The notes under the pieces: generated by a model
Databases searched by the model: none
Told to the model about the DNA's origin: nothing
What the model saw: the letters and a program-made list of their open reading frames with translations, nothing else
Program-made: the position numbers and the translations under genes
NCBI GenBank assembly: GCA_011364925.1
Contig: RDOA01000008.1
Span: forward strand, 36,629 to 100,628
Length of the DNA: 64,000 bases
From: Promethearchaeota archaeon
GTDB lineage: Archaea > Asgardarchaeota > Lokiarchaeia > Sigyniarchaeales > SOKP01
Direction: 5' to 3'
Part shown: one piece after another, positions 1 to 64,000 of the stretch
Layout: each line of letters starts with the position of its first letter
Numbering within the stretch: position 1 is the first letter of the stretch

Positions 1-190
1 ATTTACTGAAATAGTATTTATTTCCATTTATCCTTACCTTTCGATTAATAATTTTGGTTTGAATGTCCGTAAAATTTAACTTCAAAATATGAATTATGAA
101 CATTTAACTTTTGCTCTAAATATGTTAAGAAACAAGAATAAAAAAAAGTAATTTATTTGTTCAAAAGCATAAATTTCGTTCCCTCAGGGA

Positions 191-1234
191 TTAAATATAT
201 CTTTGGCTAATGTTCGTTTGAAAAAATTGTTCTCTCTGATTCATTCTCCGATTTGTTTGCGTACTACCTCCTCTTTTCGACACAATGTAAAATTGGACTA
301 ACGAGTTTCCATGTACAAGAGTGTTACCTCTCCATTTGCTATCTATAGACTCAAACTCTACAACTTCACCAAGGCCAATACCTTTTCTAGCGCTAAAGTT
401 TAACTTAAGATTTTGTAAAGTCTTAATTAATTGGACTTCGCTTAGATCTGGATTTCCATTAAAAGGTTTGTCTTTAAATCTCAAGGATTCGATCGCAAAC
501 GCTTTAAGGATGTCTTTACTCATTACACCCCAAACTTGTGCGTTTGCGTAAAATTCGATGCCAATAAACTCACCGTTAATAAAGGCTGCGATACCACACT
601 GGTTCTCTACATTTTTAAACGAAGACACGATTTTTTCTGTTTCTCTATCAATATTTTCAGTCATTTCAAGATAACTCTGCGTAGGAGCAATCTTATTATT
701 ATAATTCATCTCAGTTCTATATGCTTGGATTTCGTCCCAAACTGAACCTTGACCCGCAGATGAGATGGCGGCGTACGCAACATTAGGATGGAGTCTCGTG
801 CTCGATGCTTTAAATCCTCTCCCCTTCCGATAGTTCCATCTCGATTGTTCTACACACTTAGCAGGAATCGTGTATTTTTGCTCCATTGATCCTTTATTGG
901 AACCAGATATGTTTTGTTTTCCTCCGGCTGCCAATAGGATTGGTTCCCATATGGTTCGATCTTGTTTTCCCCCGTGAACTGTTACCCCAAATGGGATTAA
1001 AACCTGTTGATCACTATTATTTATAACTTCCAGTTGACTAACCGTATCTGTTTCATTTATACTAATTAAGCCAAGTTCTTCGGCTTCCTTAACGCTGATA
1101 AATTCCAAGGTTTTACCCTTATAAATGATCGGGATTACGGTCATATTACCTTGAGATTGAGGTTTACCAAATTCTAAAACTTCTAATGGCTTTTCAAACA
1201 ACATTTCTACAATTTGAACGCTTATATTCTTCAT
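191..1234 (-). CDS. conserved hypothetical protein (347 aa), no domain recognised
   Basis: Long uninterrupted ORF. Its ATG overlaps the stop of the upstream ArsR-like gene by 4 nt (1231-1234), implying a two-gene operon. Soluble-looking, with no TM segments or NTP-binding motifs seen. Confidence 0.55.
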   Translation of the reverse strand: MKNISVQIVEMLFEKPLEVLEFGKPQSQGNMTVIPIIYKGKTLEFISVKEAEELGLISINETDTVSQLEVINNSDQQVLIPFGVTVHGGKQDRTIWEPILLAAGGKQNISGSNKGSMEQKYTIPAKCVEQSRWNYRKGRGFKASSTRLHPNVAYAAISSAGQGSVWDEIQAYRTEMNYNNKIAPTQSYLEMTENIDRETEKIVSSFKNVENQCGIAAFINGEFIGIEFYANAQVWGVMSKDILKAFAIESLRFKDKPFNGNPDLSEVQLIKTLQNLKLNFSARKGIGLGEVVEFESIDSKWRGNTLVHGNSLVQFYIVSKRGGSTQTNRRMNQREQFFQTNISQRYI

Positions 1235-1665
1235 TTCTCACTTTCCTCCTTTTTATTAATTTTGCGTTCTTTTTTATGCACTTCATCAAAATTAGCTTCT
1301 TCATAAAGAGGGTCTATAAATTGGTTAGCAATTTCTTTTCCGTTTTTTGTTAGTTCAACCCCATAAGAGATTTTCAATTTTCCAGTGTCAGTTACCTTAT
1401 CAACAGTTGCGCCTTTTAATTTTGAAGCTTCTTCCTCTGAAACTTCCATTTTTTGAGTTCTAATGATTCCTCCTCTCTTAAGCGCCCCAATATGATAATT
1501 AATGTTTTGACGTTCTACTTCCAGTTTATTTGCCAAGTCCACAGCTCGTTGAGACCTTGTTGAAAGCTCCCTAAGTATTTCTACTCTCATAGGATTTCGA
1601 AACACAAGACCTACCTTTTCAAAGATTGGCTTTTTTTTTTCTTTTTTTTCATTTTTTTCTGGCAT
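1231..1665 (-). CDS. ArsR/SmtB-type winged helix-turn-helix transcriptional regulator
   Basis: RNPMRVEILRELSTRSQRAVDLANKLEVERQNINYHIGALKRGGII is a typical ArsR-family wHTH. The protein has K/E-rich termini. Confidence 0.7.
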   Translation of the reverse strand: MPEKNEKKEKKKPIFEKVGLVFRNPMRVEILRELSTRSQRAVDLANKLEVERQNINYHIGALKRGGIIRTQKMEVSEEEASKLKGATVDKVTDTGKLKISYGVELTKNGKEIANQFIDPLYEEANFDEVHKKERKINKKEESEK

Positions 1666-1835
1666 AAAAAATCACAATCGTTTTTTACTGTAAAAATCTT
1701 TTTTACTATAAAAACAATTATTACTTTTCCTATTTAAATATTTGTATCCCCTACAAATTTTTTGTGGAAAAATAAGATTAAACAAAAAGCAGATATAATG
1801 AAGGATTGGTGATCCCTAAAAATTAAAATTTTTAT

Positions 1836-2057
1836 TTAAATGTCAATAGTGACCTTTTCTTGAGCGAAAGCATTTGAAGTTCTAACACCATTCCTAAAGG
1901 AAATCAATTTCCCTCGTTTCATATCCTTTAACTTCTCTAAATCATTAAAAATGTTCCTTTTTAAAAATAAATTAAGATATTTACCCTCATATAATGTCAT
2001 ATCTAACGATTGAAGAAACTCAGGATGACGAAAAATTTTCCAATTGATGTTTTGCAT
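1836..2057 (-). CDS. small hypothetical protein (73 aa)
   Basis: Only an isolated ORF in an otherwise empty 600-bp gap. No motif recognised. Confidence 0.3.
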   Translation of the reverse strand: MQNINWKIFRHPEFLQSLDMTLYEGKYLNLFLKRNIFNDLEKLKDMKRGKLISFRNGVRTSNAFAQEKVTIDI

Positions 2058-2261
2058 AGTATTACTGGAATAAAAGTTCGGGATTATAAAGAAGATGACA
2101 CTGAGAGTTTTCTATTATTTCGAGTTCTTATAACAAACAAGTTCTAATTCGAATAATTTAACTTAGTTGATACTTTTTCTAACCAAATTAGGATATTTTT
2201 ATTTATGGACCCAGCTAAAATTGGGATGTTTACGTTCATCAATAAATAATTATACGGAAGC

Positions 2262-3737
2262 ATGGTAATGGAAAATTCAGATATAATTCACACGTTTTTG
2301 CACCCAAAATCTGTTGCTGTTATTGGAGCCTCAAAGAAATTAGCAAAGGGAGGGTTTCGAATAACAACCAATCTCATTACTAACAATTTTAAAGGAAAAG
2401 TTTACCTTGTCAATCCTAATGCAAAAGGTAATCTATACAATCTAGAATTCAAAAAGTCTATTTTGGACATCGAGGATGATATAGATATTGCGATATTTTA
2501 CGTTCCAAATCGATTTATTCCTCATCTTCTGGAAGAATGTATAGAAAAGGGGGTTAAAGGTGCTATAATTGAGGCATCAGGGTTCGAAGAAGTCGGTAGT
2601 AAAGGATTGGAGTTAAAAAAAAAACTTATAGAAATTACAGATAATTTCACAAAAATACGAATCTTAGGTCCTAATTGCATGGGATTAAGCACTTTTATTG
2701 GCGATAGTGACAGCGAACAAAAAGAAGCCTTTTTTTCTGGATTTGGGCCTTTTTCAACTTTTAAAAGGGGGAACATAGGATTAATTAGTCAATCAGGAAT
2801 GTTGAATGGGGGTTACTTAATGCACATAATGACGCAGTATCCTCATTTAGGATTCAGATATTCGTGTTCAATCGGAAATAAGACTGACATTAGCGAATTA
2901 GAGTTTTTAGAATACATGTTATCTGATGACACGGTAAATGTCATTGCGATATACCTAGAATCCTTTAAAGATCCGAGGAAATTTATAGAACTGTGTAAAA
3001 AAGCTAAATCCATGCCAAACAAAACGATTATTTTACTTAGAGGCGGAGTAACTAGCCAGGGTCAAAAAGCTACGCGTAGTCATACCGGTTCAATGGCTGA
3101 AAACGCGCGATTAATCCAAGGAATTATTAAGCAATCGGGCGTGATTTATGTAAATAATTTTTACGAATTATTTCAGTTTGCTCGGTCGTTTTCGATCATG
3201 TATAAAACGGGACAAGCATTTCCTAAAAAGGGGAATGTTTCGTTTTTAGCGGGTTCTGGAGGTGCTGGGACATTAATCGCCGATCTTACTATGATACACG
3301 GTTTAAAGCTCCCAATTTTACACGATAAAACGTATAGTGTTCTCGTAGAAGTTTTCCCAGAGTGGATGCCTCCAAATAGGTTTGCGTTTGTAGACATTTG
3401 GCCGGCAATGGAAAAAGCCATGATGCGTAGGGAAAAACCAGAAGTTGTTTTAAGCAGAGTTTATAAAGCTTTAATAGAGGATCCTAATGTAGAGGGAATA
3501 TTTAACATGTTATTTTGTTCAAAACAATTCAATGCGCTAAATGATATCGACGAACTCATCAAGGTAGCAGAAAAATCTCCAAAACCCTTTTATTTCTGGT
3601 TAGTTGGCGAAGCAAAGGAGGTGCAAAGAATTTCTGATCAGTTAGGAAAACACAATATCCTTGATTTCCCCAGTTTAGAAGATATGGTTAAAAACTTTAA
3701 GACCTTGGTTCAAAACTCGAATAACTTTATAAATTAA
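2262..3737 (+). CDS. CoA-binding protein, ADP-forming acetyl-CoA synthetase (ACD) alpha-subunit-like
   Basis: N-terminal CoA-binding signature LHPKSVAVIGASKK. Succinyl-CoA-ligase-like phosphohistidine segment ATRSHTGSMAEN. No adjacent ATP-grasp beta subunit. Confidence 0.8.
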   Translation: MVMENSDIIHTFLHPKSVAVIGASKKLAKGGFRITTNLITNNFKGKVYLVNPNAKGNLYNLEFKKSILDIEDDIDIAIFYVPNRFIPHLLEECIEKGVKGAIIEASGFEEVGSKGLELKKKLIEITDNFTKIRILGPNCMGLSTFIGDSDSEQKEAFFSGFGPFSTFKRGNIGLISQSGMLNGGYLMHIMTQYPHLGFRYSCSIGNKTDISELEFLEYMLSDDTVNVIAIYLESFKDPRKFIELCKKAKSMPNKTIILLRGGVTSQGQKATRSHTGSMAENARLIQGIIKQSGVIYVNNFYELFQFARSFSIMYKTGQAFPKKGNVSFLAGSGGAGTLIADLTMIHGLKLPILHDKTYSVLVEVFPEWMPPNRFAFVDIWPAMEKAMMRREKPEVVLSRVYKALIEDPNVEGIFNMLFCSKQFNALNDIDELIKVAEKSPKPFYFWLVGEAKEVQRISDQLGKHNILDFPSLEDMVKNFKTLVQNSNNFIN

Positions 3738-3783
3738 CTCTCTAATCTTCCGATTACCCTAAATAAAAAAAAAAAAATAATCT

Positions 3784-4494
3784 CTATAAAATCTCCTTAT
3801 TTTTCTGTAACTTCCAAACTCCAAATCCTTGAACTAAAAAACAGAGTAAGAAGGAATATTGAGAGATTTTTTGCATAGATGCTTGTAATATTAATCCGTC
3901 CAGAGTTATGGATTTTGGTATACTGATCAATACTATTGTATAGATCGCTGCGACAGCTAACAGCGCGACATAAACAAAACCATACAAGTTAGGATAGTCA
4001 TTATTGTAGAAAACTGCGATTGTAAAAAACAATATACCCACTATGCCAGTAATATTGAACAAATTCGCAAACATTAAATGCGTTCTATTAAAAAGATCCC
4101 AGGGAGTAAAAATAGTTACGATCAAGAATACAACTGAAGTTAGGCTAATTAAAGATCCAATTCTGGCTATTAAATACTGTTTTTTATCTTTTTTAAAATA
4201 CGATGAGAATATTAGAGCGAAGGGTATAAAGGAAAAGCTTAGAATTAATGCTGTAATTGTAAAAATTGTAAATGATACGAAATTTGGAGCCCCAGATAGT
4301 GCAAATACGCGCCCTAAATCGCTAAAGAAGTTTCCCCAGAAATAATATCCTGGACTTAAAGGATTTACCAAAGTGCCTCCCGCGTAAAAAAACATCGCTA
4401 TCGCCGTAAAAACTATATATTGTGTGGGTCCAAAAATTATAGATACCGACGCAAATAGTTTCCAATTTTTAATCATCTTCAATAAAACCACCAT
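3784..4494 (-). CDS. polytopic membrane protein, unknown function
   Basis: 236 aa with about 6 hydrophobic helices. Confidence 0.6.
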   Translation of the reverse strand: MVVLLKMIKNWKLFASVSIIFGPTQYIVFTAIAMFFYAGGTLVNPLSPGYYFWGNFFSDLGRVFALSGAPNFVSFTIFTITALILSFSFIPFALIFSSYFKKDKKQYLIARIGSLISLTSVVFLIVTIFTPWDLFNRTHLMFANLFNITGIVGILFFTIAVFYNNDYPNLYGFVYVALLAVAAIYTIVLISIPKSITLDGLILQASMQKISQYSFLLCFLVQGFGVWKLQKNKEIL

Positions 4495-4632
4495 AAAGTT
4501 ATTTGCATAATAATTTTAAATTAATATTTTTAAAGCTCGAAAATAATACATCGTGCTATAACTATCCTTAGAATTAAAAAAATCAAAAAAAAGGTTAAAA
4601 TCAACTCTAACTCATGTCGTTAAATCCGTATC

Positions 4633-5451
4633 CTACGCGTATTTAGGTTTTGAAATGAAACCTATAAATATGAGTAAATTGACGCCAATATCGATTAATT
4701 CAGCAATAATTCCAAAAGATAGGTTTGCGTTAATTAAGATCGTTCGGACTAAATTTGAGATCAGAAAACATATAAACGCTAATCCAATAATTAATCCATG
4801 TGCTTGGGTAAGCCGTTTGTTTTTATACATAAACAAAAACATGAACGCAATCGCAATATAGCTTAAAATCGTGATGAATGGAAACACGAGGTTAAGAAAG
4901 TTTAATGTGGGCGCTAATACGATAATCAAAGCTGTTACTATAACAAACCCAAGCATAATCCTCAATCTTAGCTTGCTAAACTGCTTCTTATTCATCTCTT
5001 TATCCTTATTCATGTTAATGTAGACAAGAACTGCTTCTAAACCGATATATAATATCGGAATTAAGTTTACGATGATTACGAAAAACCTGATTTTTGTTAA
5101 AAGCAAAACAAATTCAGTACTAAAGGTTCCAGATATAATTACTAAATTGTAAAAGATATCATAGACTTTTGCGCAAGTAAGTATTCCAAAAAAGGCTCCG
5201 AATAAAAAATAAGCATCTGATAGATATATTGCTTCTTGCTTAAACCATTTTCGAAAAAGAACGAACGACAATACTCCTAATATCAAGATTCTCACGAGTA
5301 TTGCCACTAAGCCTATCCACAGACCTTCAATGCCAAAAAACGCTGCAACTAAGCTAGACCAATACAAAGAGAACAATACGCTAAAGAAAATCATTAAAAC
5401 AAGAATTAAGGCAAAAATGCTGCAAATAAATTTTTTTCGTTTACTCTCCAT
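4633..5451 (-). CDS. polytopic membrane protein, unknown function
   Basis: 272 aa with about 8 hydrophobic helices. Confidence 0.6.
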   Translation of the reverse strand: MESKRKKFICSIFALILVLMIFFSVLFSLYWSSLVAAFFGIEGLWIGLVAILVRILILGVLSFVLFRKWFKQEAIYLSDAYFLFGAFFGILTCAKVYDIFYNLVIISGTFSTEFVLLLTKIRFFVIIVNLIPILYIGLEAVLVYINMNKDKEMNKKQFSKLRLRIMLGFVIVTALIIVLAPTLNFLNLVFPFITILSYIAIAFMFLFMYKNKRLTQAHGLIIGLAFICFLISNLVRTILINANLSFGIIAELIDIGVNLLIFIGFISKPKYA

Positions 5452-5661
5452 TATTAAAAACCTTTTAACAACGATTATGTGTCTATTTTTTTTTCTAAAA
5501 TATTTTAACTATTCTAAACATAATTTTGTAAATAGCTTTTAAAAACCCGAATTTTTTTCCATTGGCTTAATTTTAAGAAGATGAATTTCTATTATTTAAG
5601 AAAGAGTTTAGCTAAACATAAGATTATTTAGGGAAATATCTGCGTAGAATAAGGGTTGGGT

Positions 5662-7035
5662 ATGGTTTATTTTAAAATTAATGGATTAGGATATAACTGC
5701 GGTTATATCGAAAGTAAATGCCCAAAAGAAAAGACTTCTTGTATTGAATGCATTAAAGATCGTTTAAGAGATCTTGGATTTGAATTTGATTCGACAATAG
5801 AAATCTTTAAACTCGATTCTATCGAAAAACAGTTAGAGTTAGAAAGAGATACCATTTGGCAAAAATTTTTGGATGTATTAAACATTAAGCACATTCTAAT
5901 AATGGACAAGGAATCAGGATTAACCGTGATAAACTACACAGTATCAGGAGTAGATGTTGATGTAGAGCTTCTGAGTGGGTTTATACAAGCTAATATAACA
6001 TTTTCTGAATCAGGAGAAGCGTCTAAGCAAAACCTCGTATCCTCTTACGAAAATCTTTTTTACGAATTCCAATATAAAAGTTTTAATATTCTGCTTAAAG
6101 ATGGGAATCATGTTCGAATTTGCTTAATACTCGACCATAAGGCGTCTAATAAACTTCGAAATCACACATTTCGATTTGTAGAGGAATTTGAAGAGAAATT
6201 TGAAGAGGAACTTATTACTTTACGAAACACTGGTTCTATTAATTTCAATAACATGATAGATGATATTGTGGATAGTTTTAACATAAATCTTACATTTCCA
6301 ATGACTTTAGTACACTCAATTCCGCCATATGAGTTAGAAAAAGTAAAAAGAAGCATACTGCAGAAAGCGATATTTAATTTAGCAAAAGAAATGCTTGCGG
6401 TAAAACCGTTCTTCTTTATATACAACATGCTACAGCGTATTAAGAAAATTGTAAATATCGATGATGAAGTTATCCTCTTTGAGATTCACCAACTCTTAGA
6501 AAGACAAATCATTACTCCAACACCTATAGAAGCGATTGCAGATACCATAGAATCTGGTCAGTTGGCTGATAAGAAGAAAGAAACTAAAACTAGTTCAATA
6601 TCATCTATTATTATAAGTAAAACGGATACTGATGAACTAAAAAGCAAATTAGACACAATGGACAAATTTTCAGCACAGAAGTTAATTAAGGAATTGATGC
6701 GAAAAGCTAAAGCAGCAGAAAAAGAATCAACTTATCAAGTAACTCTTAACGAATACAATAAAGCTTTATTTATAGCTAAGGACTTTAAACTCAAAGATGA
6801 GATTAGCAAGATTAACCAAAAAATCTTTAATTTAGAGCACAAATCTAAAAATATAGAATTAGACTTTAATATTGAAAAAGCAGAAAATGCTGAAAAATAT
6901 GGCGATTTTATCAACAGCATCAATTATTATCAAAAAGCTTTAGAAATCCTTGACGAATTCATAGTTTATAATATTATCGACCCTAGAATAAAGAAGTTTA
7001 AGAAAAAAATCGCACAACTTCGAGAAGAGATCTGA
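5662..7035 (+). CDS. longin/roadblock-like domain protein with N-terminal 4-Cys cluster and C-terminal helical (TPR/MIT-like) region
   Basis: The ORF track starts at TTG 5656; the first ATG is at 5662 (MVYFKING). Cys cluster C-x6-C-x6-C-x2-C. The segment ILIMDKESGLTVINYTVSG..LLSGFIQANITFSE..HVRICLILD resembles longin/roadblock folds. K/E-rich helical C-terminus. Confidence 0.6.
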   Translation: MVYFKINGLGYNCGYIESKCPKEKTSCIECIKDRLRDLGFEFDSTIEIFKLDSIEKQLELERDTIWQKFLDVLNIKHILIMDKESGLTVINYTVSGVDVDVELLSGFIQANITFSESGEASKQNLVSSYENLFYEFQYKSFNILLKDGNHVRICLILDHKASNKLRNHTFRFVEEFEEKFEEELITLRNTGSINFNNMIDDIVDSFNINLTFPMTLVHSIPPYELEKVKRSILQKAIFNLAKEMLAVKPFFFIYNMLQRIKKIVNIDDEVILFEIHQLLERQIITPTPIEAIADTIESGQLADKKKETKTSSISSIIISKTDTDELKSKLDTMDKFSAQKLIKELMRKAKAAEKESTYQVTLNEYNKALFIAKDFKLKDEISKINQKIFNLEHKSKNIELDFNIEKAENAEKYGDFINSINYYQKALEILDEFIVYNIIDPRIKKFKKKIAQLREEI

Positions 7036-7167
7036 TCTTCATTTATAGATACTGCTGTAGAATCAAACATGCTTTTATTAACCTAAAACCTTTTTTACGT
7101 GTTAATATTACACAATTTAACTGAAACAGAACTGTTTGAATTTTAATATAAATAATTTGCACTCATT

Positions 7168-7674
7168 ATGGAAACAGTAAAAATCATCGTTTCTGGAGAT
7201 GGCGGAGTAGGAAAAACGTCATTTTTGAATCGTTTAGTCAATAATAGTTTTGACGATTTTAGTGAATTAACAAAAGGCGTCGATTTTTACTCAAAAAGGA
7301 TATTTGTTAATGGAACCGAATTTAATTTCATAATGTGGGATTTTGCTGGCCAAGATCGATTTAAAACATTGTTAAACGACTTTGTTGAAGGTTCACTTGC
7401 TGCTTTTATTCTTTTTGACTTATCAAGAATTAATACCATAGAAAATGTATATGAGTGGATAATTAATTTAGAATCATTCGGACAAATTCCTATAATATTA
7501 ATAGGAACAAAGGTGGACTTGATAACCCCATATCAATCCCAAACAATTGATACTTACATCTCAGAAATTAAGAAAGAGTATGAGAATGTAATCTCTTATA
7601 TAAAAATATCATCGAAGACTGGGGAAAATATAAAAAATGCTTTTGAAATTTTAATAGGAAATTTGTTTCGATAA
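7168..7674 (+). CDS. small GTPase, Rab/Ras-like (minimal 168 aa)
   Basis: G1 GDGGVGKTS, G3 WDFAGQDRF, G4 GTKVDL, G5 SSKTG. No C-terminal Cys or prenylation motif. Confidence 0.85.
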   Translation: METVKIIVSGDGGVGKTSFLNRLVNNSFDDFSELTKGVDFYSKRIFVNGTEFNFIMWDFAGQDRFKTLLNDFVEGSLAAFILFDLSRINTIENVYEWIINLESFGQIPIILIGTKVDLITPYQSQTIDTYISEIKKEYENVISYIKISSKTGENIKNAFEILIGNLFR

Positions 7675-7699
7675 ATAATTCTCCATATAGATGGAATAG

Positions 7700-8725
7700 T
7701 TACACTTTTTCAACCCATCCAAATTCATCCTTTATGTCTAAACGTTGAATTCCCACGAGAAGCTCATATAATTTACGCGTAAATTCCCCCGGTTCCCCTT
7801 CACTAAAAATCCTTTTTTTATCGTCTACCGCAACAGATTTAATCGGAGTGATAACAGCCGCTGTACCTGAGCAGAAAGTTTCGGTACAAGAATCTTCAAA
7901 TAATTCTTTATATGAAATGTCCCTTTCTTCAGTGTTCATACCAATTTTCTTTGAAGCTAGCTCTAGTATTGATTTTCGAGTAATACCAGGTAAAATCGTT
8001 CCTGCAGCTTTGGGTGTAGTAAGAACCCCATTAATCACAGCAAAAAAATTGGCAGTTCCTACCTCGTCGATGAACTCCATATGGACGGCGTCTAGGAATA
8101 TTACTTGGGCAAACCCCTTTTCCTTCGTTTCTTTTGCGGGTAACATTGACCCCGCGTAATTACAACACGTTTTAGATGCTCCTGTTCCCCCAGGAGCGGC
8201 TCTGGTGTATTTTTTAGTGATTTCTAAATCTATACCCTTAAAGCCTTCTGGAAAATAAGGTCCTACAGGAACTGTAAAAATTATTAATTTATATTCTTTA
8301 GCGGGTTTAACTCCAACTATAGGTCCCGTTCCTATCATCAGAGGGCGAATATAGAGTGCTCCACCACTATCGTAAGGAGGTATAAAATCCGTGTTTGCTT
8401 TTACTACTTCTTTTACAGCAGAAACAAAATCGTCCGTATTATAATTCGGCATTAATAATCGGTCAGCACTGTCGTTAAACCTTTTTGCGTTTTCAATAGG
8501 TCTAAAAAGCACTATCTCACCATTTTTCGTCTTTAAAGCCTTCATCCCTTCAAAAATTCCCTGTCCATAGTTCAAAATGCAAGCAGCGGGAGATATTTCA
8601 AAATTTCCGAAAGGAACTAATCTTCCTTTATCCCATTTACCATCCTTATAATCTGAAACAAACATTTCTTTGGTTTTAATAAAGTCGAACCCTAAAGAAT
8701 AATAGTCAATATCATTAGCATCCAT
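7700..8725 (-). CDS. ilvE: branched-chain amino acid aminotransferase (class IV PLP enzyme)
   Basis: FEGMKA, YIRP and GTGASKTCCNYAGS motifs typical of BCAT. The ORF track begins at TTG 8734; the first ATG is at 8725 (MDANDIDYY). Confidence 0.85.
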   Translation of the reverse strand: MDANDIDYYSLGFDFIKTKEMFVSDYKDGKWDKGRLVPFGNFEISPAACILNYGQGIFEGMKALKTKNGEIVLFRPIENAKRFNDSADRLLMPNYNTDDFVSAVKEVVKANTDFIPPYDSGGALYIRPLMIGTGPIVGVKPAKEYKLIIFTVPVGPYFPEGFKGIDLEITKKYTRAAPGGTGASKTCCNYAGSMLPAKETKEKGFAQVIFLDAVHMEFIDEVGTANFFAVINGVLTTPKAAGTILPGITRKSILELASKKIGMNTEERDISYKELFEDSCTETFCSGTAAVITPIKSVAVDDKKRIFSEGEPGEFTRKLYELLVGIQRLDIKDEFGWVEKV

Positions 8726-8924
8726 AAATATCAAATCAATGTTTTATTTATCAGATTTATTTAATGAAGAGTTCACTAAAAAACCTTATTGATAATACTA
8801 AGGGTATTTTCAAACGAATATTAATTATAGGTTATCAGAAAAATCAATAAAGATAAATAAAAAAAATTTGATTTATAAATTAATTTTAAATTTGCCTTTT
8901 AAACGAAATTAACGCCTAAGAATT

Positions 8925-9869
8925 ATGGCTGTAATACCCCGCAAATCTAACGAGTTTAAACTGGTTATTGCAGGATTGGATAACGCTGGTAAAACGAGCG
9001 CTCTAATAGCGTTAAGACAAAAATATAATTTTTACGAGCGAGTCAAGAATTTAAAACCAACGATAAAAATTGATTATAGCTCCTTTAAATTTCTTAATAA
9101 ATACCGAATTAATCTCTGGGATATGGGAGGACAAAAAAAATTCAGAAAGATCTATATTAATAATCCGATTTATTTTGAAGACACAGATTACATTTATTAT
9201 CTTATAGACATTCAAGATGAAGTCAAATTTGAGGAAGCTATTGAATATCTCCACGAATTACTTAAAATCTTTAGGAATCTGGCTTATCCTAACGAAGTAA
9301 TAGTCTGTTTTAACAAGTACGATCCCCAATTCAGAAATAACGAGGAATTTAGAGATCGAACAGATATGATTAAAAATTTGGTCAAATCACAAAACAAAGA
9401 TATTAAATTTGAATTTTATAACACATCATATTACGACATTTCATCGATTTCGAAAGCATTGTCTCGCTCGTTAAATAGTTTGTTAAATTTAAATGAAATA
9501 GATAACGGTTTAAATAATTTAGTAAGTAACTTTAATTGTAGATATGCAATATTATACACAGATTCAGGAATCATTATTTCTGATCATTATTTAGACACTA
9601 TGGACATAAGAGAGTTTGAAGATAAAATAAGCCATAAAATTAGCGGGGATCTTGAATTCTTTCAGATGTTAAAGGATGAAAATGTTAATATCGACGATAG
9701 AATCACATTTTCCCATGATAAAACTGACTATGTTAAAAAATTTTCAATCCTATCAGAGAATATGGACAATACTCTGTATATTGGGGTAAGTACGACAGTT
9801 AATAGTATTAATGAGGTTAAAATCGAATTAGAAAAACTAAGTAATGTCTTACAAACAAGTTTTGTATAA
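8925..9869 (+). CDS. Arf-motif GTPase with C-terminal roadblock-like domain (Rag/Gtr-like architecture)
   Basis: G1 GLDNAGKTS, G3 WDMGGQKKF, G4 NKYD in the first ~180 aa. The C-terminal ~130 aa (CRYAILYTDSGIIISDHY..ITFSHDKTDYVKKFSIL..TLYIGVSTT) has an alternating beta/alpha roadblock-like pattern. At 314 aa, its length and layout mirror eukaryotic RagA/Gtr1. Confidence 0.7.
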   Translation: MAVIPRKSNEFKLVIAGLDNAGKTSALIALRQKYNFYERVKNLKPTIKIDYSSFKFLNKYRINLWDMGGQKKFRKIYINNPIYFEDTDYIYYLIDIQDEVKFEEAIEYLHELLKIFRNLAYPNEVIVCFNKYDPQFRNNEEFRDRTDMIKNLVKSQNKDIKFEFYNTSYYDISSISKALSRSLNSLLNLNEIDNGLNNLVSNFNCRYAILYTDSGIIISDHYLDTMDIREFEDKISHKISGDLEFFQMLKDENVNIDDRITFSHDKTDYVKKFSILSENMDNTLYIGVSTTVNSINEVKIELEKLSNVLQTSFV

Positions 9870-9986
9870 ACATAATGGAAACCAGATGTACTATTATTTA
9901 ATTCGATTTTGACCCATTTGACCTTTTTTCTATTAAGTCTCACACTCAATCAAAAGCTTTTTCTTGAGTATAGGTTTTCTTCATTT

Positions 9987-10868
9987 ATGGCTCTTCAAAA
10001 AATGACTGCCAAAAAAATCATCGAGAAAAAGAGAAAAGGAGAAAAAATCGTAACCATTACTTCTTATGACTATTCGTTTGCTAAAATTGTCGACGATTGT
10101 GGGATTGACTTAATTCTCGTAGGTGACTCCCTTTCCATGGTTGTTCTTGGATACAAAAATACATTAGCAGTGACCATGGACGAAATGATTCACCACACTA
10201 AAGCAGTGACAAGAGGCGTTTCAAATGCGATGGTAGTTGGAGATATGCCCTTTTTGTCCTATAAAATTGGAGTCAAAAAAGCAGTCCAAAACGCGGGAAG
10301 ATTTATTCAAGAAGGAGGAGCAGAAGCGGTAAAAGTTGAGGGTGGAGCTAAAATCTGTCCGACTATAAAAGCAATGATAGATGCAGATATACAAGTAATG
10401 GGCCATATTGGTCTAACTCCTCAAGCAATATATGAATTTGGAGGTTTCTTAGTACAAGGAAAGACCATCGAAGGAGCGAAAACTTTAATTATTGATGCTA
10501 AGAAGTTGGAAAAAACGGGAGTGTTTTCAATAGTACTTGAGAGTATACCGTGGCAAATTGCAAAATTAATAACTCAATCGGTAGATATTCCTACCATTGG
10601 TATAGGGGCTGGTTCGTATTGTGATGGACAAATATTAGTTATTAACGATATGTTGGGGCTTTTTACAGACTTCAAACCAAAATTTCTAAAATATTTTGGA
10701 GATATTGGTAATTCCGTCAAAATGGCCGTTAACGACTACCAAAACGAGGTAAAAAGTGGTCTCTATCCTGATATAGAACACTCCTATGAATTCCCAAAAG
10801 AAGATTTGAATGAGATCGAAGAATGGTTTGAAAACACTGATCTCGAAAATGAAGTAGGCGAAAAGTAG
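9987..10868 (+). CDS. panB: 3-methyl-2-oxobutanoate hydroxymethyltransferase (ketopantoate hydroxymethyltransferase)
   Basis: [66 protein letters not shown] match PanB. The ORF-track start at 9909 adds a non-homologous leader, so ATG 9987 is preferred. Confidence 0.85.
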
Positions 10869-11092
10869 GGTAAATTAATCGTAAGAATCTAACAATATAG
10901 GAGTATAGTAAATAGTAAATTATTTCAATTTTGTTTGTTATCACCAAACGCATGAGATGTATCTAGAGAATAAGATTTTAATTATCCAAAAGTATAATTA
11001 AATAAATTTTTATTAATAATTATAACATAAGAACTTTGTTTGAAGATTTATTTAGCAAATTAAAGATCGAATAAATTAACGGAAGATTTAAA

Positions 11093-12835
11093 ATGGCCGA
11101 AGAATACGATTTTTTGTTTAAATCGATTGTGGTAGGTGATGGCGGAGTTGGTAAAACAGCACTTACGCTCCGTTTCTCAAAAGGTTTTTTCACTGAAGAT
11201 TACAAAATGACAATCGGTGTTGATTTCCACGTAAAGACAATTTCAATTGATACATCTGAAGGGCCTATCAAGTGTAAGCTCCAACTCTGGGATACTGGGG
11301 GTCAAGAACGATTTAGCTCGATAAGACCAATGTACTATAGAGGATCGTTAGGAACTGTACTCGTTTTTGATCTCACAAATTCAGAAAGTTTTGGACATTT
11401 ACCACAATGGATACAAGAAGTCAGAGCTAACATAAAAGCTGATATTCCGGTGCTTCTTGTCGGAAATAAAAGCGATCTAGTTGACCAGAGAGCCGTCTCG
11501 GCGGAGGATGTAAGTAAATTTACAAGAGACTTTAACCTATATTATATGGAAACTTCGGCTAAAACGGGTGATGGAGTTGGAGATTGTTTTTACATTCTTG
11601 CATGCTTAATGATAGGACAGGGTGTTCCTGAACAATTAATTGCAAACTCAATCGTTTTTGCTCCAGGACAATTTGCTACACCAGCCGTTCAAATTTCTTC
11701 GCAACCAATAGTTACTAAGGAACCTCAAAGCAATTATATCGCACCATCTGTTCCAGGACATATCCAAAACTTGAAAGAGGAGCCTGAAATAGAGTTTGAG
11801 GCACCACCAGTTCCTGAACCGAAGTTATCAAAAGTTCGAGGTCCAACGTCTCCTTTCATTTCCGATTCAGAGATTGAATTTGAGGCTCCACCTGTTCCTG
11901 AACCACCACTAAAAGCGAAACCGCAACCTACTCCCGAAATCTCTCTACCTGAACCAACTGAAATAGAGTTTAAAACTCCTGATGAAATTATGATCAAAGA
12001 AGCTATAAAATCCGAACTTGATACATTAACAAGCGGTGACAATGTCTATAAACCTAAGACTGCACCTTTTACACCCAATGCTCCAGAACCTACAGCACCT
12101 CCTAAAGAATTTCAGAGTTCTTATTCAGAAGAACCAATCGAGAGATCTCCTATCCACACACCATTTCGCGTTATTAAAAGAGAAGAGTCTCCTAAACCTC
12201 AACCAGCTTCAATGACGTTTGAACCTAGCCCTTCACCTCAACCAGAATCAACTGAATCTTTAGAATCAACCTCTGATTCGTTGATCGACTATATGCCTCA
12301 AACAATTTTAACGAAAAAAGAGAAGAAAAAGCAAGCAAAGGAAAAGAAAAAACAAGAAAAAGAGAAAGCAAAAATAGAAAAAGAGAAGAAAATGCTCGAA
12401 GAAAGGGAGAAACAAGAAGAATTGATCAAAGAAATGAAAAAATCTAAAAAATCTAAAAAGGAAAAACCCATCGTAACCCAAACATCAGAACCAACGCAAG
12501 CACCTACTATAAGTCGACCAGAAACTGGTATGAATTCCTTATTCCAAACCCTCACCCAAAAATCTGAAGTCTCCCCACCAGATCAGAGTGTCCCATTTAT
12601 ACCTTTTTCGGGAACAAGCAAAACTAAAGAAGAAGGGACATCTAAATTAAGAATCATCCCAAATGTAGCAGACATTGATGCAAACTCTAACGGTTTCACA
12701 GCTTTTACTTCGTCTCAATCCAATCCAGATGAAGAACCAAAAGCTAAAACTAAAGATCTCTTAATTTGCGAGCAGTGTGGTTCAATCTTATCTGCTGATT
12801 ATGCATATTGTAACAAATGTGGTAATAAGTTATAG
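11093..12835 (+). CDS. Rab-like small GTPase with ~400-aa disordered/repeat extension and C-terminal zinc ribbon
   Basis: G domain: GDGGVGKTAL, YKMTIGVDF, WDTGGQERF, GNKSDL, ETSAKTG. It is followed by P/E-rich repeats (EIEFEAPPVPEP twice, then EIEFKTPDE), a K/E block, and the terminal CEQCGSILSADYAYCNKCGNKL. Confidence 0.85.
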   Translation: MAEEYDFLFKSIVVGDGGVGKTALTLRFSKGFFTEDYKMTIGVDFHVKTISIDTSEGPIKCKLQLWDTGGQERFSSIRPMYYRGSLGTVLVFDLTNSESFGHLPQWIQEVRANIKADIPVLLVGNKSDLVDQRAVSAEDVSKFTRDFNLYYMETSAKTGDGVGDCFYILACLMIGQGVPEQLIANSIVFAPGQFATPAVQISSQPIVTKEPQSNYIAPSVPGHIQNLKEEPEIEFEAPPVPEPKLSKVRGPTSPFISDSEIEFEAPPVPEPPLKAKPQPTPEISLPEPTEIEFKTPDEIMIKEAIKSELDTLTSGDNVYKPKTAPFTPNAPEPTAPPKEFQSSYSEEPIERSPIHTPFRVIKREESPKPQPASMTFEPSPSPQPESTESLESTSDSLIDYMPQTILTKKEKKKQAKEKKKQEKEKAKIEKEKKMLEEREKQEELIKEMKKSKKSKKEKPIVTQTSEPTQAPTISRPETGMNSLFQTLTQKSEVSPPDQSVPFIPFSGTSKTKEEGTSKLRIIPNVADIDANSNGFTAFTSSQSNPDEEPKAKTKDLLICEQCGSILSADYAYCNKCGNKL

Positions 12836-12871
12836 TTTATACGAATCCTTTATTCCTTTTTTATTATCTTC

Positions 12872-13654
12872 CTAAAGATTTTTACCACAAATGGGACAAG
12901 TACTCCATATTTTCTTAATCTTTGAATTACAATAAGGACAAGTTTTTAAATCTGGGTCTATTTGAGTTTGAAGTTTTCCAAAAATGGTTACATTATCTTC
13001 AGCACTATAACTTTTTGGCTGATGCGGTGGCTGAATCTCTCTACTATTTGTGTAAATTTGAGAAGATGTATCTATGGGTTCTTGCAGTTTTTCTTGAATT
13101 CTAAGATTTCGTTCTTGGTCTATAGTATCAGGTAGCTCTAACATTTCGTTGTATTCGCTTGAAACAGCAGCTCCTTGAGGAATTTGTTGGTTAACCTCAG
13201 ATTCTTCGATAGGAATACCGACTTCGTAATGAAAATATTTGCCCTCGTTATTTTCAATCACTGTTTCGCCATGAGCCAAAAGAACTTCAATATAATAGAT
13301 AATTATAGAACCCATTGGGACATCATTTATTTCGGCAATAAAATAATCCAATTCTTGTTCCATTCGCAAGCGATACCATGACTTTCCATGATCAGCACTA
13401 AAAATTAGAAGGACTCTTTCTAATGTGGTACTGAAATCTTCCTCTGTGATTTTAACAACAATTTTAATCGTTTTTTTTAAAATTTCTGTTTGTCCAACAG
13501 ATTCCGCTGCCTTTGTAGAATCCCATGCAGCGCCACATTTAGGGCAGTTAGTAAACCAATTTGGGTATACAAATTGACAATTGGTGCAATTTTTCGTAAA
13601 ATATCTAGTAGTTTTTATTCCAAGTGTTTTTTTTTTATCTTTTCCCATTATCAA
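12872..13654 (-). CDS. double zinc-ribbon protein, unknown function
   Basis: N-terminal CTNCQFVYPNWFTNCPKCG and C-terminal CPYCNSKIKKIWSTCPICG flank a beta-rich ~90-aa core and an acidic linker. Confidence 0.6.
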   Translation of the reverse strand: MIMGKDKKKTLGIKTTRYFTKNCTNCQFVYPNWFTNCPKCGAAWDSTKAAESVGQTEILKKTIKIVVKITEEDFSTTLERVLLIFSADHGKSWYRLRMEQELDYFIAEINDVPMGSIIIYYIEVLLAHGETVIENNEGKYFHYEVGIPIEESEVNQQIPQGAAVSSEYNEMLELPDTIDQERNLRIQEKLQEPIDTSSQIYTNSREIQPPHQPKSYSAEDNVTIFGKLQTQIDPDLKTCPYCNSKIKKIWSTCPICGKNL

Positions 13655-13765
13655 TTCATATCTAAAGAGGAATTTTACCCTAATGAATTAGGTTAAATTA
13701 TTAAATTACGATTCAATTAATAAATATATTTCTGATAGCTATATTAAAAGTCTAACTTCTTCTTA

Positions 13766-14941
13766 TTATAATTTTAGTTTTTTTACAATTTTTTCTAAAT
13801 CATCAGCAAAACGAGATAAGTGTTGTCTTTTTACATGAGGCATTACAACAATTCTAATTAAATTTAAGTCATTGAATTTCCCTAACATCCACAAATTTTT
13901 GCGTAGCGCTTGTTCGAGCTCACACACACTATCTCCGTTTTCAGTGGTGATGCCTACAATATTCAATACGGGATTAGTAGCGATTTTTACCCCTTGAATT
14001 TCAGATATTCTTTGCACTAAGTATTCAGTGTTTTCCATACACTTTTTAACGATTTCTTTGAATCCATTAATGCCTAAATACTTTAAAATCACCCAAAACG
14101 CAATAATTGGACCTCCAGGTCTAGTGCCGACGATATGAAAATGCTTAAATGATCCACCAGCTAAATACGGGATTTCAAAACCTGTCCTCTGTAATATTGA
14201 AGCATCTTTGATAAAATAACCACCTGAAGGAATTACTCCTAGTCCCATTTTATGAGGATCAGCTGTAATTGAATCTACTGTATTTACGGAAAAATCCCAT
14301 GAAGGAACCTTATAACCCAGCCTTTTAAGAAAGGGCAAAACAAATCCTCCGAATGCGGCATCTATGTGAAAGAAAATGTCTTTCCCTTCAATCAATTTCC
14401 CTATTTTTTCAATAGGGTCAACTAATCCTAAGGAGGTAGTACCCGCAACTCCAACAATCGCGCATGTATTTTTGTTAATTAATGATTCAAAGTGATCTAA
14501 ATCTACTTGATAATTTTCTAAGAGTTTAGCTTTTCTCAATTTAAGGTTCAAGAAGTCTGCAGCTTTATCAAAAGAAAGATGAGCAGAAGCTGGAACCACA
14601 ATTTCGGGCTTTTTTATGTCAGGTCGTAAATTTCTAGCTATTCTCATCGCTATCAGATTAGCTTCAGACCCTCCTGTAGTGAATGCCCCAATAATATTAT
14701 TGTTTCCGAATAAATCACCAATTTCTAAAACTAGTTCCTCCTCAAGTTCTGCTGTGCCTAAAAATAACCCTGGGTCACCTAAATTCTTAGAAATATACTT
14801 TAGATAGATTTCCTTAGCAAGATCTAAAGGTTCTGTGCACATAGATCCTAAGATTGACCCTGAATCGTAAGAAAAATCTTTCTCTAACTTCTTGTCAAGC
14901 AATTCGAGTATCTCTCGTTTCTCTAAGCCTTCTTCTTGCAT
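13766..14941 (-). CDS. mfnA: PLP-dependent group II decarboxylase, MfnA-type (tyrosine/aspartate decarboxylase)
   Basis: GGSEANL, HIDAAFGG and DPHKMG (PLP lysine) motifs. In non-methanogens this family supplies beta-alanine for CoA synthesis, and panB lies nearby. Confidence 0.8.
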   Translation of the reverse strand: MQEEGLEKREILELLDKKLEKDFSYDSGSILGSMCTEPLDLAKEIYLKYISKNLGDPGLFLGTAELEEELVLEIGDLFGNNNIIGAFTTGGSEANLIAMRIARNLRPDIKKPEIVVPASAHLSFDKAADFLNLKLRKAKLLENYQVDLDHFESLINKNTCAIVGVAGTTSLGLVDPIEKIGKLIEGKDIFFHIDAAFGGFVLPFLKRLGYKVPSWDFSVNTVDSITADPHKMGLGVIPSGGYFIKDASILQRTGFEIPYLAGGSFKHFHIVGTRPGGPIIAFWVILKYLGINGFKEIVKKCMENTEYLVQRISEIQGVKIATNPVLNIVGITTENGDSVCELEQALRKNLWMLGKFNDLNLIRIVVMPHVKRQHLSRFADDLEKIVKKLKL

Positions 14942-15065
14942 TTTTTATGGGGGTGATACGACTAAGTTACTTCAATTCTAAAAAGTAAAAAGCTTAAAAG
15001 AATTAAAATTTTACAATTAGAGATTTAAATTTAGAAAAAATTTTCAAAGCTGTAAAATTATGTGG

Positions 15066-15383
15066 CTAAACAAATCGTTTTGAGTCCCTTTTAGTAAACT
15101 TATCTATAACGAGAGATAATTCTCTATTTAAATCTATTTTATAGTAATTAGCCACACAACTTATAGAAAAAATAACATCAGCTAATTCTTCTCCTAGATT
15201 TTTTTCCGCTTCGTCTGTTTTTTTAGGTTTATGACCTTCGAGATGGTTTATTTCTTTTGCTAATTCACCTACTTCTTCCACTATTGCACTTAACATAGAG
15301 AGAGGAGGCCAATATCCACCATGAGCCACTATCCACTTGTCAATTAATTTTTGATGTTCTAAAAGAGAAATATTTTTGTTCAT
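15066..15383 (-). CDS. MazG-like nucleotide pyrophosphohydrolase
   Basis: EEVGELAKEI and EELADVIFSISCVANYY form the EExxE/ExxD helix pair of the MazG family. ATG 15383 is preferred over TTG 15401. Confidence 0.75.
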   Translation of the reverse strand: MNKNISLLEHQKLIDKWIVAHGGYWPPLSMLSAIVEEVGELAKEINHLEGHKPKKTDEAEKNLGEELADVIFSISCVANYYKIDLNRELSLVIDKFTKRDSKRFV

Positions 15384-15421
15384 ATATATTTTAATAAACA
15401 AAGCTATTTATTGTCAGATAT

Positions 15422-17560
15422 TTACGAATGTAAAGTATACCGTTTTCTCGATTCCCATTCAGCTTTCTTACCTAAATTATATCTATTTACTTCGCTATAG
15501 TACCCCGTAATTCTCGAATACACCTTAACGTCTCCAGATTGACAAATTGGACAATTAAAAGTTCCACCCCGGAACATTTTTCTGCAATGAGGGCAAAAAG
15601 TAAAATCAGTTGTGTAAGCGAAATACGCTGTGTTTGTATTGAGACAAATGTTTTTAGTCAACTCCCATAAGCCATGAATATCTGGATTCTGCTCACCGAG
15701 CCAAATATGAGTAATTACACCTCCTTCTACAATGGGGTGCAAATCTCCTTGCTTTTTAATCCTTTCAGGTAAACTTATATCAGCATCATATCTGAAATGG
15801 CTAGAATTTGTATAGTATGCTGACTCACCTGAAGATTGCGGGATTGCTTGTTTAGGGAAATGCTTCAAATCTAATCTTGCAAATCTTCCGGAACTAGATT
15901 CAGCAGGTTGTTCCCATAAAGAAAAGCTAATTCTTTCCCTCTCTGTCATGAAATTGCACTTAGCTACCATATATTCTAAAACTTTTTTTCCTAATTTATA
16001 TGCAGTCTCATTTTCATGTAATTCGTATCCAGTCAATCCCTTCATGGCTTCGTTCAAACCAGTAAAGCCGATCGAAAGGTTTTGATCTTTTAAATTAAAA
16101 ATTGATTTTCCATTAATTTCGCCACTACATAAGGGTAGATGCCCCGATCTTAAACGCTTTTCCATTAAGCTCCATTTTTTTAGTAAAATCCTCGCAGAAA
16201 GCTCTATTTTTTCATCTAAAATCCTAAAATAATCATCTTCATTATTAGCCATATATGCATATCTTGGTAAATTAAGACTAACGCTTTGAAGTGAGCCAAT
16301 TGAGACATAATTCTCCCATACATTAGCATTCTTTCTTTCTTCGGAATCTAATATACATTTACTAATAATCTGATTTCCACTTAAAAATTTTCGACAACAT
16401 TGGCTATGAATTTCGTCTGGCATCCATTCAGGACACATATTAAGAAAATAGGGAGTCCCCATTTTCGCAACTTCTTCCATTAACTTAATGTAGGATGGTT
16501 CGAACTCTTTTAACCATTCCTTTTTAATTTTTATTTCGTGTTTCGGAAACGCAAACAGCTTTCCATCGTAATCTCCTTGGATATAAACGTCGGTAAGAGC
16601 ATCAAAAAGTTTTAAACACTCCTCTTTATAATCCTCATACTTTCCAATGACTTTACCATGGGGACCAATAGCGGGGATGTTTAGCAACCCGTCAGGTATT
16701 GTGGGAGTACATGATATTGATGTAAAGGGTACTTGACCTCCTCGAGCTGCAAAAATTTGATTTGTTTCAAATATTAAGCATTGCATAGATTGTTCGATTT
16801 CTCCCGCGGAAAGACCATGTGCATAAGGAGCGAGGAATGTAGTAATATAGTCGTACCCCTGACCGCCTGAAAATTCGCCCTGAATAGTGCCTAACCATTT
16901 AGCTAAGTGTGTTACTGCTACCCTTAAACTTCCTGCAGGACCCGATCGATTACAATGAGCCCAACTATTTACAGGTGGTAATCCGTGTTCAAGAATCATA
17001 CGTGGATCCCATTCCTGACAAAAAGGTCGAAGGTCGAAATATCTAAGCATATGTACGTGAATATCTCCACATAAATGGGCTTGTGCTTCTTCAGAGTCTA
17101 AAATTCTTAGGAGAGCGTATTCATCAGAAATTCTATTTGCAGCCCAATGATGAATACTCTCTGGGTTCATATCTTGATTAGCGTTTTCATTAATACCCTT
17201 CTCAAGTATTGCTTCATAATCCATTAAAGGCATACCGATTCGAGTATATAGCTTACGTTCATCCTCGTAGTGTTCTTCTGATAAAATTGAGCACACAATT
17301 TCTCGTATGTGTGGGCCTGATAAAAATGATATATTAGAGGAAATAATTCTCCTCACAACTAATTGCGTAATTCTGTCAGCAGATTCTAAATCGAGCCCTG
17401 TTTCGCGCATAATGCTTTCTTTTATTTTTAAAGGGTTAAAAGGTACTACATCGCCTTCTGTTCGTGAAACTCTCGGTAATAAATTCTTTAAAAATCCACT
17501 TTCTAACAGCTTTTTTTCGTTAGTAGTTTCAGATTCTGGAGTTAAAACCATAACAATCAT
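15422..17560 (-). CDS. nrdD: anaerobic ribonucleoside-triphosphate reductase (class III RNR)
   Basis: N-terminal ATP-cone. C-terminal Zn site CPHC..CPIC followed by the glycyl-radical motif SRITGYY. Confidence 0.9.
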   Translation of the reverse strand: MIVMVLTPESETTNEKKLLESGFLKNLLPRVSRTEGDVVPFNPLKIKESIMRETGLDLESADRITQLVVRRIISSNISFLSGPHIREIVCSILSEEHYEDERKLYTRIGMPLMDYEAILEKGINENANQDMNPESIHHWAANRISDEYALLRILDSEEAQAHLCGDIHVHMLRYFDLRPFCQEWDPRMILEHGLPPVNSWAHCNRSGPAGSLRVAVTHLAKWLGTIQGEFSGGQGYDYITTFLAPYAHGLSAGEIEQSMQCLIFETNQIFAARGGQVPFTSISCTPTIPDGLLNIPAIGPHGKVIGKYEDYKEECLKLFDALTDVYIQGDYDGKLFAFPKHEIKIKKEWLKEFEPSYIKLMEEVAKMGTPYFLNMCPEWMPDEIHSQCCRKFLSGNQIISKCILDSEERKNANVWENYVSIGSLQSVSLNLPRYAYMANNEDDYFRILDEKIELSARILLKKWSLMEKRLRSGHLPLCSGEINGKSIFNLKDQNLSIGFTGLNEAMKGLTGYELHENETAYKLGKKVLEYMVAKCNFMTERERISFSLWEQPAESSSGRFARLDLKHFPKQAIPQSSGESAYYTNSSHFRYDADISLPERIKKQGDLHPIVEGGVITHIWLGEQNPDIHGLWELTKNICLNTNTAYFAYTTDFTFCPHCRKMFRGGTFNCPICQSGDVKVYSRITGYYSEVNRYNLGKKAEWESRKRYTLHS

Positions 17561-17975
17561 CTTTTTTTTTAATTTATTATTTCCACTTATATGATAACGG
17601 AAAATTACCGTTAAGAAAAACTAAAATTTTCGTCGGTTTGATTAAGCGAAATAATAGCTTAAATGAATATATATTCTCGTTAATACATTGCCTCTTTTGA
17701 TATAAAAATCTATTTCTTTTTCCAATTTAAACTTAATCTATTAAATAATTGTTCACAACCTAAAAACTCTGTCAGGAAAATCACAGAAAAATCCATATTG
17801 TCACCGTTAAATTTGGGTACGTTATCACAAATCTCGATATTTTACTCGCAAACTTAAAATTGTCGTCTTAACTGGTTTTGTAATTTTCAATTTATGGGTG
17901 AAAAATTTAAAAAATATTGATTACGAGTATATTTAAAGAAAAATTAGATGAGATTAAGTTAAAAAACCAGTTAAA

Positions 17976-18305
17976 ATGAAGAAAAATCCCGTAAACAAAA
18001 GTTCTATCAATGGTATAGAGGCATTGACTGGAATCTATCGAAAAACCTTAATCTATAACGATAATCTGATGTTATGTCATTTTTTCTTAGAAAAGAATTC
18101 AGAAGTTCCCCTTCATTCGCACAAGGAACACCAAATTGGGTATGTAATTAAAGGAAAATTAAATTTTTTCACTGAAGATGGAGAATTTATGGCTGAAGAA
18201 GGAGACAGTTATGTTTTTGAATCAAATGAAAAACATGGGGCTAAAATCTTGGAAGATTCGGAAGTAATAGATGTTTTTAGCCCATCAAGGGAAGATTACA
18301 AATAA
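17976..18305 (+). CDS. cupin domain protein
   Basis: The HSHKEHQIGYVIKGK..GDSYVFESNEKHG two-motif cupin signature. Confidence 0.7.
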   Translation: MKKNPVNKSSINGIEALTGIYRKTLIYNDNLMLCHFFLEKNSEVPLHSHKEHQIGYVIKGKLNFFTEDGEFMAEEGDSYVFESNEKHGAKILEDSEVIDVFSPSREDYK

Positions 18306-18338
18306 CACTGAATAGATGTAGATAAACTTAATAAAGAT

Positions 18339-18710
18339 TTACCACTGATACGCAGCGACAACAAAAACGGCAATCATACAGAAAATAAATTGTGCTAATA
18401 GCCAGTCGATGAACAGTTTTCTTTTTTGATCTCTATTTTCCTTAACTTTCGCTGCTAATGCAAAACTAATTGCTGAATTGGTTCCAGTGAAGATTATCAG
18501 TGCAAATGTGGATGCGTTTAATCTTAATGTAATCATATCTAGGATATAATCAAAAATAAAAAAAACACTTAACAAGGCTAACATCGCTATTAAAAATATC
18601 CATCCCGAAAATTGAATGACTTTCTCAAATACGATTTCCTCTTCAGATAATCCTCCTGGTAACCTTGTCGTTTTTTTCTTTACTTTTGACATGTCTTTAA
18701 TACCATACAA
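18339..18710 (-). CDS. small membrane protein (3-4 TM)
   Basis: Hydrophobic helices after a basic N-terminus. Confidence 0.5.
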   Translation of the reverse strand: MYGIKDMSKVKKKTTRLPGGLSEEEIVFEKVIQFSGWIFLIAMLALLSVFFIFDYILDMITLRLNASTFALIIFTGTNSAISFALAAKVKENRDQKRKLFIDWLLAQFIFCMIAVFVVAAYQW

Positions 18711-18776
18711 ATTATAAACAATTGAATGCTTAATGATTCTTAACTCTTTTTTTTTCTATAAACTCATTTCAAAATA

Positions 18777-19256
18777 TTAAGGTTTATTTTTTAGAAATAA
18801 AATCGCCTTTGCTATATCTCCCTCGCTATCAATTAATGCAGCATTAGCCTCTTCCTTACTTACTTTTGCTTGAGTAGCTACTAACATTATATCATTTTCA
18901 GTAATAATCGTTTTTGTTTCAGATTCTTCGATTATTCCCTCTTCTTCCTCTTCTTCCCTTTCCCCAAACTGAACCTCGCCTACGGGATATTCCTCTGCTT
19001 CTCCTATCACTTGATAAATTTCTTGACCCATTTGCTTCATTAATACGACTTCGGGTTGATCTATTACGAGTGTTTTATCGTAACTTTCGATTATTACGCG
19101 TGTGGCGTTAACTTGTTCCATATCTATTCCTTGTTGCTGCATTCGACGACGCATCTGTCGTGATGCAAATTGTTGACCTTCTCTTTTTTTTGTTGCTTGT
19201 GGACGTGTAGGTTTACTTTTTTCCTTTTTTTGCATCTCTTTAGGCAATTTTACCAT
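18777..19256 (-). CDS. nac: nascent polypeptide-associated complex protein (NAC alpha domain + UBA)
   Basis: NAC domain RVIIESYDKTLVIDQPEVVLMKQMGQEIYQVIGE. C-terminal UBA-like DIMLVATQAKVSKEEANAALIDSEGDIAKAILFL. Confidence 0.8.
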   Translation of the reverse strand: MVKLPKEMQKKEKSKPTRPQATKKREGQQFASRQMRRRMQQQGIDMEQVNATRVIIESYDKTLVIDQPEVVLMKQMGQEIYQVIGEAEEYPVGEVQFGEREEEEEEGIIEESETKTIITENDIMLVATQAKVSKEEANAALIDSEGDIAKAILFLKNKP

Positions 19257-19304
19257 TTTTTCAACAACTCCAAACGATATTATATTATAATTATCTATTT
19301 ATTT

Positions 19305-19796
19305 TTATAATTTTGATTTATTGTTTCCTTTCCTAACTTTTATAGCAACTCCAGTTTTAAAACTTTGAACATATGGAACTGGGATCATTAGCTTTCCAAT
19401 CGCTAAAGTTTCATTTTCCTGATTCACAACAATAACTTCATCTAAAGGTCTTAAATTTTCATCAATCTCAATAATGTGTTTACAGAAGACATTTCGACCT
19501 ATTCTAATGAAATCAGATACTTCACTCATAACCACAGCTCTGAGTTTTGGTGAAGGGATATTCTTAGCTATTTTATCAGCTGAAAATAAACTTAGTGTAA
19601 AAAAACCATTTGTAGGTCTTAAATTTAATATAAGGTTGTTTTTATAATATACATGCTTTATTTTGCCTGTATTTTTAGAAAATTCAAAATGAATCTCATT
19701 TTCATCTTCAAACAGAATATCTGTGATCGGTTGACCAAATTGGTAATCAGAAATCGCTTTTGCTTTTCTTAAAGCAAATAGCATTTTGGTTTCCAT
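19305..19796 (-). CDS. archaeal PUA-domain protein
   Basis: LRKAKAISDYQFG N-domain and a C-terminal PUA-like LAIGKLMIPVPYVQSFKTGVAIKVRKG. Confidence 0.65.
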   Translation of the reverse strand: METKMLFALRKAKAISDYQFGQPITDILFEDENEIHFEFSKNTGKIKHVYYKNNLILNLRPTNGFFTLSLFSADKIAKNIPSPKLRAVVMSEVSDFIRIGRNVFCKHIIEIDENLRPLDEVIVVNQENETLAIGKLMIPVPYVQSFKTGVAIKVRKGNNKSKL

Positions 19797-19856
19797 ATTG
19801 ACATATTGTTGTATAACTTTACATTAAAATAAAATGGATTAATACAGATAAGAAGG

Positions 19857-21068
19857 TTAAGTATACATTCTTGATTGAACAGACTGATCTTTCATTTTAT
19901 TCATTACTTTATTTACAGCTTCAACAAAATCTTCTTTGACGATTTGCTCTGCATCTTTCCTGATTGCAAACATTCCAGCTTCAGTGCATATGGCTTTGAT
20001 ATCCGCTCCAGTAGCCCCCTCGGTTAATTCAACTAACCTATTAAAGTTAACTTCACCTTCAATATTTAAAGCTCTAGTGTGAATTTTGAATATTGATTTT
20101 CTTGATTCTTCGTCTGGTATGGGAAAATCAATCATTCGATCAAATCTACCTGGTCTTAATAAAGCAGGATCTAAGATATCGATTCGATTTGTTGCTCCAA
20201 TTATTTTTACATCACCTCTTTGCTCAAATCCGTCTAATTCGCTTAACAATTGCATTAAGGTCCTCTGAACTTCCCTATCTCCAGAAGTGGCAATTTTTAA
20301 TCTTTGTGAACCAATTGCGTCTAATTCGTCAATAAATAAAATTGTGGGCGCTTTTTGTTTTGCTAAATTGAAAATTTCTCTTACTAAGCGAGCACCTTCA
20401 CCAATAAATTTCTGAACTAATTCAGAACCAATTATTCTGATAAAAGTCGCTTCAGTTTCGTGAGCAACTGCTTTTGCTACGAGAGTCTTACCTGTACCCG
20501 GGGGTCCATAAAGCAAAACTCCTTTAGGAGGATCGATTCCTACTTTTTTAAATAAATCCGGTTTTAAAAGAGGTAATTCGACAGTTTCTCTTACTTCTTG
20601 TATTTGATCACTTAATCCACCTACGTCTTCGTAAGAGATGTCTGGAATTTCGTCTATTACTTCCATTCCTTTCACAAATGGATCCAATTTAGTCGGTAGA
20701 ATCTCCATAATTGCGAAAGTTCTCTGATTTAAGGCGACTCGCATACCAGGAGTTAAATTCTCATTTTTCACTTTTCTACTGGGGTTAACAACAAAACTAG
20801 GTCCTGTGGAGCTCTTAACAATGACTTTTCCCGTGTCTTCTAACATATCAATTACAGTAGCTGACACTAATGGAGGCTCTCTTAATCTGTCAATCTCATT
20901 TCTTAGACTATTTAATTCCTGCTCTAATCTTAAACGCTCTGCATCTAAAAGTTGCTTCTCCGTTTCAAGATTTCTTAATCTTTTTTCTAAATGCCTCGTA
21001 TAGGTGATTAGATATTCTTCATCTTTCGAAGTTTCTTCCTTTTTTCTCCTGTCCTTAGTCGTTGTCAA
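19857..21068 (-). CDS. pan: proteasome-activating nucleotidase (Rpt-like AAA+ ATPase)
   Basis: N-terminal coiled coil, OB segment, Walker A GPPGTGKT, pore loop KFIGEG, Walker B FIDELD, SRH PGRFDR, C-terminal HbYX (MYT). The only in-frame start upstream of the coiled coil is TTG 21066-21068. Confidence 0.9.
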
Positions 21069-21310
21069 ATATTATCTTCCCCATCTTTTACTTATTTCAA
21101 TTCTAAGATAAAAATCTAAATTAATAATAACAATTTATTCATTTAAACTTAAGGTAATACGCTAATATCAGAAAGCAGTTGAGTAATAAAAAATTTTTGG
21201 ATTATATTTTATAACGAGTTCTATTTAGAAACCATAAATTATAAGAGTTCTATATCCCAATCTTATTTGTGAAGTTTTTCCTTTAAAATTACCAAGAGCA
21301 GTGTTATTCT

Positions 21311-21847
21311 ATGTCGAAAAAGAAGGGAAACGAATATGAGAAGGAATGTCCAATTTGTGGTGGAATAATATGGGGACAAGGAGAAAAGGTTCTCATTGAA
21401 GGAGCAAAAATTACCGTGTGTCAAAGTTGTGCTCAATTTGGCGTAAAAATTAAACCTAAACCTAAAATTGCGGATAATATGCAAAAAATTTATCCTAAAC
21501 CTAAACCATCCTCGAAACGAATAGTTCATTCCAGAGATTTGGACGAGAGTGTAGAGATTGTTAACGATTATGTCAGGAGAATTAAAAAAGCTCGGAATGC
21601 TCGCGGACTGAATCAAGATCAGTTTGCTCAAAAACTAAACGAGAAACCTTCTTTATTGAGAAGAATTGAAGCTGGGAAAGTCGAGCCTACAATACAGTTG
21701 GCAAAAAAGATAGAACAAGTTTATAGCATTGTACTTCTTAAGCAGGTAGATGAAATCGAACCTTCAAATAAGCAAAGCCAGTATATGAAGAAATCTAGTG
21801 GCTCTTCTTTAGGTGATATCGCTTATGTTAAAAAGAAGAAGAAATAG
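21311..21847 (+). CDS. mbf1: multiprotein bridging factor 1 (archaeal MBF1: Zn ribbon + XRE HTH)
   Basis: CPICGG..VCQSCAQFG zinc ribbon. HTH ARGLNQDQFAQKLNEKPSLLRRIEAG. Confidence 0.85.
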   Translation: MSKKKGNEYEKECPICGGIIWGQGEKVLIEGAKITVCQSCAQFGVKIKPKPKIADNMQKIYPKPKPSSKRIVHSRDLDESVEIVNDYVRRIKKARNARGLNQDQFAQKLNEKPSLLRRIEAGKVEPTIQLAKKIEQVYSIVLLKQVDEIEPSNKQSQYMKKSSGSSLGDIAYVKKKKK

Positions 21848-21979
21848 CATCTAATTGAAAAAAGAAAGTCAAGATCTATCTCGTTGGATTGAAGGTCTTT
21901 AGATAAATAGTACCTTTACTAATCCTTAAGTTTATTTTGTATATATAATATTCTCTAGAGGATAACTCAAGGAATTAGG

Positions 21980-22552
21980 TTATAAATCAAGATTTTCAAT
22001 AAGAACAATTTTTTCTTTTAGAAATTGGATTAGTTCTTGATTGTCTTGTGCTTCTAGCGGACCCCCACAGTCGGGACATCTAAAATTCAATTCAAAAGCC
22101 TGATCAAAATTAAATTTGTTACTAGAACTCGAGCATTCTTTACAGACAAAAAAATAGTTGCTTTCTTCAAATTTTAATCTCTCTCTTAATTTTGTCTCCA
22201 TTAATTTCCTTTTCTCCATTAATATTTCTTCAAACAAGTCAAATTCATGCCACCAATAATAAATAAACCATCCCGTAGATTTATCTCTAATTCTTCTAAA
22301 TTGAGCGAGCTTGCTACTATATAGTTTGTAAAGCGTTTTTCGTACAGTATTAAGTTTCAAAAATTCCCCATCATTATCTTCAAAGATTATATCAGGTTTT
22401 AAATTTTTAAGGCGATCTTTAATGTTTTCAGTGATACCCTCATCAGTTATATCCTCCTCTTCTGAATTTAATAATTCAATTCCAACTTCAATAGCTATTT
22501 CGCCACCTATTATAAACAAAAAAGATCTTAATAGAGGGTTCATTTCTTTCAT
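21980..22552 (-). CDS. tfe: transcription factor E (TFIIE-alpha homolog)
   Basis: Winged helix VRKTLYKLYSSKLAQFRRIRDKSTGWFIYYW followed by zinc ribbon CKEC..CPDCGG. Confidence 0.75.
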   Translation of the reverse strand: MKEMNPLLRSFLFIIGGEIAIEVGIELLNSEEEDITDEGITENIKDRLKNLKPDIIFEDNDGEFLKLNTVRKTLYKLYSSKLAQFRRIRDKSTGWFIYYWWHEFDLFEEILMEKRKLMETKLRERLKFEESNYFFVCKECSSSSNKFNFDQAFELNFRCPDCGGPLEAQDNQELIQFLKEKIVLIENLDL

Positions 22553-22655
22553 AATTCTTTATCTTCCCATTCTTATCTATTCTTCTTACTATTAAAACTT
22601 ACATTAAAATTAAATTTTTTTAAATTTAAAATACTAAAATTAATTTTCCTGACTC

Positions 22656-23438
22656 TTAAACTATAATTGAGTACTGTTTTTCTATCACTTCACCATCAAC
22701 ATCAAGAGAACGAAACATTTTTCCTTTTCGCACAGCCATGATTCTTAATAAGGAAGAATTTTTGATGTTCTTAGGGATCTCAATCTCATTTATTTTATAA
22801 TTATTAAATATTATAAGGGATTTCCAATTTTTAGGAATCTCAGAAATAAAATCAGGAACCGCTGAATCTAACACCATCTTTAGGTTAGTAGCAGTGGTGC
22901 TTAATGTACCACTGCAAAATTGAATTCTTTTGCTCAAATCATCATCTTCAACTTTTTTTTTCGATGGTTGGGGGATGCTCTTTTTCGTAGTTACCTTACA
23001 ATTTGGATTAATACCAAAAGATAAGAGTAAGTAGCTGTTTTTTCTAAAAATATCTATCGCTTGTAATAATTGATTCTTTTTTACCTTGTCAATAATGTCA
23101 GCTTTATAATTTTTCGTTTGACCTGTAGATTTTTTCAATTCCCATGTTAACCCAAGATGTGATATTGTTTCTTTTAAATCCTCACCTGATATCAACTTTC
23201 CTTTAATCTCAAATTCAAGTTCGGAACTAGAGATCGATTTACCTACTAGTTCTAAAATCAAATCTTCATATTCATGAGTTCCTTTAAGCGTGATTTTTCC
23301 ACTGGTTTTAGAGATCTTTAGCGCGGGACCAATAAAATCTCCTTTTGAGTATCTATAGAAATGTCTATGAATACTCATATAGTTTTTCGGTGGATTCTCT
23401 AAAATGGGGTTCTTGATTAACTCACTTAAAAAATGCAT
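22656..23438 (-). CDS. hypothetical protein (260 aa)
   Basis: Clean ORF with no recognisable motif. Confidence 0.5.
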   Translation of the reverse strand: MHFLSELIKNPILENPPKNYMSIHRHFYRYSKGDFIGPALKISKTSGKITLKGTHEYEDLILELVGKSISSSELEFEIKGKLISGEDLKETISHLGLTWELKKSTGQTKNYKADIIDKVKKNQLLQAIDIFRKNSYLLLSFGINPNCKVTTKKSIPQPSKKKVEDDDLSKRIQFCSGTLSTTATNLKMVLDSAVPDFISEIPKNWKSLIIFNNYKINEIEIPKNIKNSSLLRIMAVRKGKMFRSLDVDGEVIEKQYSIIV

Positions 23439-23532
23439 CTTAACTCGTTAAATTATTTCTCTAATAATATATATCTAAACAATGATATTATAAATAGAAC
23501 ATAACTTTAAATTTTAATTTATGCATTAAGTA

Positions 23533-24429
23533 GTGAGCAAAATTAAAACAGAAGATTCTATTGTTTCGAGCATCGTCAGCTATTTAGAGGATAATTTTAA
23601 AAATAATCTCGTTAGTGTGTTCGGTATTGGAAGCTATTTTGATAAATCACTTCCATTTGATTGGAAAATCACTGATATTGATGTAATTGTCATAGTAAAC
23701 TCCCTCGATACAATCCCGAAGCCTGAATGGACTGAAGTTCGATATGAAACTAAATTTATTAATAATTTCAAAGTCTGGTTGGGATACAATACACTTGAAG
23801 GGTTAAAAAATAAGGAAATTTTCAACAAAGAATCGTTTGCTAACTACGAATGGAGCCTTATAGACTTAAAGTGTCCAAAAAATTCTCAAATCTTATATGG
23901 TAAGGATATAAGAAGCCAGCTCCCAAAGGTCTCTGAATTAAAGTATAATTTTGATGATATTTTTGCGAGGAGCCTTTATCATCTAGATAAGAGTCTTAAG
24001 GAATTTAGTGGTTTAAGAGTATCGAATAAGGACATTTTAGCGTCTAAGAGAGAATTTACTAAGGCTGTGTTCAAATTCGGATTCTATCTATGTAAATATT
24101 TCGATAACGAGTACTACTTAACCTCAATTCTTGATATATCAAAACATATAGAAAATTTGCCTTTAGACAAGATGGTGCGAAAAAAAATGCTATATTTTAC
24201 GAAAGAGTCGGTTCTTTTTAGGAGAACAAATAAATTCTCTACAGATTTTAAAAATATTCAAAAAAACTATACATTTTTTATTATTTCTCTTCTTCGAAAC
24301 GGAATCCTCCATCGACAATTAGAATATCAAGAACTAATTAGCTATCTTAAGGAATTACTCAATGGGTTGCCATATCTCACAAGCTACATAAAAATTGCTA
24401 AAAAGATCTATAATTCCTCTAAAAATTAA
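23533..24429 (+). CDS. nucleotidyltransferase (Pol-beta superfamily)-like protein
   Basis: VFGIGSYF..TDIDVIVIV is a GS...DxD NTase signature. GTG start at 23533. Confidence 0.5.
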   Translation: MSKIKTEDSIVSSIVSYLEDNFKNNLVSVFGIGSYFDKSLPFDWKITDIDVIVIVNSLDTIPKPEWTEVRYETKFINNFKVWLGYNTLEGLKNKEIFNKESFANYEWSLIDLKCPKNSQILYGKDIRSQLPKVSELKYNFDDIFARSLYHLDKSLKEFSGLRVSNKDILASKREFTKAVFKFGFYLCKYFDNEYYLTSILDISKHIENLPLDKMVRKKMLYFTKESVLFRRTNKFSTDFKNIQKNYTFFIISLLRNGILHRQLEYQELISYLKELLNGLPYLTSYIKIAKKIYNSSKN

Positions 24430-24545
24430 AAAAGATAAATAACTATTTTCACTTATCCCAACAGATATAAAATCAGATTAATAAACTTAAAAAAAAATAA
24501 AATATAAGATATTATTTAAACCACTAAAATAAGAAACGATGTTTA

Positions 24546-24773
24546 ATGTTATTTTTAAACTTCCAAATCGATGGTTTTCAAGTTCCTTCAATGACTATTT
24601 GGGTCTTAGCATGGGTTTTTCTTGTTATTGGATTCTTTTCATTAGCAATATTAATCATTTATACAAAATATGGAAGAGAATTATCAATTAGGCTCTCAAT
24701 TATCTCTATTATCATTTCAGCTATTTTATTAGGATTTGCGTTCCATTTCTTCCTCATCACATTTGGAATATAA
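24546..24773 (+). CDS. small membrane protein (2 TM)
   Basis: 75 aa with two long hydrophobic helices. Confidence 0.4.
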   Translation: MLFLNFQIDGFQVPSMTIWVLAWVFLVIGFFSLAILIIYTKYGRELSIRLSIISIIISAILLGFAFHFFLITFGI

Positions 24774-24959
24774 TTTTGAGTTTTTATCTGCTAAAATATA
24801 GTACCTATCTTCTCCAGTTCCGTGCGTGCTACTCTGTCGCTGGAGCTTTTCTTCACAAAAATTAATTAAAATGATGATAAAAATTTATAAAAGAAGGATG
24901 AATTTTTCTCTTAATTTAATAATTTAATAAAATTCTATTCAATAAGAAGGAGAAGATAA

Positions 24960-25409
24960 ATGTTATTTCAGATAATTAATATTGGTGATCCTTTATTTTT
25001 CGTTTTGTGGTTAATCTTAGCAACGGTGATAGTATTTCTCATTATGTACATTGCTGTTCTTGTGGTAGTTTCAAAAACTAAAGCGCGAGACAAGTGGTTT
25101 TTAATTCTGCTATTGGCCTTTATAGCTGTTTTAGTGCTTCCCATTATCGTAGGAGCAATTATGTGGGTCTTAAATTTATTAGGCGAAGGATTAGCAGCTT
25201 TGAGAAATGCCATTGAGCCAGGTGCAGGACATAACTATTTACAGCTTTTTGCACCGATTATATTCTTTCTTTTGCTATTAGCTTTAACTAAATTCTTGCT
25301 GGGCATTTCTTGGGAGCACGCATTGTGGGTATCGCTATTAACATTATTCATTTTGTATATTATTTACTCTCTAATTCCAGAATTGTATGGTTTTATCCAA
25401 TTCGGATAA
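24960..25409 (+). CDS. membrane protein (4 TM)
   Basis: GGAG-type SD (aaggagaagataaaATG). Four hydrophobic helices. Confidence 0.55.
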   Translation: MLFQIINIGDPLFFVLWLILATVIVFLIMYIAVLVVVSKTKARDKWFLILLLAFIAVLVLPIIVGAIMWVLNLLGEGLAALRNAIEPGAGHNYLQLFAPIIFFLLLLALTKFLLGISWEHALWVSLLTLFILYIIYSLIPELYGFIQFG

Positions 25410-25495
25410 TATAGAGATTAAATTATACTTTTTTTTCTTTTTTTGAAAAAATGGTGTCTTGTAGTAAAATAAAAATTAAAATTTTAAAAAGAATA

Positions 25496-28400
25496 CTATA
25501 TTTTTTCTTTCAATTTAAGTCTAGGAGCTAATCCAAGAGACATCATTTCTTGAAGTAAAAGCTTAAAGGCATAAGAACATACAACCTTCGATATCACGGT
25601 CCCTTCTCCACATACTGGGCAATATCTCTTGTCTCTATTTCGATCGTACACTGCTAAAAGCCCACATTTTTCACATACTAAAATAACCGTTCGATCTGAC
25701 TCATCAAGTAGTCTTTCCTTTAATAACAGAGCCGACCCATGACCTACTAAACAATCTCTTTCCATTTCACCGAATCGTAAGCCCCCTTCTCTTGCTCTAC
25801 CTTCTGTCGGTTGCCTTGTCAAAATCTGAACTGGTCCTCTCGCTCTTGCGTGCAGTTTATCCGCTACAAGATGGTATAATTTCTGATAATAGATTGGAGC
25901 GCAATAAATTCCTGCTTCGTATTTTTTTCCAGTAATCCCGTTATACATTACTTCTCTGCCGTTAAATTCAAAACCTGCTTCCACCAATTGGTCTTGAAGT
26001 TTTGTGATATCTTTCCACTCGAACGCAGTGGCATCGCCTAATTTACCAGTTGTACATGCTATTTTGCCACTGATCCCTTCAAATAATTGACCCAAAGTCA
26101 TTCTTGATGGCATGGCGTGGGGATTTACTATAATATCCGGAATTACTCCATTTGAAGTGAACGGCATGTCTTCTGCTGGTTGAACGAGACCAAGTACTCC
26201 CTTTTGGCCGTGTCGAGAAGAAAATTTGTCTCCTAACTCTGGAATTCTCAAATCTCTAACTTTAATTTTAACTAATTTGTTCCCATCAACAGTTTCTGAA
26301 ATGATCACAGTATCTACTATTCCTTTTTCGTTATGTCGCATATTCTTTGAAGTTTCGCGTCTATTCGGTTGCATCAATTCAAATTCTTCGTAAGATTTAA
26401 TGAACCGAGGCGGAGATGTTCGACCAATAAGTACATCACCTCCATTAACAGCGGTTTCAGGTTCAATAATACCGTCTTCTTCAGATAATAACCTATACGA
26501 TTCAGCAGATTTGAATCCTCTCACACCTCTCTCAGGAATCTCGAATTTATCCAATTCTCCTCCGGGATACTTTCTTTCTTCAGCATCATAAGTTCTAAAG
26601 AAGTGACTACGCGCTAATCCGCGTTCTATAGAAGCTTTGTTTATTATAATTGCATCTTCAATGTTATATCCTTCGTAACTCATCATTCCAATTACAAAAT
26701 TTTGACCCGCTGGTCGCCGATTGATTCCAATTATCTCCATTGGACTTGTTTTCACTAAAGGCTGTTGAGGATAATGGAGTGTGTGGCCACGAGTATCAAG
26801 CCTTAAATGCATATTTGCAGCAAACAGACCTAGTGCTTGCTTAACCATCCCTGCTTCATAAGTATTTCGGGGAGACTGATTGTGTTCTGGAAATGGAATA
26901 ATCGAAGCACATATTCCAAGAATTGCTGCTGGAGATATTTCAAGATGAGTGTGTTCTGCAGTAATTTCCTCTTCAAACATAGCAATGAACGCGTTTTCTT
27001 CTTCTTCAGCATCCAGATATTCTATAACACCTTTTTGGATTAAATCTGACCAGTTATATTTACCTTGTTTAAGTTTCTCAATATCTTCATTTGTGATAAG
27101 GAGTTGTTGGTTTTTGATGATAAATAATGGTCTGGTCGCTCTTCCAGCATCACAATTTATTTGAATTTCTCTTGAATCGTGATAATAACCAATATTAACG
27201 TGTTGACCAATTTCACCTTTACGTCTCTTCTCTCGTAGCTGATTAGTGAAGGGATTGTATTTTTGATGAATTCCGACTAATTTACCATTAAGGAAGACAT
27301 TTACTTTTTCTCCTCTTACGTTTTTCACTTCGTTAATAGGTATTACGCCCAGATCGATTAATATATTCTCGATAACCCTTTCGTCAGCACCAACAGAGAT
27401 AATAGACGCTAATCCTAAGTTTTTAACTAACCCACAATTAGGTCCTTCTGGAGTTTCTGCTGGGCAAATCTTGCCCCATTGAGTAGGATGTAAATCTCTT
27501 GCTTCAAAATGAGGTTGACTTCGGCTTAATGGAGATATTACTCTTCTTAAATGGCTTAATGTTCCGACGTGATTTGTTCTATTTAACAATTGACTAACGC
27601 CCGCTTTACCACCGACCCAATTTCCTGTTGCTAACGCGTGTCTTATTCTTTCTGTTATTACATCTGCTCTCACAGCGGTTTTTATATTTGGAGCTCTACC
27701 TCGAACAGCGGTACGTTCTAGCTGGTATTTTATGTCTTTTACAAGATTCAAAAACGCAACTCTGAAAAGAGATGTAAATAATTCACCAGCTAATTTCAAC
27801 CTTTTATTAGCGTAATGATCTTTATCATCCGGCTCTCGAAAACCTAGCGCAAGTTCCATAACCTTCTGAGCCATTTGGCCTAGATAATAAGCTTTTTTAA
27901 TTCGGTCCTCCTCAGCGTTTCCAACGTGAGGTAATAAGTATCGATCTAAGACTTGAAGTGCTCTTCTAATACGATAATCTTTTGTCTGTCCTATTGCCAC
28001 CCTTTTACCGATGTAATCTAAAGAGTTCTGTTGAGATTTTTCTGGATCTTTTAAAACTTGAATTTCTGAAGCGACATCTATAACTGGAATTAATTCTTTT
28101 TGAATATCTTCGTTTTCAGAGATTGCTTCAAAAATTTCCTTATCAGAGTGCAATCCAAGAGCTCGCATCAAGATAGCTAAGGGAATTTTACCGGGAACTG
28201 ACGGAAACGATACTCTTAGATTTCCATCTTTCTTTCTTTCAATTGTAACTGGTGCACGAAAACCACTTCTAGTAGAAAACACCTTAGCTTGATGAGTTGC
28301 ACTGGAACTTCGACTAGCTTCTTCTGCAAGAATTCTATTAGGAGCTAAATCCTCTTGTGTTACTAACACTCTTTCTGTTCCATTGATGATAAAATATCCA

Positions 28401-28867
28401 CCAGGATCAAGCGGATCTTCTCCTCGATTAATTAGTTCTTGTTCAGATAAGCTTTCCAGAGGGCAACGACAGCTTTTCAGCATGATTGGGATTTTACCAA
28501 TATATATATCAAGAGTCTCTTCTGCTTCCTCCCTCTGAGTTCTTTCATCAATGGTAATAGGAGTCATTTCTAAAGTTATATCAGCAGCATAACTTAATTC
28601 GCGAATTCTAGCTTCAATGGGCGTAATTTCCATTGTAGCACCGTCAGCTTCTCTAACTTTTGGAACTCCTACTTTAATCTTACCAAAATTAATTTTAAAT
28701 CCGGGAATATCAGGTATGACTTCACCAGACTCATCAACTATGCTTTGCATCTCCTCTTCAATAAAATTATTATAAGAGTCGAGGTGTTGGCGTACTAAAC
28801 CTTTTTCATCAAATAAGCTTTTTAAAACAACCCACTTATCGCTGTTAGATAATTTGTCAGAACTCAA
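25496..28867 (-). CDS. rpoB: DNA-directed RNA polymerase subunit B (unsplit, 1123 aa)
   Basis: HLDSYNNF at the N-terminus, GKFSSRHGQKG, GEMERD, and the C-terminal Zn site CEKCG..CPVCG. A single ORF, not split into B'/B''. The only possible start is TTG 28865-28867, because a stop lies 2 codons upstream. Confidence 0.95.
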   Translation of the reverse strand: MSSDKLSNSDKWVVLKSLFDEKGLVRQHLDSYNNFIEEEMQSIVDESGEVIPDIPGFKINFGKIKVGVPKVREADGATMEITPIEARIRELSYAADITLEMTPITIDERTQREEAEETLDIYIGKIPIMLKSCRCPLESLSEQELINRGEDPLDPGGYFIINGTERVLVTQEDLAPNRILAEEASRSSSATHQAKVFSTRSGFRAPVTIERKKDGNLRVSFPSVPGKIPLAILMRALGLHSDKEIFEAISENEDIQKELIPVIDVASEIQVLKDPEKSQQNSLDYIGKRVAIGQTKDYRIRRALQVLDRYLLPHVGNAEEDRIKKAYYLGQMAQKVMELALGFREPDDKDHYANKRLKLAGELFTSLFRVAFLNLVKDIKYQLERTAVRGRAPNIKTAVRADVITERIRHALATGNWVGGKAGVSQLLNRTNHVGTLSHLRRVISPLSRSQPHFEARDLHPTQWGKICPAETPEGPNCGLVKNLGLASIISVGADERVIENILIDLGVIPINEVKNVRGEKVNVFLNGKLVGIHQKYNPFTNQLREKRRKGEIGQHVNIGYYHDSREIQINCDAGRATRPLFIIKNQQLLITNEDIEKLKQGKYNWSDLIQKGVIEYLDAEEEENAFIAMFEEEITAEHTHLEISPAAILGICASIIPFPEHNQSPRNTYEAGMVKQALGLFAANMHLRLDTRGHTLHYPQQPLVKTSPMEIIGINRRPAGQNFVIGMMSYEGYNIEDAIIINKASIERGLARSHFFRTYDAEERKYPGGELDKFEIPERGVRGFKSAESYRLLSEEDGIIEPETAVNGGDVLIGRTSPPRFIKSYEEFELMQPNRRETSKNMRHNEKGIVDTVIISETVDGNKLVKIKVRDLRIPELGDKFSSRHGQKGVLGLVQPAEDMPFTSNGVIPDIIVNPHAMPSRMTLGQLFEGISGKIACTTGKLGDATAFEWKDITKLQDQLVEAGFEFNGREVMYNGITGKKYEAGIYCAPIYYQKLYHLVADKLHARARGPVQILTRQPTEGRAREGGLRFGEMERDCLVGHGSALLLKERLLDESDRTVILVCEKCGLLAVYDRNRDKRYCPVCGEGTVISKVVCSYAFKLLLQEMMSLGLAPRLKLKEKI

Positions 28868-28913
28868 TTTTAATTAACCTATTGTTATATTAGTTTTAGA
28901 TAAAAAACACTCA

Positions 28914-29171
28914 CTATACTTTTTCTTTTTTGACATAACGATAGTAATCTATAAATTTTACAGTGGTATGAGATTCCCGAACAATTCTTACAATATCTCC
29001 CTCTTTTGCACCAATCGCTATAGAAACTGGGTCCTTCTCAAAAATCTGAGGCAAATCGGAAATATTTATCTGATATTTTTCTAATAAATTTTGAGATTGT
29101 TCTTTAGTTAGAAGATAATGTTTAGGGACTAGTTCATGGAGTAGAACATCAATTTTCCTTTTTTTAGTCAA
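28914..29171 (-). CDS. rpoH: DNA-directed RNA polymerase subunit H (Rpb5 C-domain homolog)
   Basis: HELVPKHYLLTKEQSQNLLEKYQINISDLPQIFEKDPVSIAIGAKEGDIVRIVRES matches the RpoH consensus. TTG start. Confidence 0.85.
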   Translation of the reverse strand: MTKKRKIDVLLHELVPKHYLLTKEQSQNLLEKYQINISDLPQIFEKDPVSIAIGAKEGDIVRIVRESHTTVKFIDYYRYVKKEKV

Positions 29172-29284
29172 AAAAAATCCTCTTTCCTCGCTAGTTATTT
29201 CAAAAAATATTCTATTTCTAAAAAATTTTACTATTTAAAAAATAGCTAATCACCTTTATTTTAGATACCTACACCTAAAAATCT

Positions 29285-29980
29285 TTATTTTGTCGTCAAA
29301 CAAAAAATCCAGTACCCTGACCTTTTAAAAGTCACTTCAATTGTTTCGTATAAATCTGAAAAATGTGTTGTTAAATAGTTTTGAATGTACTCAGCTCCCA
29401 TCTTCCTTTTTATGACGAATTGGAACTGCCCCTTCGATTTTAAATGTCGAGGAACATCTTCACATAATTTGAGAAATTCTTGTCTCCCTTTACGTAAGGG
29501 AGGATTCATATATACCCCGTCAAATTTAATACTTTTATTCTCAAACGGTTTAAAATAGCTTCCTTGTAAAAGTATGGTTTTGCCAATTCTCTCTGATAAA
29601 TTAAACCTAATATTCTCCTTTGCACACCAAAGAGCTCTTTTATTAATATCGGTGAAATACACTGTGCTTTTAGGCTTTAAGTATGCTAATACAATCCCAA
29701 TCGCACCATATCCACAACCCAAGTCAAGTAGAATAGATCCTTGTTCTGGAATTTTCATGTGTTCTATGAAGACTTTAGTTCCTAAATCCAGTTGTTTGAA
29801 TGAAAATATTCCTGTAACTGTTTTAAAGAAAAATAGGTGATGCTTTAAACTTTCAGAGACAGAGTATACTCTTACTCTGACATCTGGAAATTGAGTTGAG
29901 TAATGTTGATTCTTCTTCTCCATATCATTTAGTTTTTCCTTAATTTTTTTTGATTTCATCCCATCTAGGATATGTTCCAC
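29285..29980 (-). CDS. class I SAM-dependent methyltransferase (RsmC/small-domain N-methyltransferase-like)
   Basis: Motif I LLDLGCGYGAIG and catalytic NPPLRKG. The longest ORF overlaps cbf5 by 41 nt; an internal ATG at 29920 would remove the overlap. Confidence 0.7.
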   Translation of the reverse strand: MEHILDGMKSKKIKEKLNDMEKKNQHYSTQFPDVRVRVYSVSESLKHHLFFFKTVTGIFSFKQLDLGTKVFIEHMKIPEQGSILLDLGCGYGAIGIVLAYLKPKSTVYFTDINKRALWCAKENIRFNLSERIGKTILLQGSYFKPFENKSIKFDGVYMNPPLRKGRQEFLKLCEDVPRHLKSKGQFQFVIKRKMGAEYIQNYLTTHFSDLYETIEVTFKRSGYWIFCLTTK

Positions 29981-30950
29981 GTTCCATAAAGACTTTATTG
30001 GTTTTAGCTACAATCCCTGACTTTGCTTTATAAATCTTCATGGCATTCATTTTTGAGATCCCAAAACCTATTAATTCTTTTTTAAGAGTCATATAGACAA
30101 CTTGTAAATCTGGTTTAATCCTTGCATCAATATAGCATACTCCTGCAGAAGCTAAATCTGCACCATGGCATAATGCATCAACTGCTGTATCTCTTACATA
30201 GATTTTAGGCAAATGAGAAACCATTTTTTCCATAGGTGAAATGATCTTTCTCAAATAATACTCCTCTCCCTCAAATCTATATAAAGAATAAGAATCCTTT
30301 AAATTTTGAAGGGTAATTAAACTGTTATCTTCTTTAAAATGTCCAACTCTAGTTCTCCTAAGTTCTAACATGTGAGCGCCTGAGCATAGCGCTTCACCAA
30401 TGTCAAAACATAACTTTCGAATGTAGGTCCCCGCTTCACATCCAACTTTAAATAAGATGTGATTATTATTCACTTCAAGGACGCTCGCATAGTAAATTTC
30501 CCTAATTCTTAATTTTCTTACTACTGATGATTTAATAGGAGGCGTTTGATAAATTTTCCCCGTAAATAATTTAAATGCTTTTTCTATCTTTTTTAATGTC
30601 ATGGGAGCGTGCAAATACATAACTCCAACATACTCTTTACCTGCATCTAGTAAAGCAGATAAAACTCGAGTAGCTTTACCTAGTGCGCAAGGGAGAATTC
30701 CCGTTACCTTTGGATCCAACGTACCTCCATGCCCTACATTATCAATTTCTAATATTTTACGTGCCCAAGATACTACTTCATGACTTGTTGGTCCCCTAGG
30801 TTTATCTAAATTTATAACGCCGTACTTTAAGAGATCTTCAATATCCCTGTTATTAGGGTCACACCCATAATCTTTATTTGTCGTATCTTGTGATTTTACT
30901 ATTAGTTGTTCTGGTTCATCAGAGGGTAGTTTATATTCTGATTTGGACAT
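29940..30950 (-). CDS. cbf5: H/ACA RNP pseudouridine synthase Cbf5 (TruB family + PUA)
   Basis: INLDKPRGPTSHEV, GHGGTLDPKVTG (catalytic Asp) and a C-terminal PUA domain. Confidence 0.9.
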   Translation of the reverse strand: MSKSEYKLPSDEPEQLIVKSQDTTNKDYGCDPNNRDIEDLLKYGVINLDKPRGPTSHEVVSWARKILEIDNVGHGGTLDPKVTGILPCALGKATRVLSALLDAGKEYVGVMYLHAPMTLKKIEKAFKLFTGKIYQTPPIKSSVVRKLRIREIYYASVLEVNNNHILFKVGCEAGTYIRKLCFDIGEALCSGAHMLELRRTRVGHFKEDNSLITLQNLKDSYSLYRFEGEEYYLRKIISPMEKMVSHLPKIYVRDTAVDALCHGADLASAGVCYIDARIKPDLQVVYMTLKKELIGFGISKMNAMKIYKAKSGIVAKTNKVFMERGTYPRWDEIKKN

Positions 30951-31096
30951 TTGGCTTAATTTGAAAAGAATTTTATTATAGGTTGTTAATTTTTTGCAAA
31001 ATTAATTTCTATCGTTCTAATGATCAAAATTTTTAAAATTGAAAATCTTCAATCATAAAAAATGATCGCAAGTAATATCCCGAGAATAGATAAATG

Positions 31097-31200
31097 CGGG
31101 CCATGTGGGAATTTCGCATTGCTTCATAACGAAAAAATGTATCGAACCCACGACCTTCAGGTTAAAAGCCTGCTGCGCTACCTGCCTGCGCTAATGGCCC
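31097..31200 (-). tRNA. tRNA-Lys(UUU) with 30-nt non-canonical intron in the T-loop
   Basis: The minus strand reads GGGCCAT-TA-GCGC-AGGCAGGTA-GCGC-A-GCAGG-CTTTTAA-CCTGA-AGGTC-GTGGG-TTCGA[..30 nt..]TT-CCCAC-ATGGCCC-G. It has a 7-bp acceptor stem and anticodon TTT. The insert is framed by a bulge-helix-bulge: T stem, 3-nt bulge ATT, 4-bp helix TTCG/CGAA, 3-nt bulge ATA, inner helix CATT/AATG. Confidence 0.75.
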
Positions 31201-31354
31201 GGAAAATCACCCTTGAGAGCGTTTATTAATCAAGGGAGATTGAATTTATAAATATATTTTTTGATAATCGTCAATTTAACTTAAATTTTATCTTTTCTTG
31301 TGATCTTCTATAAATCTATAATAGATTCGAAGATAGAATCTTCAACTCAAGTTG

Positions 31355-31918
31355 CTACTTCACTATTAAATTGGAAAACTTAACAGCAAAATCTTTAATT
31401 TGTGTCCAGTCTCGAAAATCGTGTAATCTGCCTTCAGGATCCATCACTCCATATTCATTTTTCATAATTCCGATTACTATTTTCCTTGTTATGCCAGTAA
31501 TTGCCGATTCATTAGTTAAATCGTAAACTCCTCCAAACGCATCAATTAGGGCAGGCATCAATCCAATATCTTCTAACTTTAATGTAATATATTTATTTAT
31601 CGCGGTCTTTATTTTGGTTTGCTCTGAAGCTTCTCCACAGCATACGTAGAATCCTAAATTATCCTGTATTTTATTTAATTCAGATTTTCTTTTATTAACA
31701 AAATTCTTCATAGATTTTGTCCATCGTCCCATCATAATTCCTGTACCCAGAAGAACACCATCATAATCTTTTAACGGAGGAATTTTCTTTGAAGGATATT
31801 CTTTTAAATCATAACTTTCAGTTACTATACCCTTCGCTTTAATAATCTTTTCAATTTCATCCGAAATCCCTCTAGTCGTTCCATATCTCGTTCCGTATAA
31901 AACTAATGCTTTACTCAT
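31355..31918 (-). CDS. flavodoxin-domain protein
   Basis: N-terminal MSKALVLYGTRYGTTRGISDEI FMN-phosphate loop. Confidence 0.7.
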   Translation of the reverse strand: MSKALVLYGTRYGTTRGISDEIEKIIKAKGIVTESYDLKEYPSKKIPPLKDYDGVLLGTGIMMGRWTKSMKNFVNKRKSELNKIQDNLGFYVCCGEASEQTKIKTAINKYITLKLEDIGLMPALIDAFGGVYDLTNESAITGITRKIVIGIMKNEYGVMDPEGRLHDFRDWTQIKDFAVKFSNLIVK

Positions 31919-32029
31919 TAAATTCCTTCTCTCAATTATAAGATTTTAAATTTATTCCTTAAATTCTAATATTCTTAGTAATATTTAACTAATTTGAGTA
32001 ACCTACTGGTTCAAAATAAAATTTAGAAA

Positions 32030-33046
32030 TTATTCAAAATGTTGATAACCATGAATTTTTAATTCTTCTCTTTTGTCTTCCTTGCAAAGATACACCTTTT
32101 CTTCAGATATTGCTTTTCCAACCCTTATTAATGTCCCACCATGAGAATTTACCAGAACTTTAGCTTCTTCGTAATCTTCGGGATGAACTGTAAACAAATG
32201 AATAAACTCCTCACCTCCATTTACAATTAGCTTTTCTAAAGATATATTAAATTCAAGTGAATACTTGAACGCCTCCGAATCTATTAAATTTTCATCAAAT
32301 TCAATTTCAAAACCTATGCCCTTATTTGATAACATTAAATCTCGCAAAGATTTGACTAAACCATCTGATGAGTCAATACTAGCGCTAGCTAAACATCTAT
32401 CTGATAAAAGATAAGATTCTAATTCTGATATCTTTGGCTCTAAAACGCTCATTATTGCCCGATTATATTTAGAATATTCTTCAACCCTTCCCTTTCTCTC
32501 AAGAAGGATATCGAATCCTACACTTGTTAAGCCGAATTTTTTATTTATTATCAGAATATCCCCTTTATTAATCCCCTTTCGATAAATAATCTTTTCTGGA
32601 TTCTTAAACCCAAAAACAGTAGGATTAATAATTACTTCTTTTGATTTATTAAGATCTCCTCCAAGATACTGCAAATTCCATTTATTAGAATATTCAATAA
32701 TGCCTCTAATTAATTCTTTAAATTCCGATACTAGTAGTTTAGGAGGTAAACCTAATGATATAATAATTCCTATTGGTTTTACACCCTTTACCACTAAATC
32801 ACTAATATTCATGAGAACAGATTTTCGTCCCATCTGATAAAAATTCATTTGTTTGGGAGCGTCAGTTGTCGCATTAAACATATCTGAGTTTAGGACGAGT
32901 ACATCTTTATCTTTTCCGTCATCAAGGTGAAAAAAGAAGGAATCATCTCTAATTAATTGTTTACCTGTTATTTCAATAATTTTTTCTTCTATGAGGTGGA
33001 TTAACTTTACTTCTCCTAATGAATTAATGGGAATATTTTCATTCAT
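32030..33046 (-). CDS. thiL: AIR-synthase-related (PurM superfamily) protein, thiamine-monophosphate kinase-like
   Basis: RDDSFFF, LNSDMF..ATTD, MNISDLVVKGVKP and GGDLN resemble ThiL motifs. The family assignment within the PurM superfamily is tentative. Confidence 0.6.
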   Translation of the reverse strand: MNENIPINSLGEVKLIHLIEEKIIEITGKQLIRDDSFFFHLDDGKDKDVLVLNSDMFNATTDAPKQMNFYQMGRKSVLMNISDLVVKGVKPIGIIISLGLPPKLLVSEFKELIRGIIEYSNKWNLQYLGGDLNKSKEVIINPTVFGFKNPEKIIYRKGINKGDILIINKKFGLTSVGFDILLERKGRVEEYSKYNRAIMSVLEPKISELESYLLSDRCLASASIDSSDGLVKSLRDLMLSNKGIGFEIEFDENLIDSEAFKYSLEFNISLEKLIVNGGEEFIHLFTVHPEDYEEAKVLVNSHGGTLIRVGKAISEEKVYLCKEDKREELKIHGYQHFE

Positions 33047-33097
33047 GAGAAAATTTTATAATTTTTTGAGATTTATCTTTATTATATTCAATTATAA

Positions 33098-33169
33098 GCC
33101 TCTGTGGCTTAGCGGTAGAGCAACAGATTCGTAATCTGTAGATCGGGGGTTCAAATCCCCCCAGAGGCT
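33098..33169 (+). tRNA. tRNA-Thr(CGU)
   Basis: GCCTCTG-TG-GCTT-AGCGGTA-GAGC-A-ACAGA-TTCGTAA-TCTGT-AGATC-GGGGG-TTCAAAT-CCCCC-CAGAGGC-T. A perfect 72-nt cloverleaf with no encoded CCA. Confidence 0.9.
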
Positions 33170-33173
33170 CTAT

Positions 33174-34190
33174 TTAAACCTCTTGTGTTTCTATATATTT
33201 TTTTATAATTTGAAGAGCGAGCATTCTAAAAGCGTCATTTATGTTCTCTCCTGTCTTTGCGGATGTTTCAAGATAAGTTAATTTTAATTTCTGCGATAAG
33301 GCTTCTCCTTCTTCCGTTGAAACAACTCGTTCTTCTTTTAAATCTATCTTATTTCCTACTAAAATAAGGACAATGTTAGGAGAAGCCTTCATAATCTCAC
33401 TATACCAATTTATGTCTATGTTTTCAAAACTTTCTCGATTAGTTACATCGTAGACTAAAATTCCCGCTTCAGCATTTGCTAAGTATGACATTCTAACCCG
33501 TTTAAATTGAGCTTGCCCCGCTAAGTCCCATATCACAAACCTAACAGTGCTTTCAAGCTCTTTGAAAGAACATTCCTTTTTCATGATCGATGTTCCAATC
33601 GTAGATTTATAATCTTTTGCAAAAACATTTTCTACATATCGATGTACCATACTCGTTTTTCCCACCGCTCCATCTCCACCGAGAATCAATTTAAAAGCGT
33701 ATTCTTTAGATTTGACTTTAACTTGTTGAACTCTATCTACTTTTCGTTGGATTTGAGAACCTCCAGAATTTATTACTAATTTTGGGATGACGGGACTCAC
33801 AGTTCTTCCGTCAAAGATTCGTGATATTTTTTCAGCTGCTAAATAGGCATAAGGGAAAACCTCATCTACTCCAGATAAAGAATCTAAAACCGTAACAAGA
33901 ACAGCTTCGGGTCCTGACTCGCAGAATATGAACCTATAATCTTCGGTATCAAAAGTACCCGTTCCAAATGAGCCGGAACTAAATTCTTCGGTAATCCTAG
34001 ATAAAACTGGCTCAACCAAAGCACTTACCCCTCCAATAATCTCTTCATTTAATGAATTCTCTGAAGAGCCAATTAAAGAGTCCATAATTAAACCATCCCG
34101 GTTTACGACGAGGACTGCGATTAAATCCTCACCTAAACTCTGTTTATACCATTGGAGTAAGGCTTTTAACTTTTTTGTGTCAATCGACAT
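33174..34190 (-). CDS. roadblock/LC7 domain - Rab/Ras-like GTPase fusion protein
   Basis: N-terminus: LIAVLVVNRDGLIMDSL..GGVSALVEPVL..AVLVTVLD (roadblock-like). C-terminus: GDGAVGKTS, DYKSTIG, WDLAGQAQF, GNKIDL, ETSAKTG. ATG 34190 is preferred over TTG 34199. Confidence 0.85.
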   Translation of the reverse strand: MSIDTKKLKALLQWYKQSLGEDLIAVLVVNRDGLIMDSLIGSSENSLNEEIIGGVSALVEPVLSRITEEFSSGSFGTGTFDTEDYRFIFCESGPEAVLVTVLDSLSGVDEVFPYAYLAAEKISRIFDGRTVSPVIPKLVINSGGSQIQRKVDRVQQVKVKSKEYAFKLILGGDGAVGKTSMVHRYVENVFAKDYKSTIGTSIMKKECSFKELESTVRFVIWDLAGQAQFKRVRMSYLANAEAGILVYDVTNRESFENIDINWYSEIMKASPNIVLILVGNKIDLKEERVVSTEEGEALSQKLKLTYLETSAKTGENINDAFRMLALQIIKKYIETQEV

Positions 34191-34459
34191 CTTTTTCAAG
34201 TTCTTTTTTCTAAGGTCATCATATTCTAATCATACCAATTATATTAATATTTAAAACTTATGAATAAAAATTTTGTTAAATATTTACAACCAAAGCAAGT
34301 GTTATTTTCATCTCTTAATTTCAGTATCTAACTTACTTCACTATTTTCTAGTCAAAAAACCAAAGCTATAAAAAAAAAAATTTTTAACGATTTTATTCTT
34401 TAATGCTATTAAGTTCGAGAAGATAATTAAATTATCATCTGCTTTTCCTTAGATTAGTT

Positions 34460-34544
34460 GCAGGAGTCGCCAAGCCTGGTCAAAGGTGCTAGACCGAGGC
34501 TCTAGTCTCATAGGAGTTCGAGGGTTCAAATCCCTCCTCCTGCA
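34460..34544 (+). tRNA. tRNA-Leu(GAG), class II (long variable arm)
   Basis: GCAGGAG-TC-GCC-AAGCCTGGTCAAA-GGT-G-CTAGA-CCGAGGC-TCTAG-TCTCATAGGAGTTC-GAGGG-TTCAAAT-CCCTC-CTCCTGC-A, with discriminator A. The anticodon loop has C at position 33. Confidence 0.85.
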
Positions 34545-34699
34545 CTTTTCCGAATATACGATCTTCTTGGAAAGGTAATTATGAAAGAAAATTAAAATTT
34601 AACGCATATATAAAAAGCTGATGTGTATTAAGAAATTTTTAAGCACATCTTTAAGCTTAGAATTAAACCCTTTAAATATCACGATCAATTATGTAAGAT

Positions 34700-37600
34700 T
34701 CAAAAGAAACTAGACAATTTTTGTTGCTTTATTCTAGGATTATTTGTGAGACTTTCTACATATTCTTCAATTAGTTCCATTCTTTGAAGCGTATAATTAT
34801 CTAACTTAAAGTCTTTACATAGTTTTAAAGCTCTAGGAATGTATTTTTCTATACCTCCTCGATTAACAGTCAATATAATTTTATTTCCACATTTCGGACA
34901 CTTTCCTGCGTTTGAAATTGGTGGACGAGTGAATTTTTCATTACATTTTATACACCGAAAATTCTGCACAGCAAATTTTCTTAAATTTCCTAGGATATCC
35001 GGATTAAAGTGAGTAGCTAAAATTTTTTCAGCGACTTTCTTCTCGTTCACAGCTTTGATAATTTTCGCAAGGTACAATTGAGCTTCGATTTTTTCTTCCA
35101 TAGTGGTATAAGTTTTATACGCCGTAGTTATCGGACCCTCGTTGATATTTCTGGTCGGCATATTAAAGCCAAGATTTATATATTGCTCTGGAGTTCCTAA
35201 GCGCTTTTTTACAAGCTTCATGTAATCTTCAATTTCAACGGGCATAACATATTTCTGAGTCGCTCGATAAAATTCTAAGGGGTATTTATAGAGGGTGTCA
35301 ATGTTATGTGCTTCGCTATCTATTTCATTTGGATCTAGTACGGAAGAAATTACGAGTGTTGCGTCCATTCTACCTCCTATTTTACTCGGTAGATAGTATC
35401 TAGAAAAATTTAATAGCGGATCTAACAGAAGCATTATCCCATCCTCATCCCCATCGCAGTTTCTTCGCTTAGCAGCGTGCCAAAATGGGTGAGCGTATAT
35501 TGATCGAGCGGGTGTAAAACCAATGATCCTTCCCACAATACCAGCACTTGTATGTGGTGCTAATCCAACGACCAAATGACCTATCAATCCGTTCCTTTCT
35601 GTGATATGGTAAAATCTATCCATTTTATAGAAGAATTCTAACTCATCATCTATGAACTTAGCAATCTTCACGAAATAATCTGCACAATCATCAGATAAAA
35701 TGACATCTTGCACTTGTAGTTCTATTATTTGATCTTGATTGGTTAAATCATTATTCTTATAATCCTTTTTGTATCCTAGTTCGTGTAATCTACTTATAGA
35801 GGTTGTGATTTCTTGTGGTTTAAAGTGAGTTAATGGGATATCGGTGGCATCGTAACGTATTTCAGCAGTTTTATAAACCATCAATCCGTTTTTAGCTCTT
35901 AACATTCCCTTGGCGATTGGTTCTGGAACTTTAAACTTATTTGTTAAACCAAGAATCCCTTTAAACTTGTTTGGTAATGTTATGTTGAGTGAACTTGAAA
36001 TTGTCTTAATATAATTTTTGATGTTGAAAGACGCTTCTTTGGAGTATTGTAATATTTCTCCGCATTGATGGCATTTTTCTTCGTTTTTAGGATAATATTT
36101 ATTGCATTTTTGACATATCTTCTGAAACTCTGTATGTGTTCCACAATTGGGGCAAGTATTAAAGGGTGTAATTGTTTTACATTTAGGACATTTTTTTCTG
36201 CAAATATCAATTTTCACCTTTCCGATTTCTGCAGCTTTCCCTACAGATCGAGTATTCCCCACTTTATCGCTAAGTGGAAATAAACTTTGAACACCTTTCA
36301 TGCTTTTTCGCTCAGATTTCTCAGGACGCCCCATGCGAGTACCCATATAATATGGAGCCTTATTCCTAATTTCTATAGGTGAAAACATTGAAAATAAAGT
36401 AAAAACATCACTGTTTTCGGGCAATTTATTAGCTTTTTCTCGTTTTAAATCAAATATGGATGTGAAGATTGTAGTTCTAGAATCATCTAATAAGATATTA
36501 TCATCACTAATTGTATGGGAAATAAACGCTTTTTCTAAAACCTCCTTCAATTCTTGAGTTACCTTTAAACCTATTTTATGACTTTCCTCACTATACGCTG
36601 AAACCATAGCTTCTCTTAACAGAATTAGTTCTTTTCCAGTGAGATTTCCCCAAAAATCAGTATATTCAGGATGGAGAGGGATACTATACTCCTTTGCGAT
36701 ACGGATTGCCTCTGTAGGTGAAGGTATGTTATTAAATGGATCCTGAATGTATTTTATCAACTCTAAATTTGTCTTTTGCTTGATATTTATAGCTTCCTCT
36801 AATTCCAAAGCCCACCATTCTTCAACATAACCTGAAGGGACTAATCTATGATTATTTTCAGAAAATTCACCGAACCCAAAAAGAATATCGCCCAAAAACA
36901 AAACTTTTTCTATGTTTTGAAAGCATTCCTTTGCCATTTTCAAGTTCGTAATTTTTGTTATAGTCCCATCTTTCAGCTTTACGATTGGGGGTTCGATTGA
37001 GCTGACTGGACAGATACTAGTGCTTTTTCCTGGTCTTTCAATTCTTAATTGAGTTCCAATTGCAATAAAATTGTCTAAAAGTGTCATTGTTGCGGGATGT
37101 AAACCGGCTGCAGCTAGTCCCGTGTTTCGGGATCTACCATATCGAATTCTATGACCTCCTATCTCAGAGGGATGGCTAAAAACTGGTCTCCCAGCGATGA
37201 TATCCGCAACATACTTAGAATTTGGTGAAATGAACGACTTTTTTGCTATACTAGAAATATCTGTATTAGTTTTCTTTTCGCCCTTCTGTGCGATGTCTTT
37301 TAGCTTTTTAAGCCAATCCCAACCTTCTAAGTTCATACTTTTAGCAATCTTCAGTAATTTTGGAGCTTTAAGGAGAATTCCATCATTTAAAACAAGGCAA
37401 GCGCCACCTCTTATCTTATTCGTTTCAATTCTTGGAAGATTTCTAAACGCAGAAACTTCTTCATCTTCTGTGGAATCTCCATTAATTTCTACAGGTAAGT
37501 GTTCTACAGCAAATCGGATCTCGTCATTTGAAGAGGGATATTGTAAATGAACTCGTCTATCATAAAGTTTAACCTCTTCGACATACCTCCCGATTTCACC

Positions 37601-38134
37601 CTCAGTTGCGTTATATTTAGGTATATTCGATTTTTTTCTTACATAATCTGCAATTAAAATGCACAAAGCTGCTGTTGTTCCTCCTGCAGCCCTAATAGGA
37701 CCTGCAAAATATAGGGATAAGTATTTATTACGGTGCTGATCCTCTCGTATTAATATTTTAGATATTCCTTCTAGCGGGGCACTAACAACACCCATTGTTT
37801 TAATAGCAAGCCCAACTCGTATTGATCTTTCAACTCTTTCTTCAATGGATTCAATATTTCCAATATTCTTGCTAAGAATTTCAGAAACAACTTTAAATAC
37901 TATCTCATCTTCAGATTTCCCTTGGCTTTTTAGTTTTCTAATTATATCAGCTACTCCTTTAGGGCCTACTAATTTTTCAACTCTCCCAGCTAAATCTTTT
38001 GCTTGAGGTGATTCAACGAAGACTTCAGGATCTAACCCTTTTTGACGAGCTTTTTCAGCAATTTCATAGCACTCATCTACATTTTCCTGTAAATTAGAAA
38101 AATATGCTGCTGTATCTTTACTCATTTCTACCAT
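34700..38134 (-). CDS. dp2: DNA polymerase II (PolD) large catalytic subunit DP2
   Basis: 1144 aa. Multiple Zn modules (CPKCK..CPNCG, CQKC..CHQCG, CIKC..CPKCG). Conserved GHLVVGLAPHTSAGIVGRIIGF and NCDGDEDG motifs. No intein-sized insertion. Confidence 0.95.
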   Translation of the reverse strand: MVEMSKDTAAYFSNLQENVDECYEIAEKARQKGLDPEVFVESPQAKDLAGRVEKLVGPKGVADIIRKLKSQGKSEDEIVFKVVSEILSKNIGNIESIEERVERSIRVGLAIKTMGVVSAPLEGISKILIREDQHRNKYLSLYFAGPIRAAGGTTAALCILIADYVRKKSNIPKYNATEGEIGRYVEEVKLYDRRVHLQYPSSNDEIRFAVEHLPVEINGDSTEDEEVSAFRNLPRIETNKIRGGACLVLNDGILLKAPKLLKIAKSMNLEGWDWLKKLKDIAQKGEKKTNTDISSIAKKSFISPNSKYVADIIAGRPVFSHPSEIGGHRIRYGRSRNTGLAAAGLHPATMTLLDNFIAIGTQLRIERPGKSTSICPVSSIEPPIVKLKDGTITKITNLKMAKECFQNIEKVLFLGDILFGFGEFSENNHRLVPSGYVEEWWALELEEAINIKQKTNLELIKYIQDPFNNIPSPTEAIRIAKEYSIPLHPEYTDFWGNLTGKELILLREAMVSAYSEESHKIGLKVTQELKEVLEKAFISHTISDDNILLDDSRTTIFTSIFDLKREKANKLPENSDVFTLFSMFSPIEIRNKAPYYMGTRMGRPEKSERKSMKGVQSLFPLSDKVGNTRSVGKAAEIGKVKIDICRKKCPKCKTITPFNTCPNCGTHTEFQKICQKCNKYYPKNEEKCHQCGEILQYSKEASFNIKNYIKTISSSLNITLPNKFKGILGLTNKFKVPEPIAKGMLRAKNGLMVYKTAEIRYDATDIPLTHFKPQEITTSISRLHELGYKKDYKNNDLTNQDQIIELQVQDVILSDDCADYFVKIAKFIDDELEFFYKMDRFYHITERNGLIGHLVVGLAPHTSAGIVGRIIGFTPARSIYAHPFWHAAKRRNCDGDEDGIMLLLDPLLNFSRYYLPSKIGGRMDATLVISSVLDPNEIDSEAHNIDTLYKYPLEFYRATQKYVMPVEIEDYMKLVKKRLGTPEQYINLGFNMPTRNINEGPITTAYKTYTTMEEKIEAQLYLAKIIKAVNEKKVAEKILATHFNPDILGNLRKFAVQNFRCIKCNEKFTRPPISNAGKCPKCGNKIILTVNRGGIEKYIPRALKLCKDFKLDNYTLQRMELIEEYVESLTNNPRIKQQKLSSFF

Positions 38135-38332
38135 ACTAAACGCACTTTAAAGCAGTTAAAAAACTTTTAATATTGAAAATTAGACACATATTTTTAAATT
38201 CTAACTTTTTAGATAAAATATTTTATTAATAGGTTAGTTGAATATTATTCCGTATAATAATTTGAGGAGATTTACAGTTTATAGTGAAAGTATGAGATTT
38301 GATACGCACTCCTATTACTTAAAAAAATTTGT

Positions 38333-40168
38333 TTGTTCTTTAATAATAAACAATTTAACTGTAATTTTCATAAAAATATTAATTCTACACTGGACAAGAT
38401 TGATTTGAAGAACGAGATATTCGAGCAGAAGCAAATCATATTAAAGAAATTAGTTAATTCTGGAATTAATATTAGTCCTAAAATGTTAGAGTGTGTGTTA
38501 AACCTCAAAAATCCAATAAAAAGTATAAACACGCTTATTAAGGAAACTAGTTTTATTCCTTCATTTAAAAGCCATTTAACAGAAACGATTGTCAACGAAT
38601 TATCAAACGAAGAATTACGAAAAACACTAAAGCGAGCTCTATCTAAATCGCTTCCTATTCATTTAAAGGAAGAAACTGAAAACGATGTCAAGAAGACTCT
38701 CAACATATTAAATGTGAAAAATATCAATAACGATATTGAACCTTTGATTAACCAGCAACTAATAGAACCTAATGAACTTGATGAAATGAGTAAAGCGACG
38801 GCTAATTTCTCAACCGTTCTAACACCAAATACGAAAAAAAATACAGAGCCATTCCATGGAACAACTAAATCAGTCTTTGCATTTAAACCTCGAGCGAAAG
38901 ATTACGATTCTCAATTTGAGATAATAAGTGACCCAACTGGGAAATTATATACCAACGGTGAATATGAAGATTTTTATCAATTGACCGTCGATAAATACAA
39001 CAAGCTTAGAAATCTCATGAAAAAAAGACCAGAAGCGAGAGCTGCTACGAATATTAATAATATCTATAGATTATCAAATAATGTGGAAATCTCTACAATC
39101 GGGTTAGTAGAAAATATACATCATACGAAAAAAGGGAATGTTATATTCACTATAGAGGATTTAACGGGTAAGATTAGTGTCCTCATACAAAATAATTCCA
39201 ATAACTTAGAAATTCTTAATATAATGGAGAGAACTTTTCGCGACCAGATGATTTTTGTCAGAGGCTCGTACAATCCTGGAGAAGGTGGAAGAAAAGGAAT
39301 AATATTTGCAAATTACATTTCTAAAATTGACATACCAACAGACTTTAAACCAAATGTTTCTCCTGATCCCTTATCTATTGCATTAATCTCTGACACTCAC
39401 ATAGGTAGTAAAGAATTTGAGGAAGATTTGTTTAAGAAATTCCTTAATTTTTTGAATGGAAAAAGCAATAATAAGGTTTTAAGGGAACACGCAGCTAGAA
39501 TTAAATACATCGTTATAAATGGTGATTTAATTGATGGTATAGGTATCTATCCAAGACAGAATGAAGATTTAATTCTATCTAATATTTTTGACCAATTTAA
39601 TAAAGCCTCAGAATTATTGTCAGAAATTCCAGAATACATTAAAGTTTTTTATATATCGGGTAATCATGAACCTGTTAGAAATGCTATCCCTCGGCCTGCT
39701 GTACCTAGTAAATATTGTGAAGAATTAATTAATCTTGGGATAGTTTGCTTGGGTAATCCTTCTCTTATTAAAACTCATAATGTTAATACACTGATATACC
39801 ATGGAGAGAGCATGCACGATTTAAATAGATTAATACACGATTTAGATATTAATAAACCCACTGAAACTATGAAAGAATTCCTCATATGTAGGCATCTAGC
39901 TCCTGTGTTTGGCGAGAAAACACAATTAGCACCTATCAATAATGATCTACTTGTATTGAATAAAATTCCAGATATTTTTCACACAGGACATATTCACATT
40001 AATGGAATTGGAAAATATAGAAACGTAACGCTTATTAATTCTGGGTGTTTTCAAGCGCAAACAGATTTTATGAGGAGTTTTGGAATAATTCCAACACCAG
40101 GTATTGTACCTATAGTTGAACTTGACACATTAAACTATTTCCAATTAGACTTTAATAAGTTTAATTAA
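38333..40168 (+). CDS. dp1: DNA polymerase II (PolD) small exonuclease subunit DP1
   Basis: N-terminal ILKKLVNSGINISPKMLECVL domain, OB region, and calcineurin-like phosphoesterase motifs (SDTHIGS, INGDLIDG, GNHE, GHIH). There is no ATG upstream of the conserved N-terminal helix, so the start must be TTG 38333 or TTG 38405. Confidence 0.9.
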   Translation: MFFNNKQFNCNFHKNINSTLDKIDLKNEIFEQKQIILKKLVNSGINISPKMLECVLNLKNPIKSINTLIKETSFIPSFKSHLTETIVNELSNEELRKTLKRALSKSLPIHLKEETENDVKKTLNILNVKNINNDIEPLINQQLIEPNELDEMSKATANFSTVLTPNTKKNTEPFHGTTKSVFAFKPRAKDYDSQFEIISDPTGKLYTNGEYEDFYQLTVDKYNKLRNLMKKRPEARAATNINNIYRLSNNVEISTIGLVENIHHTKKGNVIFTIEDLTGKISVLIQNNSNNLEILNIMERTFRDQMIFVRGSYNPGEGGRKGIIFANYISKIDIPTDFKPNVSPDPLSIALISDTHIGSKEFEEDLFKKFLNFLNGKSNNKVLREHAARIKYIVINGDLIDGIGIYPRQNEDLILSNIFDQFNKASELLSEIPEYIKVFYISGNHEPVRNAIPRPAVPSKYCEELINLGIVCLGNPSLIKTHNVNTLIYHGESMHDLNRLIHDLDINKPTETMKEFLICRHLAPVFGEKTQLAPINNDLLVLNKIPDIFHTGHIHINGIGKYRNVTLINSGCFQAQTDFMRSFGIIPTPGIVPIVELDTLNYFQLDFNKFN

Positions 40169-40238
40169 GGTTAGTGACCAAAAGCACAATAGGTGTATTA
40201 AAATAAGTTTTACAGTACCTCGTAATAATCTTTCAGAA

Positions 40239-40886
40239 ATGATTTTATACATCTGGAAAATTATTGATTTACCATACATATCTACAGATGACTTAATATA
40301 TAGACTTTCCTTCGAAATGTTTCTCTTTTCACCTCATGAAGCTCAATTGTTTGTTAAAAAAGCAATCCAAAAAGGTACATTGACTGTAGATGATAATCAC
40401 AGGCTAAGTTTGTCAGACGCTTTAGTTCTTGAATTAGAAAATTGGCATAGAAAAAGGGAGGAAGAAATTTTAAAAAATATCAAATCTACTGCGAGTATAA
40501 ACAACAAAATCGAAAGCTTTAAGAAAGATAGTCTGAAAAAGTTTAACATTCTATTAAAAGCGTTTTTGGACACAGGTACAATTAATAGAGCAGTATTAGT
40601 ATCTGACAGTTCTATTCTTCTCACTAAATTCGATCCTCAAAATGGATTGCTTAAAGCTGAGATTAAAGGTTCTCGGGACACTCCTTACATTATTGAAATT
40701 TCTACTACTGAAAAGATTGTTAAACACGATTGTCATGATTTTCAAACTAAAAGAGCTCAAGATAAAAAATTTTGTAAACACTTAACTAAATTATTTCTTC
40801 TACTAAAAGAAAAAGACGAAAAGGAAGCAACAACAATCCTTGAAAAAATGTCCAAGGAAATTAATAAATGGTCTTTTGAGAGTTAA
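40239..40886 (+). CDS. hypothetical protein of the replication cluster (possible DUF2240-like N-domain; C-terminal H-x-C...C-x-H metal site)
   Basis: MFLFSPHEAQLFVKKAIQKGTLTVDD is reminiscent of archaeal DUF2240 proteins. The C-terminal HDCHDF..x13..CKH is SWIM-like but not canonical. The 3' ends overlap convergently with orc1/cdc6 by 4 nt. Confidence 0.45.
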   Translation: MILYIWKIIDLPYISTDDLIYRLSFEMFLFSPHEAQLFVKKAIQKGTLTVDDNHRLSLSDALVLELENWHRKREEEILKNIKSTASINNKIESFKKDSLKKFNILLKAFLDTGTINRAVLVSDSSILLTKFDPQNGLLKAEIKGSRDTPYIIEISTTEKIVKHDCHDFQTKRAQDKKFCKHLTKLFLLLKEKDEKEATTILEKMSKEINKWSFES

Positions 40887-42205
40887 ATTAATCTTCTAAA
40901 GACTATATTCTTTAATTTAACTTTATCAGTTTGGAGTACAATAGGTTTATAATCTAACAACTTGTAATTATGAATTTTTTTAATTTGAGATAATACTCGT
41001 TGTACTAATCCAACTTCAATATCAAGTTTTATGATTTTTGTGCGCCCATAATGTCCTAATGATCTCGTATTTGCAGAAATTAATCCTGATAAGGTTAATT
41101 CGTTGATATAATCGCTAATCCTTCTACGCGTTAATTGTTTCAAACCTGGAATTTTATTTGAGAATTCTGAGTGGACTTCATAAATATCTCCTGAAGTAAT
41201 TACATGTTCTTTTGCGAATTTTGATAATAAATATATTGCAGTTAAAGTTAATTGGGCTTGTAAAGGCATTGAAAGTATGTATTCTACAATGTGATCTTTG
41301 TCTATGTCCTTTTGGGCTTTTATTACATGGCTTTCCATGATTTTTTTGTTTTGATTTTTCTCAGCTAATTCTCCTGCTTTTCTAAGTAATTGAAGTGCCT
41401 TTCGTGCATCACCATGTTCCTTAGCAGCGAGACCAGCGCATAATTTAACTACACCATTATCAATTACACCTTCATTAAATGCAATTTCTGATCTCTGTTT
41501 TAGAATGTCCGCTAACTGATTCGCATCATATGGGTGAAATACTATTGGTTCTTCTTCTTCTAGATTAGAAGTAACTCTGGCGTCTAAGTATTCCATAAAT
41601 TTTAGTTTATTAGATATACCAATCACACTTGTTCTACAGAAATCTAAATTTTCATTTAGCCTTGTTAGATTGTATAAAATTTCATTTCCTCCATTTTTTT
41701 CTATTAAAATATCAATTTCATCTAACACAAGAAAACAAACGCTATTCTTTATTAATTGATCCAACAATCCAAGTAATTTTTTCAAGATTATGTCTTTCGG
41801 CAAACCAGTTGCTGGTATTTTCTCTTTTCCAATAATAGTGTTATAGATATGAGCTAAAATTCGATACGGGGTCGATACTACAGTACAATTGATATATACC
41901 CACCAAGGAGGATTATTAGAGCAATGTTGAGCTAGTTTCTGTGAAATATACCGGACAGTTGCAGTTTTACCTGTACCTGTCATTCCATAGCATAAGAAAT
42001 TGGGAGGAACATCTCCTTTTAACGCACACGCAGTTATACCAGCTATTTTTTCAATCTCAGAATCTCGGTGAGGTAATTCATCAGGAATAAATGTTGGCTC
42101 AAGAGCCTCTCTTTTTTTAAAAAGCTTTGGACCTGTCAAATAATTTTGATAAAATTTATCAATGTTAAAAGAGTACATATCTTTATTATCTTTGTTCGTC
42201 AACAC
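40883..42205 (-). CDS. cdc6: Orc1/Cdc6 replication initiator (AAA+ + winged helix)
   Basis: HRDSEI, Walker A GMTGTGKT, Walker B VLDEID and a C-terminal wH domain. The longest ORF starts at GTG 42205; an alternative ATG is at 42178 (MYSFNIDKF). Confidence 0.9.
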   Translation of the reverse strand: MLTNKDNKDMYSFNIDKFYQNYLTGPKLFKKREALEPTFIPDELPHRDSEIEKIAGITACALKGDVPPNFLCYGMTGTGKTATVRYISQKLAQHCSNNPPWWVYINCTVVSTPYRILAHIYNTIIGKEKIPATGLPKDIILKKLLGLLDQLIKNSVCFLVLDEIDILIEKNGGNEILYNLTRLNENLDFCRTSVIGISNKLKFMEYLDARVTSNLEEEEPIVFHPYDANQLADILKQRSEIAFNEGVIDNGVVKLCAGLAAKEHGDARKALQLLRKAGELAEKNQNKKIMESHVIKAQKDIDKDHIVEYILSMPLQAQLTLTAIYLLSKFAKEHVITSGDIYEVHSEFSNKIPGLKQLTRRRISDYINELTLSGLISANTRSLGHYGRTKIIKLDIEVGLVQRVLSQIKKIHNYKLLDYKPIVLQTDKVKLKNIVFRRLI

Positions 42206-42512
42206 TTAATCCCACCGTGTGTAATGTTTCCACTCGAAATGAGTTCTAAACTAATATTTCGATTCCACAATATTTAAACTTATTTATTAATCGAAAAACT
42301 AATGATTCATGTTAAAGGTTTAATATAGAACTCTCATGTTTTGTAATTTGCTGCGATTAGATCGATAATTTATAATATTATTGTCGGAACTTTAAAAGAT
42401 AATTATTTAGGAAGCAATATTATTAAGGGTTTAGTAGAACAAAATATATTTGCCAAAATTTAATTTCAATTAAAAATTATCCCATCTAATCTCAATAGTT
42501 ATAGAAACTATT
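42206..42512. other. candidate replication origin region (AT-rich, ORB-like TTCCAC elements)
   Basis: A 307-bp AT-rich gap immediately upstream of orc1/cdc6 and next to the PolD genes. It contains TTTCCAC-TCGAAAT (42227-42240) and ATTTCGA-TTCCAC (42256-42268). Synteny resembles the Pyrococcus oriC-cdc6-polD arrangement. Confidence 0.3.
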
Positions 42513-43286
42513 ATGACTTCACTTAATAATAAGGGAGATATTAAAAGAAAGGATATTAAACTCGCGATATTTTTAACGATTTTCTTTATATGTCTACTCT
42601 TTTTTAATTTTCTAATTATTTCAATTTTATTTACTTGGGCAGATTGGCTAGCGACTCTTATTTTTAGCGTCCTTTTTATAGTTCCTGCATATTTTTCAAA
42701 CGCAGGAATGGTTATTGTAGGTGGGGGAAAACCTTTAGATAATGGGAAAATTTGGAGAGACGGGCGTAGAATATTTGGAGATCATAAAACAATCTCTGGA
42801 CTCATTAAAGGTCCGCTATACATAGGTATTCCTTTGAGTTGTGCGTTATATTTATTATTTTTATTGTTATGGCCTGTAATACAACAGATACCAATAGATG
42901 GAGTTTCACATGGATTCTATCGACTATATTCTGATATATTTTATTATAAATACTATTTTATTGGTGGAACATTTCCAATCGGAATCTTAATGATTGTCTT
43001 TAGAATAGTATTTAGCTCATATGGAGCTGCATTAGGCGATTTAGGGGGTTCATTTTTAAAAAGAAGATTTAACATTCAAAGTGGAGCCCCTTTTTGGGTC
43101 ATAGATCAATTAGATTTTGCTATAGGTGCTATTATATTTGCTTTAATCCCTGCAATTTTTTTTCCAGGATACTACATGGTTCCTGATATCAATATTATCG
43201 TATTTCTTCTAATATTAACTCCTTCTGTAAGTCTTATAGCTAACACAATCGCGTATCTCATCGGCTTAAAAGAAGTTCCTTGGTAA
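42513..43286 (+). CDS. carS: CDP-archaeol synthase (CDP-2,3-bis-O-geranylgeranyl-sn-glycerol synthase, DUF46)
   Basis: GGGKPLDNGKIWRDGRRIFGDHKTISG and GDLGGSFLKRR..DQLDF motifs. Polytopic membrane protein. Confidence 0.8.
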   Translation: MTSLNNKGDIKRKDIKLAIFLTIFFICLLFFNFLIISILFTWADWLATLIFSVLFIVPAYFSNAGMVIVGGGKPLDNGKIWRDGRRIFGDHKTISGLIKGPLYIGIPLSCALYLLFLLLWPVIQQIPIDGVSHGFYRLYSDIFYYKYYFIGGTFPIGILMIVFRIVFSSYGAALGDLGGSFLKRRFNIQSGAPFWVIDQLDFAIGAIIFALIPAIFFPGYYMVPDINIIVFLLILTPSVSLIANTIAYLIGLKEVPW

Positions 43287-43292
43287 GTTTTT

Positions 43293-43808
43293 TCATAAAC
43301 TTACAACTTCACACTTTATTTTTACTTGAAATCCATGGTAATCTGAAAATTTTATGTAATCATCGAAAATAGTATTAATAGCTTTTATATAATCACCATT
43401 GCAACCTATGGCAATTCCTCGTTCTTCGTAGGAGAGAAACCCGACCACAATCATTATCTGTCCTAAACTATTATTTCTTTCTATCCTTATTGTATGAATA
43501 TAGGGATCTGGGAAAAAACCAAACACTAAATTTAGTAAAACATTTTCTTCTCGAACAATTACAATTCTTAGATTCTGGAATTTTTTTCGTAAATACGACA
43601 GTTTTGAATACGCTTCGAAATAGTGTTCATTATCCAAGAAGAAAAATACGATATCTTTGATAATAATAACATTTTTAGGAAAAACTTTCGTTGAATCGTA
43701 AAAAAAGTGAAAGAGCAAAAGTTCTCTATTAGAGAATTTCTTTTTTACTGTTAGTTTTTGATAAAACAACAAATTATCAATGAATGAGTTTTGAATTGTA
43801 CTCAACAT
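43293..43808 (-). CDS. hypothetical protein (171 aa), possible KH-like GxxG segment
   Basis: ERGIAIGCNGDYIKAINTIF loosely resembles a KH/NusA-type GxxG loop. Otherwise unrecognised. Confidence 0.45.
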   Translation of the reverse strand: MLSTIQNSFIDNLLFYQKLTVKKKFSNRELLLFHFFYDSTKVFPKNVIIIKDIVFFFLDNEHYFEAYSKLSYLRKKFQNLRIVIVREENVLLNLVFGFFPDPYIHTIRIERNNSLGQIMIVVGFLSYEERGIAIGCNGDYIKAINTIFDDYIKFSDYHGFQVKIKCEVVSL

Positions 43809-43927
43809 ATAATTAAAATTACAATACTGCTTTTATAAACTCCTAAGAAATTTTAAATAAACAACAAAAGATTTAATTTCAAACGCGATTATTTATAATA
43901 ATTTTTAACTGAAAACAGAGGATTTAA

Positions 43928-44365
43928 ATGAAAAGAGCTGGATTTGAGTTTCGAGAACATACGGCGGATGTTCAAGTGAGAAGTTGGGGTCCAACCTTAG
44001 AAGAAGCATTTTCCCAAACCGCTTATAGTTTAATGGAAACTATTACTCCCAATTTAAGAAAAATAACTCCTAAAATTGAAAAAAGAATTACTATCGAAGC
44101 CGAAGATAAAGAGGCTTTATTATTTGATTTTCTCTCTGAATTTTTGTACATCTTTGATGTAGAAGAGCTTGTTTTTAGTTATATTCTTGTTGAAAAAATC
44201 GAAAGATCAAAAGATTTTTATAAACTCCAAGCGATTCTTAAAGGGGAAAAATTCGATTCAAAGAAGCATGAGATTGGAATTGAGGTTAAAGCTATAACTT
44301 ATTCTTTCTTAAATATAGAAGAAAGACACGATTGTATAATTATTGATATAGTATATGATATTTGA
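43928..44365 (+). CDS. archease (RtcB activator)
   Basis: FEFREHTADVQVRSWGPTLEEAF..AYSLME..VKAITYSFLNIE match the archease family. Confidence 0.85.
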   Translation: MKRAGFEFREHTADVQVRSWGPTLEEAFSQTAYSLMETITPNLRKITPKIEKRITIEAEDKEALLFDFLSEFLYIFDVEELVFSYILVEKIERSKDFYKLQAILKGEKFDSKKHEIGIEVKAITYSFLNIEERHDCIIIDIVYDI

Positions 44366-44644
44366 CCATAAAAATAACTATGAACATTTTTATTGGGGAA
44401 GATAATAATAATCTTTAATTTGGTTGAGTTTAAATAAGCTTTTTGAAAATAATATCTTAGCAAAGTTGAGTTGTGAATGCTTTTACCATCAATTAAATTT
44501 GAAATAATATAATTAAAGACAAAGGGGATTAAAAATACCGGGAAATAGTGGTATAACACCTTAAGCATAAAACTACTTAATGTAGTTATAATTTTATTTT
44601 CATTTTTTATAAATTTGCAAAAGAAAAATACCTATATTAAAGCT

Positions 44645-46117
44645 CTAACCTTTTACAACCCCTATTGGTACTAGTCTTACAATTTTTTCTACTATTCCAA
44701 GGTCATGACTCACTTGTACTACCTGGTCTATATCTTTATACGCCCCTGGAGCTTCCTCAGCAATCACTTGAGGAGATGCAGCTTTTACGATTATCCCTTT
44801 TTCTTTCAAGTCTTCCTGAATTTTTGAACCCCAATAACTTTTTGTAGCTTTAGACCTCGACATAACTCTACCAGATCCATGAGCAGTAGATCCAAAGGAT
44901 AGATCCATCGCTTTCGATTTTCCAACGCATAAATAGGAAGCTGATCCCATCGTTCCTGGAATTAGGGCGGGTTGTCCAATACTTTTATAATCAGAAGGCA
45001 AATCTGGATGCTCTGGTGGAAAGGCCCTCGTTGCACCTTTTCTATGAACATTTAATTTTATCTTTTTTCCATCTATTTTGTGATCTTCAATCTTTAAAAT
45101 ATTGTGACAAACTCCGTAGATCAGATTGAAATCTAAATCATCAATCCCTTTTTTAAAGTGTTCATGAAAAGATTCTCTAAGCCAGTGTGTGATTAACTGG
45201 CGATTACTAAAGCCAAAATTCGCTGCACATGCCATATTTTTTAAATATTTGACTGCTTCTGGAGTGTCAGCTGGAACGCAAGCTAGTTCTCTATCTGGTA
45301 CCTTAATATTGTATTTTTTCATTGCTTGTTCTATATTTCGCAGAGAATCAGTGCACACTTGATGCCCTAGTGCTCTTGAACCAGTATGGATCATAACTGT
45401 AATTTGGTTTTTTTCAGTAATTCCTAGCTTTTTTGCAATGGGTTCGTTATAAATAGTATCAACCTTCTGGATTTCAAGGAAATGATTTCCACTACCTAAC
45501 GATCCTAGTTGTTTTATGGCTCTTTGTTTTGCTTTGTGAGAAATCAAGGACGAATCAGCATTATTTAAAAAACCATTTTCTTCACAGTGTTTGATATCCT
45601 CTTTAATAGCATAGCCGTTATCAAACGCCCAATTCAATCCATTATCCAACACCTGATCTAAATCCGGATAACTAATGTTTAATTTACCTTTACTTCCTAA
45701 ACCAGAGGGAATTTTCCTAAAAATTGTATCTAATAATTCTGGAATTGATTTCTCAACCTCAGTTAACTGTAGATTTGTTCTTAATAATCTTACACCACAG
45801 TTTATGTCATAACCCACTCCTCCGGGTGAAATCATGCCTGTTTCAGCATCCGTTCCCGCAACCCCTCCTATACAAAACCCATAACCTTGATGAGCATCAG
45901 AAAGAGCAATTGCGTGTTTTTGTATTCCTGGAAGGCACGCAACATTACTAATCTGGTCTAAAGTTCTGTCATTTTTGATTTTTTCTAAGATATATTCGTT
46001 AGCATATATATGGACTGGAACTTCCATTTGGAATTTTTCAATTTTTCCTTCTATTCTAGCCATCAATGCTTTTTTTGGAATTTCATAGATATTATCGGCA
46101 ATTTTGTTCACATTCAT
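44645..46117 (-). CDS. rtcB: RNA-splicing ligase RtcB
   Basis: LPGIQKHAIALSDAHQGYGFCIGG, GGVGYDINCG, GSGNHFLE, HTGSRALGH, HGSGR. No intein. Confidence 0.95.
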   Translation of the reverse strand: MNVNKIADNIYEIPKKALMARIEGKIEKFQMEVPVHIYANEYILEKIKNDRTLDQISNVACLPGIQKHAIALSDAHQGYGFCIGGVAGTDAETGMISPGGVGYDINCGVRLLRTNLQLTEVEKSIPELLDTIFRKIPSGLGSKGKLNISYPDLDQVLDNGLNWAFDNGYAIKEDIKHCEENGFLNNADSSLISHKAKQRAIKQLGSLGSGNHFLEIQKVDTIYNEPIAKKLGITEKNQITVMIHTGSRALGHQVCTDSLRNIEQAMKKYNIKVPDRELACVPADTPEAVKYLKNMACAANFGFSNRQLITHWLRESFHEHFKKGIDDLDFNLIYGVCHNILKIEDHKIDGKKIKLNVHRKGATRAFPPEHPDLPSDYKSIGQPALIPGTMGSASYLCVGKSKAMDLSFGSTAHGSGRVMSRSKATKSYWGSKIQEDLKEKGIIVKAASPQVIAEEAPGAYKDIDQVVQVSHDLGIVEKIVRLVPIGVVKG

Positions 46118-46219
46118 ATTATCTGTGATAGTGATGTTATTTTCATAAATTTTATGATTAATCGTCTAAACGCGATTATTATTATTAAAAACCAATCTTT
46201 TAAAAAAATATAAGGATGA

Positions 46220-46954
46220 TTATCTTACATCGATAAACTTTAAAAGACCTAAATCATCTAAATCATCGATAATAACATCAATCTCTGCTTCGGGTACGCC
46301 CGCTTCTTCTGCTATATCAGCAATAGTGTGAAATCCGTCCGCTAAATGCGCTATTTTATACTGCTCCTCATTTAAAAAACCTTGAATAATCACCTGTGAA
46401 GGAAGACGTTTCGATGTCCAAGCTGGCTTTTGGTCCCGAACATTTCTTAAATCTGCCTCTGAGAGAACTAGACCCTTTTTTTCAATCTGCTTTTGGGATT
46501 TTAGAAAATCTTTCTCAAAAATCTTCAAAATAGGTATCCTTAATGGAACTTCTGCCACATGACCGTCTTTTAACATGACATCCATAACATTTTCAAATCC
46601 TTTGAATACTCTAATGTCTCCTGACCAACTCTCCATTAGATTTCCATATCTTTCAATGAATTTGTCAATAATTCCACTAAGTACCTTATGGGTGATTTTT
46701 GCGTCGTCATTTTTATCCGCGGCAGCTGTACATAAGATCCCTTCCTTAAAGACTAGAAGAAGATAAAATACCTGCATATCAATGATTTTCAATTCACCCG
46801 ATCCTTTCGAAAATTCTACTGAAAAGTCTTTTAGTGCCGTTAAAAAACCAGATACTAAATCTTGGTTAAACTCTATTGTTCCATATCTTCTATGAACCAA
46901 ACAAATGCCCGTATAATTTGAAATTAAGTAAACATTGTGAAGGATAACAATCAA
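46220..46954 (-). CDS. longin/roadblock-like domain protein with C-terminal winged-helix-like tail
   Basis: VYLISNYTGICLVHRRYG..LVSGFLTALKDFSVEFS..FYLLLVFKEGILCTAAAD shares the LxSGFxxAxxxFS signature with the 5662-7035 protein. C-terminal FHTIADIAEEAGVPEAEIDVIIDDLDDLGLL. Confidence 0.6.
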   Translation of the reverse strand: MIVILHNVYLISNYTGICLVHRRYGTIEFNQDLVSGFLTALKDFSVEFSKGSGELKIIDMQVFYLLLVFKEGILCTAAADKNDDAKITHKVLSGIIDKFIERYGNLMESWSGDIRVFKGFENVMDVMLKDGHVAEVPLRIPILKIFEKDFLKSQKQIEKKGLVLSEADLRNVRDQKPAWTSKRLPSQVIIQGFLNEEQYKIAHLADGFHTIADIAEEAGVPEAEIDVIIDDLDDLGLLKFIDVR

Positions 46955-47169
46955 CTCCTTAAAGCAAAATGAACTTGTTTTCTATTATTTATATAAATTT
47001 TAATAATTTATATCTTCTTTTTTTGTTATTGTCGTTTTAAAATGAAGAAGTGAACGTAGAAGAATATCATTAATATTAATTTGAACCAAAAGATTTACCT
47101 CCTATCCCTAAAAAAATTGAAATTTAAGGATACATAATTATTAAATATTGAATACAACAAGGGAATTAA

Positions 47170-47484
47170 ATGGACTATTATATATTTTTTGTTACAGTTC
47201 CAAATATAGAAGAGGGTAAAAAAATAGCAAACATATTGGTTGAAAGCAGGCTGGCCGCTTGTGCAAACATAATACAAGATGTTTTTTCAATTTATAGATG
47301 GAAAGGAAATATAGAAAGAGAAAATGAATTATTGCTAATTCTTAAGACAACTGAAGAAAATTGTAATCATCTGATACAAAAAGTTAGAGAAGTTCATAGT
47401 TACTCAAATCCGGAATGCGTAGCTTTCAAAATTGAAAAGGGTTCGACGGACTATTTAGACTGGATTAAAGAAAATGTGTGTTAA
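47170..47484 (+). CDS. cutA: divalent-cation tolerance protein CutA
   Basis: ESRLAACANI..SIYRWKGNIE..E..LILKT..YSNPECVAF are typical of CutA1. Confidence 0.85.
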   Translation: MDYYIFFVTVPNIEEGKKIANILVESRLAACANIIQDVFSIYRWKGNIERENELLLILKTTEENCNHLIQKVREVHSYSNPECVAFKIEKGSTDYLDWIKENVC

Positions 47485-47499
47485 AATATACCACTAACT

Positions 47500-48321
47500 A
47501 TGTTAACAATGATATCTGACATCTTTCAATTGGATTGGATTACAATTGATATCTATATAATTATTTTACTAATTGTATTGTTAATCGGGGCAAAAATACT
47601 GAAAGAAGTATATCGATGGAGATTCTTTTTTTCCATAACTTCCACCTATCGAAGAGTTGATTACTTTGTGGACATTAATCCTAAAAGTTCTTCTGTTCCT
47701 ATAAAAAAGTGCTCTTTAACTATGTCTAGCAAAATTAAGCAAGAAAAGTTAACTAAACCAACAATTTTTTTAATAACAAGAAATCGAAAACCCATGTTGC
47801 TAAAAGCTCTTACAGAAGCGCTTTGTACATTTGGATATGTTGTAATAACTATTACAATAAGGGCTTTTACTGACATCAGAAAATACCAAATTACTCCAGA
47901 AAACGAACAAGAGCTAATTGACGCAATACCCTCAATTTTAAAGTTTTATAGCATTGATGTTGATATTGGAAGTAATAGATGCACCATTATTAATATTAGT
48001 AAAAATATTTTACCCTATTTTTTACTTTTAAAGAATTTAGACTGTATAAGTCTAATTTTAATTAATCCTCAAATAAATTCCTTTGACTTGGATAGTTTAA
48101 AGATATTACTAAGCAATTTTAACAGACATATTCAACTGATTACGGTATTCAGTGAAAAATTACATTTAATGGTAAAAAATAAGAATATCAAAAAGATTTT
48201 ATCTATTAATGTCTCATTAAATAACACCACCTATTCTATAATTCAAAAAGCCAAAAGCACATTTAAAAATCACGAAACAGTGCTCTTAAGTACAATAATA
48301 AGATATATTGAAAAGCAATAA
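47500..48321 (+). CDS. hypothetical protein with N-terminal TM anchor
   Basis: One N-terminal hydrophobic helix; the rest is unrecognised. Confidence 0.5.
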   Translation: MLTMISDIFQLDWITIDIYIIILLIVLLIGAKILKEVYRWRFFFSITSTYRRVDYFVDINPKSSSVPIKKCSLTMSSKIKQEKLTKPTIFLITRNRKPMLLKALTEALCTFGYVVITITIRAFTDIRKYQITPENEQELIDAIPSILKFYSIDVDIGSNRCTIINISKNILPYFLLLKNLDCISLILINPQINSFDLDSLKILLSNFNRHIQLITVFSEKLHLMVKNKNIKKILSINVSLNNTTYSIIQKAKSTFKNHETVLLSTIIRYIEKQ

Positions 48322-48346
48322 ACAAACTAAATATTCTAAATTTCTG

Positions 48347-49054
48347 ATGAATAGAAATAGAATTCTAAGGGATCATTATAATACGGTTATATATTCTAAA
48401 CAGCATATGGATTTACTCTGGGAAAAAAGATACCGCACTAAAATTCTACTTTCCATGTTCGTTAAGGAGGGTTTGAATCCATTTACTTATGGTAGTATTG
48501 CTCGTGGTGATATCCATAGGGATAGTGATATTGATATTGTACTTACCCAATCAATTCCACCATTTCAAATAGAAATAATCCTCGATAAGAACGGTATTAA
48601 TAATTATCACAGAGAGATAATAATGGCAACTCCTACTGACACATTGAAGCTCTACATCTACTTAAACGAGTTAGAGAGCATTACAATTCCACTATCTAAG
48701 TTTGATAAACGATCGCTAGAGTTCTACGATTTTGGAGGGAAGACCAATTTAAGCCAAATAGAAAATGATATAAGAGTACCTGGAATCGATAAGAGATTAG
48801 TTTTCATTCAACCCCTTCATAATGGACATGAAGAATATTCGATAATTGGAAATGAACATATCGCAGCAAAGCAATTACACGTGAGTATTGATTTGATTAA
48901 TGAAAGAAAGAATGTATTATTAAAGAGAGAGAGATTTGGAAAAACTGGTGTATTTTTAAAGAAACCAATTAATATAAATGAAAGTATAGAAGATGCCTTG
49001 AAGAGTTTAGCTTCCAAGAAATCAATAGTAAGAAAAAAGTTGAGACAGAGATGA
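48347..49054 (+). CDS. nucleotidyltransferase (Pol-beta superfamily) domain protein
   Basis: YGSIARGDIHRDSDIDIVL is a GS..DxD signature. ATG 48347 avoids overlap with the upstream gene. Its stop overlaps the next ATG (ATGA at 49051). Confidence 0.65.
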   Translation: MNRNRILRDHYNTVIYSKQHMDLLWEKRYRTKILLSMFVKEGLNPFTYGSIARGDIHRDSDIDIVLTQSIPPFQIEIILDKNGINNYHREIIMATPTDTLKLYIYLNELESITIPLSKFDKRSLEFYDFGGKTNLSQIENDIRVPGIDKRLVFIQPLHNGHEEYSIIGNEHIAAKQLHVSIDLINERKNVLLKRERFGKTGVFLKKPININESIEDALKSLASKKSIVRKKLRQR

Positions 49055-50202
49055 GAGAACCCACAGTTATAGAATCAAACGCAAACACATTTTACTTGAA
49101 GAAAAGGAGTATTCCTAAAGGATGCCAACAATGCTTACAAGGTGCTAAAGCAGTACTATTTCTTAACGGAATCTGTCAAAATCCAAATCATTGTTCGTGG
49201 TATTGCCCAATCTCTGAAAATAGAAAAGGAAAAAAAGACACCTACATAAATGAGACTCAGATCTCTTCTAAGGAGCAAATACTAAAAGAACTTGAACTTA
49301 TTAATGCGAAAGGTTTGAGCATTACGGGTGGAGATCCTTTATTTGAACCAAACTTAATAAACACATTGGATTATATAAAATTTATCAAAAATAGTAAAGG
49401 AAATAATTTTCACATCCACCTTTATACTAATGGTCTTAATTTTGACGAAGAAATCGCCAAAAAACTCGCTCAGGCAGGATTAGACGAAATCAGGTTCAAT
49501 CCCCCTAAAGAGCACTGGAAAGTAATTAAATACGCCCTAAACAAAGGTATGGTTGTAGGCGCTGAAGTTCCTGTTATTCCAAATGTGAAGAAATTAGAAG
49601 ATTTGAAGGAATTTATCTTTTATTTAGATAATCTAGGTGCAGATTTTATTAATTTAAACGAATTTGAATATTGCTTTCCTAATAGTCAAAACCTTAAAAA
49701 TCAAGGATATTTTCTAGAAGAAGGCACAATAGCATCTGTTAAGAACAGTAAAAAAAGTGCGATTTCCCTTTTAAAAGAAATCGCTCCAAAAGTTTCACTA
49801 CAAATTCATTTTTGTACTATTCGAGCAAAAGATTATTGGCAATTGAAAGAAAGGTATCTAAGACGAGCAAAATCGATTAAACTACCTTACGAGCAAATTA
49901 CAAGTGAAGGTTTACTATTATATGCTCAAATAGAAGGAAAACGAGGAGAAATTAAGGATTTTTCTACAGTGTTATTAAATGAATTAAAATTTCCTCGAAA
50001 ATTTATATCTTATGACGAAGATTATGTTAGATTACCAATCTGGATGGCGATCAGGGAATCTTTCATCGATTTAATAGATAAGTATAATTTAAAAGGATAT
50101 ATCGTAGAAATTACTCCGTTTAGAGATGATCGATACCGACAAATAACAGAAAAAACACCTATAAGGCTATTCAAAAAAGAGATGGGTTTAAATGAAGATT
50201 GA
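49051..50202 (+). CDS. radical-SAM-like Fe-S protein (non-canonical Cys spacing)
   Basis: Cys cluster CQNPNHCSWYC (C-x5-C-x3-C), plus ITGGDPL, HLYTNG and EIRFN strands typical of the radical SAM TIM barrel. Confidence 0.6.
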   Translation: MREPTVIESNANTFYLKKRSIPKGCQQCLQGAKAVLFLNGICQNPNHCSWYCPISENRKGKKDTYINETQISSKEQILKELELINAKGLSITGGDPLFEPNLINTLDYIKFIKNSKGNNFHIHLYTNGLNFDEEIAKKLAQAGLDEIRFNPPKEHWKVIKYALNKGMVVGAEVPVIPNVKKLEDLKEFIFYLDNLGADFINLNEFEYCFPNSQNLKNQGYFLEEGTIASVKNSKKSAISLLKEIAPKVSLQIHFCTIRAKDYWQLKERYLRRAKSIKLPYEQITSEGLLLYAQIEGKRGEIKDFSTVLLNELKFPRKFISYDEDYVRLPIWMAIRESFIDLIDKYNLKGYIVEITPFRDDRYRQITEKTPIRLFKKEMGLNED

Positions 50203-50638
50203 TAATGTAGATCTTAAAGATTTAGACGAGATATACGATCTAGAAAGAAGAACTTTTAAAAAGGATGCTTTTTCTAAAAAGCTGATTCTGAATTTAATCG
50301 TGAAAAATACTTTTTTTTTCAAGCTTGTTGATGGCGAAAGTCAGAATAATATTGTTGGATTCATCATAATTATACAAGATCGAGAAGATAGAGTGAATTT
50401 GGTTAACTTTCTAATCGAGAAAAAACATCAAAAAAAAGGTTGTGCCACTTATTTACTAAACTTTACAATATCAAAAATAAAACAATTGGATAAAATTAAA
50501 TCAATCGTATTAAATGTGAACTCTAAAAATGAAGTTGCCATAAATTTGTATCAGAAATTGAACTTTCGAATCGTTCAGAAAATAGAAAACTACTATCGGC
50601 AAAAAGAGAGTGCATACTTGATGGTATTGAACATTTAA
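50192..50638 (+). CDS. rimI: GNAT N-acetyltransferase, RimI/Ard1-like
   Basis: HQKKGCATYLL acetyl-CoA loop (Q/R-x-x-G-x-A). About 148 aa. Overlaps the upstream gene by 11 nt. Confidence 0.8.
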   Translation: MKIDNVDLKDLDEIYDLERRTFKKDAFSKKLILNLIVKNTFFFKLVDGESQNNIVGFIIIIQDREDRVNLVNFLIEKKHQKKGCATYLLNFTISKIKQLDKIKSIVLNVNSKNEVAINLYQKLNFRIVQKIENYYRQKESAYLMVLNI

Positions 50639-50746
50639 TCTTTTTCTAAAAACCAAGACTTATAAATAAATTCTATTATAAATTTTGTATAGAACCTATT
50701 GAAAATTTGCTCAAAAAAGGAAATTAAATAAGAGTGTTGAGGTAAA

Positions 50747-50902
50747 ATGACCCCATTAGGTGAGGAATTAAAAGAAGAAATCAAAAGAGGCGTTACGCTC
50801 CAAAAGGTTGACGAAGAAGACATGAGAAAACGCGAAGAAGAGAAAAAGCGACGAATGGAAGAATTAGAAAAAGTCAAAGAAGCCTTAGGAGCAAAAGATT
50901 AA
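50747..50902 (+). CDS. 51-aa K/E-rich microprotein with WH2-like N-terminal motif (absent from the ORF track because it is under 60 aa)
   Basis: My own translation: MTPLGEELKEEIKRGVTLQKVDEEDMRKREEEKKRRMEELEKVKEALGAKD. GAGGT Shine-Dalgarno 3 nt before the ATG, an in-frame stop 3 codons upstream, and oligo-T tracts just downstream. The competing minus-strand ORF (50635-50877) is Ser/Phe-rich antisense junk. Confidence 0.45.
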   Translation: MTPLGEELKEEIKRGVTLQKVDEEDMRKREEEKKRRMEELEKVKEALGAKD

Positions 50903-50906
50903 AGTA

Positions 50907-50944
50907 TTTGTGTTTTTCGTATTTTTATTTTTTTTCTTTATTTT
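50907..50944 (+). terminator. oligo-T transcription termination tracts
   Basis: tttgtgtttttcgtatttttattttttttctttatttt lies directly after the microprotein stop. Archaeal RNAP terminates on T runs. Confidence 0.4.
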
Positions 50945-51049
50945 AATGAAAAGACAGACTTAGGTGCAATTTAACTTCTTATTAACATTATAACATTTAT
51001 AGATAAGCAATAGTTGTGCAAAATTGAATTTAGGAGTTGGATTTCGTAC

Positions 51050-52123
51050 TTGAGAATTCTGGAGATTGATGAAAAAAACGAGATTATTTCAGTAAGAGCT
51101 GAAGATTTAAATGACTTATGGACATTGTATAATGTCATTGATAAGAACGATGAAGTGTCAGCTAGAACTCAAAGAAGAATTGTACTAAAAGAAGGTTCAA
51201 AAGGAGAAAGAAAGCAAATGCACTTGAAACTTAATGTTGAATCTGTCTCTTTCCATGAATTTACAAACAGGTTAAGGGTAAAAGGGACTATTTTAGAGGG
51301 TCCAGAAGATTTCGTTACGTTCGGAACCTATCATACATTCAATATAGAACCTGGACAGAAGTTGTCAATTAAAAAGGAGAAATGGCTAAAGAGCGAAATT
51401 AAACGCCTTAAAAAGGCATCCATTTTCGAAAGTGATTTTAATATGGTAATAGTAGCAATTGAAACGGGATTAGCAACTATAGCTCTTATTACAAACTTCA
51501 GTCATAACAGGATTGCGACAATAAAGAAAAATATACCAGGAAAGAGATACGAACAATCGTTCAGAAATAAAGCTATAGAAGAATTTTTTTTAGACATCAG
51601 CAAAGTTCTTAATGAAAATCTTAAGCGTGTTAATACTAAAGCACTAGTAATATGTGGTCCAGGAAATACGAAGGAGCGTTTTGGTCAATTCTTTAAAGAG
51701 AAAAGTTTAATTCCAAATTTACCAAAAACCTATTTCGTCCAAGCTAGTTCTGGAACGGAGAGCGCTATTTTAGAAACTATGAAGTCAAAAGAATTAAAGA
51801 ATCTGAAGGAACATGTAAAAGTTATACTGGAAACCGAGAAAATTGAAGACATTATGCAATTATTTTCAACAAATTCAGATCTTATTGCGATTGGCTTTAA
51901 CGAAATATCCAACGCAATTGAAAAAGGTGCTATTAAGGAATTGTTTTGCGTTGATGTTTTAATTAGAGGAGTATCGAAAGAAGAAAAATTACAAATCGAG
52001 CAAATCCTAAATGGAGTTGAAAAAATCGGTGGAGAAATTCATATTTTAAGTAGTGAACACCCTACGGGACAACAAATAATTGATTTAGGATCTCTCGTAG
52101 CTATTTTAAGGTATAAAATTTAG
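51050..52123 (+). CDS. pelA: Pelota (Dom34 homolog, mRNA surveillance)
   Basis: RILEIDEKNEIISVRAEDLNDLWTLYNVI matches the canonical Pelota N-terminus. eRF1-like middle and C domains. Start inferred at TTG 51050 with GGAG 13 nt upstream; the ORF track uses TTG 51014. Confidence 0.9.
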   Translation: MRILEIDEKNEIISVRAEDLNDLWTLYNVIDKNDEVSARTQRRIVLKEGSKGERKQMHLKLNVESVSFHEFTNRLRVKGTILEGPEDFVTFGTYHTFNIEPGQKLSIKKEKWLKSEIKRLKKASIFESDFNMVIVAIETGLATIALITNFSHNRIATIKKNIPGKRYEQSFRNKAIEEFFLDISKVLNENLKRVNTKALVICGPGNTKERFGQFFKEKSLIPNLPKTYFVQASSGTESAILETMKSKELKNLKEHVKVILETEKIEDIMQLFSTNSDLIAIGFNEISNAIEKGAIKELFCVDVLIRGVSKEEKLQIEQILNGVEKIGGEIHILSSEHPTGQQIIDLGSLVAILRYKI

Positions 52124-52141
52124 AAATCAAATCTTATTATT

Positions 52142-53191
52142 TTGGTCACGATTGTGAGTGAAGAAATTAAATACTTAGATAAAAATTCAGAGATACCCTT
52201 AATGGGTGTAGATTTTCTTGGAGTTATTGATAGAGGGACAAATATCATCGAACTTAAACCCCTAACACTCTGCAATTTACGATGTAAATATTGTTTTGTT
52301 AGTTCAGGCGATTATTCTACTAACTTTATCGTTAATTCACAATTTCTAGTCGAAAAAGTTAAAGAAACTGCTAAAATAAAGGGAAACTATGATCTTGAAA
52401 TACATATCGCTCCTTACGGTGAAATGCTACTTTATAGAGAATTATATGATCTATTAGGTAGCTTGTCAGAAATAAAAGGTATATCAATAATATCAATGCA
52501 AACTAATGGATTGTTATTGACTAAAAAAGCTATTGAAAGATTAAAAGAAAGCAAACTTACGAGAATTAACATCAGTTTAAATAGCTTAAAAGAAGAATAT
52601 GCCTCTTATTTATGCAATTGTGCTCATTATGATGTTGAAAAACTAATCAAGAATATTTATTCTCTCCTGAATAGCAATATCCAAGTATTAGTAGCACCAA
52701 TTTGGTTTCCAGGAGAGAACGAAAAAGATATAGAAGAAATCATAGAGTTAGTCCTCAAATTAAGAAGTGAAGGTTTTTCAAAACAACAAGTTCAAATCGG
52801 AATTCAGAAGTATTTGATTTATAAAACAGGTAGAACTCTAAAGAAAATACAACCAAAATCGTGGGACTATTTTTACCGACAATTATCACGATTAGAAAAG
52901 AAGTATGACATAAAATTGAAACTTGGACCAAGAGATTTTGGCATACATAAAAGAACGCAAGTTCCCAGTTTGAATCTTAAAAAAAACGACCTGCTAAATG
53001 TAAAAATCGTCTCAAGGGGTCGATGGTTAAACGAGTGTATTGGAAAAATCAACGATAACCAAGGAATTAAAATCCTTTTGAAAAAACCAGTTGTTTTTTC
53101 CGAAGAATTAGTAGGTAAAGTCATTGTAGCAAAAGTTATTAAAGCAAACTATAGAGATAATATACTTACAGCTTTATTTCCATACAAATAA
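52142..53191 (+). CDS. radical SAM protein with C-terminal TRAM-like domain
   Basis: Canonical CNLRCKYC (Cx3Cx2C). The C-terminal LLNVKIVSRGRW..GKVIVAKVIKANYRDNILTA is a TRAM-like beta barrel. TTG 52142 or GTG 52154 start. Confidence 0.75.
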   Translation: MVTIVSEEIKYLDKNSEIPLMGVDFLGVIDRGTNIIELKPLTLCNLRCKYCFVSSGDYSTNFIVNSQFLVEKVKETAKIKGNYDLEIHIAPYGEMLLYRELYDLLGSLSEIKGISIISMQTNGLLLTKKAIERLKESKLTRINISLNSLKEEYASYLCNCAHYDVEKLIKNIYSLLNSNIQVLVAPIWFPGENEKDIEEIIELVLKLRSEGFSKQQVQIGIQKYLIYKTGRTLKKIQPKSWDYFYRQLSRLEKKYDIKLKLGPRDFGIHKRTQVPSLNLKKNDLLNVKIVSRGRWLNECIGKINDNQGIKILLKKPVVFSEELVGKVIVAKVIKANYRDNILTALFPYK

Positions 53192-53286
53192 TTGGTAAGT
53201 AAAAAGACTAAATATTATAATTATGAATTTACATATGAATTATATCTTATATCATTTTTAATTAGAATTAAGTTGGATTGATTAAA

Positions 53287-53910
53287 ATGAGCCCAATTAT
53301 TACACATGAAGACGAACTTGAATTAGCCGACATGGAAAAAGAATTAGCAAATCAAATAAAAAAATTAGCCAAAGCCCAGAGCGCTTTAATCGATTCTCAA
53401 AAAAAATACGCCGATAATTTGAGAAAAGCAAATTTAGCTAGAGATATGTTAAATAGGTCTTTTCGAGATGTACTGAAACAAATGCAAACACTGGTAAGAG
53501 AGAGAAAGTCTAATATCAAAGATGAAGAAGTCAATTACTTTCAAGACATTATCCATAAAAATGACGAATACATTACTGTTAATAATAAATATATCGACGC
53601 AATAAAAGATCTTGCAACCAAAAAGGATTACTTGGTGGAAAAAAAATACGAGTTTGCTGACGCTTTAAGCGAAGTGGCTAGTACGCGAGGTGTAGTTATT
53701 AAAAAAGCGTTGTCTGTAGAAAAAAAGAAGAATGATTTAATTGAGGGAGAAAAAATGAAAATTTTAGAATCTGAATTGAACGATCTTCAAAGAGAGTTTG
53801 ATCGCGCACGAGATGTGCTGCTTAAAAAGATTAGTCAATTTCTTCAGGTCAAAGACGAAGTAGATGAACTCTGGGTCAATTTAAAAAAATCAGTTGATAA
53901 ATCTAGCTAA
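53287..53910 (+). CDS. all-helical coiled-coil protein (~208 aa), unknown function
   Basis: Heptad-rich K/E/D sequence throughout. ATG 53287 lies 3 codons inside the TTG-started track ORF. Confidence 0.6.
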   Translation: MSPIITHEDELELADMEKELANQIKKLAKAQSALIDSQKKYADNLRKANLARDMLNRSFRDVLKQMQTLVRERKSNIKDEEVNYFQDIIHKNDEYITVNNKYIDAIKDLATKKDYLVEKKYEFADALSEVASTRGVVIKKALSVEKKKNDLIEGEKMKILESELNDLQREFDRARDVLLKKISQFLQVKDEVDELWVNLKKSVDKSS

Positions 53911-54049
53911 CAGTAGTTTTACTTTTTTTTAACTTTTATTTTTTGATTAAAATGTTTTGTATGAGCTTAAATTTATTAAACAGTGCAAATATATAATATT
54001 TAGAAAATTTACTAGGATATATCGTCAAAATTAAAATGGAGAAAGTAAA

Positions 54050-54493
54050 ATGGCAGAAGAATTCGCAAATTTCATGCAAGAAACAAAAAAAGCTCCACTT
54101 GAAGAAAAATTAAACGCTTTTGGAGATATCGTTGAAAGAATGATGTCTGTTATTCTGAGGATTCCAGATTTAGTAGATCAGTCTCTAGCAAGTGTTGGAC
54201 AAAGAATTTCAACTTTAGAGTCACGATTAACCACAATTAATAGTGAAGTGTCAGCTCTTAGAACAAGAGGTTCTGGAACAGCTCCAGTTATCGCTGCACC
54301 TTCTGCTCCTACGAGTGCTCCTCCGCCCACATCGGGTCCACCTGGAGGTCCCCCCGGTGGCCCACCTGGAGGCCCACCACCTCCGCCAGGAGGTCCTGGT
54401 GCAGCACGCCCAGCGAGTCCTGTAAGCTTAAGAGGTGCTATAATGGGCGAGCTAAAACAATTATTTTCAAAAAGAGCTCAATCAGGACAATAA
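54050..54493 (+). CDS. coiled-coil / polyproline (GPPGG repeat) / basic C-terminal helix protein
   Basis: GGAG SD (tggagaaagtaaaATG). aa 1-72 are helical. aa 79-124: APVIAAPSAPTSAPPPTSGPPGGPPGGPPGGPPPPPGGPGAARPASP. The C-terminus is SLRGAIMGELKQLFSKRAQ. The Pro tract forms a GC-rich island in AT-rich DNA. Confidence 0.7.
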   Translation: MAEEFANFMQETKKAPLEEKLNAFGDIVERMMSVILRIPDLVDQSLASVGQRISTLESRLTTINSEVSALRTRGSGTAPVIAAPSAPTSAPPPTSGPPGGPPGGPPGGPPPPPGGPGAARPASPVSLRGAIMGELKQLFSKRAQSGQ

Positions 54494-54618
54494 TCCTAAA
54501 TTGTTTTTATTTTATGAATTAAGGATAATTTCCCAATTTATTTCTAAAGAAATTACAAATATATTAAGATTAAAATTAACTAACAAATATATCAATATAA
54601 AGAATTATAAGTGCAATA

Positions 54619-56361
54619 TTGGTTAATTCGGTGCCGAACGCATTAAATCGTGAAGTTGAATTCTCTAAAGTTAGAATTGCTCACGATTTTCAGAAGCAAA
54701 TATTAGAAATCCCTTCTTTTATAAGAGTTCTCAATAATTATTATTATAATAAAACTGTTGTCCAATCAAAATTAAAACCTTTAGCATTAAGGAAATTCAA
54801 AGGAGGGAGGAAACCTTTAGAGACTAATAAAAATTGGCTTTATCTTCTTCCTACGCCTTTAAATGTCTTAAGTAGGGATTTACTTCATAAAAAAGATGCT
54901 TTTCAATTCCCAGATAGCATTTTGTTATTTGAAGCTTGGATGAACTTAGGATTGGGTGCGTTATACCCTAGATTAGCGCTACACTATAAATTCCCAGGAA
55001 TATTAAAGAATGAAAAAATAAGGCATGTTTTTCAATTCACATTTTCTACCTCAAGAGGATTTGGATTTCCAATCTATTTTGGACCACAATTTTATGAGTA
55101 TTTTTTGACGATTGGTAAAATTCTTGAACCCTTATTTAAGTGGAGTCATACCATTTGTCATAGAGCTAATCAGGCCATATTTCTGGTCGGTAAGAGATAT
55201 GGGATTAAAAGGCATCATCCTGGGGAATTTGAATCAGTTATTATTTCAGAATATGAAAATAATATGTTTAAAGGGATTGACACTCTCCTTCATGGATATT
55301 TCACTCAAGACCCAAAAAAACTGGGAACATACTCAAATTTAGACGAGATTCTTGATAATACGATGTTTTCTTACTCTATTGGTGATCACGCTATGAGTAT
55401 AGAAAGAAAAGTTAAGAATCAGACAATTACTATTCCTCTGATTACTCACGATTATATTGTTAACAAGTATAGTGTCAATTTTTATGAGTATCTAAAAGGT
55501 TTAATTTCCATCAAGAATCTTCTTATTAAAAAGATTTTGCTCTATAAAACGCAGAGAAAAGCATACATTAACAAATTAAAAAGAATCGATAAAATTAAAT
55601 TTAGATTAAGCCAATCTAAAAAAAAATCCATTCCCAATTTAAGATTGTTTAAACGATTTTCTAAAATTCAAGAATCTTCGCTTCACATTAAGCTTATGGA
55701 ACAATTATTGGAAATATTATGGACTTCACCGTTGTACACTCACGCAATTCACCACAGTATAAATGAAGAAATCACTTCTCAAAAATCTACAGACAACGAA
55801 ACCCTTACCAATTTTGAAAAAGATTCAATGGATTCAATATTTTTATTATATATAAAATTTTTCGAACAAAATAACGATTTTACATTTAAGGAAGTTGAAG
55901 TTTTTGACGAATTAAGGAAGGCTAGGGATCTAATAGGAACTATGTGGTTATCCTTTAAAGAAAAGCATTTTAAATTCGGTATTAAAAAAATAAATGAACT
56001 TTCACTTTTATCCATTACCAGGCAAGATTATAATAAATTTGTAAACGATATGATAAATAACCTCATACCTATATTTTCAATTTACGAAATCTTTAATAGA
56101 TCGCTTTCAGAATCCGTTTATCCAGAATCTATCCCTCAAACCAAACGAATAGGAGCTTATATCGCAAGTTTTTTAACATCAAGGTTCAATCCTTTTGGTG
56201 TAAATTTAATGAACCTCTTCAACAGGCTTGCCTTTTATAATTGGAGCTACTTCATTATAAAAAAGAAGCTTAATCGAACCAACTTTTTCAAATCAATTTT
56301 TAAGCTCCCTATATGGAAGTATATCCCTCCCAACATTGAAAAGAAAATTCTATCTTGTTAA
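54619..56361 (+). CDS. hypothetical protein (580 aa), orphan
   Basis: Long clean ORF with a TTG start and an aromatic-rich N half. No motif recognised. Confidence 0.55.
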   Translation: MVNSVPNALNREVEFSKVRIAHDFQKQILEIPSFIRVLNNYYYNKTVVQSKLKPLALRKFKGGRKPLETNKNWLYLLPTPLNVLSRDLLHKKDAFQFPDSILLFEAWMNLGLGALYPRLALHYKFPGILKNEKIRHVFQFTFSTSRGFGFPIYFGPQFYEYFLTIGKILEPLFKWSHTICHRANQAIFLVGKRYGIKRHHPGEFESVIISEYENNMFKGIDTLLHGYFTQDPKKLGTYSNLDEILDNTMFSYSIGDHAMSIERKVKNQTITIPLITHDYIVNKYSVNFYEYLKGLISIKNLLIKKILLYKTQRKAYINKLKRIDKIKFRLSQSKKKSIPNLRLFKRFSKIQESSLHIKLMEQLLEILWTSPLYTHAIHHSINEEITSQKSTDNETLTNFEKDSMDSIFLLYIKFFEQNNDFTFKEVEVFDELRKARDLIGTMWLSFKEKHFKFGIKKINELSLLSITRQDYNKFVNDMINNLIPIFSIYEIFNRSLSESVYPESIPQTKRIGAYIASFLTSRFNPFGVNLMNLFNRLAFYNWSYFIIKKKLNRTNFFKSIFKLPIWKYIPPNIEKKILSC

Positions 56362-56391
56362 TAAGATTGATAAAATAAGGAATTAAATATT

Positions 56392-56973
56392 CTAAAATTC
56401 CAGAAATCCAGGATCATCAAAAATGTCGTCAATTTTCTTTTCTTTCTTCATATCGCTATCATCGTGTTCTGTAAACAATGACTCGTCATCGGTTTTTATC
56501 CCCTTCTCCAATTCTAATGTATCTAATTGAAGTAATGCGTTCTTTTCTTTTCTTTTATATTCTTCAGCTTTTGTTTTCCATCTATTTACTTCCTCGAGAT
56601 CGACATTGTTCTCGTCCTCTAAGGCTTCAGCAGCTTTAGCTTTACAAAGATCAGTTAAAATAGAGTAACATAAAACTAATTCCCCCCACTCGTTCTTCTG
56701 TTTTAACTTTGCTATTCTTTTCTCTAGTCGCTGAAGTTCTTGATCAGCATAAAAGATGTCTATAAAATCTCCAAATGCATCAACAGGTTCCGAAATAGAA
56801 TTAACAAGCACTTCCTTAGTTAGCCCACAATGGCCACACTTCACCGTAGCTATTGCACTTTTCCTAATATTTTCCACTTTTACGGATTTCTCTCCGCAGT
56901 TAGGGCATGTGAATATCTTCGGAACTTTTTTCACTCTTTTATAGGTTTGCTGCTTTCTTTTTCGTCTTCCCAT
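56392..56973 (-). CDS. elf1: transcription elongation factor Elf1 homolog with long C-terminal coiled-coil/acidic extension
   Basis: MGRRKRKQQTYKRVKKVPKIFTCPNCGEKSVKV..VKCGHCG..SEPVDAFGDFIDIF aligns with eukaryotic Elf1 (basic N-tail, CxxC..CxxC, SEPVDVYSDWID). It is followed by ~115 extra residues. Confidence 0.8.
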   Translation of the reverse strand: MGRRKRKQQTYKRVKKVPKIFTCPNCGEKSVKVENIRKSAIATVKCGHCGLTKEVLVNSISEPVDAFGDFIDIFYADQELQRLEKRIAKLKQKNEWGELVLCYSILTDLCKAKAAEALEDENNVDLEEVNRWKTKAEEYKRKEKNALLQLDTLELEKGIKTDDESLFTEHDDSDMKKEKKIDDIFDDPGFLEF

Positions 56974-57162
56974 CGAAATTCATACTCTAGTCTTTTTTAT
57001 TTTATTTGTAAATAATTCAATCAACCAAAACTAAAAAATTTTCGCTTTTCTGAAAGTAGAACAGAGGAAACCAAAAGATTTTTTAGGAATGCTTAATTTA
57101 TACACTTACTCTTTTTAGCTGAACTAGAAAATTGTATTTTTAATTGTAAGTTGATTTTAGGT

Positions 57163-58263
57163 ATGGAACATACGAATATATCAATCGAAAACGATAAAAA
57201 CTTAATAGAGAAGGTTCTTGATGATATAGATATGAGGTACATTGTTTTATTTCTCTATGTCATAAGAAATGACTTATTTAAAGATCTGGTTGATTCAGAA
57301 CTGATTGAATCATATGAGAAAGTCTTAATTCTAGACGAAATTTTTAAAAACAATATTTTAAACTTCTGGAATGATGAATTTATTGATGTAGCTATTGATT
57401 TAGGTTTATTCAAAAACATACGAAGTATGAGAGAATTTCAGCAAAAAGAAGGAGACTTTATAATTCGCCTGGGTGAAGAAACTATAACAATTGAAAACAA
57501 CACTATTTCAGTCCCAGATCATACATTATTCTTAATAATAAATAAGAAGTTCAAGTTCTTAACAAGAAGGAATTTTAACTCAGCTTTGATAAAATTGAAA
57601 GGAGTGCGGTGTGAGATAAATAATGTTATCCATCCGTTTATCTCTGAAATAGGAGAACATGATTATACAATTCCAAATGATATTTATTACATTTTAGACC
57701 AATATGGTAATGTTTATCAAGCGATTAAAATAGAAATTACAATCGAAGGTATGTATCAAAGGTATTTGGAAATCCAAGAAAAAATTGACAAATTTATTGA
57801 AATCTTCGAGCCAAAATTAACGACTAAACCTTTTTTAAAGAAAATACATGAAGCCATAAAAGGAAAAAGAGACATTATCACGGCCTTAAAGGATGATAAG
57901 CTAGAATTGTCCGAGAAATTTGACTGTAGTAAAATTGATATAGAAAATCCAATTTTTAAAGACTGGAATTCCAAATTAATGCAATTGCTGAATTATTCAT
58001 TTCAAATGAAGGAAATAGAAAATCAAATACTAGATATTAAGAAATATTATTCCGGAAAGGGTAAAAAGTATAACTACCTTGAATTTATTGAGAAAATATC
58101 TTTTAATGAAAATAACATTGTAAGCAATATTCAAGATGCTTTGATTAAACTTAGAGAAGAGTTAAAAGATATCAACAATCAAATTGAAATCTTAACAAAG
58201 AAAAAACTAAAACTAATCAATTTGGATTATGAAAGATATTTAATAATGAGTAGTGATGAATAA
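57163..58263 (+). CDS. orphan protein P1 of AAA+-anchored cluster (366 aa; C-terminal coiled coil)
   Basis: First gene after a 189-bp divergent gap shared with elf1. ATG 57163 (the track uses TTG 57151). No motif recognised. Confidence 0.6.
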   Translation: MEHTNISIENDKNLIEKVLDDIDMRYIVLFLYVIRNDLFKDLVDSELIESYEKVLILDEIFKNNILNFWNDEFIDVAIDLGLFKNIRSMREFQQKEGDFIIRLGEETITIENNTISVPDHTLFLIINKKFKFLTRRNFNSALIKLKGVRCEINNVIHPFISEIGEHDYTIPNDIYYILDQYGNVYQAIKIEITIEGMYQRYLEIQEKIDKFIEIFEPKLTTKPFLKKIHEAIKGKRDIITALKDDKLELSEKFDCSKIDIENPIFKDWNSKLMQLLNYSFQMKEIENQILDIKKYYSGKGKKYNYLEFIEKISFNENNIVSNIQDALIKLREELKDINNQIEILTKKKLKLINLDYERYLIMSSDE

Positions 58264-58265
58264 TT

Positions 58266-59222
58266 TTGAAATGTTCTGCGTGTAATATCGAAATGGAATC
58301 ACTTGTTCCGGGAATATTCCAATGTCCACGTTGCAAAAAAATACAAAAACAAAAAGATGATAAAAAAGAGAAAGAAGCAGAAACACATATAGAGCAGGGG
58401 GAATTTCTGGATGGAGACTATTTCCATAAGAATGCTAGTCTTAATAAACAGTATGAAATTTGCGAAAAAGGAGTAATAATTGACAAAACAGAAACCCGCT
58501 TATTTGCTGCATTGATATGTCATAGCGCTTATTTAAAAGATGAAAAATATATAAGACTCTCATGGTGGAAAACATATCAACATGCGGGTATGTTTAAAAT
58601 ATACGACAAAGATGTATTGAATAATGTTATTACATCATTAGAAAAAATTAATGATAGTTTCGATGATGTTTGGAAATGGATTGGAAAATATGGTAAACAA
58701 GAACCTAAAACAGAAGAAATATTAGAAAAAGAAAAGTATTTAGAGTTACTCAGATCTCGGATAATTGAAAATCGTACCTGTCCAAAATGTCAAAAAAAAA
58801 TGAATAAAGAAAAATCTCACTACGAATGCCAACATTGTGGTGAGATTGTTATCCTTGAAGGCTACAACCAACCTATCTTTAACATACCTTCTAAAGAACT
58901 TGATTTATCCTTCCAAGCTAACTTTCCAATTAATTACTATATGCCTGTAAGTGGTATTACTGTAAAATGGCTTATGGGGGAATGGAAAGCAATAGTAATA
59001 ATTCATTCTAAAGATAATCCAAATAAAAAATGGCTCCGATTTTACTGGTGGATGAGAGATTTGAGTAATATTTTAAAATTTGGGCAAAGAGAGATAGGAG
59101 AGGGCACACAAATGGGCTGGAAAGCACAAAAAGGTATAGCTTCACCAAATATGTACGATAAAAAATTAGTAATCCCTTTAATTAAGGCGTTAAAGAAAAT
59201 CCAAGCAGATTTAGATTGGTAG
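58266..59222 (+). CDS. orphan protein P2: tandem duplication of [zinc ribbon + ~120-aa WW-containing domain]
   Basis: TTG start 2 nt after the P1 stop. Ribbons CSAC..CPRC and CPKC..CQHC. Each is followed by a unit with K(Y/W)(I/L)R(L/F)xWW ... YDK..V/L...L.KI. Confidence 0.65.
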   Translation: MKCSACNIEMESLVPGIFQCPRCKKIQKQKDDKKEKEAETHIEQGEFLDGDYFHKNASLNKQYEICEKGVIIDKTETRLFAALICHSAYLKDEKYIRLSWWKTYQHAGMFKIYDKDVLNNVITSLEKINDSFDDVWKWIGKYGKQEPKTEEILEKEKYLELLRSRIIENRTCPKCQKKMNKEKSHYECQHCGEIVILEGYNQPIFNIPSKELDLSFQANFPINYYMPVSGITVKWLMGEWKAIVIIHSKDNPNKKWLRFYWWMRDLSNILKFGQREIGEGTQMGWKAQKGIASPNMYDKKLVIPLIKALKKIQADLDW

Positions 59223-59256
59223 ATAATAACAATTTTTATAATAAATCGTGAAATTG

Positions 59257-60402
59257 ATGGAAAATTTTAAAGATTCTACATGGAAAGAATTACTTCAAGA
59301 CTTTCAAAAAGGTATAGATAGAGCGATTGAAGAACTGGAAAATAGAGATGTAGAAAACATCCCTGGGGCAAAAGAAGCTCTTATCCAAAGATTAAAGAAT
59401 ATGAGGCTTCATTTTCCTAAGAACAATGGTGAGATCTTTCTAAAGTCAATTAATGATAAAATTCAAAACGCCTTCTTTCCAAACACGAAAGATTTTACTG
59501 AAGCTTTTGAAAAAATAATCAAATCAAGAACACATGAACAAGATTTCATTATAAATGAGTTATTAAATGGTTTTGTAACATCAAAAGCTAAAGCCATAGC
59601 TTCAGGAACTCAGGGACCTATAATAGATAGAATGGTAGAGGCTTTTAGTAGAAGAAACGACTTCCATATTGTAGATTATCAATTTTTTGCAATGTTTGGA
59701 GATCCTAATAAGCCTCGTCATCGTGTTAAAAACCAACTTGAAGAACTTGCTAAAATGTTTGGTTTAGTCTCAAAAGAACTTATTGTTGAAAAAGATGTAA
59801 GAAGAAGTGAAGAAAAGGTATACACATTTTATACTTTTCCTGATGGGATAATTAAAATTCTTGAAGAAAAATATTTGATAATCGATGAAGAATTAGGTTA
59901 CGCTTATGTATCAGAAGCTTTTGATAGAAATGTATTTATTTGTATGTTTTTAGCTAATGTTGCAATCAATAGAGATAATATCAATAAGATTGGAGGATCT
60001 TACACTTTAAATGGTATTTCTGCAATTTTTGCTCTAATTCTATTATTGAGTTTTTTACCCAAATTGAGTATAGATGAGACTAGTCCGATCCTCAACGATC
60101 CGAATTATGATCCAGAAAGCATGAGTGTGATACCGAAATCTTGGATGATGAAACAAGTTCTAGATCCTCTCTTTGAGCCTCTAATCAAAATAATTGCTTA
60201 CAGGTTAGGAGGAGGTTTGTGGTTATCACATATAATCGATTCTGATATAAATAAGAGAATTCATAATCAAGTACGATTTTTAATTAAAGATGTTAACAAA
60301 TGGATTTTAGGACAATTAGTGAGAGTAGAAATCCCAATTTTCGTAGAGATTTCAAATATTTTCACAGAAATCGTTGTAGGGTATGAAGATGAACAATTAT
60401 AA
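59257..60402 (+). CDS. orphan protein P3 (381 aa)
   Basis: ATG 59257 (the track uses GTG 59248). Mostly helical, with one hydrophobic segment GISAIFALILLLSFL. No motif recognised. Confidence 0.6.
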   Translation: MENFKDSTWKELLQDFQKGIDRAIEELENRDVENIPGAKEALIQRLKNMRLHFPKNNGEIFLKSINDKIQNAFFPNTKDFTEAFEKIIKSRTHEQDFIINELLNGFVTSKAKAIASGTQGPIIDRMVEAFSRRNDFHIVDYQFFAMFGDPNKPRHRVKNQLEELAKMFGLVSKELIVEKDVRRSEEKVYTFYTFPDGIIKILEEKYLIIDEELGYAYVSEAFDRNVFICMFLANVAINRDNINKIGGSYTLNGISAIFALILLLSFLPKLSIDETSPILNDPNYDPESMSVIPKSWMMKQVLDPLFEPLIKIIAYRLGGGLWLSHIIDSDINKRIHNQVRFLIKDVNKWILGQLVRVEIPIFVEISNIFTEIVVGYEDEQL

Positions 60403-60422
60403 TTATACGAGTTGTAAAACTA

Positions 60423-61730
60423 ATGAGTTACAAAAAGAAATCCACGAGAATTGAGAAACCTGGTAGAAAAAGAGAAAAGTGGACGGATATTCTTCCTCGA
60501 TATCTTACATTTTTGACACACATGCGCCCGATTTTAAGAGAAACCAGGAGAATTATAATTGATTTAGATGCAGATCTATTATTAGACCCTGAAATCCTAG
60601 ATAAAATTAGAGAAGAAGAAGAAAAAAGAAACATCAGAAAAGTAAGAGCTTTATCCGAATTTTCTGCAATGTATAGATCAAATATCTACGAAATCATAAA
60701 AGATTTTTTAGTAAAATATAGGGATCGAATTCCAGTAATTGATATTAAAGATTACATTATAGAATTTTTGTTCGAATCCATAGATGCGTTAAATGTATTA
60801 CGACACATAACTAACCCTGATGAACAGAATTTAGAAAAAACTTACTTATATGCTCTAGTTAAATTTATCGAAGAAAAGCTGCTTCCTCGAGGTAGAAATA
60901 TAAACGTAATTTACAAAAAACTATTAGATGCTTCCCAAAACGTATATGAATGTCAAAGGCATATACTTCAACCACATACATACTATCGCGAAAAACTAGA
61001 GGATTCAGATTCATTTGAAATTCCAGGAATTTCCCCAAAAGTATATCAAATTATTAATAATATCACATCACTCCTTAATCTAGATCCTAATTTTGGAAAC
61101 TTTCCTGAAAGAGAGAACCATGAAATCCCAATGATTTTAAAGGCTGATATTTTTAACCCATATATAGATTCAATAGCAAATGCAGAAGAAAACGCAGTTG
61201 GTCAAATTTCTGAACGCATTGGACTTCGTATTATTGATGAGATTTTTCTCGCACCAAGAGAAAACTTAGTAGAAATCATGTTAGAAAATAATTTCGTACG
61301 TACCACTACACAATCTGATGGAACTATAAGATTATTACCCCAATTGAGCAATGAAACATTAATATTATACTATTTATCATTTGCTTCCCAAAGAAGAGGT
61401 TTCTTGACTAAAGAATTAATAAATTGGATATCAATGAACTTCGCTTTTTTAATGTATATGGGGATTTTAAAATGGAAATTATCTGATCAAAACATTTTCT
61501 ATCCAATTTTTAAAGATTTACAAACCAATGAGAAAATTCTTCCTTACTTAATGAAACTTATCTGTTTTCCTAACTACTTAGGCATAGATAAAATGAAGAT
61601 AAGGGATTCACCTCAGTATAGAAAAGAAATTTTCAACTTTATTGGTTCTCAAATAGATAATCTTAAAGATTTTATCAATGAAATAGCAATGTTTTGTGAA
61701 AAGTTTGATAAAGAAAGGAAAAATAACTAA
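60423..61730 (+). CDS. orphan protein P4 (435 aa, helical)
   Basis: ATG 20 nt after the P3 stop. Basic N-terminus, helical-repeat-like. No motif recognised. Confidence 0.6.
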   Translation: MSYKKKSTRIEKPGRKREKWTDILPRYLTFLTHMRPILRETRRIIIDLDADLLLDPEILDKIREEEEKRNIRKVRALSEFSAMYRSNIYEIIKDFLVKYRDRIPVIDIKDYIIEFLFESIDALNVLRHITNPDEQNLEKTYLYALVKFIEEKLLPRGRNINVIYKKLLDASQNVYECQRHILQPHTYYREKLEDSDSFEIPGISPKVYQIINNITSLLNLDPNFGNFPERENHEIPMILKADIFNPYIDSIANAEENAVGQISERIGLRIIDEIFLAPRENLVEIMLENNFVRTTTQSDGTIRLLPQLSNETLILYYLSFASQRRGFLTKELINWISMNFAFLMYMGILKWKLSDQNIFYPIFKDLQTNEKILPYLMKLICFPNYLGIDKMKIRDSPQYRKEIFNFIGSQIDNLKDFINEIAMFCEKFDKERKNN

Positions 61731-62856
61731 TTTACTATTAAATGAGTTGAGAAAAATTAATAGTTCGAAAGAAACAGCGAGAGAAAATATAACATTTACT
61801 GATGATGTTATAAAAAATAGGATAGGAAAATATGGTGCAGTCTATTTTCCTTCCGACATTCAAGAGTCTATTGAGGATATCTTAGGCAATGAAACAAAGA
61901 AAGAAATTTTACATGATTTTTTTAAAGCCTTGAAGAAATACCATGAATTTATTAAACAATTAAAAGGTTCGAAACTTAATCCTAGTTTAACTGTTCTCTT
62001 ATATGGGCCTCCTGGGACCGGAAAAACTTCCCTTACAAGAGGATTTGCAAAGGAATACAATATACCGATTTGTGTTGTAGAAACTGATAGACTTGTATCT
62101 CCCCTGCTTGGAGATACTATAAAACAAATTAGAAATGTTGTAGAATTAGCAGCTGAAATTGCAAAAGAGAGAGGAGCTTTTATTTTATTTTTTGATGAGA
62201 TTGATGCTATTGGATCTGAACGATCTAATATCCACGAAGTCGGAGAGATAAAACGAGCTGTAATCTCTTTTTTACAAGTTGTTGATCGAGTTAATTATGA
62301 AGGAGTGCCATTAGCTATTTTTGGAGCCACTAATCATCAAAATCAGTTAGATTCTGCCATTTGGAGGCGATTCACCTTCCATTTTAGCTTTGAATTTCCT
62401 GATTATCAATTAAGAAATCAAATCATTAAATCATTTCTTGATAAAGTTGGAAAAGCAAAAATTGGGGTTGATGATTCAATATATACTAGTTTGAGAGATG
62501 AATTTAAAAGAATTCAAGAGTTGATTAACGATTTAGAACGCAAATTAGGTCATACTGTCTCTGAATTCGAAGGGGATATCTTCTGGGACGAATTTCATAA
62601 AAAATATAAGGAGAAGGGTTTAATTGAACTATCTAAAGGGTATTCGGGTTCAGATATAGAGAGAGGTACGAGAGTAGCATTATTAAAAGCGATTAATACC
62701 GAACGCCTAACCTATGACCTTTTTTATAACTCATTAAAATTGGTTGGAGGTACGGCAATTCATGTAGAAAGACAAGATATTTTAAGTAATACGAAGCAAA
62801 AGATTTTTAGTACGAGTAGAGCAAAAGATGACCGAAAAAAACCACCAGAAATATAA
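61696..62856 (+). CDS. classical-clade AAA+ ATPase, Vps4/spastin/Msp1-like (P5)
   Basis: Walker [13 protein letters not shown], Walker B ILFFDEIDAIG, sensor-1/SRH FGATNHQNQLDSAIWRRF (RRF rather than PGRFD), lid GYSGSDIERG. Pore loop 1 is SPLLGD, with no aromatic residue. There is no ATG before Walker A, so the start is GTG 61696, TTG 61705 or TTG 61747. Confidence 0.85.
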   Translation: MKSLIKKGKITNLLLNELRKINSSKETARENITFTDDVIKNRIGKYGAVYFPSDIQESIEDILGNETKKEILHDFFKALKKYHEFIKQLKGSKLNPSLTVLLYGPPGTGKTSLTRGFAKEYNIPICVVETDRLVSPLLGDTIKQIRNVVELAAEIAKERGAFILFFDEIDAIGSERSNIHEVGEIKRAVISFLQVVDRVNYEGVPLAIFGATNHQNQLDSAIWRRFTFHFSFEFPDYQLRNQIIKSFLDKVGKAKIGVDDSIYTSLRDEFKRIQELINDLERKLGHTVSEFEGDIFWDEFHKKYKEKGLIELSKGYSGSDIERGTRVALLKAINTERLTYDLFYNSLKLVGGTAIHVERQDILSNTKQKIFSTSRAKDDRKKPPEI

Positions 62857-62904
62857 AAATCTTATTAAAAAAATAGATTAAAAGGTTTTATTCAAATAAA
62901 AATC

Positions 62905-63939
62905 ATGGAAAATCAATTATTTAACCTCAAGAAAATTAGAGAATTATTATCTCCAATTGAGCAACTTCAAAGTAACATTAACCAGTTAGAAAATTCAATT
63001 AATCAATTTAATACACAAAAGAATTATATTTCTACATCTACCAAAAATGAAACCTTTCTCACTCAAATTAACGATATATCAAATCTCATCGAAAATATCA
63101 ATGTAAACTTCAAAATTGTCTTAACTAATAACATAAACTCACTTCTTTATATTAAAAATAAACTGACGAATAAATACAAGAAAAATTTAAAAGATAATTT
63201 AAAAAAAGTCGATTTAAAAAGTATTCACACAAAATCTATTGGTCAATCTTTAATAGAGAAGAAAAGTATCAGTAAAATTAAAAATGAGATATCTTATACT
63301 CCCTCTGTAAGCACAAAACAATGGTTAGAATTAATTGATGCTTTAAATAGAAACATACTTTTTGCAAATTCTGCAAAAAAACTTCAAGATAATTATCTAA
63401 AAAATATAAAAAATAAATTAACCAATGAATTAGAAAAAATTCCAAATAAAACCCCTCCTTCAATTATTGAAGAATTTAAAGCCCAATTCAATAAAAATCA
63501 CGATTTGACTTATGAAGATTTTCTCAAAATATTTGATGGAAAATTTACAGAAAAGGAATTGCAAATTAAAGAAGAACTAGTATCTAAAAGAAAACAGAAA
63601 CAAGAAATCGAAGAATTAAAAAAAAAGCAAGAAGAACAAACAGAGACTTATGAAAGTTATTTGAAGTTATCAGAAGAAGAATTTGAAAGAAAATTGCGTA
63701 AAAGAAAAAGAGAAAAATTAACAGATGTTAAAGAACCAGGAAAACAAAGAAAGCTTGAACTCTCTGATGAAGTCACAGAAAAAATTCAAAAATTCAAAAT
63801 GAAATTTGATAAGGATTCGAACGATAACTTTTTAACAAAAGAGGAAAATGGAATAGATCCTATCAAGATTATCAGAGAAAGAAAAAGGAAAAATAAGAAA
63901 GAGTATCAAAAATATAAAAATCATTTTGAATCTGACTAA
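62905..63939 (+). CDS. orphan coiled-coil protein P6 (344 aa, N/K-rich, highly charged C-terminus)
   Basis: ATG 48 nt after the P5 stop. Heptad-like N-terminus and a K/E/R-rich tail. Confidence 0.6.
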   Translation: MENQLFNLKKIRELLSPIEQLQSNINQLENSINQFNTQKNYISTSTKNETFLTQINDISNLIENINVNFKIVLTNNINSLLYIKNKLTNKYKKNLKDNLKKVDLKSIHTKSIGQSLIEKKSISKIKNEISYTPSVSTKQWLELIDALNRNILFANSAKKLQDNYLKNIKNKLTNELEKIPNKTPPSIIEEFKAQFNKNHDLTYEDFLKIFDGKFTEKELQIKEELVSKRKQKQEIEELKKKQEEQTETYESYLKLSEEEFERKLRKRKREKLTDVKEPGKQRKLELSDEVTEKIQKFKMKFDKDSNDNFLTKEENGIDPIKIIRERKRKNKKEYQKYKNHFESD

Positions 63940-63961
63940 TAAAAGTGAAGTGAATCCAAAA

Positions 63962-64000
63962 ATGAGTCAAAAAAAATCCGAACTCGACATTGGATCAAAA
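63962..64000 (+). CDS. 5' end of a further co-directional gene (P7, truncated by window edge)
   Basis: ATG 22 nt after the P6 stop, reading MSQKKSELDIGSK... to the window end. Only 13 codons are visible. Confidence 0.3.
   Translation, partial: MSQKKSELDIGSK

Follow-up and report, generated by a model that had tools for sequence, protein, structure and literature searches.

A small Asgard archaeal protein homologous to the C-terminal tails of Arf/RagA-like GTPases and linked to a gene for a predicted BAR-like protein

The gene and its predicted protein

The window, by which we mean the whole 64-kb stretch of DNA that was analysed, encodes on its forward strand a protein of 147 amino acids, the translation of which is identical to that given in an initial annotation made from the sequence alone. 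The open reading frame starts at the first in-frame ATG, with GGAG 8 nt 5' of it, and no paralogue of the protein was found within the window. The features of the locus are as follows.

53287..53910, + strand: upstream gene, probable partner, encoding a 207-aa three-helix bundle with a BAR-like fold (AlphaFold2, AF2; Foldseek)
53911..54049, + strand: A/T-rich intergenic segment with oligo-T runs after the upstream stop, a TATA-like stretch and GGAG before the ATG (read by eye)
54050..54493, + strand: stand-alone member of the cassette family, 147 aa, 15.0 kDa, pI 9.4 (ORF list, translation)
54053..54091, + strand: short N-terminal helix, aa 2-14 (MAEEFxxF...), kept in stand-alone members (AF2, conservation)
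54098..54268, + strand: long helix, aa 17-73, with a conserved N-part, PLEEKLNAFGDIVEKIMSIVLRIPDLVD, followed by a predicted heptad coiled coil, aa 46-73 (AF2)
54269..54427, + strand: disordered Pro/Gly/Ala/Ser linker, aa 74-126, coinciding with the GC island (pLDDT <50)
54335..54400, + strand: GPPGG/PPPPP core, aa 96-117, GPPGGPPGGPPGGPPPPPGGPG, including 12-bp near-repeats (TRF, orthologue alignment)
54407..54475, + strand: C-terminal motif, aa 120-142, RPASPVS-LRGAIMGELKQLFSKR, the best-conserved element of the whole family (alignments, AF2 helix 127-145)

Reading of the intergenic segment 53911..54049 by eye suggests that the 147-aa gene may have a promoter of its own. The GC-rich island in AT-rich DNA that had been noted earlier is borne out, with a GC content of 0.57-0.71 across 54250-54450 against 0.32 for the entire window. 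At codon positions 1, 2 and 3 the GC content is 0.81, 0.94 and 0.25 in the tract and 0.47, 0.39 and 0.18 in the remainder of the gene, and the island is therefore explained by the amino-acid composition of the tract. The near-repeats described in the initial annotation are present by TRF but are modest (12-bp period, 3.4 copies, 75% matches, 54338-54378). The protein carries GGPPPPPGG at aa 107-115 and has the sole run of at least four prolines among the 29,097 amino acids of six-frame open reading frames in the 64-kb window; GPPGGPPGGPPPPPGGPG is a candidate segment of the tract for binding to profilins of the same genome.

An AF2 model built on a 37-sequence alignment places helices at aa 2-14 and 17-73 (pLDDT ~90-95; 89-95 for the long helix), in agreement with the helical N-terminal half (aa 1-72) claimed at the outset, and a further helix at aa 127-145 (pLDDT ~82), with the intervening aa 74-126 predicted to be disordered (pLDDT <50). 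The 46-residue tract of the initial annotation falls within this 53-residue linker, after which only 21 residues remain. The pTM of the model is 0.30 and there is no sign of confident packing. In the short N-terminal helix E4, F5 and F8 are invariant within the clade, F5 being found in 71% of the wide family, and the helix aligns with the 'KFSSFIKG' segment directly after the GTPase domain of P0336, a tail-bearing protein described below. Hydrophobic residues occupy a/d positions 46, 49, 53, 56, 60, 63, 67 and 70, as read from the sequence, and these heptads, together with generic coiled-coil matches, are all that points to the predicted coiled coil. The long helix (aa 17-73) is likely to be an oligomerisation hub.

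The claim of a basic amphipathic C-terminal helix is moderately supported by a charge of +3 and by muH and <H> values of 0.30 each on the HeliQuest scale, but muH is no more than 0.03 when the Eisenberg scale is used. The hydrophobic stripe of the helix is narrow, consisting of L127, I131, L135, L138 and F139, and the invariant E134, with the conserved K136 and R128 at the stripe edges, has the look of a protein-protein interface or of a coiled-coil contact of the e/g type.

Orthologues, the wider family and GTPase tails

The protein is real and conserved in Asgard archaea: orthologues occur with fixed synteny in at least 123 Asgard species genomes, and close homologues, 135-155 aa in length, number at least 200 and carry no annotation. 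An exhaustive profile search covering 1.84 billion representatives returned 180 representative clusters at E<=1e-3 and showed that the wider family, which is unannotated and undescribed, spans Loki-, Hel-, Thor- and Odin-labelled Asgard MAGs.

Tract length had been named as the point on which orthologues should be compared, and the tract passes this test, being found in 118 of 118 full-length orthologues at 32-65 aa (median 52; 39% Pro, 22% Gly). A G-flanked run of at least five prolines is present in 94 of these 118 (80%). Among 82 distant members, just 18 have a run of at least five prolines and in 39 the longest run is two or fewer; it is chiefly the window's own clade that has true runs of polyproline. 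The C-terminal helix is practically invariant across the 118 orthologues, and its motif in the wide family is R-x-x-I-x-x-E-L-K-x-L-F-x-K. In a wide alignment of 79 sequences, conservation is 100% for E134, 95% for L135, 94% for K136, 80% for R128, 77% for F139 and 75% for L138, and mean entropy is 1.83 bits in the C-motif versus 2.6-3.0 bits in all other regions. As the C-terminal helix is far more conserved than the variable N-terminal helix, this pattern suggests an external conserved partner rather than self-pairing.

Along its entire length the protein is homologous to the last ~120-160 aa of Arf/RagA-like GTPases. Compared with such a tail it is 36% identical over 123 aa in BLASTP (E 5e-14), and hhalign assigns a probability of 97.3% (E 1.9e-11). 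Pfam confirms the GTPase domains of the tail-bearing proteins. A search for these GTPases gave 79 matches, mostly of ~410-430 aa, and nearly all full-length matches terminate in ...LxELKxL(F/L)xK(R/K). We define the cassette as a K-x-x-x-x-G-x-[IV]-[LV]-E helix and a coiled coil joined by a disordered linker to a terminal R-x-x-[ILV]-x-x-E-L-K-x-L-[FL]-x-K (ELK) helix, and the 147-aa protein has this composition by profile search, BLASTP, hhalign and motif conservation. Judged by these sequence comparisons, it is a free-standing form of the cassette that in paralogues forms the C-terminal extension of Arf/RagA-like GTPases.

These GTPases (~410-430 aa, 'ADP-ribosylation factor-like protein'), of which P0289, P0336 and P0397 are examples, have in common with the 147-aa protein the helix with the K-x-x-x-x-G-x-[IV]-[LV]-E segment, the coiled coil, the linker and the ...ELKxLFxKR helix. 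Unlike them, the 147-aa protein has no HhH-like and GTPase domains, begins with its own MAEEF start helix and has a linker far richer in proline and glycine; the linkers of the GTPase tails and of distant members are mostly not polyproline. In other proteins the N-part is also fused to a Ras-like GTPase, to Zn ribbons and to LRRs. The GTPase-fusion genes adjoin lipid/inositol genes (MIPS, Ins134_P3_kin, BacA and PAP2). The published Asgard Arf work considered here does not describe this C-terminal tail. The family is of interest as it is spread over several Asgard classes, carries a motif among the most conserved short ones found and serves as a portable tail of Arf-like GTPases.

Database searches with the cassette itself return coiled coils. 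When the protein, its pieces and 79 members of the family were compared with Pfam, the only matches were scattered ones below threshold, to coiled-coil families (DUF1664, NPV_P10, Baculo_PEP_C, CCDC53, HSBP1 and DUF7310), of which DUF7310 (PF23991) matched the coiled-coil segment only, at 16-18 bits (E 0.003-0.015), below its gathering threshold of 40 bits. In the PDB, profiles of the clade alignment, of the wide alignment and of the 26-column C-motif found nothing but generic coiled coils, mostly trimeric, and designed peptides. Almost all matches of the long helix are trimeric coiled coils, and for the motif profile the heptad of a designed coiled coil, 'AIQQELK', ranks first.

The neighbouring genes

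The upstream 207-aa gene lies on the same strand, ~760 bp 5', in 84 of 86 loci, the two misses being contig ends. This ~760-bp linkage is kept even where insertions part the 207-aa gene from the radical-SAM gene, and the two genes are still linked in a rearranged, distant locus, L092. We consider the BAR-like gene to be probably functionally linked to the 147-aa gene, on the evidence of gene order, although the linkage could be due to inheritance alone because Lokiarchaeia synteny is conserved over >15 kb. The AF2 model of the 207-aa protein (pLDDT 91.8) has helices at 7-71, 79-149 and 154-206, and its best Foldseek matches are BAR domains, arfaptin first (E 3e-3). We took a BAR domain to be an elongated three-helix bundle that dimerises to a curved six-helix module and has significant structural similarity to known BAR domains; the assignment here is a weak one, with Foldseek E values of 3e-3 to 5e-2 (none <=1e-3) and TM scores of 0.44-0.57.

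Stand-alone members are also found near an Arf-like GTPase in two Odin-labelled loci (L087 and L090) and near a Roadblock/LC7 protein in a Hel-labelled locus (L095), and weak Ras-like and MP1/LAMTOR3-like genes lie nearby in L092. Two of the GTPase/Roadblock-type neighbours were identified through sub-threshold Pfam matches, and because small GTPases make up ~7% of the window's genes such neighbours are only weakly above chance. The WH2-like microprotein that had been placed 3 kb upstream is present as a 51-aa open reading frame at 50747-50902, conserved in the same syntenic block. A conserved AAA ATPase, without a MIT domain in Pfam, is encoded 7 kb downstream.

Candidate functions

The explanation that we favour, tentatively, is that the protein is an oligomeric tether, with its ELK helix docking onto a conserved partner of a GTPase/BAR system and its proline tract acting as a spacer. 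Architecture, conservation pattern, GTPase-tail homology and gene linkage are directly established. The coiled coil, the sequence of which is closest to trimeric coiled coils, would form a multivalent hub, and the conserved N-part of this hub may be where cargo is bound, the likeliest candidates being the neighbouring BAR-like protein and a small GTPase. The Pro/Gly arms would serve as extended spacers, rich in PPII and reaching ~10 nm each, under selection for composition and minimum length, not for exact sequence. The ELK helix would be the attachment point, either by docking in a groove or by helix-helix pairing with a highly conserved external protein of a small-GTPase/BAR membrane-remodelling system. 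From the established features we infer how the protein oligomerises, the function of the tract as a spacer, which partners are bound and the cellular process, the last of these probably being membrane or cytoskeleton remodelling. Counted for the tether were a tract that is always present and variable in length, a linkage to the BAR-like gene that resists rearrangement and the trimeric-type coiled-coil matches; counted against it was that a muH of 0.30, an <H> of 0.30 and a charge of +3 fit a membrane-binding amphipathic helix equally well.

In bacterial divisome tethers (the FtsZ C-terminal peptide, the membrane-targeting helices of FtsA and MinD, and the P/Q linker of ZipA) a folded or oligomeric core is followed by a variable disordered linker and a short conserved terminal attachment helix. 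The 147-aa protein follows the same design logic with unrelated sequences, and its core is a single coiled-coil helix.

A less probable reading, and a rather doubtful one, is that the basic amphipathic C-terminal helix is itself a membrane-targeting element and the Pro-rich tract a flexible tether, so that the hub and its binders are held at the membrane. The design would resemble that of FtsA and MinD tails and, in the GTPase fusions, the hypervariable region and lipid anchor of eukaryotic small GTPases. The criteria taken for an amphipathic helix of the MinD/FtsA/Arf type were a hydrophobic moment that is large enough, a net positive charge and proven binding to lipid. The HeliQuest values of the helix given above, which we take to be similar to those of MinD tails, are matched by family medians of 0.38 for muH and +3 for charge, and the helix stands at the extreme C-terminus behind a flexible linker, also after GTPase domains. 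The values of both the protein and the family fall within the Arf amphipathic-helix window of PMC11914678. The BAR-like fold of the neighbour and the lipid/inositol genes beside the GTPase fusions also favour an anchor. What counts against it is that E is invariant and L and K are near-invariant (100, 95 and 94% over 79 divergent sequences), which is atypical of lipid-binding helices, as these usually conserve character and not residues. Moreover, the stripe is narrow with one aromatic residue only, R128 and R142 lie inside the hydrophobic arc and the Eisenberg-scale moment is near zero.

Since the G-flanked PPPPP is strongly kept in the clade despite a 32%-GC genome, the tract may do more than act as a spacer. 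One possibility, which we regard as unlikely, is that the protein is an actin assembly factor, in which GPPGG/PPPPP brings in profilin-actin (or a module resembling SH3/WW), the C-terminal helix attaches to actin and the coiled coil oligomerises, giving a minimal VASP/WASP-type factor for elongation or nucleation promotion. Asgard archaea have actin, profilins and gelsolins, and neither their nucleation and elongation machinery nor a native polyproline ligand has been identified (PMC9433394). Polyproline-dependent nucleation machinery in these archaea is described as 'yet to be discovered' (PMC9433394), which makes the protein a reasonable native ligand to test. The use of polyproline by Asgard profilins is disputed, and published assays reported no binding of VASP polyproline by Loki profilin-1 or -2 (PMC8410842).

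Several observations agree with a role in actin assembly. A G-flanked run of at least five prolines is kept in 80% of orthologues in an AT-rich genome, the extreme conservation of the C-terminal helix fits a very conserved partner, for example Lokiactin, the WH2-like microprotein is conserved in the same syntenic block, and the neighbouring protein is BAR-like. The order of oligomerising helix, Pro-rich segment and helix parallels parts of WAVE and VASP. The parts list of Ena/VASP and WASP/WAVE proteins matches (oligomerising helix, G-flanked GPPPPP-like polyproline, short basic helix), but the 147-aa protein lacks EVH1, WH2, FH2, a VCA acidic region and sequence similarity, and its coiled coil is N-terminal whereas that of VASP is C-terminal. 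Ena/VASP proteins are defined by EVH1 and EVH2 with G-/F-actin motifs and a C-terminal tetramerisation coiled coil, and formins by FH2 directly C-terminal to a polyproline FH1; no Pfam match to WH1/EVH1, VASP_tetra or FH2 was found in the protein, which we place in neither group. WH2 (PF02205) is an LLxxIxxG amphipathic helix followed by an extended LKK[TV] at fixed spacing. The likeness to WH2/GAB is a loose one, as had been said at the outset: the spacing is I-x-G-x-L-K and not I-x-x-G-x-x-L-K-K, the helix is continuous through LK in AF2, and Pfam gave no WH2 match in the C-terminal peptide even at E<=10. Neither an actin-binding motif nor a WH2 protein was among the PDB sequences matched by the C-motif profile, and no eukaryotic actin regulator was among the best 150 matches in the profile search of 1.84 billion representatives.

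Of the subunits of WAVE and WASH, BRICK1/HSPC300 and CCDC53 share with the protein a small size and a trimer-type coiled coil. A weak BRICK1 match (E 0.75) and CCDC53 (PF10152) matches in 3 of 79 members (best E 3.7e-5) and in P0378 (E 4.9e-4 and 21 bits, with a cutoff of 24.6) could be read in favour of an actin role, but they are no commoner than those to DUF1664, baculovirus P10, PEP and other generic coiled-coil families, and the lead was dropped as not robust. The absence of polyproline from most distant members and most GTPase tails, in which the C-helix persists, and the failure of Loki profilins to bind VASP polyproline in vitro (PMC8410842) also weigh against recruitment. If a profilin ligand is taken to be a run of roughly five or more prolines, often between glycines, that binds measurably, the indirect evidence on profilin/actin recruitment is mixed and leans against it.

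The context points first to Arf-like GTPases and to the BAR-like neighbour, which is compatible with actin regulation but no demonstration of it. A Lokiactin co-immunoprecipitation from L. ossiferum includes, in the part of the report considered here, a 38.1-kDa 'Arf', UYP48373.1, and a 24.7-kDa 'Bar1', UYP45610.1 (bioRxiv 10.1101/2025.11.30.690169). 'Bar1' (24.73 kDa; 'Bar2' is 51 kDa) agrees with our BAR-like neighbour (24.15 kDa) in mass only, the tables giving Prokka IDs without sequences (bioRxiv 10.1101/2025.11.30.690169), and IDs flanking Bar1 were not found in the examined part of the co-immunoprecipitation table. It is still less likely that the whole cassette is an Asgard actin-assembly module, in which the ELK helix would bind Lokiactin, the Loki-clade GPPGG/PPPPP arm would add profilin-actin, and Arf-like fusion and arfaptin-like BAR pairing would give small-GTPase and curvature control. 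Were this true, the module would be a prokaryotic functional forerunner of WASP/WAVE/VASP logic, with the WH2-like microprotein as an additional component. Should actin prove not to be involved, identifying what the ELK helix binds would still give a function to many Asgard GTPase extensions. An ELK peptide, a native GPPGGPPPPPGG peptide and the BAR-like neighbour are three reagents with which the links of Asgard small GTPases to membranes or cytoskeleton could be probed.

A self-association switch appears very improbable. Here the C-terminal helix would pack into grooves of the N-terminal coiled coil, by folding back or by swapping between subunits, and form a trimer-of-hairpins-like bundle for autoinhibition or polymerisation, the sole demand on the tract being that it is long enough to span the helix. 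It agrees with the central coiled coils of HA2, spike HR1 and RSV F among the best PDB matches, with a minimum linker of 32 aa (~10 nm extended) that exceeds the ~8.5-nm helix and with the resemblance of the C-motif to coiled-coil heptads. However, entropies of 1.83 bits for the C-helix and 2.6-3.0 bits for the N-helix are unexpected for co-evolving partners, some variants keep the N-part with the C-helix replaced by Zn ribbons, and AF2 gives no confident packing (pTM 0.30).

Least credible of all is an ESCRT/Vps4 client with the proline-rich segment and C-helix as MIM2 and MIM1 motifs for a MIT domain, since, for all that I131-L135-L138 reproduces the hydrophobic spacing of MIM1 (consensus (D/E)xxLxxRLxxL(K/R), with L at 0, +4 and +7 and arginine at +3), that IST1 likewise has a proline-rich linker before its terminal helix and that the conserved AAA ATPase gene is found 7 kb further downstream, the +3 arginine is replaced by the invariant E134, the AAA protein lacks a MIT domain (Pfam) and the block holds neither a MIT-domain protein nor an ESCRT gene.

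Known motifs compared with the C-terminal helix (VASP FAB, WASP C-region, formin DAD, PIP box, the archaeal stalk aP1 tail and MIM1) were partly similar and none was backed by a search; with so many partial likenesses, short amphipathic helices are not assignable in this way. Among these, IMGELKQLFAKR presumably resembles the VASP FAB motif. Baculovirus P10 (PF05531), a viral fibrillar protein without an ELK helix, the likeness of which is confined to the coiled coil, has the same layout of coiled coil, proline-rich region and basic C-terminus, and its Pfam model was matched by 5 family members (best E 1.1e-5).

The gene and its proline-rich tract

The open reading frame of the 147-aa coiled-coil and proline-arm protein (hereafter the target; window 54050-54493, plus strand) is intact by ORF list and translation, and the protein sequence quoted in the initial annotation is its exact translation. 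The start codon is the earliest ATG in frame, with GGAG 8 nt before it, and by eye the gene follows the stop codon of the preceding gene and A/T-rich intergenic DNA with oligo-T runs. The GC-rich island that had been remarked on over the tract in otherwise AT-rich DNA is real, with a GC content of 0.57-0.71 over 54250-54450 and of 0.32 in the window overall. Within the tract, GC at codon positions 1, 2 and 3 is 0.81, 0.94 and 0.25, and at position 3 in the rest of the gene it is 0.18; since the first two positions are GC-rich and the third is AT-biased like the remaining gene, the island is an effect of amino acid composition. The near-repeats described there do occur at the DNA level (54338-54378), but they are modest (period 12 bp, 3.4 copies, 75% matches; TRF). 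The sole proline run of four or more among the 29,097 residues of the window's six-frame ORFs lies in this gene. Two small ORFs are also listed in the island:

54178-54330, minus strand: small ORF within the island
54243-54425, plus strand: small ORF within the island

Both are most simply by-products of a GC-rich sequence without stop codons. An out-of-frame ATG 14 nt 5' of the target start opens a short overlapping ORF (window 54036-54113, plus strand), and a 14-bp near-duplication, AAAGTAAAATGGCAG (2.1 copies; TRF), spans the start codon. The exact target sequence was not found in a collection of 15 billion proteins, thus the source assembly may lack a call for this gene or have a different one.

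AlphaFold2, using a 37-sequence alignment (pTM 0.30), predicts a short helix (residues 2-14) followed by a long helix (17-73; pLDDT 89-95), a disordered stretch (74-126; pLDDT below 50) and a C-terminal helix (127-145; pLDDT about 82). Residues 46-73 have regular a/d hydrophobic residues. Pfam gave generic coiled-coil matches only, all sub-threshold, and PDB profile searches with the target family returned almost exclusively trimeric coiled coils (autotransporter adhesin stalks, reovirus sigma-1, HA2, spike HR1 and Lpp), a weak hint, at the level of sequence profiles, that the coiled coil may be a trimer-type hub.

Conservation of the terminal helix and its occurrence in small GTPases

Close homologues of the target number at least 200 (135-155 aa), all labelled 'hypothetical', none with a Pfam domain and all from Asgard (Promethearchaeota) MAGs; among the species-representative genomes scanned, 123 carry the gene. 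Comparison of orthologues, as proposed in the initial annotation, found the tract neither lost nor randomised: it is kept in 118/118 full-length orthologues (32-65 aa, median 52; 39% Pro, 22% Gly), and its length alone drifts, by PPGG-like units. The longest proline run is at least five residues in 94 of the 118 and at least four in 106. Among them, variation is essentially absent from the first 45 residues and from the C-terminal segment RPA[SN]P[VQI]SLRGAIM[GS]ELKxLFx[KR]R.

When 1.84 billion representative proteins were searched exhaustively with the profile, 180 clusters matched at E<=1e-3. Distant members (100-190 aa), carrying names from Odinarchaeia, Thorarchaeota and Helarchaeota MAGs, retain the N-helix, coiled coil, linker and terminal helix, the last with the motif R-x-x-I-x-x-E-L-K-x-L-F-x-K (the ELK helix). 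Their linkers are proline-enriched (median 21% Pro, 82 members), with a proline run of at least five in 18/82 and a longest run of at most two in 39/82; the polyproline form is thus found mainly in the window's own clade. In a 79-sequence alignment E134 is invariant and L135 (95%), K136 (94%), R128 (80%), F139 (77%) and L138 (75%) are conserved, and mean entropy is 1.83 bits in the C-helix and 2.6-3.0 bits in all other regions. Given this lowest entropy and the variable form of the linker, the ELK helix is the constant end of the family, presumably the functional one. In eight homologues (P0266, P0272, P0293, P0296, P0261, P0279, P0275 and P0317) the N-helix and coiled coil are kept and the ELK helix is swapped for CxxC Zn ribbons or LRRs, and P0379 is the converse variant, with a different N-terminal region, a coiled coil, PPPPPPPP and the ELK helix, which together indicate that the parts are portable.

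The same cassette (N-helix/coiled coil, linker and ELK helix) forms the tail of GTPases. Specifically, by Pfam, the homologues P0289, P0329, P0336 and P0353 have three parts in order: an N-terminal region (with an HhH_5 match in P0329 only), an Arf/Gtr1-RagA-like GTPase (E 1e-19 to 1e-24) and the cassette. P0275 combines a Ras-like GTPase, the cassette N-part and a Zn ribbon, and in P0317 the N-part is fused to LRRs. The target matches the C-terminal 115 residues of P0289, with 36% identity across 123 aa (E 5e-14), and the clade profile aligns with residues 305-463 of P0336 (hhalign probability 97.3%). A query with the GTPase and tail of P0289 retrieved 79 proteins from Asgard MAGs, mostly about 410-430 aa and named 'ADP-ribosylation factor-like protein'; nearly all full-length GTPases among them end in ...(V/I)LxELKxL(F/L)xK(R/K), preceded by a usually non-polyproline linker. 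No description of this tail was found in the Asgard Arf literature examined (including PMC11914678), and the family is unannotated, not in Pfam and without a description in the literature searched. Judged by sequence, the target is a true member solely of this unnamed GTPase-tail cassette family, defined here. In other contigs, a GTPase-plus-cassette gene adjoins inositol-1-phosphate synthase, two Ins134_P3_kin-like genes and BacA (locus L098, 1-9000) or a PAP2 phosphatase (L100, 8242-8967), possibly a lipid or inositol theme.

Gene order and the BAR-like neighbour

Gene order is fixed across 86 related loci; this order, and individual features of the window, are as follows:

Order, first part (86 loci): CutA1, two unknown genes, radical SAM, GNAT, 50/51-aa microprotein, Pelota, radical SAM
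Order, second part (86 loci): 207-aa coiled-coil protein, target, 560-580-aa protein, Elf1 (opposite strand), four unknown genes, AAA ATPase
50747-50902, plus strand: WH2-like microprotein, 51 aa; ELKEEIKRGVTLQKVDEE fits the WH2 pattern LxxxIxxGxxLxKV
53287-53910, plus strand: 207-aa neighbour, a three-long-helix bundle, always adjacent to the target
54619-56361, plus strand: 580-aa protein between target and Elf1, without any Pfam match
57151-63939, plus strand: conserved block of 370-, 318- (Zn ribbons), 384- and 435-aa proteins without Pfam domains, then a 386-aa AAA ATPase and a 344-aa Lys-rich coiled-coil protein
7156-7671 (plus), 8913-9866 (plus), 11075-12832 (plus) and 33177-34229 (minus): the four small GTPases of the 64-kb window

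The 207-aa gene lies constantly about 760 bp upstream of the target, despite insertions parting it from the radical-SAM gene in L011, L057, L070 and L083, and in the rearranged, more distant locus L092 its homologue (32% identity, E 1e-25) is 2 kb from the target homologue. Its AlphaFold2 model is a confident bundle of three helices of 55-70 residues (pLDDT 91.8, pTM 0.78), which Foldseek places closest, among PDB structures, to BAR domains (arfaptin top, then SNX1/5, Pil1/Lsp1, F-BAR/I-BAR proteins and IRSp53), though all of these matches are weak (E 3e-3 to 5e-2, TM 0.44-0.57). The neighbour protein (window 53278-53910) shares 100% identity with EAX91_05010, from a Candidatus Lokiarchaeota MAG (P0123). 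The 560-580-aa gene is present in 60/86 loci and cleanly absent elsewhere, a presence/absence polymorphism, and the order of the 57151-63939 block is unchanged in distant Loki loci. L011 (DATKTW010000134.1), labelled 'Candidatus Nanopelagicaceae bacterium', has the full Asgard syntenic block and 83% identity to the target, and is probably a mis-binned or mislabelled MAG.

Distant stand-alone members have GTPase-related neighbours: in the Odin-labelled L087 and L090 an Arf-like GTPase of 170-178 aa, in the Hel-labelled L095 a V4R-Roadblock/LC7 protein, and in L092 weak Ras-like and MP1/LAMTOR3-like genes. However, with four small GTPases in the window (two multidomain, 586 and 351 aa, and one a 318-aa Gtr1/RagA-like protein), GTPase neighbours of any gene are unsurprising and only weakly above chance; it is the domain fusions that are solid evidence for the GTPase link.

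Candidate mechanism and alternatives

The analysis establishes the target's architecture, its pattern of conservation, its homology to GTPase tails and its linkage to the neighbouring gene. From these we infer oligomeric state, partners and cellular process as follows, in the reading that we consider most likely, though with somewhat less than even confidence in the mechanism as a whole. The long helix would oligomerise to give a multivalent hub, whose conserved N-part would bind cargo, the BAR-like neighbour or a small GTPase being the obvious candidates; the Pro/Gly arm would serve as an extended spacer, selected for composition and for a minimum length; and the ELK helix would dock onto a conserved external protein of a small-GTPase/BAR remodelling system. 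It would thereby work by the logic of the linker-plus-terminal-peptide tethers of FtsZ/FtsA/ZipA. The design principle is familiar; the family itself is undescribed in the literature searched. Its polyproline peptide, its near-invariant candidate docking peptide and the BAR-like candidate partner are native reagents for probing the links of Asgard small GTPases to membranes or Lokiactin.

The C-terminal helix might instead anchor the protein to membranes, which we consider rather unlikely. Its HeliQuest values (muH 0.30, <H> 0.30, charge +3; family median muH 0.38) are within the range of Arf amphipathic helices (PMC11914678), making a membrane-targeting role physically plausible. However, its moment is near zero on the Eisenberg scale, owing to R128 and R142 inside the hydrophobic arc. 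The individual residues E134, L135 and K136 stay constant from one Asgard class to another as the N-helix varies, a pattern that speaks for a protein interface.

More doubtful is recruitment of actin or profilin, as proposed in the initial annotation. The parts list of the target resembles that of VASP/WAVE, but the target does not qualify as a WH2, FH2 or EVH1/EVH2 protein. Its C-terminal helix is, as had been said, only loosely WH2-like: it lacks the WH2 spacing, and the C-terminal peptide has no Pfam WH2 match even at E<=10. A 26-column profile of the ELK motif found no actin-binding motif in the PDB, its best match being a designed coiled-coil heptad, AIQQELK, and there was no eukaryotic actin regulator among the best 150 matches of the representative search. 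Weak matches to BRICK1 (E 0.75) and to CCDC53 (3/79 family members, plus the homologue P0378) are no commoner than those to other coiled-coil families. The statement of the initial annotation that reports on Asgard profilins are split is confirmed by the literature: VASP polyproline is not bound by Loki and Odin profilins and is bound by Heimdall LC3 and a Thor profilin at 0.25-0.5 mM (PMC8410842). For Asgard archaea, a nucleation machinery that depends on polyproline is described as 'yet to be discovered' (PMC9433394). The microprotein 3 kb upstream is found by tblastn in 72/86 related loci, always between the GNAT and Pelota genes (typical sequence ELQEEIKKGVSLQKVDEEE), and has no Pfam WH2 match even at E<=10. 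In the portion of the L. ossiferum Lokiactin co-IP data considered here, a 38.1-kDa 'Arf' is significantly enriched and a 24.73-kDa 'Bar1' (UYP45610.1) is detected with non-significant enrichment; the neighbour, at 24.15 kDa, is a candidate match to 'Bar1' by mass.

A self-association switch, in which the C-helix folds back onto its own N-terminal helix, is improbable, as residues of the former are invariant across Asgard classes and the latter drifts. Least probable is an MIT/Vps4 ligand, since the invariant glutamate stands where MIM1 has arginine.

Follow-up and report, generated by a model that had tools for sequence, protein, structure and literature searches.

An Asgard operon encodes an IetA-like AAA+ ATPase with a leucine pore loop

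The window, the whole stretch of 64,000 nucleotides analysed from contig RDOA01000008.1 of a Promethearchaeota archaeon, is core chromosome with genes for RNA polymerase B, PolD, Cdc6 and PAN. Close to its end lies a AAA+ ATPase gene, which is the fifth gene of a predicted syntenic operon, A-B-C-D-AAA-F-G-H. The operon is flanked by Pelota, a radical SAM enzyme and Elf1 on one side and by Lsm, a cobW GTPase and SAM synthetase on the other. The part of it inside the window reads as follows.

57151/57163-58263, + strand: gene A of the operon, no domain assigned
58266-59222, + strand: gene B, a double Zn-ribbon protein from weak Zn-ribbon matches
59248/59257-60402, + strand: gene C of the operon, no domain assigned
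60423..61730, + strand: gene D (435 aa), without a known domain and ending 16 nt ahead of the ATPase start
61747..62856, + strand: AAA+ ATPase gene, likeliest CDS, 369 aa from TTG; Pfam AAA, E=3e-26
62905..63939, + strand: gene F, a K/E-rich coiled-coil protein of 344 aa, conserved in position
63926..64000, + strand: start of gene G, degenerate SMC/Rad50-like, cut by the window end

Genes A to C keep their synteny in L001, L003, L004 and L007 and are 65-83% identical to the L003/L004 orthologues; beyond the weak Zn-ribbon matches, they returned no Pfam, PADLOC, PHROG or NCBIfam family. Gene D is 80-81% identical to its L003/L004 orthologues and has 598 homologues above the search threshold. 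Among the 120 matches listed, none carries a Pfam domain, all are named 'hypothetical' and all come from Asgard MAGs save one subsurface-metagenome record, the taxon labels of many MAGs being the submitters' own. The ATPase has a D-like gene in front of it in L003-L007, and also in L091 and L092, where it is recognised by position and size alone. Gene F is 35-44% identical to its orthologues and had no match in the family searches. Gene G is complete in L001 (7170-8807, 545 aa), and hhalign relates it to an SMC-like family across the signature and Walker B region (Prob 75%, E 2.5e-5). Both its signature (LTTPEK) and its Walker B (ILFSN) are degenerate, and with moderate confidence we take it to be a degenerate, probably ATPase-dead SMC/Rad50-like protein. 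Gene H is a tandem-winged-helix-like protein. B, C, D and the ATPase are 72-83% conserved versus 64% for the neighbouring radical SAM enzyme, with C and D above the ATPase. An Asgard-restricted operon without recognisable domains outdoes a housekeeping neighbour in conservation, and its only readable components are the AAA+ motor and the degenerate SMC-like protein.

The ATPase ORF spans 61696..62856 on the + strand, 386 aa when counted from GTG, and ends in TAA at 62854-62856; the in-frame stop upstream is TAG 61684-61686. Start-type codons in frame 5' of Walker A are GTG 61696 and TTG 61705, 61747 and 61930. The sequence-only reading had noted the lack of an ATG between the 61684 stop and Walker A, and our listing of in-frame codons agrees; indeed, there is no Met codon in the entire ORF. 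The same reading had taken 61696 as the start. The ORF is there, but its most likely start is TTG 61747, because P0001, 99% identical to the ATPase, and most orthologues are called from the equivalent position behind a GAG/GAGG motif. An additional 17 codons from GTG 61696, the first start-type codon past TAG 61684, are possible but less likely; this stretch overlaps the 3' end of gene D, and a comparable extension is called in only a few homologues (P0010, P0085). Residues are therefore numbered from TTG 61747. The absence of ATG could suggest a pseudogene or a miscalled frame. That explanation is already refuted by conservation, and we assign it next to no probability: the full-length frame is kept across homologues of 69-99% identity that make up more than 120 clusters, far beyond chance, the catalytic motifs are invariant, and the orthologues start with ATG, GTG, ATT or TTG at one aligned site after GAG(G). 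Since orthologues vary in this way, the non-ATG start is unremarkable, and by its conservation the ATPase is a genuine gene.

Features within and just before the coding sequence are listed below. Alignment A1 holds 28 sequences of the Loki-type group and A2 holds 76 homologues.

61696..61746, + strand: possible, less likely 17-codon N-terminal extension
61798..61881, + strand: small conserved N-terminal element TDDVIKNRIGKYGAVYFPSDIQESIEDI, residues 18-45, in place of MIT or another N-domain
62005..62028, + strand: Walker A GPPGTGKT, residues 87-94
62092..62118, + strand: pore loop 1 LVSPLLGDT, residues 116-124 (VSPLLGD 117-123), Leu120 at the canonical aromatic position
62182..62205, + strand: Walker B ILFFDEID, residues 146-153 (FFDEID 148-153)
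62212..62256, + strand: pore-loop-2 region and family motif GSERSNIHEVGEIKR, residues 156-170
62323..62382, + strand: sensor 1 and SRH GATNHQNQLDSAIWRRFTFH, residues 193-212, with adjacent Arg fingers R207/R208
62473..62616, + strand: lid insertion, residues 243-290, within the second lid helix and upstream of GYSGSD
62638..62658, + strand: lid motif GYSGSDI, residues 298-304
62743..62811, + strand: extra C-terminal helix, residues 333-355 (336-355 in the model), with the conserved motif LVGGTAIHVERQ
62842..62853, + strand: C-terminal tail PPEI (P-[PR]-E-[IL]-COOH), ending a disordered linker

PF00004 is the sole Pfam match (ORF residues 100-233, E=3.4e-26). With it, Walker A and B, the sensor-1 Asn and the SRH Arg fingers are all present, which makes the protein a single-domain classical AAA+ ATPase. 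In A2, G87, P88, P89, G90, G92 and K93 of Walker A are invariant and T91 and T94 reach at least 90%; F148, D150, E151 and D153 of Walker B are invariant, as are S157, E158, E167, K169 and R170 in the pore-loop-2 region, where residues 159-162 have low pLDDT and form a flexible loop. The GE[IL]KR motif of this region is common to the ATPase and IetA. Throughout the SRH, A194, T195, N196, H197, L201, D202, A204, W206, R207, R208 and F209 do not vary across the 76 sequences, so that the earlier claim of intact Walker, sensor-1 and Arg-finger positions stands. The protein is probably a catalytically intact, active protein remodeller, judging from this conservation. Compared with the RPGRF of PAN, the SRH is two residues shorter (AIWR--RFTF in BLASTP against the window's PAN). 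In A1, the lid motif has G298, S300, G301, S302, D303 and I304 invariant and Y299 at no less than 90% (F in 2/28); relatives read G[YF][ST]G[AS]D. The DGF motif, used in inter-subunit signalling by classical AAA proteins, is D-R-[VI]-N-Y in this family. All strings quoted by the sequence-only reading can be located, including GATNHQNQLDSAIWRRF at residues 193-209 and the insertion string DEFKRIQ...KYKEK at residues 251-290, and those quoted for PAN (19857..21068, - strand), TGADI among them, are also correct.

An AF2 model of the protein (pLDDT 83) has a classical AAA fold, to which a hairpin in the lid, a helix at the C-terminus and a disordered tail are added. Ahead of the canonical AAA N-linker helix (49-75), only a short helix (19-26) and a strand (30-33) are modelled, both with pLDDT >90, within the element whose G27, G30, A31, Y33, I38, E40 and D44 are invariant in A1. 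Neither Pfam nor the model gives an MIT or other N-domain. The N-terminal region had been described as about 100 aa long and without MIT; MIT is indeed absent, but with the start at 61747 the region is about 44 residues plus the linker helix. The lid insertion, previously put at about 45 residues, is confirmed by model and alignment at about 47 relative to PAN, IetA and short Asgard members. The model shows it as a helical hairpin (243-267 and 278-286; mean pLDDT of 10-residue blocks 81-95), and E252, K266, E273 and W280 are invariant in A1. Specific to the Loki-type subgroup, it is missing from PAN, IetA and Heimdall/Hel-type relatives of about 316 aa, and it lies before the GYSGSDI helix, whereas the beta-domain of Vps4 comes after it. 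In the C-terminal helix V333, G334, G335, T336, A337, H339, V340, R342 and Q343 are invariant in A1. Residues 348-366 have pLDDT <50, and the PPEI-type tail is kept in 28/28 A1 sequences although the linker before it varies. The protein shares with the Loki-type orthologous group full-length identity of at least 60%, the lid hairpin, P[PR]E[IL] and the A-B-C-D-AAA-F-G-H synteny beside Elf1.

Pore loop 1 is invariant in A1 and non-aromatic. BLASTP against the window's PAN pairs LVSPLLGDT with LVQKFIGEG, placing Leu in the aromatic slot, and genuine IetA likewise has Leu-Leu in its pore loop; the register is therefore not shifted, no aromatic residue is hidden there, and the earlier claim of a missing aromatic holds. 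Throughout the Loki-type group Leu, or Met in some homologues, stands for the aromatic residue. The corresponding stretch is SSLLGQT in IetA and SQYLG in euryarchaeal and some Asgard relatives. Based on these comparisons, the non-aromatic pore loop, RRF and ATNH are family traits common to IetA, not oddities of this gene. Cdc48/p97 D1 has Leu or Met at this position as well, and its aliphatic pore loops do contact substrate.

Placement of the ATPase was evaluated with an NJ tree, a simple distance method, of 44 sequences over 202 columns with 300 bootstraps and reference sequences verified against PDB. The ATPase, bacterial IetA-like proteins and an uncharacterised euryarchaeal family form one clade (100% bootstrap), in which the Asgard family and IetA are sisters (72%). 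The tree does not put the protein into an archaeal family already characterised. Consistent with this, the NCBIfam IteA model (NF042959) gives the ATPase 173.4 bits, as against 84 for PAN, 81 for CDC48, 79 for CdvC and 71 for FtsH. This is far below the IteA equivalog cutoff of 510; a true IteA reaches 570 bits on this model, and PAN of the window 133. The PADLOC IetA model and phrog_3757 each give 192 bits, and BLASTP aligns 225 aa with an annotated IteA at 35% identity. Core identity is 34-40% to IetA-like proteins, 31% to PAN and 27-31% to meiotic members. The shared motifs, ATNH-x3-LDxA[IV]WRRF, S-[SP]-[LMY]-L-G-x-T and GE[IL]KR, are all present in the ATPase. By phylogeny and motifs, the ATPase belongs to a separate superfamily, defined in this analysis as the IetA-like AAA superfamily and comprising IetA, the euryarchaeal family and the Asgard family.

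The sequence-only reading had described meiotic-clade-like signatures, implying kinship with Vps4, spastin, katanin and Msp1. This part holds at the motif level: the adjacent Arg-Arg lacks a Pro-Gly spacer (LDSAIWRRF), GYSGSDI is identical to Vps4, and both groups have a single AAA domain. The extra helix modelled after the lid (336-355) may be a counterpart of the one in the meiotic clade. The SRH/lid half also matches mainly spastin, Vps4, FIGL1 and Msp1/ATAD1 in PDB, albeit weakly (E = 4e-4 to 1), and katanin MEI-1 is the best-scoring single-AAA-domain PDB protein at 74 bits; NVL, Rix7 and Afg2-B, each matched in one domain by a single stretch, score higher, at 88-98 bits. The superfamily is sister to the meiotic clade in 39% of bootstraps and to PAN in 32%. 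However, a member or offshoot of that clade, which would disassemble an ESCRT-III-like or tubulin-like polymer or extract proteins, is improbable. The ATPase falls outside the Vps4/katanin/spastin/Msp1 clade (72%), its identity to meiotic members is not above that to PAN or Cdc48, the CdvC score is less than half that of IteA, and Foldseek returns Rpt, Msp1, p97, FtsH, Vps4 and PAN mixed at about equal E-values, the top matches all being classical AAA unfoldases. Because IetA and the euryarchaeal relatives have the same spacerless Arg-Arg, it is not diagnostic of the meiotic clade. Vps4_C (PF09336), AAA_lid_3 and MIT are unmatched in Pfam, there is no TM segment or microtubule-binding N-domain, the pore loop is S-P-L-L-G-D instead of K-[W/Y]-x-G-E, and the cluster genes have no Snf7/PspA or tubulin family match. 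A census of Vps4 (Makarova et al.) defines it by an MIT domain or ESCRT neighbours (PMC11188069), and the ATPase has neither. The IetA-like placement corrects a tempting mis-assignment to Vps4 or katanin.

With PAN and Cdc48 the ATPase shares the fold and the catalytic apparatus, and its BLASTP alignment with PAN of the window covers 156 aa at 37% identity. In contrast to them, the ATPase has no coiled-coil/OB or double-psi N-domain, no HbYX (its C-terminus is PPEI), RR for RPGR and D-R-V-N-Y for the DGF motif; on the PAN model TIGR01242, whose cutoff is 500, it reaches 82-84 bits, while the genuine PAN of the window scores 592. The euryarchaeal proteins (Haloferax profundi, Halogranum rubrum, Methanosarcina, Methanoculleus) share LDSAAWRRF, ATNH and a conserved partner gene downstream. 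They are about 425 aa in MAG-derived examples, with an N-terminal domain of about 200 aa and a canonical AAA_lid_3, and differ by a pore-loop Tyr (TSQYLGET), a partner of metallo-beta-lactamase fold and only about 30% identity to the window core. IetA is the best-scoring named family, sharing the Leu-Leu pore loop (SSLLGQT versus SPLLGDT), and its gene lies directly upstream of its partner gene, overlapping or abutting it. Its N- and C-terminal regions are unrelated to those of the Asgard protein, and of the two only the latter carries a lid hairpin, a VGGTxxH helix and a PPEI tail. IetA is plasmid- or island-borne, whereas the Asgard gene is chromosomal, syntenic and highly conserved, and family searches found neither the S8 peptidase IetS nor any peptidase domain in any gene of the Asgard cluster.

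Across the superfamily the ATPase gene is always immediately upstream of a variable partner. The IetS S8 peptidase adjoins IteA in an Acidovorax plasmid and also adjoins the Acidobacteria relative, and a metallo-beta-lactamase follows the AAA gene in Methanosarcina, Methanomicrobiaceae and Halogranum. In divergent Asgard relatives the ATPase lies directly upstream of an SMC/Rad50-like ATPase and winged-helix proteins: a coiled-coil ABC ATPase of this type adjoins the AAA gene in L005, L006, L091 and L093, and Heimdall LC_3, Helarchaeota and further Asgard MAGs have an active SMC-like ATPase beside it. IetA thus represents one branch of a wider AAA+ family in which the downstream partner differs from branch to branch (protease, metallo-beta-lactamase or SMC-like), and this pairing offers a testable logic for the bacterial defence system and the archaeal clusters alike. 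That bacterial system, IetAS, serves in plasmid stability and against phages. IetA is the ATPase antitoxin of its neighbour IetS and must be active to restrain it (PMC13069673).

Taken together, we propose, at about even confidence, that the ATPase is the Loki-type representative of an Asgard-restricted, IetA-like group and an ATP-driven remodeller or regulator of a co-encoded complex. Ring formation, ATPase activity and partner interaction are all predictions from sequence. The protein would presumably form a ring and, by analogy with IetA acting on IetS, ATP hydrolysis would remodel, assemble or disassemble, or reset the partner complex. A Leu-Leu aliphatic staircase in the central pore may grip a partner segment, a lower-grip type like that of Cdc48/p97 D1, and the peripheral lid hairpin and PPEI tail may serve as docking sites. 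The complex may organise the chromosome or the cytoskeleton, or it may represent domesticated defence. The partner is deduced from relatives, because the local SMC-like neighbour has lost Walker A and B and gene F intervenes. C and D, the better conserved genes, could equally be the target of the ATPase or unrelated to it. In a more tentative version, which we consider possible without favouring it, the ATPase would be the motor or regulator of an undescribed, Asgard-specific 8-gene machine, derived from a domesticated mobile AAA + SMC-like defence-type module and now serving a core function in chromosome or cytoskeleton organisation. By content, the eight genes are four domain-less proteins, the IetA-type AAA+, the coiled-coil protein, the ATPase-dead SMC/Rad50-like protein and the tandem-winged-helix-like protein.

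With IetA the closest named relative, the phrog_3757 match and effector-like neighbours throughout the superfamily, the cluster might be an anti-virus or toxin-antitoxin system, in which the ATPase is the IetA-type antitoxin of a novel effector and the SMC-like protein a sensor as in Lamassu or Wadjet. SMC-like relatives also match LmuB, JetC, mad3, PtuA and GajA weakly, and Heimdall/Hel-type versions occur in varied contexts, for instance beside a 947-aa NYN protein or a MoxR-VWA pair. We nevertheless find this rather unlikely here. In this genome type the synteny is fixed between housekeeping genes of the core chromosome, four of the genes outdo the radical SAM enzyme in conservation, C and D have no protease or nuclease domain or conserved catalytic-type residues, the SMC-like component is ATPase-dead, and A-D, F, G and H are unmatched in PADLOC and PHROG. 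The missing aromatic residue could also mean that no threading occurs. The ATPase would then be a nucleotide switch or assembly factor that clamps or scaffolds the cluster proteins in an ATP-dependent manner, as the Leu or Met in the entire Loki-type group, the altered DGF motif and the peripheral docking suggested by hairpin and tail would allow. However, a channel in use predicts the invariance that is seen in pore loop 1, in the pore-loop-2 region and at both Arg fingers, relatives keep Tyr at the pore-loop position, and aliphatic loops touch substrate in Cdc48 D1; we hold this to be a minority possibility and retain the IetA-like remodeller as the preferred reading. The natural Tyr/Leu/Met series at this position in the family could be used to test how much grip a AAA+ pore needs.

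The ATPase lies on core Asgard chromosome (32% GC). The window also encodes RNA polymerase subunit B, PolD DP1 and DP2, Cdc6/Orc1, NrdD, a Pelota-like protein and PAN, together with several Ras/Arf/Rag-type GTPases. The ATPase gene is the fifth in a tight array, all on one strand, which adjoins a divergently transcribed Elf1 homologue:

57151-58263, plus strand: gene A
58266-59222, plus strand: gene B, a double zinc-ribbon protein
59248-60402, plus strand: gene C, 384 aa
60423-61730, plus strand: gene D, 435 aa
61747-62856, plus strand: the AAA+ ATPase
62905-63939, plus strand: gene F, a K/E-rich coiled coil
from 63926 or 63962, plus strand: gene G, running past the window end; 545 aa in the Asgard locus L001 (7170-8807)
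beyond the window: gene H, 171 aa

The open reading frame at 61696..62856 (+) is real, encoding 386 aa from a GTG to a terminal TAA, with an upstream in-frame TAG at 61684. All motif strings that the sequence-only reading quoted for the ATPase are found in the translation, including the DEFKRIQ...KYKEK stretch, and we regard an artefactual frame as practically negligible. The same reading had reported no ATG upstream of Walker A, and there is in fact none anywhere in the frame. The only start-type codons 5' of Walker A are GTG 61696, TTG 61705, TTG 61747 and TTG 61930. TTG 61747, 16 nt past the gene D stop, is most likely the start, because this position is shared by P0001 (a 99% identical database protein called from that TTG, giving 369 aa), by most homologues (mostly 363-372 aa, with their first residue aligned here) and by orthologue starts preceded by GAG or GAGG. 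The codon at the aligned site is TTG in L001 and L002, ATG in L003, L005 and L006, ATT in L004 and GTG in L007. Since it differs among orthologous loci, the missing ATG reads as a tolerated, variable trait and not as a mark of decay. The upstream GAG(G) stays in L001-L004 and L007 while the start varies (the ATT is at L004 10001), which suggests coupled or Shine-Dalgarno-led initiation. In L007 the ATPase start codon shares bases with the stop of the gene before it. A frameshifted fusion of gene D to the ATPase was rejected, as the orthologues have distinct, coupled start and stop codons. Loki-type ATPases, the 369-aa group with a lid hairpin, are also poor in methionine, averaging 1.6 internal Met over ~370 aa across an alignment of 28 homologues (A1). 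The window copy has none (P about 1e-3 against a 1.8% Met background from 20 long window ORFs).

Pfam assigns only PF00004 (AAA; ORF residues 100-233) to the ATPase, with no match to AAA_lid_3, Vps4_C or MIT. Its homologues fall into more than 120 clusters, with identities of 69-99%. Where source names are given, all are Asgard MAGs (Loki-, Thor-, Odin-, Hod-, Hermod-, Heimdall- and Promethearchaeota, taxon labels being the submitters' own). Mean column identity across the 28 Loki-type homologues is 73%, and the pore loop DRLVSPLLGDTIK, the pore-loop-2 region, the SRH, GYSGSDIERG, the VGGTAxHVxRQ motif and a C-terminal P[PR]E[IL] are invariant or almost so. An exhaustive search of representatives yielded only 129 at E<1e-30, including versions of ~316 aa, ~40% identical, from Heimdallarchaeota LC_3, Hodarchaeales and Helarchaeota. 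The ~316-aa versions lack the ~47-residue lid insertion and some have Tyr at the pore position.

The top NCBIfam model for the window ATPase is the anti-phage ATPase IteA (also IetA, the ATPase of IetAS), at 173 bits against a cutoff of 510. This is twice the scores for PAN (84 bits), CDC48 (81), CdvC (79) and FtsH (71). Two control proteins were scored on the IteA model, giving 570 bits for a PGAP-annotated IteA encoded on an Acidovorax plasmid and 133 bits for the window PAN. PADLOC gives 192 bits for its IetA models and 68 for TRIP13, and a TRIP13/Pch2-like identity was rejected on that difference. Direct BLASTP aligns the window ATPase with the Acidovorax IteA at 35% identity over 225 aa. 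Euryarchaeal relatives (Haloferax, Halogranum, Methanosarcina, Methanoculleus and others) surfaced, alongside bacterial AAA genes, in a contig scan for the generic pattern GPPGTGKT, whose listed matches included no Asgard loci. In a multiple alignment, IteA, bacterial IetA-like proteins and the euryarchaeal family all have the ATNH-x3-LDxA[IV]WRRF of the window ATPase, its GE[IL]KR and its pore loop S-x-[LMY]-L-G-x-T, which in IteA reads SSLLGQT.

The lack of an aromatic pore residue had been singled out by comparison with PAN. The PAN strings cited for that comparison are right and come from the window PAN (19857..21068, minus strand; 592 bits on TIGR01242). BLASTP pairs LVSPLLGDT of the ATPase with LVQKFIGEG of PAN, and because this alignment fixes the register, Leu does replace the PAN Phe. 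In the same alignment, AIWR--RFTF of the ATPase carries a two-position gap relative to PAN. Identity as a PAN paralogue was discarded, since scores, N-domain and tail all differ. Because the absent aromatic and the 'RRF' are common to IteA, bacterial IetA-like and euryarchaeal proteins, the alignment identifies both as family traits. The window ATPase is a classical AAA+ protein of the IetA-like branch. The conserved euryarchaeal ATPase (L010-L012, L015, L019 and L020; Halobacteria and methanogens) is a member of the superfamily that includes IetA and appears to be uncharacterised. It is ~425 aa long in MAG-derived copies, has a ~200-aa N-terminal domain (VVEFLLTAHLYT...DLPPRYRRVFW) and carries LDSAAWRRF and a Tyr pore loop.

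The sequence-only reading had noted motifs in the ATPase like those of the meiotic clade (Vps4, katanin, spastin, fidgetin and Msp1), and the affinity that they imply did not survive a tree. We built a neighbour-joining tree (Kimura distances, 44 sequences, 202 columns, 300 bootstraps) with the AAA domains of yeast Vps4, human spastin, human katanin p60 and yeast Msp1, which are identical to PDB entries except for engineered Walker B mutations. Further references were the window PAN and, from annotated plasmids, a haloarchaeal Cdc48 (both domains) and an FtsH. The Asgard, IetA-like and euryarchaeal proteins group together at 100% bootstrap. Asgard sequences as one group, Asgard plus IetA-like proteins, and the four meiotic references to the exclusion of the query each receive 72%. 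Core identity of the window ATPase is 27-31% to the meiotic references, 31% to PAN, 29-32% to Cdc48 and 34-40% to IetA-like proteins. Tree and core identities therefore place it outside the meiotic clade. A deeper sister relationship of the superfamily to that clade is neither supported nor excluded by the tree, at 39% bootstrap versus 32% for a sister relationship to PAN.

Database matches to meiotic-clade proteins do occur. The C-terminal half retrieves mostly spastin, Vps4, FIGL1 and Msp1/ATAD1 from the PDB, all at E 4e-4 to 1, with the fission-yeast ATAD2 homologue as top match. With the whole protein as phmmer query against the PDB, two-domain Cdc48-type proteins head the list, each domain contributing ~58 bits. 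Matches within one AAA domain of NVL, Rix7 and Afg2-B reach 88-98 bits, and the best protein with a single AAA domain is katanin MEI-1 (74 bits). Foldseek with the predicted model scores Rpt subunits, Msp1, p97, FtsH, Vps4, PAN, FIGL1 and katanin alike (TMq 0.5-0.59, 20-25% identity across classical AAA matches). The Vps4 census of Makarova et al. demands a MIT domain or ESCRT neighbours (PMC11188069); the window ATPase has neither. Membership of the meiotic clade is quite improbable.

AF2 with 28 close homologues gave an unusable model (pLDDT 50), and a rerun on a 76-sequence alignment gave a confident one (pLDDT 83.4, pTM 0.79). In this model, numbered from TTG 61747, residues 19-33 near the N-terminus form a short helix and a strand, and residues 49-75 the canonical linker helix. 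A standard AAA alpha/beta core follows, then a lid whose second helix is expanded to a hairpin (helices 243-267 and 278-286), an additional C-terminal helix (336-355) and a disordered tail. Membrane association was rejected, there being no hydrophobic segment.

This gene order and its flanking genes recur in L003, L004 and L007. The upstream flank holds Pelota, radical SAM and three more unknown genes. Downstream, L001, L003 and L007 have Lsm and a cobW GTPase, to which L001 and L003 add SAM synthetase; L004 ends short of this flank. Identity to the L003/L004 orthologues is 80-83% for C, 80-81% for D, 71-74% for B, 72-73% for the ATPase, 65-66% for A and 39-44% for F. C and D are thus better conserved than the ATPase or the radical SAM neighbour (64% to its L004 orthologue). 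No Pfam, NCBIfam, PADLOC or PHROG family was found for A, C, D, F, H or the 580-aa and 210-aa upstream proteins, and profile searches of C and D against PDB sequences returned nothing. For D, 598 homologues score over the threshold of the search. Each of the 120 listed is unnamed or 'hypothetical', and those with a named source are Asgard MAGs save one subsurface-metagenome record. B has weak zinc-ribbon matches alone in the four collections. It is an internal duplication in which a CxxC...CxxC zinc ribbon twice precedes a Trp-rich module of ~110 aa (LSWWKTYQHAGMFKIYDK, LRFYWWMRDLSNILKFGQ), and the Helarchaeota locus L006 has no gene of its size at its position.

At several loci a 714-1075-aa SMC/Rad50-like ABC ATPase lies 3' of the AAA gene, directly after it in L005 (Heimdall LC_3), L006 and L093 and one gene away in L091. 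These proteins have AAA_23/SMC_N matches, score up to 116 bits on SMC_prok_A and retain Walker A and B. Winged-helix proteins follow in L005, L006 and L091, that of L005 resting on a weak ScpB match. Sequence comparison places C-like and D-like genes 5' of the ATPase in L005 and L006. L091 has three similar-sized genes in matching positions, a correspondence of size and position only, and L093 is without them. The Loki-type G aligns with the C-terminal head of the SMC-like proteins (hhalign Prob 75%, E 2.5e-5). Its signature and Walker B are degenerate, LTTPEK for the LSGGEK type (Ser-Gly lost) and ILFSN for hhhhDE (Asp-Glu lost), and Walker A is absent. An active-looking version of this coiled-coil protein persists in Heimdall LC_3 and Helarchaeota, and in further Asgard MAGs. 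F (344 aa) shows no similarity to the SMC-like family, and the idea that F and G are a split SMC-like protein was dropped on that ground. The gene after IteA encodes the S8 peptidase IteS. For the euryarchaeal ATPase, three loci were scanned (Methanosarcina, Methanomicrobiaceae and Halogranum; L011, L012 and L019), and in each the next gene has a metallo-beta-lactamase fold and abuts or overlaps the ATPase gene. The order of ATPase then partner is superfamily-wide, and the partners differ.

The conserved motifs mark a classical AAA+ domain that should be catalytically competent, with a conserved central-channel apparatus; the lid hairpin, C-terminal helix and PPEI tail are specific to the subgroup. 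Leu or Met at the aromatic pore position has a precedent in the D1 domain of Cdc48/p97. We propose that the ATPase assembles into a ring that spends ATP on remodelling or resetting a partner encoded alongside it. This partner would be either C and D, which are highly conserved, or the degenerate set of SMC-like, coiled-coil and winged-helix proteins. A segment of it would be held in the pore by a staircase of aliphatic Leu-Leu pairs, and the lid hairpin and tail would serve as docking sites. We give this reading about an even chance.

IetA reportedly serves as antitoxin to IetS and seems to have to be active for this, and the mechanism of IetAS defence is unknown (PMC13069673). Kinship to IetA and the variable partners speak for a defence or toxin-antitoxin role here too. 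However, the synteny is fixed, the location is core chromosome, conservation is high and the SMC-like ATPase is dead, and we consider such a role unlikely. A non-threading switch, which would dispense with the pore action of the remodelling reading, is about as doubtful.

Searches of the literature on IetA/IetAS in Asgard, Asgard katanin/spastin-like ATPases, SMC-like clusters and asCOG neighbourhoods found, within the library searched, no account of the ATPase family or its cluster, which may be a new system. The ATPase itself is less surprising than first proposed, because its 'odd' motifs are family traits common to a bacterial protein. What emerges is an Asgard operon that is well conserved but unstudied, and a wider IetA-like superfamily whose partners are modular.

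As is typical of Asgard genomes, the 64-kb window has four small GTPase genes of the Ras/Arf/Rag(Gtr1) family, and two of these carry long fused extra regions (580 and 341 aa):

7168-7674, plus strand: small GTPase
8925-9869, plus strand: small GTPase
11093-12835, plus strand: small GTPase
33174-34199, minus strand: small GTPase

Four further genes lie on the upstream side of the array:

53278-53910, plus strand: 210-aa highly charged, all-helical protein
54050-54493, plus strand: 147-aa Pro/Gly protein
54619-56361, plus strand: 580-aa protein
56392-56973, minus strand: Elf1 zinc-ribbon homologue

The Elf1 homologue (Pfam E=4e-19) has a ~115-residue acidic coiled-coil C-terminal extension and is linked to the cluster in L003, L004, L007 and the more distantly related L092. 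Upstream of it, the 210-aa and 580-aa proteins are syntenic in L003, L004 and L007 at 49-72% identity. The 147-aa protein, syntenic in the same three loci, is helical at its N-terminus, continues in a long Pro/Gly tract (GPPGGPPGGPPGGPPPPPGGPG) and ends in a short amphipathic helix. In an archaeon that has actin, such a polyproline tract could act as a ligand of the profilin or SH3 type.
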